DNA of 55,783 nt, the filler included, from Dimargaris cristalligena (taxonomy: Eukaryota), in the NCBI GenBank assembly GCA_003614675.1. It is 2 parts of 2 records of this genome, joined end to end, with 100 filler letters (N's around TTAATTAATTAA, not from the genome) between each part and the next. Parts side by side here need not be neighbours in the genome. Positions count along the whole stretch, not along the records: positions 27,981 to 55,783 come from ML002509.1; 1 more part is not named here. The stretch is one strand, 5' to 3'. A program made the position numbers and the translations under genes. Shown one piece after another: positions 1 to 55,783 of this stretch. How positions within the stretch are numbered: the stretch's first letter is position 1; the number at the start of each line of letters is the position of its first letter. The notes below the pieces were generated by a model that worked only from the letters and a program-made list of their open reading frames with translations, searched no databases and was not told the DNA's origin.

Positions 1-392
1 AAGGTCCCAGAATATTGGATGACTAAGCAGAGGGAAAGGGAGGGGAGTTCCCAGACAATAATATTAGTCATTACAAAGGATAGGTAATACTCAGGTAACC
101 AATAAATTCAATGTGAAACAGTAGAAGGGAAAAAGAGAAAGCTATTTTTAACTGTACTTTGAATAGGGGCACAGTCGGGCCAGGGGCAGTGTGAATGCAG
201 GGGTACAGTCTAGTCAGGGGCAGGGGCTCATTCACTCGTTAGGGGCATACTTCCAATAAGTGCAAAAAATAGATAAAAAATAAAAGTGAGTAAAATGTGG
301 TAAGTTTACCACAGGTTTCATGAGAATTTACAATAAATAAATTTATATTATAGTGGGCATTGTATTATTATTAGGCACAATATAATGAGCTT

Positions 393-1215
393 ATGACCTA
401 TGGTACTACCTCCCCCACATCTGGCCCTAGTGTAGGACTGTTACCAAGTCATTTGACAGGAGGCTTCTACAAAATAAGATTTTTCATAACAATGCAGAAA
501 AGTGCTCTGGTCTTACAGGTATATTTTCATTTGAAGATAATCAGACCAGCCCTAATAACAAAACCCTTCATTATTCTCCATCATGCCATATTCAGGGGAG
601 ATGAAGCTGCTTGTCAGTCATTGTAATGCACTGCCAATGTTTCAAATCTTACCTTACCAGATAGGCTTGCCTATCACTTAAATAATCCCTATCCAGCCAT
701 AGTATTGTCATAGTCAAATAGTGTGCCCATAATGAACAGGACACACCTTTGTACCTTCAGTTATGGATGTAAACCACAGATGAAATGAACATTGACAATG
801 ACTGTTCAGGGTACAAGTGGTATAGGCCACACAAATCCAATCACTCTTTTTTTCATTATTGTATATTGATTTCTGTGGATACTGGGATGGAAATGGCAGG
901 TCTGCATGGTGTATTCCCTTGAACAATTATTCAGTCATGATTCTATAAAGTCACGTGAATATAGCCTCCTGATTTTCTTACAAGTTTCCTTTCCTCTTAT
1001 TGTTTTAGTGGTCTCCTTTGGCCTGTGACATCTATTCAGAATAATCTTTGATAATCTAGGTACTATCTTTGTCCTATAACCCCAGTACACATTTTTCAAC
1101 ATAGGTGAGTCCCCCCTGGCACCCACCACCTCAATCCCCCTCTTTGAAATAGTATGTGGTCAAAGTTAGGCCAGTAGATGACCATGGAAGAACCCCACAG
1201 CATTTTAGCCCCCTA
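393..1215. repeat. Degenerate repeat module A, copy 1 (transposon-like relic, residual coding on minus strand)
   Basis: Aligns by eye with ~4731-5560 (e.g. gacaggaggcttct, acaatgcagaa, ggtgtattcccttgaacaatt, cagtcatgattctataaag). Many stops; CpG nearly absent. Confidence 0.75.
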
Positions 1216-1249
1216 TTTGTCTCGGGGTTGCTTCAATACATAGCCAGTA

Positions 1250-2190
1250 ACTAATAGCAAGCATGTTGAAAAATATATCTTGACAAGTCTTTTATCCTAT
1301 CCTGTTTCCTCCAATTACGTTAGTTTATTAAGCTAACCTGAGCCCACTCTTTTTAACTACTTTTCTTTTGCCCTACTGATTATACTGTGTTGGCCTGCCT
1401 AATCCTTCCTAAAAACAGGAATACCAATTGTCCCATCCTATCTTGCCTTATAGCACCATATTACCCCACCTTTAACTATATAACCCACTATGACTAGGTC
1501 CTAATGTTTCTCACACCATACTCCACTGGCTGATCTAATATTCCTCCTTTCCCAGTGGAGTCTTCCAGAAGCAAGCCCCAGTCGAGACTCTACCCCCCAC
1601 CTCTTTATCTAATCATTCTATTTCTCTTAGGGACCTCTCACTATGAACAGTCCCTGCATATAAATAACTGGGCCCCTCTGGGACAGGTTTAGTTCTTCAG
1701 CTTATTTTTTACCCCCATAGTTTACCTCAATAAACTCCCTATATACTCACCCACCCTTGTACTGACCAGTAAGTGTACACTGCTGCACGTCCCTTGCATA
1801 GTTGCTGCACTTACCCTTATTGGGTTAGTACTATCCAATATGGGACATCTACTACCCACCAATAAGAGTGATGTAGATCACTGTAGATCATCATAGATCT
1901 TTCCTGGTCATGGCAGGCCAATTATAAGGCTGCTATACTATTCACGTGATTATTACTACATAAAAAAAGTTTTATTCCTCTTAGATGAATGGAATCATCA
2001 ATCCAATATTCACATATATAAACTAATTAAAGTTCTCCTCCGGGGAACAGTAGATCCTCTGAATATCAATGATTTTGACAAGTACCACCCTGTACCTAAT
2101 GCTAGTAGCCACTTGGCCAAGCCTAAGCCCACCTACCATTAGAAGCCTATCCCCGGGAATTTTGATAGACTAAGAGCAGTAAACCTGGGT
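1250..2190. mobile_element. Degenerate LTR-like repeat module B, copy 1
   Basis: Aligns with ~6830-7500 (ctatataacccactatgac, tataaataac, caataaactc, cacctaccattagaagcctatcccc). A TATA-like motif is followed by AATAAA, as in LTRs. Confidence 0.55.
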
Positions 2191-4730
2191 GACAAGCCAC
2201 AATAAGGTAAACTATAGACTATGCACTGTGGCCTCTATTATTATTGTATATTGTTAAATTAAGCAAACAAATTCTGCACTAGGAAAATTAGAATTATAGG
2301 TGAAATTGAAAATGCCAGTTGCTCAAGTGCAGCCTAGGGGCTTTCTGGGTGGATATTAAATCAAGCAGTGTCAGATTTTCTATTCAGGCATCCTATGGAT
2401 GGGGGGGGGGGTGGTGTGATATATAATGATATTGGGGCATGGGGAACTGATAGGGTAAGTGTATATGAGGCAAGTATGCAAATATCTGATGATTGGAGGG
2501 GTTATTCTAGAAGGATATTCATGTTAGGAGCTGGATGACCCAGTGGGTTATCCAAGTAGGAGGGGTGCTAATCAAACATCAAATACTCAACGGGATACCG
2601 GGTATAAAGTATTTGGTGTCACCCCCAGCTGTGAGCATTTTAAGGCCATTGGGAAATAACTTATCACCATAATACCAAAGGGATCCACTGATAATCCCCG
2701 GGTACTGGTACCATCAGTGAGATTGTCCCATGTGATCCTCCTAGTTGTCTATTTTGAACTAGTCCAATATTCAATAGCTGCAACAATATTAGGCCAATTT
2801 GAGCCCAACATGGGTACTGCATCTGGCAACCTATCTCTAGAACTTCAACTTATACTCTAGACCCTGCTCCTCTTTGTATATTGGCTGTATTGTTTACATA
2901 TTCGATTACATTCCAAATATTGATTTTTCTATATAAATACTTAAGAGATATGGCTAACTCATCAGCTGGCTAATAAGTTACCTGATATAAGCAGTGATTC
3001 AAATAAACATATTAGAATTCATAGTTACATCATATCTTAGTTAAATAGTATACTAAAATATGAATTGTCAATTATGCTAATGCAAAATTGAGTACTAGTC
3101 ACCCCCCTTACCATTTTGGGGCTCCATGACACTCCATAAGCCACTCTTTCTTAGTTAGACTAAACATGATGGGGCAACATAAAGGGGATGGATGTGCATG
3201 CTAAACTTTTAAGGGAAGGCAGGATAAATACCCCAGCTCAACCATATGGAATATGCATTATAAAATGGGATTGAATATATCCCATGTATAGTACATGGTG
3301 CATGCCGATTGATTGTAAGAAAGATTGTAGAAATAGACGTCATATAAATTTCTAGAATGTATTAGGTGGTAAACTAGAGCAGCAACGAGCTATGTTATCT
3401 TCAATAAATTCAACAGTCAAATCCTTTAAATAGTCAATATAAGGGTATATATATACATAGATTTATACCAGGATATTTTATGTCAACGCCGAGATGATAC
3501 ATGCTAACTAGTCAGGCAGACAGTGGAAAACCAGTGGGGTTGCAAAATCAATTAAAATAATGTTAAATGAACTACTATACTATTATTTAACCAATATGAC
3601 AAATAGACGATTCTCACAGATTGATGCAGAGTGTATTTCCAGTCATCAATACCTGATTTAATAATACTAGTTGAAAGTGCAGCCGGTCTACAAAAAACTG
3701 GATATACCATCCTGACTAACATATACGATTTAACCCAGTGATGTAATTGTTAATGTACCCATTTCAGTCAGCCAATTCAATAATTTCCATCAAAACAAAC
3801 AAAGATACTCTTCCACAGCCCCTCCATTATCCATACTGCCCCAATGGCATTATCATCTATATAGAATAATTCAACCCAGTTGCCTTGTTATCAGCCTTTA
3901 TTCTATGCTTAATTTTAAATGAAGGTATATCAGAAAATAGACAAGGCTCAATGAGTGAATACAAATTGTGGTATAAAAAGGATGCCACCTCCAGCTAAAT
4001 ACTAAAAAACTATATCTACAAAATTATTTGAAACATTTATTAAAAAAAAACATTTAACCTGCACTTTGGCAGGCACCTCCTGATTTCTAATTATTCAGAG
4101 GCTGCTACAATCTCCCCAGTCCTGTCTGCCTTGGACAGTTCCGCTCTGGGGTCACCTACAGGGTAATCCTTTAGGCCAAATGAAGGATACCCGGCAGAAC
4201 CCTGTTGAGGGTGCTTAAAAATAATTGTACCCTGCATTATTGCAGGGTGTGGCCTATAAGTGCTAATACTGGTGGCTGCCGGGAAGAGGGTAGAAGGCCT
4301 TTGTATGGCCATTTAAAAAAAGATTGACAAAAGAAAAAAAAAAGTGGTGAAGTGGAAAGCAACTTTGTGGGTAGGATGATGGCAAAATTGCTGGAGAAAG
4401 TATTCGAGGGTATAAAGTTGATGTTAGGATACAGGGGGGGGGGATTTTCTTGTATTTATATAGCCACTGCTAGCGATTCTATTCTTCAGATATAGTACAG
4501 GGTGTCTACATATTTTTTCAAAGTAGACTGCAACCAGGTATCTATTCTAATATCTATTATGGGAGACAATTCCCAAATTAGTTATGAATATTAGGAACGG
4601 GCCAAGTTCTAGATATCACACCCCGGTATCCCCTTTATTACTACGTTTAATAGCTTCATGTATGTCTACAATCAAACAATATATGTTATTATAGTCATTA
4701 TACTATATTTAAGCACGTTCGTTTGGTGGT

Positions 4731-5560
4731 ATGACCTAAGTCGCTAGCTGCGGCACCTGGTCCTATGATAGGTTTATAGCCAAGGCTTTCGACAGGAGGC
4801 TTCTTCAAAATATAATTTTTCAAGACGACAATGCAGAATTGTGCCCTGGACTTCCAGGTCTGTTTTCATTCGAGGATGATCAGAACAGCCATACCGGTTA
4901 GACCCTGTATTGTTATCTGCTGTTTGCCTTATTTGGGTAAGACGGATCTACCTTTCGCACATTGTAATACACTACCAATGGCTCCAACTTAACCTTATCA
5001 GTTAGGCTTAATTACCAACCAAGCGGTTACCAACGAGACATAGTATAACAACGGCTAAATGCTGGGCCCCTGATAGAAAAGGTGAAGGTTCTTGTCCTTC
5101 GGTGATCGGCCAGAATAATAGGCCGACCAGTAATTATTCATGAACATTCAAAGTACAATTTGGATTGACTAGACACATCAACTCACTGTTTTTTTTATTC
5201 GTATAAGTTGGTATCTGTGGGTACTGGGATGGAGGTGGCAGGTCTGAATGGTGTATTCCCTTGAACAATTTTTCAGTCATGATTCTATAAAGCCACGTGA
5301 AAATAACCTTCCAAATTCCCTACGAGTTTCCTTTCCTCTTATTATTTTAGTGGTCTCCTTTGGTTTTTGAATTCTATTAGGAATTATCAGACAATCCAGG
5401 TCCTATCTTTGTCCCGTAGCCCTGGTACACATTTTTTAACCTTAGTGAGTCCGCCCCCAACCCTGACTCCCACCACCCCAATCTCTCCGTTTGACAAAGC
5501 ATATGGCCAAAATTAGGTCACTGGATCACCACATAAGGACTCCATGTTATTTTAGCCCCC
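4731..5560. repeat. Degenerate repeat module A, copy 2
   Basis: Diverged direct copy of 393-1215; retains more CpG than copy 1. Confidence 0.75.
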
Positions 5561-6829
5561 TGTTGGCCCGAGGGATGCTTCGATGTCTGGCGAGTAGTCA
5601 GCAGCAAACACCATTGTTCAACTGGCTGGTCGCACCAGTCTGGAATCTTTATTATGATGAGGGGAGGGGCGTATTGAAGAACTAGGGATTATATATCTGG
5701 TTCGCGATTTCCTACCCAAAGTATGGGTTGTAATGGTTTGGGGCTTTAAAGGACTCGTCCATAATCCCCGTCATATTACTGTCCTTGCATTATGTTTTCT
5801 ATGGTTTTCAACAATAGTTGGGGAATGTAGTACATGTTAATTTACTGTATTGGGTCACATCCCAGTACAGTTTATGCCAATATTTTTTATGGGTGAGGTA
5901 TAGCTAGGCAATGCAATAAAATAACCATTTGGCGGGACAGGTAGTGTTGGCTTAAATATTACTCTGTCTATTGTCCCAAATATATATTTACTATTTAAAG
6001 TCGTCTGGGGCCGAGTCGAGGTTCACTTGTGTAGACACTTACCGCTCAGGTATACTCCTCACCAATATCAGACTATTTTAGCAAGAATGCCCTACACTTA
6101 TCCTGCCCAAGGTACTACCTTATAGCTTGGTATGTCCTATTCCTCCACTTCCCCCATACATAATTTAATACATCGGTAAACCACCACCATGTGCCAGACC
6201 GACTGCTATTGGTAGACGGCCTACCCATGAAAACACCCCACCGGTAATTCAATTTAGTTGACCCCTTCTCTCCAATTTACAAGAGCGTCACAACAGCCCA
6301 TCACGCCAAAAGGGTGAAAGGGTGCGAACATAGCCTCGCTGTCATAGTGTTCCCCGCTCTAGTTTGTCCCTACAAATTGGTCGTAGATCCCATTTGTTAA
6401 GTTATCAAATTGGTCCCCGGTGCAAATTCATTAGCATATTTCCGCCGTAGACTTATAGTACAGGGGGGGGCTGCCGAAATTGAGCCAAGGTAAGAGTATG
6501 GGGCCACCGCCCCCTTGGCCAATCTTTTTGTAGCCTTTTGGCCATTGAAATGACCCAAAGCTGATTTTGACGTATCAAAGGATTTGGAAGCCATAGTACA
6601 CCAACCCCATGGTAGTTAAGTGTTGGGTGTAAGGGAGGAGGGTTATAACATATTGTATATGTATGGCTTTAAATCAACAAAGCCAGAGTTTCCATAATAA
6701 AGAGAAGGGGCAACCTCCACTAACTACATAGCTTGCGACTGGGGTAGTGCCTGGGGCCATTCCATTGTAGCTATATGTCCCCTTGACCTCTTTTAGGTAT
6801 AACTATTTAGGGGATGGAAAAGTATTGGA

Positions 6830-7500
6830 TATTATCAGCAAGCCTCTGCAATGTATTAATAAATTGACAGGGCAACACCTGACTTCCAATAAACCAATAT
6901 CACCCCCCCCCTAGCCCACAGTCAATTTTTCCAAAATCTTGAACTGATGGTGTCAGCCCACCTAATCCTCCCAAAATATGGGAATACTGATTATCCTGTC
7001 CAATCTTGCCTTATTGTGCCATATTACTCTTCCCTTGCTATATAACCCACTATGACCAGGCCCCAGCACTTCTCATGCAATACTCCACCAGCAGATCTAA
7101 TGTTTCTCCTTTCTTAGTAGAGTCTTCTGGACACAAGCCCCCTGGTCGAGGCCCTGCCCCTCACCTCTCTTTTAGTCATCCCATTGCTCTTAAGGACCCC
7201 TTGTTATGAGAGGTCCCTGTGTATAAATAACCGGGGCCCTCTAGGACTGGTTCAGTTCCTTAGCTTATTTCTTATACCCCTCAGTTTATTCAATAAACTC
7301 TATATACTCTTACCCATTATATTAGCCAGTAAGTGTGCCTGCTGTATGTTCCTTGCATTAGTCCACACTTATCCTTTATTGGTTAGCACCAATCCTACCC
7401 TGATGCTAGTAGCCTGCTTGGCCGAGTCTAAGCCCCACCTACCATTAGAAGCCTATCCCCAGGACTCTTGATGGACTAAGAGTGGATAACCCGGGCGACA
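6830..7500. mobile_element. Degenerate LTR-like repeat module B, copy 2
   Basis: Diverged direct copy of 1250-2190 lacking an internal segment of roughly 250 bp. Confidence 0.55.
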
Positions 7501-8440
7501 GGCCATATAGGGATAATTAAGATAGTATGTAAATGGCTTATTGTATAGATATAATAATGAAAGGGATCTCCTAAGCCAAGGGGGAGGCGGGAGAGCATGG
7601 TTTAGGATAACAACTGTCGAGATGGGAGTAAATCCACCCATTCTGCTGGTTGTTACACTAGCTCTACTAATGGCCGAGTGGGCTGTTAGAACCCTATTAG
7701 TCACCAATGTGCCAGAAATATATAGTCAAGATGGACAGGGTCAAGTATTATAGTGAGGCAGAATAGATGAGGTCGGGTCTGTTGATTTTAAAGGCCGGCA
7801 ATAGGGGAAAATAGGCTTCGTGCCAAGTTAAGTAGCGGAATTTGGCGAACGAAGCCGGCCTGGGCTGAAGCCAAGATACCACGGTATGGTGGAGGTTCAG
7901 CCCAGACATATAATGTAAAGTCAATAGCTTTAGACGGGTTGTAAGTGTAAGAAGTAATTGGTTCCCATTTTTCTATACAGATGACTCCCTCAAATCGAAC
8001 CGTCCTAAACGTATTACAGGAAGAGGTTATTACTTATTATTCTCAGGTCAGTCCACACCCAATAACCACTCCCCGCCCATGGATGGATTGGGTAGGGGAG
8101 GTATACCCTCTCTTATTCAATGCGGAGTTATAGTTAAACCGACTAAAGGTTGCGAAAAGCCCACTACTGTATCTAAATTTATCATACAAGCATCATAATC
8201 TTTAGGGGTTGGAGTTTATTAGCTATCATCTAGTATCAACAACCAAAACAAATTGGGTGAATTGAAAATTGCCCAAAGGGAAAGCAAATTGGCAACTTCT
8301 CTTAGGGTGAATTAAAGGGTGAGAAAGGGCAATTGTAAGAGTTGGGTATGCGCATCGAGTCCCAGAAGGAGATTGCTAAAAATCGAATGTTATACGCGTG
8401 CATATATATATTTATATATATAACTATAATCTGCCTTGGC

Positions 8441-10126
8441 TTATTCCGACGGAGGAGGGGGGCGCGCAAAGCTCCTACCAATACCGTCTTTAGTGAAATG
8501 TTGCCGCCAAAGAACCTCCTGGATGTAGGGCTGTTTCCGGAAGGACTCGGGGTTATCCGTAGTCTTCAATTTAGGTGACTCTCCATCGACGGCGGCATGG
8601 GATGGTAGGCAGTTTTTAGGACAGGAGTAGATAAATAATGAGCCCCAATCTAATGATGCGGGAAGTGCATCGTTGGTGCCCAAGTAGTATAACAGTTGGG
8701 GAAGAATCTAATGAATACATAAGCAAAGGAGGAAGTGGAACAAAATAGTCCATAGTTAGACAGTGGATAAGGTGGGCTAAAGATGGGGCGTTCGATGGCC
8801 AGCTTTCATACACACTAACTCTCCTCTAAGTGTCCTTCGGCCATTTAATGCGGCAATATTACCTGGAATTCAAAACTGCGGGGTGAACCACACTGTTCGC
8901 AGAGGGCAATATCACCGGGATGGGGCTTGTCGGCGTCGCTCACAAAAAGGGGCACATTGTCATCGCGGTCGTACATTGTACGAACGTAGCGTAGCACCTG
9001 GGAAGGGTTATGGTTTGTGCGTTTCTGGAACTCCAGGAACGCCCGATCGACGGCGGTTTCCGAATCTTCCAGGTCTTCCTGGGTGTCGAGCTCGGTGTCC
9101 ATATCCACCCGTTGGAGGATGGCCTCCATTTCGGCGTCGTCCCGGTTTTTATGGGTATCTAAGGCTTCGGGCTCGGACACGATTTCTAAGAGCGGGAACA
9201 TGAGTTGGGCTTGGAGGCGGGTAACGGGTTCGGTCGTATCGGGGGTCGCGGTGGCCGGCGTCGGGGGCGGAGTAGCGGTAGTTGAAGTGGCGCACTGGGT
9301 GCGGTGGTTGCCTGTCCTCCAGTCGGCGATTTGGTGCTGGCGGGAGCAGTAGTGGGTGGATTTGCAACGACTACAGGCCTTGCTGCCGGCTAGACCGCAT
9401 ACAACACAAAGATTGGCTGTTCGTAGGGTGATATGGATAATTAAGGGTAGCAGGGAGAGGGGGGTACATGCGTATTAGTGGATAGAGGGGCTAATTATCC
9501 CCCGCGGCTACAAATAGTACTTAAAAACTTGAAGAATTTCACCAAATAGACACCGATCTACTCTGCTGAAAGACTTAGTTATTTTCTGGATACATCACCA
9601 CAGTTCCATTTGTTTGGTATCTAAAAAAACCCGCATAGTAAAACATACCAGGCTTGCAGTCAGGATTCCGGGTCCAGACAATATCGTCTTCGGACTGGTC
9701 TTCATCGTCGCTGTTTTCCTCGTCGGACGGTGCCGGCGATAGCTCAGCGGGCTTTGATGTATAGTAGGGATTGGTCTCCGGCAATTGGGACCGAAACACC
9801 TTAAAACAGCGCTGAAACGAGTTTCCGGCGTGGCAGTTGCCATTTTTACAGCAGAATACGTAGACCATGCGATGAAAGGCCTCGCGGGGCTCGTCCTCGG
9901 GCGTGTAGAGCTGCATCAGCAGGGGCATGGGGGTGTCGCAGGCCCCACACAGCACCCGGTCGGCGGATAAGGGCTGGGTGGGATCCAACCAGGTGGGGTG
10001 GCCGCCGATTTGGTTGGGAAAGGGTTCGCTGGCGAAGAAGGAGTCGGGTTCTTCGGCGAAGCCAAGCTCGACATGTTCGGTGGCGGCCTGGGTGACGGGG
10101 GTGGGTGTAGCAAGGGGCTCGGACAT
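8441..10126 (-). CDS. PDCD2: PDCD2/TSR4-family protein (MYND zinc finger + PDCD2_C; uS5 chaperone family); exons 10126-9649, 9416-8863, 8707-8441
   Basis: IGGHPTWL..CGAC..LLMQLY..FHRMVYVFCC; MYND CVVCG..CSRCK..YCSRQHQ..DW..H..C; QVLRY, FEFQ|ILPQLL, LDWGSLFIYSC. GT-AG introns keep the frame. Confidence 0.93.
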
Positions 10127-10883
10127 GGCTTAAACGGGGATTAGCCAATGTAAAGGGGGAGGTCAAGGACGATTATAGGACTAGGGCTTCGCGGATGGAG
10201 GCGGTGGGAGATATTTTAGTTATTTATCTATAAGCACACCGGGCGGTAGGTCGAGGTCGTAAATTGGCAAGAAATAGCCCGGGTTAGTGGAAAAGAGAGG
10301 GCCGCCTAGTAGGATCGGCCAATGGCGAAGGGTCGAGTGGTGTGCCGCTTCCGTTTGTGAATGAAGGTTTACCAACCCACTCTCTTTTTCCCTGGAGGAC
10401 TTTACTAACCCGGAATAGGGGATAATAATGCATTGGGCCACTCAATTTTTAGGTTGGATGCTCAAAAAAAAGTTAGAGCAGTTGAGTGGTTTGTAGTCCT
10501 ATATATGTCCCACCGTGGGGGAAAAATTGAGATATGGGATTGAACACTGATTGCCTAACTGGTGTGATGTTGTACACTCCGCTCTCGGTCTTCAGGCAGT
10601 CACACCGTCGCCGCATTCCCATCACCTTGAGCCGCGCACCCTCTTCAGGTGCATATATCATTCGTTGCCCCTCTTTTGGTAATGCTGCCCTCCTTTCGAC
10701 ATGGGTGGGTATATGCACCTGAACTCTTTTCTGCTTATAGTCCCTACCGCCATCCTTCTTCCTGGCTCTTCTTCCTTACCTTCACTTTCACGTTCCAATA
10801 CTACTTACTATCTATTTGTCCCTTGGCTATATTCTCCAACCCCTTTCTCTTTATAGTATCCGTTACTTTTCCGTTTTGCAACT

Positions 10884-11831
10884 ATGCTTCCACGACTGCT
10901 AGCCTTCCGCCCGACCCTGGCCCCACTTTCCCGCCCGGTGCTAACTCCGACTACTCCCCGGCTCGCTACTCTGATGAGCGGATCCTTTCCCAGACTGGCC
11001 CAGCGTACCCCGGACTCGGTCGACTCTACTACTACTACTACCGCTGGCCCGGAAAACCCCGCCGCCGTGGCCGACGTCACCTTACCTAAACGGGCCTCAT
11101 CCCTGGTAAGCTCGATTCTGCACGGTTCCCCAAAGGCCAAGCAAGAGGCCCGCGACACATTCTCGCGCCTGTTGGCCCGGGGCAAGTACGTTCACGAAAT
11201 TTGCGAACACTCCGTCAAGCCCGACTGCCACGACGAATACGTGGCCCTCATTTCCGACTTTTACCCCCGGCTGACCCGTGACATGAACCCCAGGGTCAAA
11301 CTGTGCGGGAGTTGGCAAACCGACGTGGGCCGTCTGGATAATTTTGTGCACATTTGGGAATACGAGGGCTACCCGGCCCACGGGGAATTACTACACCAAC
11401 TCAAAACCAACTCCGAGTACCTCGAATTCCAACGCCACTGTATGAAGCTGCTAGCCCGGCGCAACAGCCAGATTATGCTCGAGTTTGCCTTTTGGCCCAC
11501 CAGTCCACCCGTTACCACCCATGGCGTGTATGAACTACGGAGCTACCGACTCAAGCCCGGCAACCTGCTCGAGTGGGAGAGTAACTGGCGCAAGGGTATC
11601 GAGTGCCGTAAGGGGTTGGAACACCCCATCGGTGCCTGGTTCTCCCAACTCGGCGGACTGAATCAAGTACACCACATGTGGGCTTACCCTGATTTGGAAA
11701 CTCGTAAACGGGCCCGTGAGGAGGCGTGGTCCAATGACGCCTGGGCCCAAACAGTCTACAATACCGTTCGGCTTATTGACGAGATGCATGCCAGTATCCT
11801 GTCCCCGTTACCATTCAGTCCCCTAAAGTAA
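10884..11831 (+). CDS. NIPSNAP: NIPSNAP-family mitochondrial protein
   Basis: Arg/Leu-rich presequence; VHIWEYEGY, YELRSYRLKPGNLLEW, GAWFSQLGGLNQVHHMWAYPDLETRK, PFSPLK. Confidence 0.93.
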   Translation: MLPRLLAFRPTLAPLSRPVLTPTTPRLATLMSGSFPRLAQRTPDSVDSTTTTTAGPENPAAVADVTLPKRASSLVSSILHGSPKAKQEARDTFSRLLARGKYVHEICEHSVKPDCHDEYVALISDFYPRLTRDMNPRVKLCGSWQTDVGRLDNFVHIWEYEGYPAHGELLHQLKTNSEYLEFQRHCMKLLARRNSQIMLEFAFWPTSPPVTTHGVYELRSYRLKPGNLLEWESNWRKGIECRKGLEHPIGAWFSQLGGLNQVHHMWAYPDLETRKRAREEAWSNDAWAQTVYNTVRLIDEMHASILSPLPFSPLK

Positions 11832-13205
11832 ACCTTGGGGGTGCCCTCCTCCCCTCTAATTCGAGACGGCGCTGAACCCCCCTGCTGGTCTGTTTGACTT
11901 GCGTCTTCTTTCCACACCACCTCGCTTTTACCTTCCTTTATATAGTAGTGACATATTGCCCGCTGGCGCTAGCGCGTGACCTAGTTGTGTCCCTTCGTTT
12001 TCCTACGCCTTTTTACTGATACAATTCACCGGATCCACCATCCGTTTAACTCCAAATCTATCATTATACATATATATCAGCTGTATACAGTTATTCTGGG
12101 CGATCGGAAGATGAGCCGCCGTCATTGAAATGTTCTAAACCGATGCTTGTATGTTACGTATATGCCCCCGTTCTCGCAGCTATAAACACCCCCTCTTAAA
12201 ATCATTTCCACACTGGCATTTAGTGCAGGGTTTCAGAGAACCTTATTGGTAGTAAGGTGATGTCACGGTGATGCAGTTACTTAGAGATCACTATTGCATA
12301 TACGATGACAGTAGGAAGGCCGGTTATTGTCTTGCTTTAGATTTACTGGATTTATATAAATCAAATCTCAAACGCCAGGTAAGTTATGCCGAGAGAGGGA
12401 TTATGGCGATTTATAAAAATAGGGAAGGCCCTCTCACATCCTACTAACCCACATACCCAGTCAGAGGAGAGGGGGGAGGGTTTAGTTAGTTATTTAGGGA
12501 TCATGCTATATACCAATGCAATCGAGTCTCACTGAGGTTTCAGTTGGAGTGATTCGGGTAGAAATCTATTTCGAGTTAAAACCAACCCGGAACACCGTTT
12601 TACCGAGAGTTTACACCCACAGTACCGGACCAAGGGGATGAAGGGTGCCTATTAGACTCGCACACCTTTTCCAAGCTCGGTGAGCCGTTGAAAATCACAG
12701 TTGTAATGATGATGACAGGCTGAGGTAGCGGTGACCCCACCCCCTTCTTCTCCCGTATTGCTTCTTCAAGAGACTCCTCTTAATCGGGCGAGACCTTAGT
12801 ATCCCAATGGCACTGACTGAGCTACTCTTAGATTCAGTCAGCCAGTCAATCAGTCAGTCAGTCCAGTCAGCGGTGGGTGGTGGATTCATACGCCCAGCTC
12901 AGTTGAGACTCGGAGGGGGCGGCGGCTCTCAATGGATACTACTAGGTGTATAGGATTCAGCGCCCAACTGATACGCCTAATGAAACCCCTCTAGCATGAC
13001 ATATGGGCGTATATATATATATAGAGAGAGAGAAGGCGAGCGCCCGGAACCAGGCTTCAACTTCAGTTTCCTCTCCTTCGTTGTATCCATCATCCTTTCC
13101 ACCGTATAAAACCCCTAGTCTTCTCTAGAGCCCCCCCCCCCTTCTCCACCGCTCTTTCATTCTAATTATCCCCCCTTACACCCCTCCTCCTCTTCAACCA
13201 TAATC

Positions 13206-13475
13206 ATGTCTTCCCACCACGACTCTACCGCCAACAAGCAGCAGTCCTCCGAGTACTTCAACATCGGCGACAAGGTGATGTTCCACTTGAACGACCAGGA
13301 CCGTTCCATGAAAAAGGGTACTGTCATGGACATTGCCATCCAGAGCGCCTTCGAGGGCCAGACCAAGCCCGGCCACCCCGAGCGCTGGAACCAGGAGCAC
13401 CACCGCTTCATGGTTAAGGACGAATCCGGTAACGAGCACGTCCTAAAGCGCGAGTGCATCGACAAGCGGGCCTAA
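13206..13475 (+). CDS. Small (89 aa) SH3/Tudor-like protein, possibly Hva1/DUF2945-like
   Basis: C-ending codon bias, upstream TATAAAA and pyrimidine-rich leader; FNIGDKV..GTV..RFMVKDESGNE pattern. Confidence 0.65.
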   Translation: MSSHHDSTANKQQSSEYFNIGDKVMFHLNDQDRSMKKGTVMDIAIQSAFEGQTKPGHPERWNQEHHRFMVKDESGNEHVLKRECIDKRA

Positions 13476-14098
13476 ATCGAACCCGAGTTTTTGGTATCGC
13501 GCATCACATCACATCGCTGATGATGAAAGATATGGAGTGTGCTTGATCACCGCGTTGGCGGCAGCACTTGCGCCCCACCGACCCTACTATCCAGACAGAT
13601 GTTTCTCCCTGTGTTCTATCTGAGAATGGGGGAGGGTAGGCCGAGTAGTTAAGGCGGATACGACCTACTTGTTTGCGATATCTCGCGTATAACCAATAAA
13701 TACGATATTTTCCGCCTTGTAGGTCAATGTTGATTTGATAGTAGTGGTATGTGTAGAAAAAGTGGTATATCTGGCCTCTTTAAGGTATATTGACTTCCCT
13801 GCCAAGATATGGTAATATATTTCAAACCAACCAAATGCCAGGTAGATTGAGGTAAAAATATAAAGGGAGTTTTTATAGAACAGTTCAATTGCAAGAAGGT
13901 GGGAAAATAGACCATTGGTAATGGAATAATTGGGGGAGTGGGCTGACGACATGAGTTCGTATGGTCGGACATTTAAGAGGAATAGTCCAGAGGGAGGTAC
14001 CATTAAGAAACTGGAGAGGTGCTCTAGGTATGGTAGTAGTAGGAAGAAGAAGCCAATGTGAGAGGGAGTAGGAATACGCGGGAGTAAGAAGGGGCAAC

Positions 14099-15322
14099 CT
14101 ACTGCTCATCGGCATCGGCATCAACATCCAAATCCACTTCCTTACCCTCGGAAATGGCCATGTCCTTCAGTAAACGGTCCAACTGGTCCTTCTTCTCGCT
14201 CTCCTGCAGCTTCTGCCGTTCCCGGATAATCCGTTCCAGTTCCGGCTTATATTCGGCGTAGTACTCATCCCGGGCCTCCTTGACCCGATCGAAGAACTCG
14301 TCGAAGCCACTCCCGGTCACCGCGGACACCCCGGCGAACCTGAGGTTAGCGTAAAACTCGTCCAACACCAAACTCATGGAGTTCATCAGAGACGACATGT
14401 AGGTCGTGTCGTCCTTGAGGGCCCGCTGGTAGGCTTCGAAATCGGACATCCATTCAACGGCGAATTGATGGGACTGCACGTCCGTTTTGTTGAACACCAG
14501 AATAAAAGGAAGTTTGGTTTTGTACAGGATACTGCAGGCGTAGAGCATGTTGGACATGAATGTGGCCGGGCTGGTGGTCCGGGGGGTATCGATGATGTAG
14601 GCCAGGACGGTGGGGTACGTGGCGGCGAGGGAGTCTGTGATAATGGAGCCCGAGGCCGACCAGGTGAAAATCTCAATTTGGCCGGGGGTGTCCACGATCA
14701 CGTAGTCCAGGGCTTCGGACCGCTTGTCGACAAACTCCAGCACTTGGTCGAATTTGGTGGTAAACAGGTTGAGAGCAGTGAGGATAGCACCGTTGGGACC
14801 GAGCTTGTATTCCTTCATCACCTGCTTGTAGTCAATGGTGTCCCGGATGTCGATATTGGTCCCGTAAGGCAGTTTGCTCACGGCCGGGTCCAAGTTGAGC
14901 ACATACGGGGCCTGCTTCTGGGCTCGTAGGTGGGCATTCATGCGCTGGAAAGGGAGATACGAAGTGTGGAGCAGAGGGCTGGGAGTTAGGAAACAGTTAA
15001 TACAATGGGGTTGAATGCAATGGATTGTTAAGTCGTTTAGACTAAAGTATGCGCTCAATGGAGGCGCCTGAACCGCAGCCGTTCAGGTTCAGTCATTCTA
15101 GGCAATCCTGGTGGACTAGACCTGAGAGGAATTCACCCTTGGTGTGGGGGGGGGGGGTTCCCGGAAGCTAGTTAAGGTAAGGCCAGGCTAGGTGTATCTA
15201 CTTACCTGCATGAAGGTGGTTTTACCGGAGCCCGCCATGCCGATGCACAGAATAACGGTGGGCATCTTTTTAGGGTCGGTAGTTTGGGCGGCTGAGGCCG
15301 AGGCGGTTTCGGGGGCACTCAT
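14099..15322 (-). CDS. GPN1: GPN-loop GTPase 1 (Npa3/XAB1); exons 15322-15206, 14944-14099
   Basis: [57 protein letters not shown]. Confidence 0.96.
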
Positions 15323-16477
15323 GGTGAAAGTGGATAGTATGGAAATAGAGGCCAATGCCAAAATCGGGACTTTAATGAATAAGTAAAAAGGCAATGGGAG
15401 GGAGGAAAAGTACAGACGCGACAATGCAATGTTATAAAAAAACGAGGGGCTGAATAGGGAAGAGAGATTGTGGGTAGTTTAGGTAAAGCCGGTTCAATTT
15501 ACCTAATCGTACGGGAAGCTGTGAAGGGTATAATAGGGCCAGTGTGGCAAATTACACTTTAGATATATCAAGGCACTATTTATCTGCCTTTTTTTCTCTT
15601 GGTTGTGTTACTCGCCTTGTCATTGTGGCAGCGTTGGAATATGATGGATTTAGCTGCCAAATCGGAATTTGATCACTTGCTGACATAACCCATAGTATAT
15701 TGATGCTTTCATATTTAACTTACTCATTTGATGGTTTTGTATATCAGTTTTCAAGGCAAGTCTAGCTTGGGCAAAATGTCCAATTTAGCTGATTTATCTC
15801 CCCAGACAAACAATGGTGCCTTTGTAGTTGGCCCGATAGATATATTCTATAAGGTGTTTTATCCAACTAGCAAGGTGGGTCTCTCCTCTATATTCCTTGG
15901 GCATTAATGTGGGAGAGGTTCAACCGGGCTGTATAACGAAAAATCCGTTGGATGAAGCAAATATGACTGGTTAAAAATAAATCTCCCATATATTATCCCA
16001 TACAGTTATCATTTAAAACCTTATACAGCTGGGCCGAACTTCACCCATGTCCTTTTGCCAGGGTAATTTCCTCCCATGGGTGATTATGGTGTGATTTTTT
16101 GGGAGGTAATTGATTGAATAGGCGTAGCGATATATCCAGCACTCCAGGAAACTCAGCCTAGTAAATTCATTCAGCTGTAAAAAAAAAGAGGGGAACTTCA
16201 CAAAGTGAGGCAACACGAATTCAAGCCAAGGTAAAAGTCCAAGCATTTCTTTTCTAGTGTACAACAGCAACATTCACAGACCAGGCCACCTGCATAGCTA
16301 TATTTCTAGTCCCCGTACTTCGTTTCCCCCAACTTTGCCGAAGCCGCCGGTCACTTTCAACTGCATTCCAGCTCGCTAATCCTACATTTACCTCATAACT
16401 AAGCAACAGGCAGGTAGTAGTACATTTCGACAGACGAAACCCCCTGTTTGAAAAAAAAAAGTCACCGACGACCCAAC

Positions 16478-17644
16478 ATGACTACTGCTCACCCCCGTAT
16501 CGAGCCCAACCTCATTCCCGAGCTCTTTCTACGGAACAGCACCCATTTTAGTCCTGATGCCAGCAGCTACGTGTTCCAACTCGAATGGCTAGACGGAAGC
16601 AACGACCCATGGGATACCAATCCCAGCCTGACCTCACCCCAGACTTTAGCCGCCAGTGCGTCGGACCACCTGATAAAAATCTACAATGTCGAGTCGTTAG
16701 GTCTCATACAGGCGCTGAAATTCCACACAAAGACGATCCAGCATATCCAGGCCGTGCCGGGACAACCCCAGGCCCTCATTAGTGCCTCCGACGACGGTCG
16801 GGTCGCCCTATGGGATTTACGGCTAGCCACAGAAACCCATGGTCCGGTCCAGGTCTTTACGGCCCCTCCGCCCGCCTATGCCCAATCAAAACCCTCCCAG
16901 GCCCCGGCCATGTTAGCCGCCGACATTAGCCGGTCCGGCCATCTACTCGTCGCCGGTACCGAATACAGCGAATCCACGCTCGAGGCCGCCGTTAGTTTCT
17001 ACGACTTGCGCCAGGCGGCCGACCGTAGCGTCGTGCAGGTGTATCGGGAATCCCACGGCGACGACGTGACGCAGGTGAAGTTCCATCCCCTCCACCACCA
17101 CATTCTCCTGACCGGTTCCGAGGATGGCCTCTTGTGTTTATTCGATACCCAACAAGCCGACGAAGAAGACGCCATCACGGCCGTGGGCAATACGTCGTCC
17201 ACAGTGAATCGCGCCGGCTGGTTCGGTCCCTCGGCGGAATTCATTTACTCCCTCAGTCCTTTGGAAAATTTCTCCCTGTGGTCGGTCCAAAGCGACGGTC
17301 TGGACCCCGTCCACCAGTGGTCGGACATCCGTCGGTTCGGGGGGCCGAGCTGGACGCCCGACTACGCCATTGACTGTCATTATAATCCCCGCACCCAGCG
17401 GCTGTTCCTGCTGACGGGCTCCCACGAGGGCCAGGTCCAGTCGTTCCACGTGGGTGCTGACGATGTGCAGCTATGCCAAGTGCTCAATCACGGCCACGCC
17501 GAATTGGTCCGGGCGGCTATTTACAGTCCGGATCAAGCGGCCCTGATTTCCGGTGGCGAGGACTCGAGGTTGACGACGTGGTCGAATATTCCGCCTCCGC
17601 CGGTAGAGTCAGAGCCCTCGGAAATGATGGAAACTGGCCCCTAG
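16478..17644 (+). CDS. WDR89: WD40-repeat protein, WDR89/YNL035C-like
   Basis: WD repeats; ESHGDDVTQVKFHP..LLTGSEDGL..DEEDAI signature; start taken at the first ATG. Confidence 0.85.
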   Translation: MTTAHPRIEPNLIPELFLRNSTHFSPDASSYVFQLEWLDGSNDPWDTNPSLTSPQTLAASASDHLIKIYNVESLGLIQALKFHTKTIQHIQAVPGQPQALISASDDGRVALWDLRLATETHGPVQVFTAPPPAYAQSKPSQAPAMLAADISRSGHLLVAGTEYSESTLEAAVSFYDLRQAADRSVVQVYRESHGDDVTQVKFHPLHHHILLTGSEDGLLCLFDTQQADEEDAITAVGNTSSTVNRAGWFGPSAEFIYSLSPLENFSLWSVQSDGLDPVHQWSDIRRFGGPSWTPDYAIDCHYNPRTQRLFLLTGSHEGQVQSFHVGADDVQLCQVLNHGHAELVRAAIYSPDQAALISGGEDSRLTTWSNIPPPPVESEPSEMMETGP

Positions 17645-18315
17645 CCCTAAAGCCATGTGCGTTCTTAATACGCCCCATCTCTTCACGGGTATTTTCTCAA
17701 TTACATCAAACCTTATTATGGCGTGGGCTGGAGTTTGATTGACTACCTGGTAGCATATATCCAATCAAGCAGCATGTCCATGGTTATTTCGTTGGTTATA
17801 ATATATACATTTCACCACCCACCTGTTATTTACGAAAGCTTACATTTTCGTTGGCTTACACCATTTTATATTTCACACTCGCGTAGATCAACTCAGCATT
17901 GAGAAGCCGGTTTCAGTCTTATTAGAGCCGCCCTACCTCCTCCTGCTCGCCCACCTAACCTACACAAGAGGGACAGCTGCCCAAATAACTAAAAAGCTGT
18001 GCATCAATTTTATTTATATCCGTTAATTGTCACAGGAATTCTGCCCCGAATTACGACTTTTTTTACCTTTGATTGGTCCCATTGACGTCCAACTATACCC
18101 AGACCCCCCCTGGGTCTGCATGATGTATTCCAAATAATAATAATTTATTTACAGAGGTCCCACTTGGTAACCCGTTTTGCTCAAATCGTACATTTTTTTT
18201 TGATAACAAGGGGGGGTGGGCTATAGGACATTTTCCTCGGATAATTAGATGGCCCTATATTTCGATATTCTCTACTAAATTGGGGATGGCGGGTGGCCAA
18301 GGAGAGCGGGTGAAT

Positions 18316-20668
18316 TTAACTTAAAAAAGCGGTAAATGGGAAAAGGGTTTGCAGGAACGGGTGCCGTATGGCATCTTTAGGGGTCAGCCGTTTAGCCAAA
18401 TCGTAATCTAATAGGCGGTTCAAAAAATCTAGAAATTCGAGGTTTCGTGTTCCAAGGGTAACGGATAGACGCGATATTCTAATGCGGGCCAATAGATACA
18501 ACAGTTCCACGAAAAAAAAAAGAGGTATTAGAATGCAATGTAAGGGTAAAATACCTTGATGAGAATAGGATACTCTCGCTAGATGCAAGGAGCAATGCCA
18601 TGTTGAAGGAAGGAATCGTATAAATATGTGCGGGTACCCCCTCTGCCATTGTAGCCCAGTCAGTTATGCCAGTAAGAATCGTTAAATGAAATATACCTAT
18701 TTAGCAAAAGGAACGCGATCCTCTCGTTCTCGTTATTCTACACATACGGAAACTTACCTCTCTAAAGAACTCAGCGGAGCCCCGGTATAGGCCTCAGGAT
18801 AATTCTTCCCAAATTTCCCCTCTGTATATTTAACCGAGGAGTATTCGGTAGCGAAAGGTCCGAGTAGCTTAACCATCGAGGATATCATCCCATTCCGTTT
18901 GGGTGGGTTGAATGGGGTATATCCGGTAAAAATTTCAAAAAGTACACATCCTAGGGAATTATAGTGTCGAAAATATTTAGAGGGTCGCAAGTTAGTCTAT
19001 GCCAATCCAGTGGCTAGGTTTCGTAGTATGGAGGGCCCATAGCGCAGCAGCCTGAACTCCCTTTGGCACCGAGCCCTGCGACATCCGTCGAAATATATAT
19101 ATATATATATATATATATAATACAACCGACCACATTCTTACCTAGTGACCACATATCGATACTTTGGTCAAATGGAATGCCGAGTATTACCTAATTATCA
19201 CGACAAAGGTGTAAGGATCAGTACTTAGCTTCATTATTATAGTTTGGGGTGTATTGGTATTGAATGTACTTTAAAGTAAAATAATCCAGTTTGCGAACCT
19301 AGGTTAATTATGGCGGGAAAGGGGGAATATTTACCTCAGGTGCCCGGTAGCCGAGGGTTTGTATCTCGAATTCGTCGTAGTATAGCTTTAAGGTATCGAA
19401 GGGGACGATGTTGCCAAAGTCGATTAGCCTGACCTGATTTGATTCTAACGATCACCATACAGCGCATAATACATGGAACCATGCCCGAAAATGCAGGGGA
19501 CAACATACCATAGGTTATTTACAAGTGATTGGGTATATGCAGTATGAGATCGATGGTGTTCCTACCAATTTCTAAGGGAAGTACCGTGTTATAATATTCA
19601 GAAAGAGTTCAATTAAGCCTGTTGCTGACTAAACTTACCGGGTGAAACCATTAGTATATTCTCGGATTTAATATCCGTATGGGCAAATTTATAACGGTTC
19701 AAGAACCCGAGAGCCCCGATTAGCTGGCTCGCTATTTTACGGACCCGGGTGATTCGGACCCATTCCGGCTTAGGTTGGGCTAATGGTCGGTCGGGAGAAG
19801 GGGTCACCACGATAGGGCCCCCGAGCAAAGCATCCATGACGATTCCATAGCTTCCGTCAGGGAGCGTAAACGAATCGTGCACCTGGGGTACATGTACGGC
19901 GTGGTATATGTCGACATTATTGATCCAGCGTAGGCGCTGGTATTCGTTATGACCGATGTAGGCAAAGTCCGGACTGGTAATTTTGATGGCCACTATCCGG
20001 CGGCCAATGGGTCGGTAGTAAAGGTCCAAGGCCCGGTAAGTGCAGCCGAATGTGCCGCGGCCGAACAGGGTGTCTAATTGGTAACGGTGGGCCAGCACGA
20101 GGCCTGGTGGTAGTATGCCCGTGGATGAAGCGGGTTCGGCGTTAATTAAGGTGATACCGGATAGTTCGGGCCGTTTAACGGGGCTCGGGGGTTCGTCGAT
20201 TGTTTTAGTAGGTTGTTTAAGAATCGGCGAGGGGGTGGTGGTCTTCGGTTGATGGGCGGTAAGTGATACTGTATTCGAGGGGAATTGGAGGCAGTTGGTG
20301 AATAATCAAAGATGGATGAAATTAGGGGGGAAGGTCAGGGACGCTGAGTTCAAGATGTTACCAGGTCCAACTAGATTTTAAGATATGGTGATCAACTGGG
20401 AGTAGAGGGGGGGAGGGGCTACCTAATAGCGCACCAAGGGTTTCTTACCTATAGGGACTAGGTTAATACCCTCGTCCTCATCACTTGTGAATGCGGTTTC
20501 GTCGAGTTCGAAAGGGCCACTGAAGGACGAATGCCGGAAGGCTACCGGCGTTTTTAGCGGGACATCTCTCGCCAGAATGACCTGGGGGGTTGTACTTTGT
20601 CGGCCAATGTCGCTGTATAAGGCTTGGAGGCCGGCGGTTAAGCGGCCCAGCAAATTATACTGGGCCAT
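18316..20668 (-). CDS. CMGC (DYRK/HIPK-related) Ser/Thr kinase; exons about 20668-20449, 20268-19639, 19444-19335, 19190-19142, 18950-18758, 18478-18316
   Basis: GRGTFG, VAIK, HTDIKSENIL, LIDFG, IQTLGYRAPE, IDMWSLGC, FLDFL..LLDYD..KRLTP..A..HPF assembled across GT-AG introns. The last intron boundary is less certain. Confidence 0.88.
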
Positions 20669-21496
20669 GGCGGGGGTGGAATGCGAGGGTGCTTTTTTTG
20701 GGGGTAGGATAGAACAGAGATGGGACGGGGGATAGTCGGGAAGAGGGGGCGACTCGCGAATGAACGGTCTGTGGAGTGGTACCAATGGGGTCAACAAGGT
20801 CAAGCAATGGGCAACGCCGGGGGGAAGTTATACCACAAGCTATATTGCAACGGGCAGGCCAAACGGGCACAGGAGTGCATCCTGAAGAAATAGAAGTATA
20901 TATAATACAGAGAATAAATGCTAATTTCAGAGAGGTGCAACAAGCTTCAAGACTCTTCATTGGACCCTGCCCTCATGGGCAGTCCATTTGAGTCCCTCTC
21001 CAGGAAGGCATTTAATTATATTGAATTCCAGCGTGAGAGTAGTGCGGGGGGGCTTCTTGGGCGAGTAGGCAATTGGCACATATATCGTTTTTTCTTGGGA
21101 AACCGTAGCCAATTATGGGGATATGAGACCACGTGACACAGTCGGTTAAGGGCAAGCAATGTTAATCCACCCCCTTCTACCCATCTGGGTAAAGTACCGA
21201 TCTTTTCGTGGGATCATTCACATTCCCTTATTGAGCGACCCTTGTATGAGGTTGTCTACAGGACTTTTAATATCTATTAATACCCGGGGCAGGGATTTAT
21301 ACGTTTTATCAATAGTAAAACTGGGCTAATATACTTCCCAACTAAGGGACACGCGTCAGCTGGACTTGGGAGTTACTTTAATTTTGGATTAATAATATAG
21401 AAGTCGATGGAGATTGATTCCATCGGAAATACTGTAAAGCATACCGCCTCTGAAATTAATGAAGACAGTGAGGCAAAAGGGGTTCGGCAGCTACGC

Positions 21497-23329
21497 TTAT
21501 TTTGTTGAACTGGCCAGTGTGAGTGCCATCAGGCGTTGTTTGCGTAAGATTTTCTTTTCGCCGAATTTACTTGCCACCAGTTTCTAAATCGAATTGGAAT
21601 CCAAAGAGTAAGATATATGTGGGTGAGGGTTAGTCGGGATACCACTCTACTATTTCTCTCGAATACCTAGGCCGGAAAGCGGAAGCTTATAGAGTACCCT
21701 TATGCCGGTTGAAGCCAGCCAATTAGCTATAAGGCACTTTGGAAGCCCCCCGGATCGTTCCAAGTATATCCCACTGTATCCATAGTTATTACTAACCCGC
21801 GATGGTAAATAGCACAGGTAAAATAAAAATAAATAAACACTTACCATATTGGCTGCCCGCTTGGCAGTATTGACAAAGCTCATAAATTCCGATACTTTAG
21901 ACTCGACTACCCGCTGCTTCTGCATCTGGCACTTGACGCGCTCTTCGATTTGTTTAACCAGGTGCAAATCCCGTTCCGACACAATCGACACGGCCCGGCC
22001 GCCCAAACCAGCACGGGCGGTACGTCCCACCCGATGAATATAAGTGGTGGGGTCGAGGGGTAGTTCGTAGTTGATGACCAAGCGCACGGTGGGAATATCC
22101 AAACCACGACTCGCCACATCGGTGGCAATCAGAACCGGGATCTCACCCGAACGGAACCGCCGCACACTATCACGACGCTCGTTAAGGGTCATTTGGGAGT
22201 GTAGCGAAGCGCACTTGATCTTGAGGTGCCGGAGCAGCAGACGCAGGAGTTCGGAACTAACGCATTTAGTCACGAAAATGATGGTGGAGTGGTTGGCCAG
22301 GTCCCGCTGGGTCAAAAGGTAGAATAGGTAGGTTTCCCGCACCTGGGAGGGCGCCAGGACGTAGGTCTGGACCAGGGACGATACCGTGGCAATATCGTTG
22401 GGACAGACATGGACAAAGGGTTTACGCGCCGGATCTTCGGTTTGGTTCTGCAGCGAGAGGAGCGTGTCGTTCATCGTGGCCGTGTACAGCAGGGTCTGTC
22501 GTTTCTTAGGAATCCGGTCGAAGATGAGGTGCAGGTCATCCTGGAAACTGGGGCCTAATAAACGATCGGCTTCGTCCATCACCAGGAACTGCAGATGGCT
22601 TAAATGCAGAGCGTCATTGGCGGTCCGGATCAGGTCCCCCAGACGCCCGGGGGTCGCCACGACAATATGGGGCCGGTTGACCAATGACGCCACCTGCGTT
22701 GCGATATCGGCGCCTCCGACTACCACCTGGGTCCGCATCTTGATGTATTTACCGAGCACCCGAAACTGGTCGGCGATTTGAAAAGCCAGTTCCCGGGTGG
22801 GGGTGAGCACCAGGGCAAAGACACCGAACGGTTCTTCGGATAGTTTTTGGATGATGGGGAGCGCAAAGGCGGCCGTTTTACCCGACCCGGTTTTGGCGCC
22901 GCCGATAATGTCCCGGCCGGCGAGGGTGGGGGGGATACACTCCCGCTGAATTTCGGTGGGGTGGTGAATGGTCATTTGGGCGAGGGCCTGGACGAGCCAA
23001 GGGTCGAGGCCGAGCTCCAGGAATCCCTGCGCCTTGGCCTTGGTGGCGGCGCCTTTGGACGACTCGTCGGTGGGGGGGTTCCGGGAGGCTCCGACGCGGC
23101 TTGGGGGGTCCTCCATCAGGGGCGCAAACTCCAGGGCGGGGGCCTCGGAGTCGGAAGCCGAGGCTGAAGCGTCGGTAGCGGGGTCCTCAGAGTCGAAGGC
23201 TACAGGGCTGGCGGTGGTCGACTCGGCAGGACTGGAAACCCGGATACGCACCCGGGACAGCTCTTCGTTTGCGGGGAATGGGGCGGGGGCCGTATTGGCC
23301 TTGCGCTTACGGACGTGGGAGGGCGGCAT
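21497..23329 (-). CDS. DBP8: DEAD-box RNA helicase Dbp8/DDX49; exons 23329-21845, 21583-21497
   Basis: AKTGSGKTAAFALP, PTRELAFQIADQF, DEADRLL, ATDVASRGLDIPTV, HRVGRTARAG. Confidence 0.93.
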
Positions 23330-23873
23330 GCTAGGCTTGGGACTGGGGTCTATGTAATAGAGAGAGCGTGGGGGCCAGTCACAAGGGAGAAATCGGGGAC
23401 AATGGGGGATTCAATGTAGGACTGAGAGCAGAGCAGAAGAGTCCATTCAGCAACTACGGGTGTGGTTGAATACTAAACTCGCTAGCGATTGAGCCAAATT
23501 GGTGGGGAAATGGGCAAATAAGCAGGTCCGAAAAAAAGAACGAGGAAAAGTTGGGTGTAGTTTGGGAGTCACGTGATAATATAGGTATAGGGATGAGAAT
23601 TGGAGAGAGAAGGTTGGCTGGCCCTATTGGAATAGTAATCACACTCTACCATCCCATTTCACCCCACCAAGGGTGGTGAAATCGGACTGGCTGGCTCGTA
23701 ATATACATACCGCACGCTTCACTCACCACTACTAACTACCTCGAATGGAAACACCAGCAGTACCTCCGCTTCTGGTTGATTCAAGCCTTGTGTTGCGCCG
23801 TCTTTCTACTCTAGATTCTAGTGATTGCTCTATTCTTGTTTCTTATATTTCTTGTAAAACCGCCCGATTCAAC

Positions 23874-24796
23874 ATGCGTCTGTCACTTACGATCCAACGT
23901 GCCTGGTCCATGGCCAACTCCAGGGTGGTGGGGCCGGCTCAGCAATCCGTACGCTGGCTCTCTGGGTCGTCGGTGCCTAATAGTGCCCAACCCACCTCCG
24001 AATCCGCCACTGAAGCCTCTTCCACCAAACAACCAGGTAAATGCCGACACGGTACTCTTAAGCCGGGCCGAGAATCTCGCTTTGGTCCGGCTCTCTGCCT
24101 TGTCAACCTTAGCAATATCCGGAATTAGAAACCCACGGTCTGTCCAACCTCCACTCCCCCTTAAGAAAAGGGCATTGGGCCGACTACACGATACATTCAC
24201 CTACCTTCCACTGAGTAATCATTTCTGACGCTCAATTGATTATTGGGGCTTTGATTACGTAATTAACCTGGGTTAAACAAACGATGCGGATACGCTCTTC
24301 CATTGAACCCCCCTACCTATAATTAGAAACCTTTCCCCCCACCGCCGTCGCTGTTCCGACTGACCGTACCGGTGAGGTCCGCTACCCCACGATCCTCGAT
24401 CAGGTACAGCGGGAGGCCATTCGCCGTTCCCATAACGGTACCCGTGCCAGACTTTTCCTACGCCGCCCCATGGACCGGACCCGGACGATGCAGGCTGGGG
24501 ACGTGGTGATGGTGGAAACTCTCAATAGCAAGACGTCCAACACCTCCACCAAATTCATTGGCCTATGCCTGGGCGTTTTCCGCCGGGGCGTGGACACCTC
24601 GTTTACCCTGCGTAACATTGTGATGAAACTGGGCGTCGAGATCAACTTTAAGGGCTACTCGCCCATGATCAAGGATATTAAGATCTTGGAGAAGGGATCG
24701 GGTTACAACCGGGCGAAGCTCTTTTACATTCGGAAACAGCCCGAAAAGGCCTTTATGTTCAACAACCGCAAGGAAATGCGGGTATCCAACAAATAA
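23874..24796 (+). CDS. IMG1: Mitochondrial ribosomal protein bL19m; exons 23874-24036, 24327-24796
   Basis: Presequence-like N-terminus; AGDVV..FIGLCLGV.RRGVDTSFTLRN..GVE..YSPMIKDI..RAKLFYIR. Confidence 0.9.
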
Positions 24797-25370
24797 TCAA
24801 GATTCTATTGTGCGCTGGCTTTTGGTCGGTATATTCCCTTTACTTCGTTTGTTTAAAAAAATGGGCCCTGGGTGCTTGCCAATCCAGTCATAAAATCCTA
24901 TAAAGTTAGTCGACGAATGCAACCAATATTAGCTAATGGGTGTATTGGTGTATATTAGCGAGGTATCAATGTAATTGGGCGTTGCTTGCTTAGGGCCCAG
25001 AGAGTATCCACAGGGGTTAAAGGGGGAGTTGGAAAGGTGTACTTTAGAGGGGAACTTCACTGCACCTAATTAATGTAGCCGAGTTAACTCTCGGTAGTTC
25101 GGCACTGTTCCCTCCTAATCACCTCCCTGGATGATGGGTTGCATCCGCTGGCCACTACTACTAGGGGAAAACGCCCCCATAATGGGATAAATAAGGCCAT
25201 TGGTCTAAGGACCCCCACAGCGGAGTGTCGACTAGCCCACCAGTCGCTCGCTTCTTTATCTGATAGTAGTTTTGTTGATCGCCAAAACCTTTGTACTCTC
25301 ACCAACTCACTCTTTTGTCCACCCATTGTCCATTCCCAACCCTCTCTCATGCACCTTTCGTTTAACCATC

Positions 25371-26390
25371 ATGAGCGATACTAACATCCCCAAATCTAAA
25401 CTCTACACTCGTACCGGTGACAAGGGTAAATGCCCTATCGCCTCCCTATTTGCCTGGAAAATACCTCTTCGCTCGTGGTAGCCATCCCGACCTACGTCTA
25501 CTTGCTATACTTTTTCTCGGCCACCTTTGTTAACTCACGTACGACTTTCTTCTGGGGGGTACCTAAACCATCGAATAGGTGTTTCGTCCTTATATACCGG
25601 TAGCCGCGTTTCGAAGGCCCATATCATTTTCGAAGCTCTCGGTGCTGTTGATGAACTTAACTCGGCCATTGGGTAAAAATATACAATTATGTGTTTGGTT
25701 ATCTTTAAATTTAACTACATCGAGCCACTCCCTTTCAATTAAGTGGCCTATTAATTTTCTAAACATGGCATTATTCCCGTAATTATGTTTTTTAGAATTG
25801 CCCACCTGTATTGCCAGACAGCCAACAACGGTTTAGCCGAGCATTTGGAGGAGGTAATCCACTCATGTGCTTTCTATGCGGATTTTATGACTGATCATAT
25901 CCAATAGCCACCTAATGTATGACATATCGCTTCGATCCTAAGTCTAGTTGTTGCCCACTCCCTATTTTTATACTGTTTTTATCCGCTCATCTAGATTCAA
26001 TGTCGACTCTTTGAAATTGGATCCTGCGTAGCCACTCCGCCCGATTCGGCTTCGGAGGAGAAAGCGGCCGCCACCCGTTTCGACGGCGCCTGGGTCGACT
26101 GTCTCGAGAAGGAAATTGACGTCCTCGACTCACAGCTTCCCCCACTCCGCAATTTTATCCTACCTTCCGGAGGCTCGAGCGGCGTTTTCCTCCACCAATG
26201 CCGCTCCATTTGCCGGCGGGCCGAGCGAAATTTGGTAACCCTTTCCGAAACGAGCCACGCGGATACGTATGTGCTGCGCTACGTCAACCGGTTGAGCGAT
26301 TATTTTTTTGCCGCTGCGCGATTTGCGGCTCAGCACGATAAGCACCCTGAAACCATCTTCCGCTCCGGCAAAAAGGTGGCTCAGGAATAG
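25371..26390 (+). CDS. MMAB: ATP:cob(I)alamin adenosyltransferase (PduO/MMAB type); exons 25371-25425, 25579-25672, 25796-25853, 25995-26390
   Basis: Spliced translation KLYTRTGDKG.SSLYTG.RVSK..FEALGAVDELNSAIG..IQCRLFEIG..LPPLRNFILPSG..LHQCRSICRRAER..YVNRLSDYFF.AAR. Not captured by the ORF track. Confidence 0.95.
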
Positions 26391-26996
26391 CACGGGTACT
26401 TGAGAGGCAACAGATTCCTCTCACATGGGCACTATATAAAGATGTATCAATTGATAAATAACAGCTACCTCTTACTACTACTTTTCAATAGTTGTTTAAC
26501 ACTCAACTATCCAACAAGCTTTGCCAAATGAATAAACTATAAAGCCCCTTCGATCCCTCGTTTCATCATCCAATTTAGGCGTATCGGTTGGATTGGCAGG
26601 GGGAGGGAAGGCGAGATTATTCCCCAATCCACGTGACCGAATGCACCCGATGGGGTCGCTCTTCTCTCTCCTAAACCCTAATAGCCTCTCTGTAACCTTA
26701 CTTTCTCCTCTGGGTACTCTAGGGGGGGAGCGGAGAGACTCCATAATACAGTACAATCGAGTGCATCTCACCTCCCCACAAGAACAACGACAGTCAGTTG
26801 GATCGTGCCTAGCCCTGACTGATTCCGCTGCTCTTGAATCCGAATGACCTGATTATTGTTTCCTATTAGGTGGTCACCCCAATATTCTATTTCGGCCCTT
26901 GAATCCCCACTCCTCTCTCCCCCATCAGCCAAACTTTTATTCCCTTTGGCAACACCCTCAACAAATCTCTCAGTTCCCCGCGTATATATACAAACC

Positions 26997-27476
26997 ATGT
27001 CAGCCGCCCAATCCGTCGATATTGAAGCCATCCAGGCCGAAAAGGTCTACCATCCCAGAGACTGGCCCACGGAAGCCATCAAGGCCGTCGGTTGGGGAAC
27101 TTTCACCGGCTTCTCCGTCTCCGCCTACCTCAACTCCATCCAAAAGCATAACGCTGGGGCCGCTGGTCTCTTCACCCGGACCGGCTACGTGATGCCCTGG
27201 CTCGCCGCGCTCGGCGGGATCTACGCCGCCACCGAAGGGATCACCAGCAATGTCCGCGAGGAAGACGACTTCTGGAACGCCGGCCTCGCCGGCTGTGTGG
27301 CCGGTGGTCTGGCCGGTTCCCGTCGTAAGTCCATTAGTATGATGGCTGGTGGGTGTTTCGTGGTCGGTACCACCATGGGCGCGTATAAATATTTTGGCGG
27401 CATCGGCTTTCACCTGCGGGGCCAGAGCAAAGAGGAAGTCCTGCGTCAGCGACGTGAACGCCTCCGTCTGGATTAA
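26997..27476 (+). CDS. NDUFA11: Complex I accessory subunit NDUFA11 (Tim17/22/23 family)
   Basis: KHNAGAAGLFTRTG, NVREEDDFWNAGLAGCVAG; Gly-rich TM helices. Confidence 0.88.
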   Translation: MSAAQSVDIEAIQAEKVYHPRDWPTEAIKAVGWGTFTGFSVSAYLNSIQKHNAGAAGLFTRTGYVMPWLAALGGIYAATEGITSNVREEDDFWNAGLAGCVAGGLAGSRRKSISMMAGGCFVVGTTMGAYKYFGGIGFHLRGQSKEEVLRQRRERLRLD

Positions 27477-27825
27477 AAGAGGCCGGGGTGGCCGCTGGAC
27501 CGTTTTTCCCCGGGATGTACGCGAATTTTGGCCCTTAGCTTGCAGTGTCCCCAGGGCTCAAATTTTCAACGGCCATCGTCATTGGCTTATTTTAGACTAG
27601 ACTAGATGACTACACCAACGAACCAGCACCATTTTAAGGGGGTCTGCCTTCAACACTTTTCTGTATAATCCCTTTTCAATTATAACATTGCTTATTTATT
27701 ACGCTAAATCCTCAATAAAGTCGATTTAATTATCCGAATAAATAAAAAACATGAACGGCTAGTGCATCTACAGTAGAATAAGAACACGAATACATTCATA
27801 ATAATTTTATAAGAAAAAACTAATT

Positions 27826-27880
27826 CGACAACAGCAGGATTTGAACCTGCGCGGGCGGAGCCCATATGATTTCTAGTCAT
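27826..27880 (-). tRNA. tRNA-Ser(AGA), 3' part (5' end lost in gap)
   Basis: Reverse complement ATGA-CT-AGA-AA-TCAT anticodon arm, long variable arm, GCAGGTTCAAATCCTGC T-arm, downstream T-run. Confidence 0.92.
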
Positions 27881-27980
27881 NNNNNNNNNNNNNNNNNNNN
27901 NNNNNNNNNNNNNNNNNNNNNNNNTTAATTAATTAANNNNNNNNNNNNNNNNNNNNNNNNNNNNNNNNNNNNNNNNNNNN
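27881..27980. other. Assembly gap of Ns containing the artificial linker TTAATTAATTAA (27925-27936)
   Basis: A palindromic linker with stops in all six frames, embedded in Ns. Confidence 0.95.
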
Positions 27981-28013
27981 GATACCCTTGCCAGATCCGT
28001 ACATGCGACCCAT
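27981..28013 (-). CDS. RPS13: 40S ribosomal protein uS15/S13, 5' fragment
   Basis: MGRMYGSGKGI matches the MGRMHxxGKGIS start; truncated by the gap. Confidence 0.8.
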
Positions 28014-29309
28014 GGTGATTAGATTGGTAAACTCGCAGGGGGGAGAGAAGTTAAAGAAGGTAAGGTAAAAGTACCGTGGAGTAGTCCGAGTGAGATCGAA
28101 GCGAAAGAAGAGAGAGAGATGGAATCTCGGGGTTTCAAAGTGGCCCTCGGGTCTTGTACGAAGCTCGCTGCCATTTTCCCTTCCCACACTGGTGTTTTTT
28201 TAGCTGGCCATTAATGGACGGCCAGCCCAATTGCAGATTCTTTGTCAAATGAATATCCCACCTTTCATTGTGCTCTGGGCACAAAAAATTAAAATAGAAT
28301 CGTCGAATAATGAAAAACCCTCACCATTAAGTCTACCAAAAAAACATTAAATTTCCCGCCCCATGCATACTATACTCTCCAGCCCAAGTGTCAATCTAGG
28401 TCTACAGAGTGGGCCTAGAGATACAAAAGCTGACCGAGGAAATCCGGAGCACGTGACACTCCCTATACCTTCGAATCAAGCCATACGGATTGGTGCTAAC
28501 TCGCTCGGTCAATTAGTGCAAAAACCACTCAACAAGATAATTCGACTACATAATACTTTGAGAGGTTGCCGAACTTTTGAAAAAATGGGTTATAATTTGT
28601 AAATCTATGTATATTTCACCTTATAAAGCCAACTAAACAACCATTAACTCTCAAATTCACTAAGCATCAGGCCAGATTAGGGCCAAATTCCAGCCTAATC
28701 CAGTATCACAATAACATCCCATTATTATAATGTAAGACACAATATCACTGAAAGTGGGAGTAGGACTAAGAAGGCATTAAGATGTTGTACTATATTATCA
28801 ATATAACATATGGGTGGAATTCAGTGCAGCTGTAAAAAGCTATAATTAAAGAATGGATGGGAAAATATGTTGGAGATTTGGTTTTAACAAGTAGTATTAG
28901 CCTCATCCTATGGATTTTTTGTTACACAGCCCAGTAAAACCTTTCCCATATTCTTTAGCCAGCTAGTTATATTGTACCTGCAGCTAAAGATATTTATTTT
29001 TAAATTTATAACCAAGAACTCCCCCAATGCATGCTGTAACAATATATTATTGTAGCTGGTTGTCCCACAGTATTATCAACTAAGCCAATATTGGTATTGC
29101 CATATACATATGCTGCATTACAACAAGTTCCCATTCAATTTTACTTTGGTATATGCCTAATATCTAGGGACCACCTCCCAATCCAAACAATTAAGATACA
29201 TTGGTGCTAGCATCTCTTCATTATCATCTCATGGAATAATATCTGGTAAGCAACATTAGTGCTGTCTTTTCTGGCCCACTATCATGACCAATTAATTTGC
29301 ACTATAAGA

Positions 29310-30341
29310 TTAACCAATTGTATAGGCAAAATTCATACCAACAGATGGGTAAAGTAGCTATTCACTATAAGAAAATATGTCCCCATTATTCTACTATGTT
29401 TTGATTGTTATTACTATACTCTCCCTCTCTTCTAGTTACCAATTCATATTAGTTAGTCATTACCATTCTTTCCCCTACCCCTTATGTTCAAATATAACCC
29501 CACCCTTCCCCAATAGCTTACTCTTCAGCTTGCAACTTTCCTCTTGTTTTATCTATTCTGATTATTTATTTTAATAAACTCATTATTATCCCTTTGATTC
29601 CTGTCTGTCTTGCAGTACCTGGCCTCATTACCAGCCTGTCATAATAAACAGGCATGTCTGGAGGGTAGGAGTATCATAATTTGGAACTGTTGCATATATA
29701 TACAGGTGTAAACTAGATTACCAAAATATTAAAAAACTTTACTAACACCTCTTCAAGGACATACCTAAGAAAAATTAGCCCTCCTCAACCTTGTATTACT
29801 AGATCAAAGTTAATTTAATTATCTTTTCAAAAGTGACTTATAAAGTAACTATTTGAGGCTATGGAGTAGCCTACATAGTTCCCAGGCCTGAATCTTATTG
29901 AATAGATATAGGCCTAGATTTAGAGCTATACATCCCATAATTATTAATGACTACCAAAAAGGATACTCAAATACTGGGAAAAGGATGGTACAACCCAGCC
30001 CAGGGTCACCAGGAGGGAGTGGTAGAGAGTCATTTATACCATTCCTGAGCATTACAAATAAGTGATTACTAAAAACGGCTACTAGGATGACTTTAAATTA
30101 CAATTTTACAAAAAGTGGTAATTATTTAAACAACCCAAAAAGTGTATCAATGTACTAGTCATTTTAGAATAGCTATATCTTACCATTGAAAGAAAATGCA
30201 GACTTATTATTTTATACATACAAACTAGAAGAGAAGGGCTTTCTTTTAGTTATAACTATTTATTTTTCCTCTATTAAATCCTAAGTAATATATTTGTAAA
30301 ACCAAAAGTGTAAAACATGGATACCCTTTTTGGAGCCACTG
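29310..30341 (+). mobile_element. Degenerate Tc1/mariner DNA transposon (transposase relic + right TIR)
   Basis: GRSIIIWNC (~29660), ME*PT*FPGLNLIE*I*A (~29862; WPxQSPDLNPIE motif), IPEHYK*VITKNGY* (~30042), TIR-like end ctttttggagccactg (~30326-30341). Confidence 0.8.
29378..29641 (+). mobile_element. Candidate solo LTR nested in the Tc1 relic
   Basis: TG...CA ends, flanks aaata/taata (4 of 5 match), internal TATA-like motif and AATAAA; transposase-like sequence resumes right after it. Confidence 0.45.
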
Positions 30342-32237
30342 TGCATACACCCAGTTCATACACTATGCTGAAGTGCCATTATGTAGATATCCCTCCCTCC
30401 CCTGGTCCCTTTTGATAAGGTTTGACTACACCACCCCCTGCTGCTAAATAAGCTAGGAAACCTGCCATTGAGACACTGCCATAAGCCTGGAATGGCTAGG
30501 CATGATGCCCTCTCATACTATGATATTGTAAATACTTTAGTAGATTGGATACTTTACATTACACCCCAGAAACATGGTAGTAATAGATGTGTGAAGAACA
30601 GGTAGAGCTATACTATAGCCTTATTTATTGCTAAATAACACTGGGCTATCAAATGACCAGGAGGGCCACTAGGCTCTATAATTCAAGAAACTAGGGCCTA
30701 CTAAAGCACTCCCCAATCTATCCTGAACCTTGTATGCTATGAATAGAATGGACAGCACATCCGGATATACAGCCCCCGAATTTATGGCAAAGCCTTCAAA
30801 AGAGGTGTAGGCCGAAATTTGCATGCCTAACCCATGGTCCATGGAAGAACATTTCGATGACAAATGGTGCTCAGCTCAGATGGTTTAAACTGTTTACTCA
30901 TAAGATGTATTTATGAGAGGAATAGTTATGTTGCAATTAGTGCTGCCTTTTATTTGCCACTGCCGGCGGCCCATTACTCATGAATTTTCCGCTAAATTGG
31001 AACAGCTTATTATAACCCCCCTCCTTCAAAAAAAAAAGCGAAATTATATATTAAGTTGTAAAATAGCGATATTGGCGATATACCTATTTTTACATAATAC
31101 ATGTACTGTGCAGAATATGAAATGGCTACTAATGTAACACCTGGAAGCCATTTTGGTACCACTATACCCTTGGCTTGTGGCTTTTACTTTTGGCGCCCCT
31201 CCAAATGTAGAAAACTAAAGTGCCCTATTATAGGGCCTTGGTATACTGCCAACCCATTAGTAAAGCAGGACGTGCTTTTGACGCCGCACCCTAGTAAAGC
31301 CACCTGCCCGGGCCCTTGTTTGACTGTGGCCCGCCTAGATGAACACCCCAACATGCCTACTGTACCGCGCTGTCTGCACTCCCCTGCCCAGACTTTCCTC
31401 GTTCTATTTTTTCCATTTGCCAACTGACCCGAGCTTATAAGGATTCCTAATTAAACCCGGGTCTCATAGAATCCACCACTAAATGTAGCAATCGAGGGAA
31501 AGGGAAAGGCCTCTCGGCCATTTAACTTTGGCCAACGCCTACACCACCAATTTTTGTCGGCACGTACGCTTTATCATTGGTGCGATAATTTGGTGCCTTT
31601 TAAATAGTATCCGAAGGGAAAAATACCCGTTCTATTCCCGGTCCATATCCGTCCAGTCGTTACTATCATACCTAGCCGGATGTTAGGATAGAGACATGAG
31701 GCCGGTGGCCAAAAGGGGAGACGGGGAACATACCATAGGCCAAACGGATATTCTTTAATAAAATTGCATTCCGATTTCATCATTGCCAAGCCTAGTAGGT
31801 GCATGGGCAAATGGATTATGGGGATGAATTTTGTTTTGACAAAGGATAGTTGAACGGAATAAATGTGTACTCGCCGGTAAGGGAAGGGCAAAGGGACGGC
31901 TAATGTGAGCAACCCCCCCTCCCCTTCTCCTATATTTGACTAAAAACATAGGGTATAGTGCAATGCATACCTCTCTATTATAGTAAAGTCCAGTATATCC
32001 ATAACATGGGACCCATTAACCGCCCAGCTATGGACATCTCGCGGTCTATAAATAACGTTACATCCGCTCTCTCTCTCTCTCTCTCTCTCTCTATCATTAA
32101 TCCACTCTTCTACTACCATCCACCGCTAAGCCAGCAATTGCCTTTCATTTCCTACTACAGCTTTCCAACGTGTACCCTTTAAGTACCACTACTTTTCCCT
32201 CCCCTCACCCTTACCACTTTTCTCTCGTTATTCAGCC

Positions 32238-32492
32238 ATGAAGGTCCTGTCCGCTCTCGCTCTTGTTCTGGCCACCGTGGTCGTGGTTCGTTCCGCAACC
32301 CTCCCTACTACTACTACTTCTTCTGACGACTCGGCTCCCACTAGCCTTTCCAAAAAAGAAATGGCCATCAAGGCTGCCCTTGCTGTAGGTGGTGCTGCTG
32401 TTGCCTACTATGCTGCCGATGCGGCCATTGGCAAGTACAAGGAAAATAAGGCTGAAGCTGCGGATTTGGCGCCTACCTCTGCCACTGCCTAG
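32238..32492 (+). CDS. Small secreted pre-pro-peptide (84 aa), unknown function
   Basis: Signal peptide MKVLSALALVLATVVVVRSA, S/T-rich spacer, LSKK, Ala-rich helix; TATAAAT at ~32047; good start context (cagccATG). Confidence 0.75.
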   Translation: MKVLSALALVLATVVVVRSATLPTTTTSSDDSAPTSLSKKEMAIKAALAVGGAAVAYYAADAAIGKYKENKAEAADLAPTSATA

Positions 32493-33450
32493 GCTTGGTC
32501 GAGCTCCTTTTTCCACCAATCCACCCCCCATCCTGTGAGGGTTGCGCTATTGTACATTTAGATAAAAAATTAGCAAGTACTTTACGACTTGGATGTATAC
32601 TCTCCCCGCCTTTCTAGCTTTTATAAATTTACCAATCTTGTTGTTAGCTTGAGTTCAAATTCGGAGGTTTATTTTCCTTCATACTTTAAAATTAAATACA
32701 CATCCCCCTTTTTTATACATTAAAATACAATATACCTGAGTGACAGACTAGCCGGGCAAATGACAATGAGATAGTGGGTATTGTTAGAGGGAACCCAAGA
32801 CCATTTAATGATAAGTTGGATCCAACTACATGATCCCGATAGAGCACAGGCTATACAACTTTGATTAGGGGTAGAATAGTATGCCTAGCAGTCTACATGA
32901 TGGTAATTTTCTCATAAAACCAAATTATATCAACAAAGCCAGACTCGCCCTAGAAAATAGTTCGACCCGCACCTGGTTGCTTTTGAAGAGTGAATAAGCT
33001 AACCCATGTCTATCAATTTAGCAGTCTGATTAGGGAGGCAGTTTAAAGCACCAAACAGGACTGATATCTCATCTGTAGCTACTATACACAGTCTTTTGCA
33101 TTGCAATTCCCTACTGTCCCAGTCCAACCCTTAACGCCCCCCTGAATAACATATATAATATGGCATGTCAGAGGAACACCAAAAGGCCCACAATCATGAT
33201 CAAAGTGAATGCCGCTCAGGAACCGTTACGTATTTATTGTCAAAATCGAACCATGGATACGGGCGGCGATAAGAGAGAGGGGAGGGAGGGTTGATAAAGA
33301 AACGAGTGGGGGAGCCCTAAAGAGCCTGTGGGGGGTGTAGAATAAGAGGGTGGATTTTATTCAATGTGATTACAAAGAGAAGGTTAAGAGAGGGGGAGGG
33401 AATATGTCGGACACCGTATTTTGGCTAAAACAAAATTCGAATCCCTAGAC

Positions 33451-33879
33451 TTAAGCCCGGTTGTTGTTGGGGCGACGGCCGTGGAAGCGACGGTTATCGA
33501 AAGTGGCGACCTGGGGGTTGACGACATGGACGCCGGGGACGTTGTCGAAGTGCAGGGACTTCAGCAGAGCCTTGGTGTCGGAGTCGATTTCCACGCGACC
33601 GGTGTTAAGGGCCGAGACCTCGGGGACGTAGTTGTCCTTGCGTTCGCGCTCCTCTTCCTGCAGCTTGAAGGAGATACCGCGCACGGGACCGCGCTGAATA
33701 CGCTTCATCAGATGGGTGGTGAAGCCGGCGATCTTGTTGCGCAGACGCTTGGAAGGGATGATGGCCACCTCGTCGCAGATGCGCTTGTTGGTCTGGAAAT
33801 CCAGAGTCAGGCGGGGGTAGTATTTCTCAATAACGACCCGGGAGGCCTTCTTGACGGTCTTGGTTCTAACGCGGCCCAT
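33451..33879 (-). CDS. RPS17: 40S ribosomal protein eS17
   Basis: [63 protein letters not shown]. Confidence 0.98.
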
Positions 33880-33892
33880 GGTGGATTATTGT

Positions 33893-34441
33893 CTATAGGT
33901 GTCCAAAATAAGCGCGGTGGGGATAGGGCAAATGTGCAGGCAAAAAAAGTATGGGGGGGGGGGGGGGTAAGTAAGGTGGTGGATTCCCAATGGTTAGATG
34001 GGGGGAGAGGAGCTGACAGTCGCTTCGAAGTGATTCATGATTAGCCCATGGGGAATGGGGCGAACCAAATCCCCCGCTGGCCAATCGACCACATAACATG
34101 AGGGGTGGCTCGTATGCCCCGCACTTCGACACCGCATCTGAAAACATCCATCCATCGCCTAGCCGTTCCGTAAGTCCGGCGAATCGAGGGGGGTCAACAG
34201 TGGTTTCGAACTAGTGTTGTTACCACTGATATATTCGTAGTGTCGAATAGGTAGGTGTTACATCGATTAGCTCACAGACTGACGGATGGATGGCTAGTCG
34301 GTCGATCGATGGATGGGTGGGTGTTACTCGACGGGATGGAGAGGTTGGCCGATGATGGTGCGGGGGTTCGGAGTGGCATCCGTGACGAGCGTACGGGCTG
34401 GGTCGGCTAAGCTATAGAGGGTGGACGTCAATCGCACGTAC
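33893..34441 (-). other. RPS17 5'-UTR intron (structured)
   Basis: Donor GTACGT at 34441, branch-like CTAAC at ~33992, acceptor TATAG at 33893, 13 nt before the ATG. Confidence 0.75.
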
Positions 34442-35067
34442 CACTTCTCGAAATACGACGGCTGTGTGGGTATGTCAAAGCGAAAAAGAGAGGGAGCCTT
34501 GATGGGGTCCGGGTGGATTTAGCTTATAATATGGACTACTTTGTGGATGAATTTCTTGTCTACCCAACTTGTATGATCTGTGCCCCACCTGTAGAATGGG
34601 CCCCTCCATGGGTGCCGCTTACTTTACGCCGCCTAGCCAGCGACTACCACACTATTGCCGCAAACTCTCTTTCCATGAAGGGTGAGGGGGGGGGGGCGGC
34701 TCCTACCCCTCCATCTGGGCCAAATGGCATACAGGCCATAGTTTGCGTTAAATCACGTGATAAGTATAACCTAGGGTCTCTTTCAGGGCAATTTCGTTAT
34801 CGACCACGCACTATTCGGGTTTCCATGTGCTGTGGTCTATTCATAACTCTAATGTCAAAATACCTTGGAGTGGCCCTTGAATCTAAGCAACTATACCTAT
34901 CCTTCACAGGATTCCTGCCAGCGGGCGACCTCCCATCTCATATTTACCCTGTACTGGCTAATACCCCTAATACTATAGTCCCATAAAGCCCGCCCTTCCT
35001 GATTCCCCGCCCGTTCCCTACCCATTAATATATAGTATATTACACCATTGAAGGGGCCTTGCAAACT

Positions 35068-35793
35068 ATGGCGGACACCAGCTCCTCCGACGCAAATGGC
35101 AACCTCGGCTTCAAGCTCCGCAATTCCCTCCAGCGTTACCAGCAAGTAGCCCAACATTGTCTTGCGAAACTCGACTACACTCAGACCATCGCCTACCTGG
35201 CCAAAATATGCAGCATCCTCGATAATACCACCGACCCGGCCCTCCAGTCTTCCCTATTCACCACCCCGGACCAGCCCCCTATTTTAACCCTCCATCGGAC
35301 CGCACCGGTCTCCACGGACGGCGACTGCGCTCCGCCAGCCATACCAGCGGCCACTAATCCACCCTTTAGTGAACTGGATTTAGCCCTGGTGAATGATTTA
35401 TCCCTCGAGCGGCTAGTCGCGAACAACGGAAATCCAACGGATGGTCAACAGGCCGCTCTTCCCGGTTCCACTCCATGGAACCCGCATTCTCATTCACACT
35501 CACATTCGCACTCGCCAGCGAATGGCGCGGCTCGACTTAAGCGCTCCTTGGCTCACCTTAAGGGAGTGGCCTATTGGAATTTGGGGGATTGCTATCAACG
35601 GGCGGGACAGGTCATTCTGGCCGAGACGGCCTTTGAACAAAGCTCGCTGTGGTTTTATCGCGCGCGGGAAACCAAATGTAATTTACTGGCACTTGAGCAT
35701 CTGGTCCAGGTTGAAGAGGCATTGGGCAAACATCAATTGGCGGCTAACCTTAGGCGTCGTATGGCTAAAATTAAAGCAGCCGAAAGTTCCTAA
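35068..35793 (+). CDS. Hypothetical helical/TPR-like protein, copy 1
   Basis: 241-aa ORF from ATG; C-terminal AYWNLGDCY..AG..AE.AFEQS TPR-like pattern; (HS)n tract. Confidence 0.7.
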   Translation: MADTSSSDANGNLGFKLRNSLQRYQQVAQHCLAKLDYTQTIAYLAKICSILDNTTDPALQSSLFTTPDQPPILTLHRTAPVSTDGDCAPPAIPAATNPPFSELDLALVNDLSLERLVANNGNPTDGQQAALPGSTPWNPHSHSHSHSHSPANGAARLKRSLAHLKGVAYWNLGDCYQRAGQVILAETAFEQSSLWFYRARETKCNLLALEHLVQVEEALGKHQLAANLRRRMAKIKAAESS

Positions 35794-36610
35794 TGATGTG
35801 ACTTGTAGGGCGCGTTAGTAAGACTGGCGAGTATTTTCAGAATAATTTATTACACTTGTACATAATAATGCTCATACGACCATTGGGGTTGGAGTTTGCC
35901 CTTGCGTTTTTAGGTGCCGTTAAGTATCAACAATACACAAGCGAATCTCCCGTATTTTTAATAAAGCTAACCCCACTTCATCGTTTCAACTTCCAATGCA
36001 GTAAATCAATTGTAACTAGGTTGGCCAGCCTAAATATAGCTAATCTATTGTAGCTGTGCAAGAGGAAATGATGTGTGGTATTGACAGGTTGATGACCAAG
36101 TTAAGGTTGTCCGCCATCTAATTCACATCATCTAATAGCTGTCGTCACGCTGTATTTCGCTAAGACCCACCACCCTTCAGAGCCATAGGTATGGAAGGCA
36201 GGGGAGATCTTTCCCACAGAAAGACGGCAGGTAATAGCGCTTAAGATATTCCTAGCAATGCTACTACCCCCAACCATACACCCATTATTGGCCATCGAGA
36301 CTATAGGTGGAACTTGCGCCTTTCACTATTATCCAACCACGTGATATCAAATCATACCAACCACTAACTACTCTTATACACTATAGTCAAATCCCTCAAC
36401 CTCCTTGGCTGGGGAGATGGGAAGGAGGCGGCGGGGTGTGGTAATGGTGGGAGGAGGGGGGGGGTTTGGAGTAGGTTGGTGGGTGGTGAACTGCACAATG
36501 TAGGAAACACGGTAATTATAATCGATTCAGCCCCGCCATTGACAATTCCTCCTTTCCTCTTCACTCTTCCTGTATCAACCATCTGTGTCATATACAGTCC
36601 GAACGACGTG

Positions 36611-37017
36611 GTATGTATCCAACTCCCCAGAGACTAGCCGATATTCGATGACTTTACGGCCCTTCCAATCCATCCATCCACTGCTCCTACGCCCGTTGCC
36701 CCCCCGTCAGTGCCTCGCATGTCCGAATGTCGCGGAAGCCTCGTTGTAATGACCGGCCTTTACTAATGGTCACTACCTACCGAGATGTTCGATATTTTTT
36801 GGAGGACGGATCAAACAACAGCAGTTCACTGAACTGTATGCGAGTAATAACGGACCGACGAACGGATGGATGGATGGATAGGCCGATAAGTGTATATACA
36901 AACCCCTAAACGGAGTATCCGTGGCCCGTACAACGTTACTAATTTGTGATTATGCATATTTTATCTCGACTGACCACTCTGGTACCGATTCCCTTTATGC
37001 CTCCCCGATCGCCACAG
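36611..37017 (+). other. RPS10 5'-UTR intron (structured), copy 1
   Basis: Donor GTATGT at 36611, CTGAC branch at ~36970, acceptor CACAG at 37017, 8 nt before the ATG. Confidence 0.75.
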
Positions 37018-37025
37018 CCTGCAAG

Positions 37026-37313
37026 ATGCTGATTCCCAAGAAGAACCGCCAGCTCATCTACGAGACCCTCTTCCGCGGTATGTAACCAGTTTCATCGCTG
37101 TCCTTCCCCTCATCTCCGTCGCAACACGAACTCGGTACATTTATTGTCACTATTGGGGAATCCGCCTTCGGGCGGATTTCCCGGGTTTGTAGATTATGGG
37201 ATGCGCAAACTATTTCTTCTCACTAAGCTTACTGAATAATGAATACCCCGTTGATTGTGCGTAACGCTGTCTAATTCCCGAAATTCTCTATCCCCCTATT
37301 ATCATCTCTTTAC

Positions 37314-37347
<34 letters not shown>

Positions 37348-37749
37348 GGAGTCATGGTCGCCAAGAAGGACTACAATGCTCCTCGTCACCAGGACATCAA
37401 GGTGCCCAACCTGCAGGTCATCAAGGCCCTGCAGTCCCTGGACTCCCGCGGCTACGTCAAGACTCTGTTCTCGTGGCAGTGGTACTACTATACCCTGACT
37501 GACGAGGGTATCGAGTACCTGCGCACATTCCTCCACCTTCCCGAAGATGTGTACCCCGCTACCTTCAAGAAGGCCATCCGTGCCCCTGCCCCCAGCTTCA
37601 GCGGTCGCCCCGATCGTGATGGTTTCCGCCCCCGCGGTGACCGCGACAGCTACCGTCGTGATGACGGTGCCAAGAAGGAAGGTGCCACCGGTGACTTCAA
37701 GCCCGAGTTCCGTGGTGGATTCGGTCGTGGCCGTGCTGCCCCCCAATAA
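37026..37749 (+). CDS. RPS10: 40S ribosomal protein eS10, copy 1; exons 37026-37077, 37346-37749
   Basis: MLIPKKNRQLIYETLFR|EGVMVAKKD..PNLQVIKALQSL.SRGYVK..FSWQWYYYTLTDEGIEYLR. Confidence 0.97.
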
Positions 37750-38673
37750 AGAAAGAGCGGTAACACATAGCTGATTATGTACATCTCCCCCCCTTCCTCT
37801 CCCCAACACCCTCCCCCCTCTATCACAACAGTCTCTCCACACCGCTGCTCTTCTCTCACATCTGTCTTCTCGTCAAGTAGGTCGTGAGCGGGACAATTAC
37901 ACGCCACACCGTTTTCTTCAAAATAAAACTCACTTGCTGAATTTAATAAATATAACCGCTATCTTCCAGGTGACTCTTTGTGACGAATTAGTATTCATAC
38001 AGAAATATCTGTAAGGAATGATGTTCAGCCTGGGGGGAAATGTGTTTGTTTGTTGATGATGGGGAGCCCATTTCTCAAACAACGGCCTTGAGAGTCTAGC
38101 CCGGTAACTCTAAGATCAATCTGTTCGAAGCATCGGAGTCCGCGTCAATTCATTTGTCGTGATATCGCTGAAATCGATATTATAATCCTTTGAAATATGT
38201 ATTTAAGGGGCGATTTTCATTGCAGCGGTCGTTTTATAGTTGTGGGTTAAGTCACATTTTATTGAAGGCATAGTATTGAAGCTACAGGGGAGCGACACGG
38301 GTCTCCCACAAAAAAAAAATATAAAATAAGAACGCACAAAGTCAATATAACAAGTGCACTACACAACAAGGGAAGGGGGGCTATAAATTGGACAATTGGT
38401 CACAAATACACAACGAATAGTGGAATTAATGCAAAAAATTAGTCCGCGACAGGGAGGGGGACGTAGACCATGGATTAATTCCGGATGTTGGAAGAGAGGC
38501 GAGGCTACTACGAGGGGAAATGCGGGGGTTTAGCCTGCAGGGTCACAGTTGTACTAAGGACATATATAAAAAAAAGGGAGTATAGGGTAGGACGGATATT
38601 TGTAACGCAGGGAAATGTATATCACGAACATGAGCCAGAGAAGCTGTTTGGCGTCAGCGTACGGTTACGGAGT

Positions 38674-39953
38674 CTACATTTCCAATTCAAAGACACCGGG
38701 GTGCTTATCTGTTAGTTGGCATTGTAAAACGGGGCAGCAAAGTACAGCAGAAGCAAGAGGATGGGGTGAGAAGCCAAAACAAGAGGGTGTATATGGTGTT
38801 GACGGGGGGATATAGAAGGAGGTTGGTACCTCCCCTAATACGTTAAATATTTCATCTCATCGGACGATCGCATCAAAGTAACTAAGGTGCCAATGATTCC
38901 TTCGTAATCCACTGAATCTATCAATATAGAGAGAAAGCTGGGGTATAGCCTAGAGTCTGTTGCATACCTTTATCGGCATCCGCGTTCGCCGTCACGGGCG
39001 GGTCAAGCTCCTCGTCTTCCTCGGCCTGTTCCTCTAAGCTCATGGTCATAAGTTTGGGCAGTGGTTCGGCGCTGTTGAGCAGGTGGTTATCTCCGTTGAG
39101 CTGGGGCAGAGCCAGTTTGTTGGCGGGGGTATTGGGGGGCGCGCGGAAGCCGGGTTGTTGGTTACCGCCAATCGATGAGCTCAGCTTGCCCCCGTTTCCG
39201 GTGGAGGTGGAGTACGACTGCGGCTGGTGTTGGTTGTTGTTGTTGCTGTTGCTGCTGCCACCGCCACTGCGGAGATTACTGCTGTGGACGGGACGGGTGG
39301 ACTGCTGGGTCCCCAGATGGGGTGCGCGGTAGGTCCCAGCCGAGCTGCCAGTCACCCCGGGAATCACATTCATGCGCGACGGAGGAGTTTGCGAGAGGGG
39401 GGAGTTACTTAGGGCTAGGAGCTGTTGGCGACCGTAGACAATGCGGGTTCCTATCATAAATCAGACGATATGCGTCGCAAATGGGTATTCGGTACAGGAT
39501 TTAATAGGCAAAGCGTGGAGGTGAACAGATGGTCATTTAGTTAGCTGGGTATCCAATGTCGCCAGGCTAGGCCAGGGGCTTTCGTCGACTAGTGATTCGG
39601 AGTGGCATACACACCATTTACGTAGCATGTAATCCGGGATTCCCTCTATACAGCGTCCCCCTCTACGCTTAGGACGTGCCTGATACAGCCGGACATCATC
39701 AAGTACAGTGGCTGGCGGTATACAACACCCGTTGGAGCGCCCGCCTAAACAGGAGGGTGGCTAAGAATAGGTTTTTAGAGGGACAGGGGCCGCCAGGACT
39801 ATCAACGGTTAGGGTGTGCTTACCGCGTGGGGTGGTGGAGAAGATCGTTCCACCGGGAGTGGTACCGTAATCCTCGGGGATCTGCTCATCGGGCCGGGCA
39901 CGCCGGGTGGGGATATGCCGAGCGGAAGTCGGAGTTGTAGTGGAGGCGGTCAT
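38674..39953 (-). CDS. EIF4EBP: eIF4E-binding protein (4E-BP), copy 1; exons 39953-39824, 39450-38968, 38708-38674
   Basis: DYGTTPGGTIFSTTPR|GTRIVYGRQQLL (YxxxxL-phi), NSPLSQTPP; last exon DKHPGVFELEM* is a TOS-like motif. Confidence 0.92.
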
Positions 39954-40020
39954 GTTGAAGGCGGGCCAAGGAATATAGTGGGTAGGAACAGAGGGGAGGA
40001 GGGGGTATAGCGAGGGCAAT

Positions 40021-40362
40021 CTGGAAAAGGACAGGAAAGGGAAGAATGCACAAATAAGTATAGGTGGAACAGAGGGTGGTTTCCCCAGTGCTACTACATT
40101 CCAGGTTAAAAAAATGGCAGTAGATAGATAGGGCGGTGTAGGTTCACCTAGAGAGCTGACTGACTATCAAAGTGACTTTGTTGGAACTGGCCCAACACCC
40201 CCCTTCGGCGAGTGACACAGGGGCCGGGGGAATCCCTTCGTTCCAGGCGGGCCGCATCGGCTACTTGAGAGCCCGCGACGCCTGAGAAGAAGGGGGGATG
40301 GGTTGAGACGCGGCAATTACAGGCTGGGCGAAGTTTAATAATAATAGGCGAGAGCGACTTAC
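40021..40362 (-). other. 4E-BP 5'-UTR intron (copy 2 at ~46505-46846)
   Basis: GAG|GTAAGT donor; long pyrimidine tract ending in CCAG. Confidence 0.65.
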
Positions 40363-41551
40363 CTCAAAGCGGGCAGGGAATGCTTCGAGCTGGGAAGGAA
40401 GCAAAGCTATAAAACCGGGCAGGCAAAAAAAGTATGGGGGGGGGGGGGGGGTAAGTAAGGTGGTGGATTCCCAATGGTTAGATGGGGGGAGAGGAGCTGA
40501 CAGTCGCTTCGAAGTGATTCATGATTAGCCCATGGGGAATGGGGCGAACCAAATCCCCCGCTGGCCAATCGACCACATAACATGAGGGGTGGCTCGTATG
40601 CCCCGCACTTCGACACCGCATCTGAAAACATCCATCCATCGCCTAGCCGTTCCGTAAGTCCGGCGAATCGAGGGGGGTCAACAGTGGTTTCGAACTAGTG
40701 TTGTTACCACTGATATATTCGTAGTGTCGAATAGGTAGGTGTTACATCGATTAGCTCACAGACTGACGGATGGATGGCTAGTCGGTCGATCGATGGATGG
40801 GTGGGTGTTACTCGACGGGATGGAGAGGTTGGCCGATGATGGTGCGGGGGTTCGGAGTGGCATCCGTGACGAGCGTACGGGCTGGGTCGGCTAAGCTATA
40901 GAGGGTGGACGTCAATCGCACGTACCACTTCTCGAAATACGACGGCTGTGTGGGTATGTCAAAGCGAAAAAGAGAGGGAGCCTTGATGGGGTCCGGGTGG
41001 ATTTAGCTTATAATATGGACTACTTTGTGGATGAATTTCTTGTCTACCCAACTTGTATGATCTGTGCCCCACCTGTAGAATGGGCCCCTCCATGGGTGCC
41101 GCTTACTTTACGCCGCCTAGCCAGCGACTACCACACTATTGCCGCAAACTCTCTTTCCATGAAGGGTGAGGGGGGGGGGGCGGCTCCTACCCCTCCATCT
41201 GGGCCAAATGGCATACAGGCCATAGTTTGCGTTAAATCACGTGATAAGTATAACCTAGGGACTCTTTCAGGGCAATTTCGTTATCGACCACGCACTATTC
41301 GGGTTTCCATGTGCTGTGGTCTATTCATAACTCTAATGTCAAAATACCTTGGAGTGGCCCTTGAATCTAAGCAACTATACCTATCCTTCACAGGATTCCT
41401 CCCAACGGGCGACCTCCCATCTCATATTTACCCTGTACTGGCTAATACCCCTAATACTATAGTCCCATAAAGCCCGCCCTTCCTGATTCCCCGCCCGTTC
41501 CCTACCCATTAATATATAGTATATTACACCATTGAAGGGGCCTTGCAAACT

Positions 41552-42277
41552 ATGGCGGACACCAGCTCCTCCGACGCAAATGGCAACCTCGGCTTCAAGC
41601 TCCGCAATTCCCTCCAGCGTTACCAGCAAGTAGCCCAACATTGTCTTGCGAAACTCGACTACACTCAGACCATCGCCTACCTGGCCAAAATATGCAGCAT
41701 CCTCGATAATACCACCGACCCGGCCCTCCAGTCTTCCCTATTCACCACCCCGGACCAGCCCCCTATTTTAACCCTCCATCGGACCGCACCGGTCTCCACG
41801 GACGGCGACTGCGCTCCGCCAGCCATACCAGCGGCCACTAATCCACCCTTTAGTGAACTGGATTTAGCCCTGGTGAATGATTTATCCCTCGAGCGGCTAG
41901 TCGCGAACAACGGAAATCCAACGGATGGTCAACAGGCCGCTCTTCCCGGTTCCACTCCATGGAACCCGCATTCTCATTCACACTCACATTCGCACTCGCC
42001 AGCGAATGGCGCGGCTCGACTTAAGCGCTCCTTGGCTCACCTTAAGGGAGTGGCCTATTGGAATTTGGGGGATTGCTATCAACGGGCGGGACAGGTCATT
42101 CTGGCCGAGACGGCCTTTGAACAAAGCTCGCTGTGGTTTTATCGCGCGCGGGAAACCAAATGTAATTTACTGGCACTTGAGCATCTGGTCCAGGTTGAAG
42201 AGGCATTGGGCAAACATCAATTGGCGGCTAACCTTAGGCGTCGTATGGCTAAAATTAAAGCAGCCGAAAGTTCCTAA
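41552..42277 (+). CDS. Hypothetical helical/TPR-like protein, copy 2
   Basis: Protein identical to 35068-35793. Confidence 0.7.
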   Translation: MADTSSSDANGNLGFKLRNSLQRYQQVAQHCLAKLDYTQTIAYLAKICSILDNTTDPALQSSLFTTPDQPPILTLHRTAPVSTDGDCAPPAIPAATNPPFSELDLALVNDLSLERLVANNGNPTDGQQAALPGSTPWNPHSHSHSHSHSPANGAARLKRSLAHLKGVAYWNLGDCYQRAGQVILAETAFEQSSLWFYRARETKCNLLALEHLVQVEEALGKHQLAANLRRRMAKIKAAESS

Positions 42278-43509
42278 TGATGTGACTTGTAGGGCGCGTT
42301 AGTAAGACTGGCGAGTATTTTCAGAATAATTTATTACACTTGTACATAATAATGCTCATACGACCATTGGGGTTGGAGTTTGCCCTTGCGTTTTTAGGTG
42401 CCGTTAAGTATCAACAATACACAAGCGAATCTCCCGTATTTTTAATAAAGCTAACCCCACTTCATCGTTTCAACTTCCAATGCAGTAAATCAATTGTAAC
42501 TAGGTTGGCCAGCCTAAATATAGCTAATCTATTGTAGCTGTGCAAGAGGAAATGATGTGTGGTATTGACAGGTTGATGACCAAGTTAAGGTTGTCCGCCA
42601 TCTAATTCACATCATCTAATAGCTGTCGTCACGCTGTATTTCGCTAAGACCCACCACCCTTCAGAGCCATAGGTATGGAAGGCAGGGGAGATCTTTCCCA
42701 CAGAAAGACGGCAGGTAATAGCGCTTAAGATATTCCTAGCAATGCTACTACCCCCAACCATACACCCATTATTGGCCATCGAGACTATAGGTGGAACTTG
42801 CGCCTTTCACTATTATCCAACCACGTGATATCAAATCATACCAACCACTAACTACTCTTATACACTATAGTCAAATCCCTCAACCTCCTTGGCTGGGGAG
42901 ATGGGAAGGAGGCGGCGGGGTGTGGTAATGGTGGGAGGAGGGGGGGGGTTTGGAGTAGGTTGGTGGGTGGTGAACTGCACAATGTAGGAAACACGGTAAT
43001 TATAATCGATTCAGCCCCGCCATTGACAATTCCTCCTTTCCTCTTCACTCTTCCTGTATCAACCATCTGTGTCATATACAGTCCGAACGACGTGGTATGT
43101 ATCCAACTCCCCAGAGACTAGCCGATATTCGATGACTTTACGGCCCTTCCAATCCATCCATCCACTGCTCCTACGCCCGTTGCCCCCCCGTCAGTGCCTC
43201 GCATGTCCGAATGTCGCGGAAGCCTCGTTGTAATGACCGGCCTTTACTAATGGTCACTACCTACCGAGATGTTCGATATTTTTTGGAGGACGGATCAAAC
43301 AACAGCAGTTCACTGAACTGTATGCGAGTAATAACGGACCGACGAACGGATGGATGGATGGATAGGCCGATAAGTGTATATACAAACCCCTAAACGGAGT
43401 ATCCGTGGCCCGTACAACGTTACTAATTTGTGATTATGCATATTTTATCTCGACTGACCACTCTGGTACCGATTCCCTTTATGCCTCCCCGATCGCCACA
43501 GCCTGCAAG

Positions 43510-43797
43510 ATGCTGATTCCCAAGAAGAACCGCCAGCTCATCTACGAGACCCTCTTCCGCGGTATGTAACCAGTTTCATCGCTGTCCTTCCCCTCATCTC
43601 CGTCGCAACACGAACTCGGTACATTTATTGTCACTATTGGGGAATCCGCCTTCGGGCGGATTTCCCGGGTTTGTAGATTATGGGATGCGCAAACTATTTC
43701 TTCTCACTAAGCTTACTGAATAATGAATACCCCGTTGATTGTGCGTAACGCTGTCTAATTCCCGAAATTCTCTATCCCCCTATTATCATCTCTTTAC

Positions 43798-43831
<34 letters not shown>

Positions 43832-44233
43832 GGAGTCATGGTCGCCAAGAAGGACTACAATGCTCCTCGTCACCAGGACATCAAGGTGCCCAACCTGCAG
43901 GTCATCAAGGCCCTGCAGTCCCTGGACTCCCGCGGCTACGTCAAGACTCTGTTCTCGTGGCAGTGGTACTACTATACCCTGACTGACGAGGGTATCGAGT
44001 ACCTGCGCACATTCCTCCACCTTCCCGAAGATGTGTACCCCGCTACCTTCAAGAAGGCCATCCGTGCCCCTGCCCCCAGCTTCAGCGGTCGCCCCGATCG
44101 TGATGGTTTCCGCCCCCGCGGTGACCGCGACAGCTACCGTCGTGATGACGGTGCCAAGAAGGAAGGTGCCACCGGTGACTTCAAGCCCGAGTTCCGTGGT
44201 GGATTCGGTCGTGGCCGTGCTGCCCCCCAATAA
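43510..44233 (+). CDS. RPS10: 40S ribosomal protein eS10, copy 2; exons 43510-43561, 43830-44233
   Basis: Same as copy 1. Confidence 0.95.
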
Positions 44234-45157
44234 AGAAAGAGCGGTAACACATAGCTGATTATGTACATCTCCCCCCCTTCCTCTCCCCAACACCCTCCCC
44301 CCTCTATCACAACAGTCTCTCCACACCGCTGCTCTTCTCTCACATCTGTCTTCTCGTCAAGTAGGTCGTGAGCGGGACAATTACACGCCACACCGTTTTC
44401 TTCAAAATAAAACTCACTTGCTGAATTTAATAAATATAACCGCTATCTTCCAGGTGACTCTTTGTGACGAATTAGTATTCATACAGAAATATCTGTAAGG
44501 AATGATGTTCAGCCTGGGGGGAAATGTGTTTGTTTGTTGATGATGGGGAGCCCATTTCTCAAACAACGGCCTTGAGAGTCTAGCCCGGTAACTCTAAGAT
44601 CAATCTGTTCGAAGCATCGGAGTCCGCGTCAATTCATTTGTCGTGATATCGCTGAAATCGATATTATAATCCTTTGAAATATGTATTTAAGGGGCGATTT
44701 TCATTGCAGCGGTCGTTTTATAGTTGTGGGTTAAGTCACATTTTATTGAAGGCATAGTATTGAAGCTACAGGGGAGCGACACGGGTCTCCCACAAAAAAA
44801 AAATATAAAATAAGAACGCACAAAGTCAATATAACAAGTGCACTACACAACAAGGGAAGGGGGGCTATAAATTGGACAATTGGTCACAAATACACAACGA
44901 ATAGTGGAATTAATGCAAAAAATTAGTCCGCGACAGGGAGGGGGACGTAGACCATGGATTAATTCCGGATGTTGGAAGAGAGGCGAGGCTACTACGAGGG
45001 GAAATGCGGGGGTTTAGCCTGCAGGGTCACAGTTGTACTAAGGACATATATAAAAAAAAGGGAGTATAGGGTAGGACGGATATTTGTAACGCAGGGAAAT
45101 GTATATCACGAACATGAGCCAGAGAAGCTGTTTGGCGTCAGCGTACGGTTACGGAGT

Positions 45158-46437
45158 CTACATTTCCAATTCAAAGACACCGGGGTGCTTATCTGTTAGT
45201 TGGCATTGTAAAACGGGGCAGCAAAGTACAGCAGAAGCAAGAGGATGGGGTGAGAAGCCAAAACAAGAGGGTGTATATGGTGTTGACGGGGGGATATAGA
45301 AGGAGGTTGGTACCTCCCCTAATACGTTAAATATTTCATCTCATCGGACGATCGCATCAAAGTAACTAAGGTGCCAATGATTCCTTCGTAATCCACTGAA
45401 TCTATCAATATAGAGAGAAAGCTGGGGTATAGCCTAGAGTCTGTTGCATACCTTTATCGGCATCCGCGTTCGCCGTCACGGGCGGGTCAAGCTCCTCGTC
45501 TTCCTCGGCCTGTTCCTCTAAGCTCATGGTCATAAGTTTGGGCAGTGGTTCGGCGCTGTTGAGCAGGTGGTTATCTCCGTTGAGCTGGGGCAGAGCCAGT
45601 TTGTTGGCGGGGGTATTGGGGGGCGCGCGGAAGCCGGGTTGTTGGTTACCGCCAATCGATGAGCTCAGCTTGCCCCCGTTTCCGGTGGAGGTGGAGTACG
45701 ACTGCGGCTGGTGTTGGTTGTTGTTGTTGCTGTTGCTGCTGCCACCGCCACTGCGGAGATTACTGCTGTGGACGGGACGGGTGGACTGCTGGGTCCCCAG
45801 ATGGGGTGCGCGGTAGGTCCCAGCCGAGCTGCCAGTCACCCCGGGAATCACATTCATGCGCGACGGAGGAGTTTGCGAAAGGGGGGAGTTACTTAGGGCT
45901 AGGAGCTGTTGGCGACCGTAGACAATGCGGGTTCCTATCATAAATCAGACGATATGCGTCGCAAATGGGTATTCGGTACAGGATTTAATAGGCAAAGCGT
46001 GGAGGTGAACAGATGGTCATTTAGTTAGCTGGGTATCCAATGTCGCCAGGCTAGGCCAGGGGCTTTCGTCGACTAGTGATTCGGAGTGGCATACACACCA
46101 TTTACGTAGCATGTAATCCGGGATTCCCTCTATACAGCGTCCCCCTCTACGCTTAGGACGTGCCTGATACAGCCGGACATCATCAAGTACAGTGGCTGGC
46201 GGTATACAACACCCGTTGGAGCGCCCGCCTAAACAGGAGGGTGGCTAAGAATAGGTTTTTAGAGGGACAGGGGCCGCCAGGACTATCAACGGTTAGGGTG
46301 TGCTTACCGCGTGGGGTGGTGGAGAAGATCGTTCCACCGGGAGTGGTACCGTAATCCTCGGGGATCTGCTCATCGGGCCGGGCACGCCGGGTGGGGATAT
46401 GCCGAGCGGAAGTCGGAGTTGTAGTGGAGGCGGTCAT
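45158..46437 (-). CDS. EIF4EBP: 4E-BP, copy 2 (native upstream region); exons 46437-46308, 45934-45452, 45192-45158
   Basis: Same as copy 1 apart from one synonymous Leu change. Confidence 0.9.
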
Positions 46438-49400
46438 GTTGAAGGCGGGCCAAGGAATATAGTGGGTAGGAACAGAGGGGAGGAGGGGGTATAGCGAGGG
46501 CAATCTGGAAAAGGACAGGAAAGGGAAGAATGCACAAATAAGTATAGGTGGAACAGAGGGTGGTTTCCCCAGTGCTACTACATTCCAGGTTAAAAAAATG
46601 GCAGTAGATAGATAGGGCGGTGTAGGTTCACCTAGAGAGCTGACTGACTATCAAAGTGACTTTGTTGGAACTGGCCCAACACCCCCCTTCGGCGAGTGAC
46701 ACAGGGGCCGGGGGAATCCCTTCGTTCCAGGCGGGCCGCATCGGCTACTTGAGAGCCCGCGACGCCTGAGAAGAAGGGGGGATGGGTTGAGACGCGGCAA
46801 TTACAGGCTGGGCGAAGTTTAATAATAATAGGCGAGAGCGACTTACCTCAAAGCGGGCAGGGAATGCTTCGAGCTGGGAAGGAAGCAAAGCTATAAAACC
46901 GGGCAGTGGAAAGACACACAGCCCTCCCAAGGGGGAAAATATTCGCCAAACCACCACCGACTCCACTACTCACAGTCTCTCTCTCTCAGGCTTCACCATC
47001 AATTTTCCTCTCCAACCCACCTATACCACGGCCCTTTTTTTTCTAGTCATGATGGTTTCAGGCTCTCACACCAATGGGTGAAGGTTGTCGCGTAATCCAT
47101 GTAGTAATCGTTGGTTTTACCCCTCTATACTTTCGCTCATTTAGGCGGTTGGTGGGTTTACCATGTATACTATAAAGTGGCAGCACCTACTACGCAACTA
47201 AATATATATATATATATATATATATGTATTTAAATATATAAAGGAAAGCGAACAGGCGTAAGCACAGCAGCAGCGCCATTGATTTTCCATCCACCATACT
47301 TGGAAGGGCTGATTCGTAGCTGGTCAATCTGGGGGGCCCATGCCTCTTTCATCGATGAACACTCGCGACCAGGCTTCGCCATTGGTGGTGGTGTATCACA
47401 TCCCTTCTCAAATGGGGCGGCCATCGTTGCTTCGGTGTCCTTGTGACCCTAATTCACCCATTATCCTCCAAAACGGCATCCGCCTCTCTCTACCACCCCG
47501 ACGCATAAGCAGGGGTGTGGGGTGAGTGTGTAGGGTTAGTATAGCATGGTGGGAGTATGCCATGTAAGCCCTACTGCTTCCTCCCTTGACCTCGTACTCC
47601 ACCACTTGGCTCCGATACGGCCCCGGCCTGCTGAGTGAAACAGTCCACAGGAGGACTTTCCCACTCCGCTATGCCAGGTGCTGCTTATCGAGTCACAGCG
47701 TAGGGCTTGTACGAAACATCCCAAGGTTCTACTAGCGGCGTACCCTCATTATGCGGGGCGTCTCGTATCGAAACCCTTCTTACCCCGAGGACCTAATGGG
47801 GGAAGGTTTGGCTTGGTATTCGCCAGGTAAGTAGAACCACCGCCGTCTCGCGCTAGTGGGTATCCTCTATACTAACATGTGGTTTATGTTAATGGTGTTC
47901 ATTACCCACTCACATGATATCTAACTGTACTGCAATGCTTCCGTTATAATCACGTCGTCTGAACGGTGTTTCAGTTTGGAGTTAATAGGACACGTATTAT
48001 AAACAGTGCTATTAAAATCCAAAAGCAGCTTACCCGTTTACCAAATTGCTGCTCATTTAAACCACTTGCCTTACATTAGCCGTGGGGGGATATTCAAAGG
48101 CCTATTGCATCTATTATATCACTGCCCCTTTCGAATTACCAATAAGGGTGGCTGTTTGGTTAGCTCCTATCCGCCAGTCTGAAAATAGCGATTCGACCAA
48201 GCGGAGATACACCTACGTAGCTTGGAGGAAACATAGTGGTGATGGAGGATGTACATAGCCATGGTGTTACTCGACCCTGTGAGTCGACAAACCGGTCTTA
48301 AATCACCACTAACGACCATCCCCCCGCTTATTCTCGTCCCTAATTTTAAACGGCACATACATGGGCTGGGTTTGGGCGTTTCCATACCAAGAAAAAAGAG
48401 CCGGAGATTCCGAAGTTTGGAAATGTAGTGGAGAAATGATAATATATGTATAGTATCTAAATATGTCACTGTTCTCTAGATGTTGAAATCATACAGCGCA
48501 GGCCTTGCTTACTTTTATACAGGCTAGACCAAGGTAAGAAACGCCGAAAATGGTAGTTTCCTAAAAAGCCTTAGTTGCATTAACTTCTAAAACGAGCCAT
48601 ATTCATATATCCGGCTGTCTGGCCAGAAAGCGTAAAAGAAGTGTAGCGACACTTTGCCTTAAATCGGATGGGGAGGAGTAGGTAGCAGGAGATGGCCCGC
48701 CCTACTTTTGGCCATACTTCCAAATACTCGGGAGTGTCCAGTCGCGTATTATTGCCTATACTATTTTCAATTTGGCGGTGGCCCTGTACTACTCGTTGTA
48801 ACGCTCTTGTATAACCGGAGTTCAATCATCCGATATATTTTCATATGAATCCGCTATTTCTACCCCCCCTTCCTCCCTTAGTTTCAGATTTTACGAATCA
48901 GCTAGGGCGAAGTAGGTAAACAACACGTCATCGAATCCGTTGGAAAAGCTAGGTTGATGAAAAACTGGTTTAGTAAATTCTTGATATCCTGGTTTTTGTA
49001 GAGCGGTGTTAGTTGAATAATCCGGAGACAGTATTTAAATTGCAGCGATGGTAATAAGTAGTGCTCAAGCCCAGATACGTAGAGTTAGGAGGGACTATTT
49101 AGCAAATTAGCCTCTTTTGTAAAGCGGATTGTTAAATCCCCTTCTTGTAACTAGCGCCTGTGAGACCCGGCGCGGGGGCAATCGTTACTAGGTGCTGTAT
49201 TGATAACAACACCCTCCCCCAGCCTTCACAATAATCAAAAACCGCGTTCGTGTCCACCGTTGAGGCAGAGATATACAATCCACCTCTAAAGGACTCCCCG
49301 CTCCCGGACCAGAAAATGTTGAAACCAATCTAAACTTAGCCTATAGTGAATATACTATATTACAATAATGAATAGCTGATGTGCAATAGTCATTTTTATT

Positions 49401-49860
49401 ACCACTATCAAATTGCCCCATTTACACTGAAGTTCCTCTTAGCCGCGTCTATTATATTTTAACCAAATCCGAGGTTATGCTACTTCCGTTGGTGGACACT
49501 GCCTTGTCAGACGAGGTAGCGTAACGACCAAGTGGTCTAGTGCGACTTGAACCCAATACAACCAGCCTCTACCGAATCCGAAAAAAAGGGGGGCTGAGGC
49601 GAGACTGCGAAATACGTTCTATAATCCAAGAGGAACGCACTGGTGGTGAAGACCGTCTAGATATGGCCCCAGCGCTAGGTATATATAAAGCTGACCATAC
49701 CTGTGTCTCTGTCCGTTGCCAAACACCTCCCTTCACAGTTTACACCGCTTTCCATCTATTTTTGCATGAGCCATTATATTTACACCTCTATATTATATTA
49801 TTCTGTGGATATCCTATAATCATCTCTCTTTAAAGTATACCCCAGCTGTTTTATTGAATT

Positions 49861-50289
49861 ATGTCATTTCCTGGTCGTCTTGCGTACAGTATCGTGGCGG
49901 TCGCTTTGTTCTATAATGGAGCTCTCACTCAACCCATCGAAATAGGCAACTCTCCCGCCAAACCAACTACCTCCCAAATGCCGTATGCCTCTTGGTCCAG
50001 TGCGTATGGGTTTACAAACTACCACCCCGCCGGCGAGTCTATCGGTGACCATAGCGCAATTCCGCCCGTTTACGCGAGTACGGACAACGGCAGTGCATCC
50101 TCTGACCCGTTAATGGTGCCCACTTGGTCCTATAAACTCGGCTTTATGGATGAGGCTGGAAACCAAATTGCTACCTTATCCCCCAGTGAACAAGTAAGGC
50201 ATACTCCTCGACCAGTACCCGAGGAATGGGCCCGTCACCTCCCTAACAACTACGCCGCCAACTCCCAAAATCCGCCTAGCCATAAGTGA
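49861..50289 (+). CDS. Hypothetical secreted protein (142 aa)
   Basis: Signal-peptide-like N-terminus; TATATAAA at ~49682; AATAAA downstream; two internal W-S-x-x-x-G-F motifs. Confidence 0.65.
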   Translation: MSFPGRLAYSIVAVALFYNGALTQPIEIGNSPAKPTTSQMPYASWSSAYGFTNYHPAGESIGDHSAIPPVYASTDNGSASSDPLMVPTWSYKLGFMDEAGNQIATLSPSEQVRHTPRPVPEEWARHLPNNYAANSQNPPSHK

Positions 50290-53200
50290 AGGTTGTCTCG
50301 AGATCAAAATCGTATATTCCGCAATATATAGATCATTTTATCGAACCCCAGATTGACGCTGGCTTACCGGAATAAATGATAATGACTGCTACCAGCTATC
50401 GTTTCAACATCTGTACAATTATATTTAAATATATATTTGCATCGGGGTCATCATAAATGTATATATATATATATATATATAATAAATAATAGTATCAATG
50501 TTGTCTGAAGGTATGTATTATGCAGCGCTTCTACTACAGCCTTTAACGCTATCCAACTGGGGGAATTGCGAACTGAGTGTTAATTTAAGGGAGACAGTCA
50601 ATTAATAGACGATTCGGCTTTTGGAATATGATCAGTGCACGCGCTAAGGTCACACAGCTGGGTGCACAATAAGATCCGTAAACTAAATAGTATAATAGGC
50701 CAAGGGACGGAAAACACGGGTGGTTTTAAGCGGCTCGTATGTGCCAAATATCTATATGGGTATGGTGATTAGAAGGGCGGGCTTTTTGAAGGCAAGATAT
50801 TAAAAATCCATCTAATAATTGCATTTTTCGCCAATCACTTTAACCACTATAAATAGTGTTGTAAGGAAGTGCTTCAAGTAATTCCGAGGAGGTTCAGTGT
50901 GAGCAGTGCAGCTAAGAGTTGTGAGCTCTGGTAATACTGAATCTCCCAACATTGCCCATCGGTTGAAAATCCTAAAGGACCACACAGTGGGAGAATACCT
51001 GGGTATGACTAACACTGCCAAAGGTGTGGCAGAAGTTAGTCACTGGGTTAAATCCGGCGCTGATATAGACCCACTCAATTCCTATTCGGCATTTGTCCTT
51101 TTGCCTTGATTTATTCATTATTGTCGGCTTGTTGACACGAGGACTAAAGTAAAATAAAAACCTGGCTAAAATGACACTGGTTTTCAATGTGTTGCCATCC
51201 CATCGATTGCCCAATCCCCAAGCCTGATTATGAAGGGCGGAGGCGGTTTAGGTAGTTGCATATGGGGGAAGTTCGGTCTGGCTGTAAAACGAATTCTCCC
51301 CTTGGTAAACATGATTTTACTGGTCTAAAATTCCGTTCCCTCTTATTTTTACATTGCCGTTCAATATACTTGTGCCGCACAAGCCAGTGGCTTATTCTAT
51401 CTACTAGCCTCATTATTTTGGGTATATCCACCTAAATATCACTATTTATTGAATGTCCGGGCGAACATGATAATGAACTATCCCCCACTTTTTATAATGC
51501 ATTCGATAATATATCAGTGTAAACATATAGCAAAAATGCGTGGCTTTACAGAATCCTTCGAGAAGCAAAAGGGCAAGATTTTACTTAGCCGGTTGTCTAG
51601 TAGCCATTAGTTTCCCTCCATCAGATATCCATGTATTGCTATGATGATATAGGGGTGGTTCCGAATCGGACAAGGGTATCGCTGTACTATATGTGGCCTT
51701 ATGAATTGAGCAGGGTATACTGAGCACCGTTTTCAAATGCAATCACCCCACGGTGACATCAATGTGCCGAGATTACTTGGGGGCTGAATGGAATAGTGGC
51801 TATTGTGGTGGACCGGAAAGGCTTTGGACATGTCTTCTGGACTAACGTTTAGTATAATGATAAGCCCCACCGGGTATAATAATCAAGGAGGATGAGGAGA
51901 GAGAGATAGGGATTTGGCTAGTTTATCCGTGAACTAATATATCACGTATAAGCCACCGTGGTCTCGCTACTCCTCCGTGGCAGTCCCCTTGCAGCCATGT
52001 GCCGGCCCCTATCGCAACCATCGCCCTCGTCCCCACAGTTATTGCCATTACCTTTGCGATAACGATACAATGTCTGGGGGGACCGATGTTTGCAGTAGCG
52101 GTGCCTGGGATTGGTAGTCAACTGACTTTTCCGTTCTCATCGGAATTATACCGGTCAATAACGGGTGCATTGTATTCATTGGGCCATCTGCGATTAAGCA
52201 GCTAAGTTGGACAAATGGTTTCTCTCTTTGGGAATCAGTTGGGATTCTTTGACTTTGAAACTAAGGGATACCGGTAGCGAGGGTTTGGGGGTGTTAGGGC
52301 TACCTACTATGCACCAAATCAAGCAAATGGGCCTAGAGTGCTATACCCTTACTTATACCCTGACCACCATCTCCACTACTACCATATACACAACCAAGCT
52401 GCTTTGCTACCCAAATGACTACTCTCACCCTTCCTACACTGGTCGCAGGGATTTCATTCACAGCCACTTATTTCCCTCCACCTCTTTATTACCCGTAGAG
52501 TCCATCAGGGGGAGAGTAGAAGGCAATATGTAATCTAAAACCACGCCCAGCCATTGCCAAATGCATCATGTCCGCCTCCTTCGACAAATTTTCCCTTCGG
52601 CCATTTTGCATCCGCAAAGTCTCCCTCCCCCTTCACCATGTGAGGGAGAGGTTTAATAGGAGGGGGTGGGGTGGGTGGATTCATTAGCAATGAGTGAGAG
52701 TATCGGTTAAACAAAAGTATAGTATAGTATAGTGTAGTATAGAAGGGGAAGGGAGGGGAGGAGGGTTGCAGTTTTCCTGCGCCGGTCTCGGACTCACAGA
52801 CCGCCTAAGTGAAACCCCGCTGCCGCCGAACCGAATTTTAATATAAATGGTTTATGTTTCGCCTTCGATTCACCTTGGTTTCGAACAAGCCAAATGTACC
52901 AATTTCTATTAATCAAATTCCAACTTTTCTCATCTTAAAGGGTATTAGGTAGACTATTCCGTATTCTAATTGTTTTGCTCACGCTACCACCACCACTAAC
53001 CACTTCATTCAATCCCTTCCGGTGAGCTGTGTATACTTTTTGATTCATTTCCCTTTTCCGCCAATTTTCATTTCAAACTACCCTAATTTCGGGATTCACC
53101 TTGTACCGAATTCAAGACCCTTGACCTACGTTCGTACACTATTCGATACTTCCCCTGGTGCTCCTACGGGCCCCTGGACGTGTTTCGCGTTGCCTTGATC

Positions 53201-53676
53201 TAAACGGGTAGCTAAACCAGTAATTTTTGCTGAATCCCTCCCTCTATCTCTCTCTGTCTATCCTTTCGTGGACTTATCAAACAGTAAGTGGCATCCAGTT
53301 AGTTTCCATACCCTCTACCAGCAACGTTCAACTGAGCACCTTCTCCCTCCCTCCCCTTTCCAATTCTCTGGTTGTTCTTTTCTTCGTTGGAATTTCCGCC
53401 CATACGTGATACCTGTTGCTCCGCTAATCTTCACTCTCGTTTGGTTATCTGCAGACTGAGTCTATTCAGGGGTTGGCCTTTGCTTGGACCCTGTTAAAAC
53501 TACCTCAGTAGACCTCAAGTTAGGGCTGGTTGGGCTTCGCCACATCCGGTTTAAATAGGATAGTACATCTAGACCACCTTATCTGTTTTCCTTTGGCTGG
53601 CACAAACTTCCTGTTTGGCTACATTCGTTTCACCTTGCTTTATTTAAGCCGGTTGATTTATTTGTTTTTGCCTATT

Positions 53677-53736
53677 TTTAATCTTTCCGATTTCTTAATA
53701 TTAATCTTTAATCTTTCCGATTTCTTAATATTAATC
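53677..53736. repeat. Perfect 30-bp tandem repeat x2
   Basis: tttaatctttccgatttcttaatattaatc occurs twice in a row. Confidence 0.9.
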
Positions 53737-53977
53737 GTTAAACTAAGCTGCTTACCTTATTTCGTCACTCTGCAGCCTCCCTATGACATGCAGCAAAGCA
53801 CCTGATCCTGCCCTGTACATCCACCCACACACATACTAACTGACCAGCCACACTCCCTTCCCTTGCATTATTACTACTTCAACCGGCCACACTCCCCCGC
53901 CTATAGCTATTTCCAGCTCGCCTTTTTCAGTTGCCAGTTAACCGCTATTTCGCTACCATACCCATGCTATCGCTGTA

Positions 53978-55774
53978 ATGAAGTCCTTGTTAAAAAAAAG
54001 CTCGCCTGCTCCTTCCTCCATGGGGGAGGTGGATACGGCCAGTGATCTAAATCCCACCGCCGCCGTCACTACCACCGATGAGCCACATTCCCGGCGGGAA
54101 ATAATAGCGTCTACGCCCAAATACATGATCTTCTCAGCCGTTATTGCTAGTCTAGGTTCCTTCAACAACGGTTACAACACCTCGGTGTTTAATATCCCCG
54201 AAAACGTCATTCGGTTCTGTAATGGCGTGGTGCCCCCCGATCACAAGCAAGGTGGCTTGCCGGACTGTATCCCCATGGACAATTTCCAATGGGGTATGGC
54301 CGTGGCTATGTTCGCCATCGGTGGCCTTATTGGCGGTGTCCTCGGCGGTCCGGGTATTACCCGCCTGGGCCGGCGTGGGGCGATGATCTGGAATAACCTG
54401 TTCCTTATTGTAGGCAGTCTACTCGTTTCCACCACCAGTTCCGTTACCCAGTTGGTCGTGGGCCGCACCATCGTGGGTATCGGCTGTGGTGGGGCGTGCG
54501 TTATTTCCCCCACCTACCTGAGCGAGATTGCGACCGTGGAAGCCCGCGGTGCCTTAGGCGCCATGAACCAATTATTCATTGTGTTGGGTATTCTGGTGGT
54601 CGAATGTCTCGGTCTGGGCCTGTCGTCCCCGCCCGTGTGGCGCGTGCTTACCATCATTCCGGCCCTGGTGGGTATCGGCCAAATGATCGGCTGTTTGTTT
54701 ATTAACGAAACCCCGCGTTACCTCGTTCTACAGGGTCGCATTAGCGACGCCGAACATGCGCTCAAACGGCTGCGCGGTGGGCGAGACGTGAGTGAGGAAT
54801 TATACGAAATCATGAATCCCCAGGGCGCCGGAGACGGTTCACCACGCCTTAATGCGTCCGATTCGGACAGTGATAAGGGGGATGCCGCGGGCCAGACCAA
54901 GGACGGCGACGAAAAGCAAGCTGACGTCAAAACGCCCGACACCACGCGAATTGCTAACCCCATCGGTGAAACGAAGGGCGAAGACGGCCGCCGTCATTCC
55001 GTGGAAGGAGCTTCGCCGCCGACGTCCGAATCAGACGGCGATGGCGAGATTGCCCTGGCCTCCGACACCGGCGAAGGAGGTGGGGGAGGTCGCGGCGAGT
55101 CCCGCTTCCGGCCCCAGGGCACCAACTCCATTAACGTGTGGCAGTTGCTGCGCGGTCGCGGGGGTGGGCCGTACCATTTGTTCAAACCTTTGCTTTTCGC
55201 CTCAGTGTTCAGTGCGGTCCAACAGCTCTCAGGTATCAACGGGGTCATGTTTTACTCGACCTCCATCTTCGACAAACTGTTTAGCAACAGCCAAACGCCG
55301 CAACACATTACGGTCGGTACGGGTGGTTTGAACGTGGTCATGACCGTGATTACCATGGGTTTGGTTGATCGTTTAGGTCGTAAGATCCTCACCCTCATCA
55401 GTGCCGGTGGGATGACCGTGTCGTCCATCGTTATTGTCATTGCGTCGGCCGCCAACAGTGACGTGCTGGTGATCGTGTTCGTGTTCCTCTTCATTGCCTT
55501 TTTCGCCGTGGGTCTCGGCGTAACCCCGTGGTTGTTCATGACGGAAACCTTCCCCACCTACGCCCAATCAGCCGCGTCGTCGTGGTGCATGATTCTCAAC
55601 TGGTTCTGCAATTTTATCGTGGGTCTGATTTTCCCCAGTCTGCAGTCCGGACTCGGCGATGCCACCTTCGTGCCTTTCGCCGCTATTACCGGTGCGTTCA
55701 CCTTGTTTGTCCTTTTCTTCGTACCCGAAACTAAGGGCAAACCCGTGGATGAAGTCATCAGTATGCTGCACTAA
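53978..55774 (+). CDS. MFS sugar-porter family transporter, GLUT-like
   Basis: GSFNNGYN, LGRRG, YLSEIA..RGALG..NQL, ETPRYL, QQLSGINGVMFYS, DRLGRK, VPETKGK; long acidic central loop. Confidence 0.95.
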   Translation: MKSLLKKSSPAPSSMGEVDTASDLNPTAAVTTTDEPHSRREIIASTPKYMIFSAVIASLGSFNNGYNTSVFNIPENVIRFCNGVVPPDHKQGGLPDCIPMDNFQWGMAVAMFAIGGLIGGVLGGPGITRLGRRGAMIWNNLFLIVGSLLVSTTSSVTQLVVGRTIVGIGCGGACVISPTYLSEIATVEARGALGAMNQLFIVLGILVVECLGLGLSSPPVWRVLTIIPALVGIGQMIGCLFINETPRYLVLQGRISDAEHALKRLRGGRDVSEELYEIMNPQGAGDGSPRLNASDSDSDKGDAAGQTKDGDEKQADVKTPDTTRIANPIGETKGEDGRRHSVEGASPPTSESDGDGEIALASDTGEGGGGGRGESRFRPQGTNSINVWQLLRGRGGGPYHLFKPLLFASVFSAVQQLSGINGVMFYSTSIFDKLFSNSQTPQHITVGTGGLNVVMTVITMGLVDRLGRKILTLISAGGMTVSSIVIVIASAANSDVLVIVFVFLFIAFFAVGLGVTPWLFMTETFPTYAQSAASSWCMILNWFCNFIVGLIFPSLQSGLGDATFVPFAAITGAFTLFVLFFVPETKGKPVDEVISMLH

Positions 55775-55783
55775 TCCGACATT

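Follow-up and report, generated by a model that had tools for sequence, protein, structure and literature searches.

Among the described systems that come closest to the locus reported here are the zipper stems, which, according to the parts of PMC12350175 available to us, are widespread in long yeast ribosomal protein (RP) introns and were found with high confidence in 32 of 88 introns. The same parts of that article cite the RPS17B stem as one that splicing needs in order to be efficient, describe zipper stems as poorly conserved in sequence and as occurring in disparate introns, and define them by a linker totaling 42 to 85 nt, in which the stretch between 5' splice site and stem is added to that between stem and branch point, and by at least 6 bp of high helix confidence from in vivo probing. 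Introner-like elements, as the available sections of PMC3609843 present them, are longer than ordinary introns, have a stable predicted structure, and decay fast until they can no longer be told apart from such introns. Fungal introns with 45- to 55-nt terminal inverted repeats have been described as symmetrical sister (stw)introns in the Hypoxylaceae (PMC8469720, in the portion at hand), and the rpl7-l8-s3 motif lies in introns of different RP genes, with covariation among 29 representatives from 25 species (PMC5640933, likewise an excerpt). That excerpt describes no motif for RPS10 or RPS17, with 0 occurrences of either name, and the literature searched, supplements excepted, yielded no published description of RP-intron hairpins closed by CCAT and GGAT runs.

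Here we describe two hairpins of this kind in Dimargaris cristalligena (assembly GCA_003614675.1). All positions are those of the window, the whole stretch of 55,783 nucleotides (two joined parts, filler included) that was analyzed and that reads as fungal nuclear DNA by appearance. By Pfam, the only cytosolic r-protein genes in the window are RPS17 on the minus strand (33451..33879, a single exon; Ribosomal_S17e, 2.7e-63) and RPS10 on the plus strand (37027..37749, with exons 37027-37078 and 37346-37749 around an intron at 37079-37345; S10_plectin, 9.9e-35), while the approximately 14 further genes include no cytosolic r-protein and one mitochondrial L19. The stretch 33936-40422 recurs as 40419-46906 in a tandem duplication of 6.49 kb with 99.92% identity (4 mismatches and 1 gap), and because of this duplication the leader elements of RPS10 and RPS17 are all present twice. 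The second RPS10 hairpin lies at 43135..43375 (+), at an offset of 6484 that makes 43149-43366 the counterpart of 36665-36882, and the second RPS17 leader hairpin lies at 40601..40849 (-), without an RPS17 coding region downstream. Scans for CCAT/GGAT runs and for local folds could not distinguish the duplicate copies of either element, and since the copies are near-identical and the elements showed no differences in these scans, the second copy is uninformative.

Consensus splice signals suggest that both hairpins sit in long leader introns. Upstream of RPS10, a CT-rich tract leads to GACGTG|GTATGT and thereby to a putative 5' splice site at 36611, preceded by a putative non-coding leader exon (36560..36610, +; CT-rich, ending in GACGTG, its start approximate). 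The putative 5'-UTR intron (36611..37017, +; 407 nt) would begin with GTATGT, contain branch-point-like boxes at 36937-36943 (TACTAAT) and 36970-36974 (CTGAC), run free of AG from 36930 onward, and end in CAG (37015-37017) 10 nt before the ATG at 37027, and reading the sequence from the hairpin to this ATG turned up no second good 5' splice site. For RPS17, the candidate 5' splice site is GAAGTG|GTACGT at 34441 (-), the branch-point-like boxes on that strand are CTAAT (34044-34040) and CTAAC (33997-33993), and a C-run followed by a TAG that ends at 33893 and precedes the ATG by 13 nt provides a putative 3' splice site. These splice signals would delimit a 5'-UTR intron of 549 nt (33893..34441, -), although a shorter one, ending at AG 34024 or 34014, is possible. 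The promoters of both genes contain CACGTGAT. In RPS17 it stands at 34759-34752 (-), which is 318 nt upstream of that gene's candidate 5' splice site, and the CACGTG box of the RPS10 promoter (36338..36343, +) is 273 nt upstream of the corresponding site. The location of CACGTGAT upstream of both putative 5' splice sites is consistent with transcription that starts upstream of the hairpins, and any co-regulation of RPS10 and RPS17 is more simply explained by this common promoter box.

Inside the putative RPS10 leader intron, 36665..36882 (+) is predicted to fold at -72.6 kcal/mol with z -3.20, which 2 of 200 shuffles matched, and every stem that a first-pass annotation of this DNA had listed for it is present both in the sequence and in this fold. 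The inverted repeat is real and its core matches the annotated extent, but the robust repeat is wider, with a full hairpin of 241 nt (36651..36891, +) closed by the helices ACUU/AAGU, CGGCC/GGCCG, UCCA/UGGA, and UCCAUCCAUCC/GGAUGGAUGGA. In the partition function of the whole putative intron, UCCAUCCAUCC/GGAUGGAUGGA, the (CCAU)n:(GGAU)n helix formed by the 11-bp core (36669-36679 / 36864-36874) of the ATCCATCCATCCA/TGGATGGATGGAT arms, has P 1.00; the 5' closing arm (36664..36679, +) is of (ATCC)n type, and the 3' closing arm (36864..36879, +) was identified by TRF as (GGAT)4. The repeat extends outward through CGGCC/GGCCG (36657-61 / 36881-85; P 0.99-1.00) as far as ACUU/AAGU (36651-54 / 36888-91; P 0.89), and the same ensemble contains UCCA/UGGA (P 0.87), CGUUG/CGACG (P 0.95), CCGU/ACGG (36704-07 / 36850-53; P 0.95), and, within CTCGCAT/ATGCGAG (36714 / 36838), the 6 bp UCGCAU/AUGCGA (P 0.95). 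With exon context added, the CCAU/GGAU helix remains at P 1.00 and CGGCC/GGCCG at P 0.99.

The apical region (36722..36837, +) is branched, and the two hairpins annotated there differ in quality. One is a well-defined 7-bp hairpin (36821-36837), in which CAGTTCA/TGAACTG (36822 / 36830) pairs as GCAGUUC/GAACUGU with P 0.97, but the first, apical one is poorly defined, with helix probabilities of 0.19 to 0.54 in the full-intron ensemble. It bears the TACTAAT that had correctly been placed in the apical part, at 36761-36767, flanked by TGACC (36750) and GGTCA (36768). A separate helix, GUAUGUAU/GUAUAUAC, would bury the RPS10 5' splice site and was considered as a switch; it has P 0.93 in the intron alone and P 0.05 with the upstream exon, and because of this drop once the leader exon is attached we do not build upon it.

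The parallel that had been drawn with RPS17 holds for the closure, since the RPS17 hairpin (34117..34365, -) is likewise closed by CCAT/GGAT, has a branched tip, and lies in a putative leader intron. Its core element (34145-34315, -) is closed by CAUCCAUC/GAUGGAUG (34315-08 / 34152-45) with P 0.91-0.92, and its outer closure, CCCCGCAC/GUGCGGGG, has P 0.72 in the intron ensemble and 0.76 with exon context; the outermost helix, reaching 34108-34390, is weaker (P 0.22). Further predicted helices are UAGCC/GGCUA (P 0.98), UCCGU/ACGGA (P 0.99), AGUCUG/CGGACU (P 0.97), and AAUCGA/UCGAUU (P 0.94). The 5' arm contains two CCAT runs, whereas the other arm has a single GGAT run. None of 200 shuffles folded as well as 34135-34325 (-; -62.0 kcal/mol, z -5.50) or as the wider 34108-34390 (z -4.38, again 0 of 200).

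In both elements, which are separated by just 2.4 kb, CCAT/GGAT runs close a long, discontinuous stem of about 30 bp whose tip bears two or three small hairpins. When the window was searched for CCATCCATCCA with at most one mismatch, 19 matches were found where 1.5 would be expected; the RPS10 and RPS17 elements and their duplicates contain 18 of these, and CCAT/GGAT closure was not found elsewhere among the window's gene regions. This clamp is what is peculiar to RP leaders in this window, and it is also the only thing that the two elements have in common beyond chance. The other motifs reported as common to both, CCGTCAGT, ACGGA, and ACCTACC, do occur in the same order in the RPS10 and RPS17 elements, but after masking of CCAT/GGAT the 6-mers that both share in collinear order chain to a score of 26, where shuffles reach 29 +/- 7 (196 of 300 as high), and because this is no better than shuffled sequence we ascribe them to chance. 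By simple arithmetic, two sequences of about 285 nt are expected to share about one 8-mer. Alignment of the two introns gave a best local score of 26, which 13 of 300 shuffles matched and which is not significant, and the antisense comparison gave an equal score of 26. A consensus fold from the sequence alignment of both introns was essentially absent (-5.2 kcal/mol, 17 pairs), and the two apical domains have neither their sequence nor their number of hairpins in common. With introns that are not significantly alike, no consensus fold, motifs at the level of chance, no Rfam match, and no strand preference, the first-pass proposal of a shared class of RNA switch is not borne out.

The stability of the folds was set against the rest of the window by an Lfold scan with z-scores (structures of at least 180 nt, z <= -2.5; 795 structures in 186 clusters), a scan in 200-nt windows having been set aside as too short for a 240-nt hairpin. 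The RPS10 element ranked 5th of the 186 clusters by way of the antisense strand (z -5.12) and the RPS17 element 8th on the sense strand (z -5.01), while the RPS10 sense fold (36651-36892, z -3.86) was outside the best 40 of the 186. Non-RP folds were as good or better at 4154-4373 (z -5.98) and 29835-30059 (z -5.39), further strong ones lie at 7802-7990 (z -5.37) and 50751-51070 (z -5.16), and since non-RP regions fold equally well or better, strong folds per se are not peculiar to RP leaders. The count of long-range pairs did not discriminate among the window's folds. Stability on the sense strand is moderate, with z from -3.2 to -3.7 for RPS10 and from -4.4 to -5.5 for RPS17. RPS10 folds as well or better in antisense: 36665-36882 reaches -85.8 kcal/mol (z -4.59) on that strand, and the wider 36611-36899 has z -3.74 in sense (-92.5 kcal/mol; 0 of 200 shuffles as good) and z -3.81 in antisense, as expected of a plain DNA inverted repeat without selection at the RNA level. 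A strand signal was not seen in the mismatch types either, with sense G.U against A.C counts of 0 versus 2 and 2 versus 1.

The arms bear traces of tetranucleotide arrays. Over about 60 nt of the G-rich arms (36838-36899 for the RPS10 3' arm), identity at lag 4 is 0.52 in RPS10 and 0.62 in RPS17 against about 0.2 at neighboring lags, and the interiors of the elements have no such period-4 signal. The aligned parts of the arms are 85% (51/60) and 90% (73/81) complementary, with many indels; the 5' arm exceeds the 3' arm by 46 to 49 nt in both elements, and the closing helix is still perfect over 11 to 13 bp while the remainder of the repeat has diverged. The arms of foldback elements consist of short subrepeats, and both elements here have terminal inverted repeats as transposable elements of the miniature inverted-repeat type (MITEs) and foldback elements do. 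A target-site duplication was not seen by eye at the core or the extended repeat ends of either element, and neither hairpin contains the palindrome WTTCTAGAAA at up to two mismatches. No additional genomic copy of at least 80% likeness was found in the contigs of four of five DNA runs from two studies, a search that older, more diverged copies could escape. In runs X1, X2, and X4, which have no cover at 33300-33915, one contig per run spans each element; run X5, with depth in 7 of 30 bins across 33300-37900, has no full-length cover. One extra contig in each of the four runs matches 36847-36881 only (35 nt) and does so with 5 mismatches, and X5 has yet another contig, with a match at 36859-36879; these short matches look like a (GGAT)n-like locus elsewhere.

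Comparison with known RNA families and with distant relatives added no counterpart. Rfam 15 gave 0 matches at the gathering threshold over the whole window and none over the elements at E values up to 10, no snoRNA or miRNA family matched in or near the RPS10 element at E up to 10, and no canonical C/D or H/ACA boxes were seen on reading both leader sequences. A metagenome scan with RPS10 exon 2 retrieved 39 loci at 40 to 81% identity, which is too distant for a test of conservation. Paired CCAT and GGAT runs occurred upstream of RPS10 in 0 of the 39, and an inverted-repeat search upstream of 14 of them revealed nothing comparable. The single locus of the 14 with any such repeat, L032, has one of 24 nt that is 71% complementary, unrelated in sequence, and with its 3' arm abutting the ATG; this relative, whose RPS10 is 70% identical, has GTGAGT...CTGAC...CAG upstream of the ATG. 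The closest of the 39 loci, L035 (81%), shows no long leader intron. The absence in the 14 distant loci argues against deep conservation and is uninformative for close relatives.

The reading that we consider best, with a probability of roughly 0.4, is that each hairpin is an inverted repeat with microsatellite arms, either tolerated or retained because its self-folding keeps an over-long leader intron spliceable. An imperfect inverted repeat of about 240 nt would lie inside an unusually long RPS10 5'-UTR intron, its arms being decayed (ATCC)n and (GGAT)n tetranucleotide arrays in opposite orientation, and once transcribed it would fold back into a long stem, interrupted along its length and branched at the tip. 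Because arms built from repeats can pair in several registers, closure would be robust. [quoted passage not shown] Introns of filamentous-type fungi are normally short, and the shortened RPS10 path would be nearer to that of an ordinary fungal intron. The hairpin would thus serve as a passive splicing aid or at least be a tolerated insertion; that the RNA folds in vivo and that folding helps splicing is what we infer. In favor of such an aid, the closing helices are predicted at P 0.87 to 1.00 with or without exon context, and the hairpin appears to lie between GTATGT and a branch-point-like box, with the same layout in RPS17. Against it, a purely structural role does not explain the common CCAT/GGAT closure, the sense z-score of RPS10 is outside the best 40 clusters, and the antisense fold is as good or better.

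A neutral relic is a reading that we regard as possible though on the doubtful side: an inverted duplication or a foldback-, MITE-, or introner-like insertion on a (GGAT)n array would have entered the two neighboring leader introns or given rise to them, and would now be decaying without any role. Fold stability that is symmetrical across strands, arms that are 85 to 90% complementary in their aligned parts yet full of indels, sense G.U pairs that are not in excess over A.C mismatches, and two elements just 2.4 kb apart all speak for it, and the available parts of two articles provide models, namely introner-like elements that are long, structured, and quickly decaying (PMC3609843) and fungal introns with 45- to 55-nt terminal inverted repeats (PMC8469720). 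A relic is less well reconciled with the absence of a further copy of at least 80% likeness in four of the five runs, where a 35-nt (GGAT)n-like match is all that was found elsewhere, with plausible repeat ends that show no target-site duplication, with elements that are not significantly alike beyond the closure, or with a closing helix that has stayed perfect over 11 to 13 bp while the remainder diverged. Local duplication, with the elements 2.4 kb apart, is the cheapest account of the common clamp, and since RPS10 and RPS17 are neighbors it explains their likeness more cheaply than a switch would. The hairpin is probably not a regulatory switch, and we hold it improbable that an RP-specific leader-intron RNA switch, read by a shared factor or able to change its conformation, coordinates the splicing of many r-protein pre-mRNAs when, for instance, cells starve or TOR is inhibited. 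A CCAT/GGAT-closed hairpin does occur in 2 of 2 cytosolic RP genes and in 0 of about 14 others in the window, the two RPS17 CCAT runs could pair alternatively with the single GGAT run, and, in the consulted part of PMC5640933, the rpl7-l8-s3 motif in introns of different RP genes sets a precedent; these points are offset by the lack of an alignable consensus and of an Rfam match, named motifs at chance level, apical domains that differ in sequence and hairpin number, a sole candidate helix over the 5' splice site that is not robust (P 0.93 falling to 0.05), and a shared CACGTGAT promoter box through which the genes could already be co-regulated. As the evidence stands, a new RNA switch or a splicing regulon is weakly supported at best.

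Two further explanations were considered. Transcription might start downstream, so that the repeat, or the CCAT/GGAT runs in it, would act in the promoter at the DNA level, either by binding protein or as a spacer prone to cruciform formation; the symmetry of the repeat would suit this, as would the fact that CCAT/GGAT runs and CACGTGAT are all that the two RP upstream regions share. We give this little probability: CT-rich tracts run directly into consensus 5' splice sites, pyrimidine tracts free of AG come after the branch-point-like boxes, with YAG 10 to 13 nt before each ATG, and the CACGTG boxes would be some 650 to 850 nt away from the start codons. It is common for RP introns to host processed RNAs, and a long, mostly Watson-Crick stem with a perfect helix of 11 to 13 bp could be a substrate of an RNase III/Dicer-type enzyme (for small RNAs, or for degradation of unspliced pre-mRNA or lariat) or mark a snoRNA host. 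The stem is heavily broken by asymmetric loops, however, and since Rfam gave neither a snoRNA nor a miRNA match up to an E value of 10 and no C/D or H/ACA boxes were seen, such a role appears very improbable. A last and quite improbable idea is a lineage-wide RP leader-intron module, in which a (CCAU)n:(GGAU)n clamp would be read by a common dsRNA-binding or splicing factor that tunes RP splicing jointly and in which slippage in the microsatellite arms would allow the length of the clamp to evolve. The clamp common to two neighboring RP genes remains the one feature that no ordinary reading fully explains.

Should the hairpins in fact help splicing, the zipper principle would hold outside budding yeast as well, and self-folding would let a long intron act as a short one where the spliceosome normally handles very short introns. 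Such stems would then have a simple evolutionary route, namely tetranucleotide arrays in opposite orientation. If they are relics, the hairpins record the growth of two leader introns.

How far the locus resembles the described systems depends on the feature that is compared. What the elements have in common with MITEs and foldback transposons is small size, the absence of coding sequence, inverted repeats on both flanks, and the capacity to fold into hairpins; they differ in having no target-site duplication, extra copies, or recognizable family. The (stw)introns of Hypoxylaceae, as far as the available portion of their description goes, are similar in that an imperfect inverted repeat could make the intron RNA double-stranded and in the absence of target-site duplications, but their repeats are terminal, contain WTTCTAGAAA, and are multi-copy and highly similar; here the palindrome is absent, and no less than 118 nt separate the end of the repeat (36891-36899) from the putative 3' splice site at 37017. 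With motifs of the rpl7-l8-s3 type, as the excerpt describes them, the elements have in common long hairpins with internal loops in introns of more than one r-protein gene, but those motifs are conserved in sequence across species, whereas here there is no Rfam 15 match. Autoregulatory RP-intron structures of the type seen in yeast RPL30, RPL7B, and RPS22B have a conserved fold that the cognate protein binds or that competes with one enhancing splicing; the candidate helix that would occlude the RPS10 5' splice site is not robust. Dothideomycete introner-like elements (PMC3609843, the sections at hand) are comparable in being long, stably folded, and equipped with canonical splice signals in unrelated genes. 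The two introns resemble them in length and structure (407 and 549 nt; z -3.74 and -4.38), "longer" being relative to usual fungal intron sizes, but those elements number tens to hundreds of near-identical copies, in contrast to two introns without significant similarity and no copy of at least 80% likeness in the contigs of four runs.

The likeness to the zipper stems of S. cerevisiae, whose prototype is the RPS17B intron, lies in poor sequence conservation and in stems that differ between introns, to judge from the available text, and RPS17 is itself one of the two genes here. The CCAU/GGAU helix of RPS10 has 11 bp at P=1.00, a thermodynamic estimate, against the at least 6 bp of the zipper definition, and the two linker parts, 40-46 plus 51-88 nt in RPS10 and 51-76 plus 67-123 nt in RPS17, reach both of its distance minima. 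The total linker, at 91-134 nt in RPS10 and 118-199 nt in RPS17 depending on the helix and branch point chosen, is longer than 42 to 85 nt. Our elements further differ in belonging to a filamentous-type fungus and to putative 5'-UTR introns, and in a predicted structure of about 30 bp in several helices with inverted tetranucleotide repeats and a branched tip. Because the 85-nt maximum is exceeded, we do not call the hairpin a zipper stem; we propose that it would work like one.

The two cytosolic ribosomal protein genes of the window lie at a direct tandem duplication, in which positions 33936-40422 and 40419-46906 repeat one another over 6.49 kb at 99.92% identity (4 mismatches and 1 gap); the two copies meet at a GCAG microhomology. 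The duplicated unit holds RPS10, a TPR gene and an eIF4E-binding-protein-like gene, together with the promoter, leader exon and hairpin of RPS17, and leaves out the RPS17 coding region. Its left breakpoint falls in a G-run within the putative RPS17 leader intron. Because sequencing contigs end at this same G-run, the duplication may be real or may be an effect of the assembly. Elsewhere, positions 27881-27980 consist of TTAATTAATTAA between two runs of 44 N's, a block that looks like an artificial linker between two contigs, which would probably make the window a scaffold stitched together from them.

Within the RPS10 hairpin (36651-36891), the sole variant seen in contigs from the DNA sequencing runs is the length of a C-run at position 36699, in an internal loop of the 5' arm, which is one base shorter in three runs, all from one study. 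In the 267-nt coding intron of RPS10 (37079-37345), a nearly perfect hairpin of 11 bp capped by a UUCG loop can be read from the sequence at 37156-37185, as GGGAAUCCGCC-UUCG-GGCGGAUUUCC. The intron ends in a (TA)n microsatellite (37318-37345) that runs directly into the TAG 3' splice site and at which contigs break in all four DNA runs compared. An RPS10 relative with 70% identity, found in a metagenome locus (L032:1290-1545), carries a leader-intron-like GTGAGT...CTGAC...CAG arrangement upstream of its ATG, as well as an inverted repeat of 24 nt, the 3' arm of which lies directly against the ATG.

Positions 1-8000 hold the window's strongest local folds, at 4154-4373 (z -5.98) and 7802-7990 (z -5.37). 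This region contains several diverged direct repeats (70-85% identity, spaced 4.3-5.6 kb apart), no ORF of at least 120 aa was found in it, and it has the look of repeat or transposon sequence in decay. An inverted repeat at 15910-16047, upstream of the WD40 gene, has 27-nt arms of 78% complementarity separated by 84 nt and lacks CCAT/GGAT runs; the local-fold scan (Lfold) gave z -4.43 for 15900-16060.

Adjoining both ribosomal protein genes, two ORF pieces match the Pfam eIF_4EBP profile at positions 5-47 and 46-97, which suggests an intron-split eIF4E-binding-protein-like gene at 38921-40163 on the minus strand, with a duplicate copy at 45405-46647. The promoters of RPS10 and RPS17 have CACGTGAT in common, at 36338-36345 (+) and 34759-34752 (-), placed 273 nt and 318 nt upstream of the respective putative 5' splice sites. 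An E-box of this type, which Cbf1 binds in fungal ribosomal protein regulons, would account more simply for co-regulation of the two genes.

Follow-up and report, generated by a model that had tools for sequence, protein, structure and literature searches.

Tandem duplication is a well-known route to new genes, and chimeric genes formed in this way have been described from Drosophila yakuba (Rogers et al., 2017, PMC5460883). In those cases, the breakpoints lie in or next to two genes on the same strand, the 5′ part of one gene is joined to the 3′ part of the other, both parental genes survive intact at the edges of the duplication, and a changed pattern of expression is expected rather than a change in dosage. 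The locus from Dimargaris cristalligena described here shares each of these features; this instance is a candidate, and amplification or assembly could also yield its joint. Joins between separate segments are also a product of phi29 amplification: among 475 chimeras, 406 (85%) were inverted and 11 were direct with segments <10 kb apart, and complementarity of 2 bp or more was present in 90.9% of direct joins <10 kb apart (Lasken and Stockwell, 2007, PMC1855051). The published genome data for D. cristalligena come from multiple-displacement-amplified single or pooled cells, sequenced as 2x150 HiSeq reads and assembled with SPAdes in single-cell mode (k = 21/33/55), followed by co-assembly (PMC6784888). 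That paper gives three of the four Zoopagomycota in the study as non-haploid, the species not being named in the text, and contains the string "transcriptom" zero times.

We analyzed a stretch of 55,783 nt (hereafter, the window). Self-BLAST of the window yielded five non-self alignments, including a head-to-tail direct repeat in which 33936-40422 matches 40419-46906 over 6,488 aligned columns, a match far beyond chance. Identity between the copies is 99.923% by self-BLAST and pairwise alignment, with four substitutions (mismatches) and one gap (a homopolymer indel). Copy 2 is offset by +6484 from copy 1, and the duplication length, or spacing, is 6,484 bp. The duplicated unit contains the RPS17 5′ region without the coding sequence, a TPR-like ORF, RPS10 and the whole 4E-BP coding region:

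33936-40422: copy 1 of the tandem duplication unit, 6,487 nt (self-BLAST, pairwise alignment)
40419-46906: copy 2 of the tandem duplication unit, 6,488 nt (self-BLAST, pairwise alignment)
40419-40422: joint, 4-bp GCAG microhomology common to both breakpoints (boundary sequences)
33451-33879, minus strand: RPS17 (eS17) coding sequence, single exon including the stop (Pfam PF00833), outside the duplication and in one copy
35068-35793, plus strand: TPR-like ORF (P0126) copy 1, 241 aa, divergent neighbor of RPS17
41552-42277, plus strand: TPR-like ORF copy 2
37026-37749, plus strand: RPS10 (eS10) copy 1, exons 37026-37077 and 37346-37749 (Pfam PF03501, E 8.3e-34)
43510-44233, plus strand: RPS10 copy 2
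38674-39953, minus strand: 4E-BP copy 1 coding region, 215 aa (P0121 mapping, Pfam PF05456, human 4E-BP1 match)
45158-46437, minus strand: 4E-BP copy 2 coding region (copy 1 coordinates + 6484)

The left boundary of the repeat reads TGTGCAG followed by GCAAAAAAAG, and the right boundary reads CCGGGCAG followed by TGGAAAG, with GCAG in both. At 40419-40422, CCGGGCAG runs directly into GCAAAAAAAG and GCAG is present once, so that the three boundary sequences share this motif, at which a preliminary description of the locus had placed the joint. The direct repeat is head to tail and its joint is unique, the arrangement by which such chimeric genes are recognized. The flanks outside 33936-46906 are not duplicated and the 4-bp overlap is exact, with no gap at the joint; for these reasons, a haplotype mis-join placing two alleles in tandem was rejected. 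The joint is seen on a single assembled contig (27,803 nt), to which the repeat is assigned because a linker at 27881-27980 (N44-TTAATTAATTAA-N44, with stops in six frames) separates the two joined contigs of the window. The linker, the duplicated RPS10 and TPR-like ORF, and a splice donor at 40362 went without mention in the preliminary description. A different contig, of 144,426 nt and not part of the window, encodes the same RPS17 and 4E-BP proteins. A tRNA scan of the whole window returned zero genes.

Copy 2 differs from copy 1 at five sites: an extra G in a homopolymer at 40436, and substitutions at 41261, 41401, 41405 and 45879. Three of the substitutions are intergenic and one, 39395 G in copy 1 vs 45879 A in copy 2, is the change already reported as synonymous, a Leu codon read as CTC or CTT with identical translations; both long ORF translations are the same in the two copies. 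One homopolymer indel, three intergenic differences and one synonymous difference form the pattern expected of a young, real duplication; polymorphism between alleles or between cells, spread over two passes, would explain them equally well. The homopolymer itself (G14/G15, or C14/C15 on the minus strand) lies 13 nt from the joint.

The identities of RPS17, RPS10 and 4E-BP, as judged from profile and protein matches, are solid. RPS17 matches the eS17 profile PF00833 over its full length (211.8 bits, E 2.6e-63, profile positions 1-121/122), and its protein is 83% identical to the named eS17 of Tieghemiomyces and Dispira. The TPR-like ORF is 41-42% identical to Dispira hypothetical proteins and scores 21.4 bits against Pfam TPR_12, below the 30.1 cut-off. 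The named 4E-BP of D. cristalligena (P0121) maps at 100% in three pieces, corresponding in copy 1 to exons 39953-39824, 39450-38968 and 38708-38674 (including the stop), with the ATG at 39953. The two large exons cover PF05456 profile positions 5-44 and 46-97 of 117, scoring 38.2 bits for 39826-39953 and 43.7 bits for 38924-39451 (cut-off 24), and the protein matches human 4E-BP1 at E 4e-17. The coding sequence lies inside the repeat unit and is intact in both copies, so the preliminary description was right that an intact 4E-BP stands downstream of the joint; its protein is identical to that of the upstream copy.

On the RPS17 side, the breakpoint at 33936 is 57 nt upstream of the RPS17 ATG, in the 5′ non-coding part and inside a putative 5′UTR intron. 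The following elements around the breakpoints were placed from sequence motifs:

33893-34441, minus strand: putative native RPS17 5′UTR intron, 549 nt (sequence motifs)
34442-34532, minus strand: copy 1 equivalent of the RPS17 core promoter and putative leader exon (read from the sequence)
40926-41016, minus strand: candidate RPS17 core promoter and putative leader exon of copy 2 (read from the sequence)
40407-40925, minus strand: predicted chimeric intron, 519 nt (motifs)
40363-40406, minus strand: 4E-BP leader remnant, 44 nt with no ATG inside, predicted internal exon of the chimera
40021-40362, minus strand: putative 4E-BP 5′UTR intron of copy 1, 342 nt (GAG/GTAAGT donor, CCTTTTCCAG acceptor)
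46505-46846, minus strand: copy 2 equivalent of the putative 4E-BP 5′UTR intron

The putative RPS17 intron has a donor G/GTACGT, a CTAAC at 33997 and an acceptor TATAG (AG 33894-33893), and is AG-free from 34013 down to the acceptor. The native acceptor falls outside the repeat, as does the single-copy coding sequence, in agreement with the earlier claim that neither was duplicated. That claim's companion, that the branch site was carried along, needs correction: CTAAC is retained, and a branch-like CTTAT (33912), nearer the native acceptor, was lost from copy 2 together with the acceptor. The putative promoter of copy 2 comprises a TATA-like ATATTATAAG at 41016-41007 and a pyrimidine tract CTCCCTCTCTTTTTCGCTTT at 40980-40961, with the exon ending at 40926; the positions of promoter and leader exon are inferred from these motifs. 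Because the duplicated RPS17 side reaches past the divergent neighbor, no upstream element within ~6 kb is missing.

The intron had been described as structured, a label that the folding results do little to sustain: it folds barely better than shuffled sequences (z = -1.54, with 2/100 shuffles folding as well), and its inverted repeats are only imperfect, of 12-13 nt and of the CATCCATCC type. A role as snoRNA host was considered and dropped, given zero Rfam matches in 30000-50000 at E up to 1 and the absence of C-box and D-box strings in 548 nt of the putative intron. The regions upstream of RPS17 and RPS10 share zero 9-, 10- or 11-mers (shuffle means 1.39, 0.42 and 0.17), and a common ribosomal-protein promoter motif for the two genes was rejected on these counts; counts of CCCTAA, TTAGGG and CACGTG are unremarkable.

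On the 4E-BP side, copy 1 keeps just 56 nt upstream of its leader donor, and native DNA farther upstream is retained only by copy 2, beyond 46906, so that the loss in copy 1 described earlier is borne out by the boundary sequences. What now meets the 4E-BP 5′ region is ~6 kb of RPS17 upstream DNA, the putative leader exon and 503 nt of putative intron, an architecture matching the one first described, and the coordinates given for it (40925, 40481-40477, 40407, 40021 and 39953) were all verified on the minus strand. Each breakpoint is a short way upstream of the coding region of a minus-strand gene, and the two would fall inside transcribed regions only if the motif-based start sites and 5′UTR introns hold.

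The predicted chimeric intron would take 503 nt from the RPS17 intron and 12 nt, ending in TTTTATAG, from the DNA upstream of 4E-BP, with the 4-nt joint between them. Its minus-strand motifs are AAGTG/GTACGT (first intron base 40925), CTAAC at 40481-40477, and TTTTATAG ending at 40407, the first AG past that CTAAC, with an AG-free pyrimidine tract between. In the native RPS17 intron, as in coding intron a of 4E-BP, a CTAAC lies ~90-100 nt upstream of the AG with no AG between, which makes a distal branch plausible here. Directly after the 44-nt leader remnant stands a consensus donor, GAG/GTAAGT, at 40362-40357, and the matching acceptor CCTTTTCCAG ends at 40021. This donor was overlooked when a single-splice transcript was proposed; the simplest prediction instead runs from the leader exon to 40406-40363 and then from 40020 onward. 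The chimeric mRNA is thus predicted to carry a 44-nt internal exon and a 161-nt leader without an upstream ATG; the spliced leader has zero upstream ATGs, the unspliced leader 12, and one retaining the 4E-BP UTR intron only, two. Promoter, start site, both 5′UTR introns and their splicing are all inferred from motifs.

We tentatively favor, with a little less than even confidence, a real and very recent 6,484-bp tandem duplication that swapped the upstream DNA of 4E-BP for the RPS17 promoter region. The duplication would have arisen by template switching or end joining at the 4-bp GCAG microhomology, with one breakpoint inside the apparent RPS17 5′UTR intron and the other 56 nt upstream of the first 4E-BP leader donor. 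Because RPS17 and 4E-BP share the minus strand, neither RPS17 nor the upstream 4E-BP copy is altered by the joint, which would create a second 4E-BP copy whose entire upstream regulatory DNA is now the RPS17 promoter region. The most likely outcome would be transcription from the duplicated RPS17 start site near 40975, followed by splicing from 40926 to 40406 and from 40363 to 40020. The product would be a 4E-BP mRNA with a pyrimidine-rich leader, and a portion of 4E-BP output would come under ribosomal-protein-gene regulation. If the RPS17 leader and intron model is wrong, the RPS17 upstream region simply adjoins the 4E-BP leader, and the regulatory replacement still holds. Of the promoter-capture reading advanced in the preliminary description, the sequence architecture stands, and the strong promoter, the chimeric transcript and the feedback brake on translation are suggestions drawn from it. 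We consider it improbable that the full sequence of events applies, namely that the duplication is chromosomal, fixed and expressed, that the level of 4E-BP, a TOR-controlled translation repressor, follows ribosome production, and that the rewiring of a growth-control circuit in an obligate mycoparasite has been caught only a few mutations after it arose.

An amplification or assembly artefact would leave the genome with a single unit and no chimeric gene: a phi29 template switch would have joined the sequence from 40423 onward to that ending at 40418 in one amplified molecule, and the resulting loop in the de Bruijn graph would have been walked twice. We judge this rather unlikely. A single phi29 chimera is normally a low-coverage singleton, removed by single-cell assemblers by design, which counts against this origin. 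The copies are not phasable by short reads: with 2x150 reads and k up to 55, the 6.5-kb repeat is not spanned, and a graph loop would yield two copies whatever the source of the joint reads. The 14-15-nt homopolymer beside the joint is a likely slippage or stalling site. The 4-bp GCAG and 6,484-bp spacing fit phi29 chimeras formed at short complementary stretches (2-21 nt) between segments <10 kb apart (Lasken and Stockwell, 2007, PMC1855051), although the joint here is direct and in reversed order, outside the typical inverted class and within the rarest one. A second pass over one graph edge should also be identical unless the reads are polymorphic, whereas five sites differ here. An artefact had been named as a caveat from the outset, and it weighs more than was implied, given the phi29-amplified, short-read data published for the species (PMC6784888); that this contig derives from amplified data is an assumption. 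A related origin, which we hold to be very improbable, is an extrachromosomal circle of 6,484 bp, excised at GCAG and preferentially copied by phi29 rolling-circle synthesis. Its joint would have the topology of a tandem duplication, and an assembler cannot separate chromosome-plus-circle from a chromosomal tandem duplication. The enzyme favors small circles, and microhomology-bounded circles exist in fungi; against this, the five differences between passes require a polymorphic source, and supposing one such circle within a spore is ad hoc. Use of phi29 for the published data would be common to both origins (PMC6784888).

The duplication may instead be real and without the proposed regulatory consequence, a neutral and possibly polymorphic copy-number variant; we regard this as rather unlikely. 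The downstream 4E-BP would then be silent, or would still be transcribed from its own start site, surviving at or below the breakpoint, for which the remaining 56 nt of native leader could provide room, or transcripts from the duplicated RPS17 promoter would be mis-spliced, retain the intron with its 12 upstream ATGs and be degraded; retention of the 4E-BP UTR intron would likewise add its two. The near-identity of the copies leaves little time for selection, the CTTAT nearest the native RPS17 acceptor is lost, and whole-gene tandem duplicates in D. yakuba are mostly without expression change (PMC5460883). The same study finds, however, that chimeric structures and shuffled regulatory elements do alter expression. 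The strong run of splice signals and the AG-free tract up to 40407 also argue against this reading, as does the distance from promoter copy to 4E-BP, which is ~0.5 kb of intron sequence only, with no terminator-like gap.

If the favored tandem duplication is real and expressed, it would be an unusually clean natural promoter capture, only a handful of substitutions old, with both parental genes intact and coding sequence unaltered. Ribosomal-protein transcription would be connected to the brake that 4E-BP puts on cap-dependent translation, two arms of one growth pathway, and notice would be drawn to the metazoan-type 4E-BPs of fungi outside Dikarya. Should the joint prove an artefact, it would serve as a warning that near-identical tandem repeats in single-cell short-read assemblies need read-level support before biological reading. 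Metazoan-type 4E-BPs of non-Dikarya fungi are barely treated in the TORC1 and eIF4E papers checked: for early-diverging fungi, 4E-BP was found merely listed as a TORC1 effector, a fungal eIF4E paper names it in the reference list only, and 4E-BP, 4EBP and eIF4E have zero occurrences in a paper on non-Dikarya TORC1. The family is not known from the Dikarya model yeasts.

In comparison with metazoan 4E-BP1/2/Thor, the Dimargaris protein is similar in that PF05456 matches on both large exons and in the blocks aligned to human 4E-BP1, TTPGGTxFSTTPxGTRIxYxRxxLxxxxNSPxxxTPPxxxxxIPGVT. The eIF4E-binding motif (YxxxxL-hydrophobic) is present as RIVYGRQQLL opposite human RIIYDRKFLM, as are the Thr/Ser-Pro sites TTPGG, TTPRG, NSP and TPP, which we take to be TOR sites, opposite the human blocks; the C-terminal FELEM resembles human FEMDI, presumably the TOS motif. 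From this homology, the protein probably binds eIF4E and represses cap-dependent translation. Unlike the metazoan family, it is fungal, its eIF4E binding and TOR control being predicted, it is 215 aa long vs 118 aa in human, and it has a ~110-residue S/N/Q/G-rich insert between the 4E-binding core and the C-terminus. As a rearrangement, the locus departs from the D. yakuba cases in that the fusion lies entirely in 5′ non-coding DNA, exchanging promoter and leader rather than producing a protein chimera, and in that it comes from a single genome of an early-diverging fungus, whereas the D. yakuba genes come from a population sample (Rogers et al., 2017, PMC5460883).

Self-comparison of the window returned five non-self alignments, the dominant of which pairs 33936-40422 (copy 1) with 40419-46906 (copy 2) over 6,488 columns at 99.923% identity, with four mismatches and one gap. 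The copies lie head-to-tail and overlap by four bases, because GCAG is present at both the left (TGTGCAG/GCAAAAAAAG) and the right (CCGGGCAG/TGGAAAG) breakpoint and occurs once, at 40419-40422, in the joint where the copies meet. No N occurs within the repeat in the window sequence. The head-to-tail duplication with a GCAG joint proposed in the preliminary description is thus borne out by the self-comparison and the boundary sequences. The copies differ at five places (copy 1 / copy 2):

33952 / 40436, G14 versus G15 homopolymer, 13 nt from the joint
34777 / 41261, T/A
34917 / 41401, G/C
34921 / 41405, G/A
39395 / 45879, G/A

Of the four substitutions, three cluster in 145 bp between RPS17 and the TPR-like ORF (34777-34921 / 41261-41405), and the other 6.3 kb holds one. 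Such clustering points to a haplotype patch, to a conversion tract or to an error confined to this spot, not to uniform divergence. The remaining four alignments are old repeats (76-84% identity) close to the window start; on this first contig, 444-2199 and 4780-7505 form an older dispersed or segmental repeat of four collinear pieces in the same identity range. At 27881-27980, N44-TTAATTAATTAA-N44 has the appearance of a six-frame-stop linker joining contigs of 27,880 nt and 27,803 nt; the second length is the one given in the protein database for the contig that encodes the TPR-like protein of the window (P0126). The minus-strand sequence that ends at the first N run (27820-27880) includes GGATTTGAACC and resembles a tRNA gene of which only the 3' half is left, truncated by a mask or by the end of the contig; ARAGORN found no tRNA genes in the window.

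The genes of the unit and its flank are as follows:

33454-33879, minus, eS17 (RPS17; Pfam, E 2.6e-63)
35068-35793, plus, TPR-like ORF (Pfam TPR_12 match under the cut-off)
37351-37746, plus, S10_plectin (Pfam)
39953-39824, 39450-38968 and 38708-38674, minus, exons of 4E-BP copy 1, borders read from the sequence
the same coordinates + 6484, minus, exons of 4E-BP copy 2, borders read likewise
two 4E-BP exons, minus, eIF_4EBP (Pfam, E 1.5e-9 for profile positions 5-44 and 3e-11 for the consecutive 46-97)

RPS17 has 83% identity to eS17 of Tieghemiomyces and Dispira, and its coding sequence (ATG 33879) sits outside the repeat. Relatives of the TPR-like ORF were found in Dispira only, at 41-42% identity. 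When the large 4E-BP exon was used as a homology query, five proteins among 130 candidates matched: the best, at 100% identity, is a 215-aa Dimargaris cristalligena protein named "eukaryotic initiation factor 4E binding", with 4E-BPs from Dispira and Dimargaris xerosporica making up the rest. These matches place the organism in the Dimargaritales, most simply as D. cristalligena. The Dimargaris 4E-BP is already annotated in public records, and the 215-aa protein aligns with each of the two copies at 100%, split into three pieces. Against solved structures it matched human 4E-BP1 (E 4e-17), in an alignment covering TTPGG / TTPxG, the YxxxxLL eIF4E-binding motif, NSP, TPP and IPGVT. Its C-terminal end is FELEM, which resembles the human TOS motif. 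In this metazoan-type 4E-BP of a fungus (P0121, 38674-39953), an S/N/Q/G-rich insert of ∼110 residues separates the eIF4E-binding core from a DKxxGVFELE(M) block at the C-terminus; Dimargaris xerosporica shares that block, and Dispira shares a PPNTPANK block. Fungal 4E-BPs of this type are hardly treated in the literature searched, supplements aside: 4E-BP receives passing mention in work on early-diverging fungi, appears in the reference list only of a fungal eIF4E survey, and is absent as a term from a paper on TORC1 in non-Dikarya fungi.

Upstream of the RPS17 start codon, the following minus-strand motifs were identified:

33894-33893, minus, putative acceptor AG
upstream of the acceptor, minus, AG-free pyrimidine-rich tract of 120 nt holding CTTAT (33912), two CTTAC and CTAAC (33997)
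549 nt upstream of the acceptor, minus, putative donor AAGTG/GTACGT
upstream of the donor, minus, pyrimidine tract CTCCCTCTCTTTTTCGCTTT
∼40 nt further upstream than CTCCCTCTCTTTTTCGCTTT, minus, TATA-like ATATTATAAG

By their motifs, these look like a putative short leader exon and 5'UTR intron. The left breakpoint (33936) interrupts this putative intron at a distance of 57 nt from the ATG, and copy 2 consequently carries the RPS17 upstream region, the putative leader exon (end 40926) with its donor (40925), and 503 intron nucleotides, CTAAC (40481) among them, without the RPS17 CTTAT, acceptor or coding sequence. The earlier account of leader exon, donor and intron without acceptor or coding sequence holds at this level, with the exon/intron model read from motifs. 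Its description of the RPS17 promoter as "strong" is an assumption, and promoter comparison found no motif shared by the window's two ribosomal-protein promoters. Separately, CCATCCATCC / GGATGGATGG occurs eight times, as four loci (34145-34157, 34284-34293, 36670-36679 and 36864-36877) doubled through the duplication (+ 6484), all in the putative RPS17 intron or upstream of RPS10. Across the whole window, 0.23 occurrences are expected by chance and 0 of 100 shuffles reached eight; the motif may serve ribosomal-protein genes as a cis element, or may be a small repeat.

Past the joint, the 4E-BP upstream DNA reads:

12 nt of 4E-BP upstream DNA, minus, ending in TTTTATAG (AG 40408-40407)
40406-40363, minus, 44-nt segment, followed by a donor
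40362, minus, consensus donor GAG/GTAAGT, absent from the preliminary description
342-nt segment after this donor, minus, ending in CCTTTTCCAG (40021)

From CCTTTTCCAG to the 4E-BP ATG (39953) is 67 nt, and 4E-BP thus seems to have a putative 5'UTR intron of its own, whose GTAAGT donor is found 56 nt downstream of the right breakpoint. Native 4E-BP upstream DNA beyond 46906 stays with copy 2, as had been proposed. There, a minus-strand GTGAGT (46973-46968), 77 nt upstream of TTTTATAG, may be the donor of another leader exon higher up; were it real, TTTTATAG would be a true acceptor, and each breakpoint would fall within an intron. Two (TA)n microsatellites were also observed, at 37318-37345, leading straight into the RPS10 intron acceptor AG, and at 47203-47240, upstream of the native 4E-BP leader by ∼300 nt.

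RPS17 upstream DNA now precedes 4E-BP copy 1, complete to and past the divergent neighbour gene, a conclusion independent of the RPS17 exon/intron model. Splicing from 40926 to 40406 is plausible, since the AG at 40407 is the first after CTAAC 40481, and in two native introns, that of RPS17 and coding intron a of 4E-BP, CTAAC likewise sits ∼90-100 nt upstream of the acceptor with an AG-free interval. The predicted leaders are:

putative leader exon, 44-nt exon and 67 nt: 161 nt, 0 upstream ATGs
without the 44-nt exon: 117 nt, 0 upstream ATGs
keeping the 4E-BP UTR intron: 503 nt, 2 upstream ATGs
fully unspliced: 1,022 nt, 12 upstream ATGs

Efficient 4E-BP translation would be predicted from the spliced forms only. 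In model organisms, the same TOR signal turns on ribosomal-protein genes and inactivates 4E-BP. The "feedback brake on translation" suggested for the chimera is a conjectured function, which would be reasonable physiology.

Confidence in the joint depends on how the sequence was obtained. According to the available text of the D. cristalligena genome paper, spores were sorted at 1-100 cells per well, amplified by phi29 multiple displacement amplification and sequenced as 2x150 HiSeq reads with normalised coverage; pooled libraries were co-assembled and single libraries were also assembled and annotated, using SPAdes (single-cell and careful mode; k 21, 33 or 55), and scaffolds <2 kb were discarded (PMC6784888). 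That text makes no mention of a transcriptome (PMC6784888). Should the contig derive from data of this kind, reads cannot have spanned the 6.5-kb repeat, and the second copy would rest wholly on joint-crossing reads. SPAdes would see a loop, formed by the unit and a short edge for the joint, and write the unit twice. Identical RPS17 (P0001) and 4E-BP (P0121) proteins are listed on two contigs, of which the larger has 144,426 nt, so a second contig bears this locus as well. Joint-crossing reads would have three possible sources: a chromosomal tandem duplication, a phi29 chimera or a 6.5-kb circle.

A real chromosomal duplication is the probable source. That it also has the promoter-swap consequence is a tentative reading, close to an even prospect, and a duplication lacking that consequence is unlikely. 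The five copy differences mildly favour a real duplication in a haploid genome, though variants between alleles or between cells, distributed over the two passes, may also account for them; cell-to-cell SNPs are reported for D. cristalligena, and three of four Zoopagomycota are given as non-haploid, the species not being named in the text (PMC6784888). An amplification or assembly artefact, including a phi29 chimera, is unlikely. Among 108,944 reads, 475 phi29 chimeras were mapped, and at least 2 bp of complementarity accompanied 90.9% of proximal direct joins; the microhomology and spacing at our joint fit a chimera, but its direct orientation is that of the rarest class, 406 of the 475 being inverted and 69 direct, with only 11 direct chimeras joining segments <10 kb apart (PMC1855051). 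A DNA circle of 6.5 kb, released by excision at GCAG and then multiplied by rolling-circle copying, would give a joint exactly matching that of a tandem duplication, and phi29 prefers circles; we consider this source very improbable.

The proposed interpretation, an RPS17-promoter/4E-BP chimeric gene, is partly supported: the architecture holds, the joint is probably real, and expression and function are conjectured. Tandem duplications with breakpoints in two genes are a well-described origin of chimeric genes and shuffled regulation, and in a survey of Drosophila yakuba populations, duplicates of whole genes seldom altered expression, in contrast to chimeric structures and shuffled regulatory elements (PMC5460883). 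Compared with those chimeras, the RPS17/4E-BP joint would be a clean 5'-non-coding case in an early-diverging fungus.
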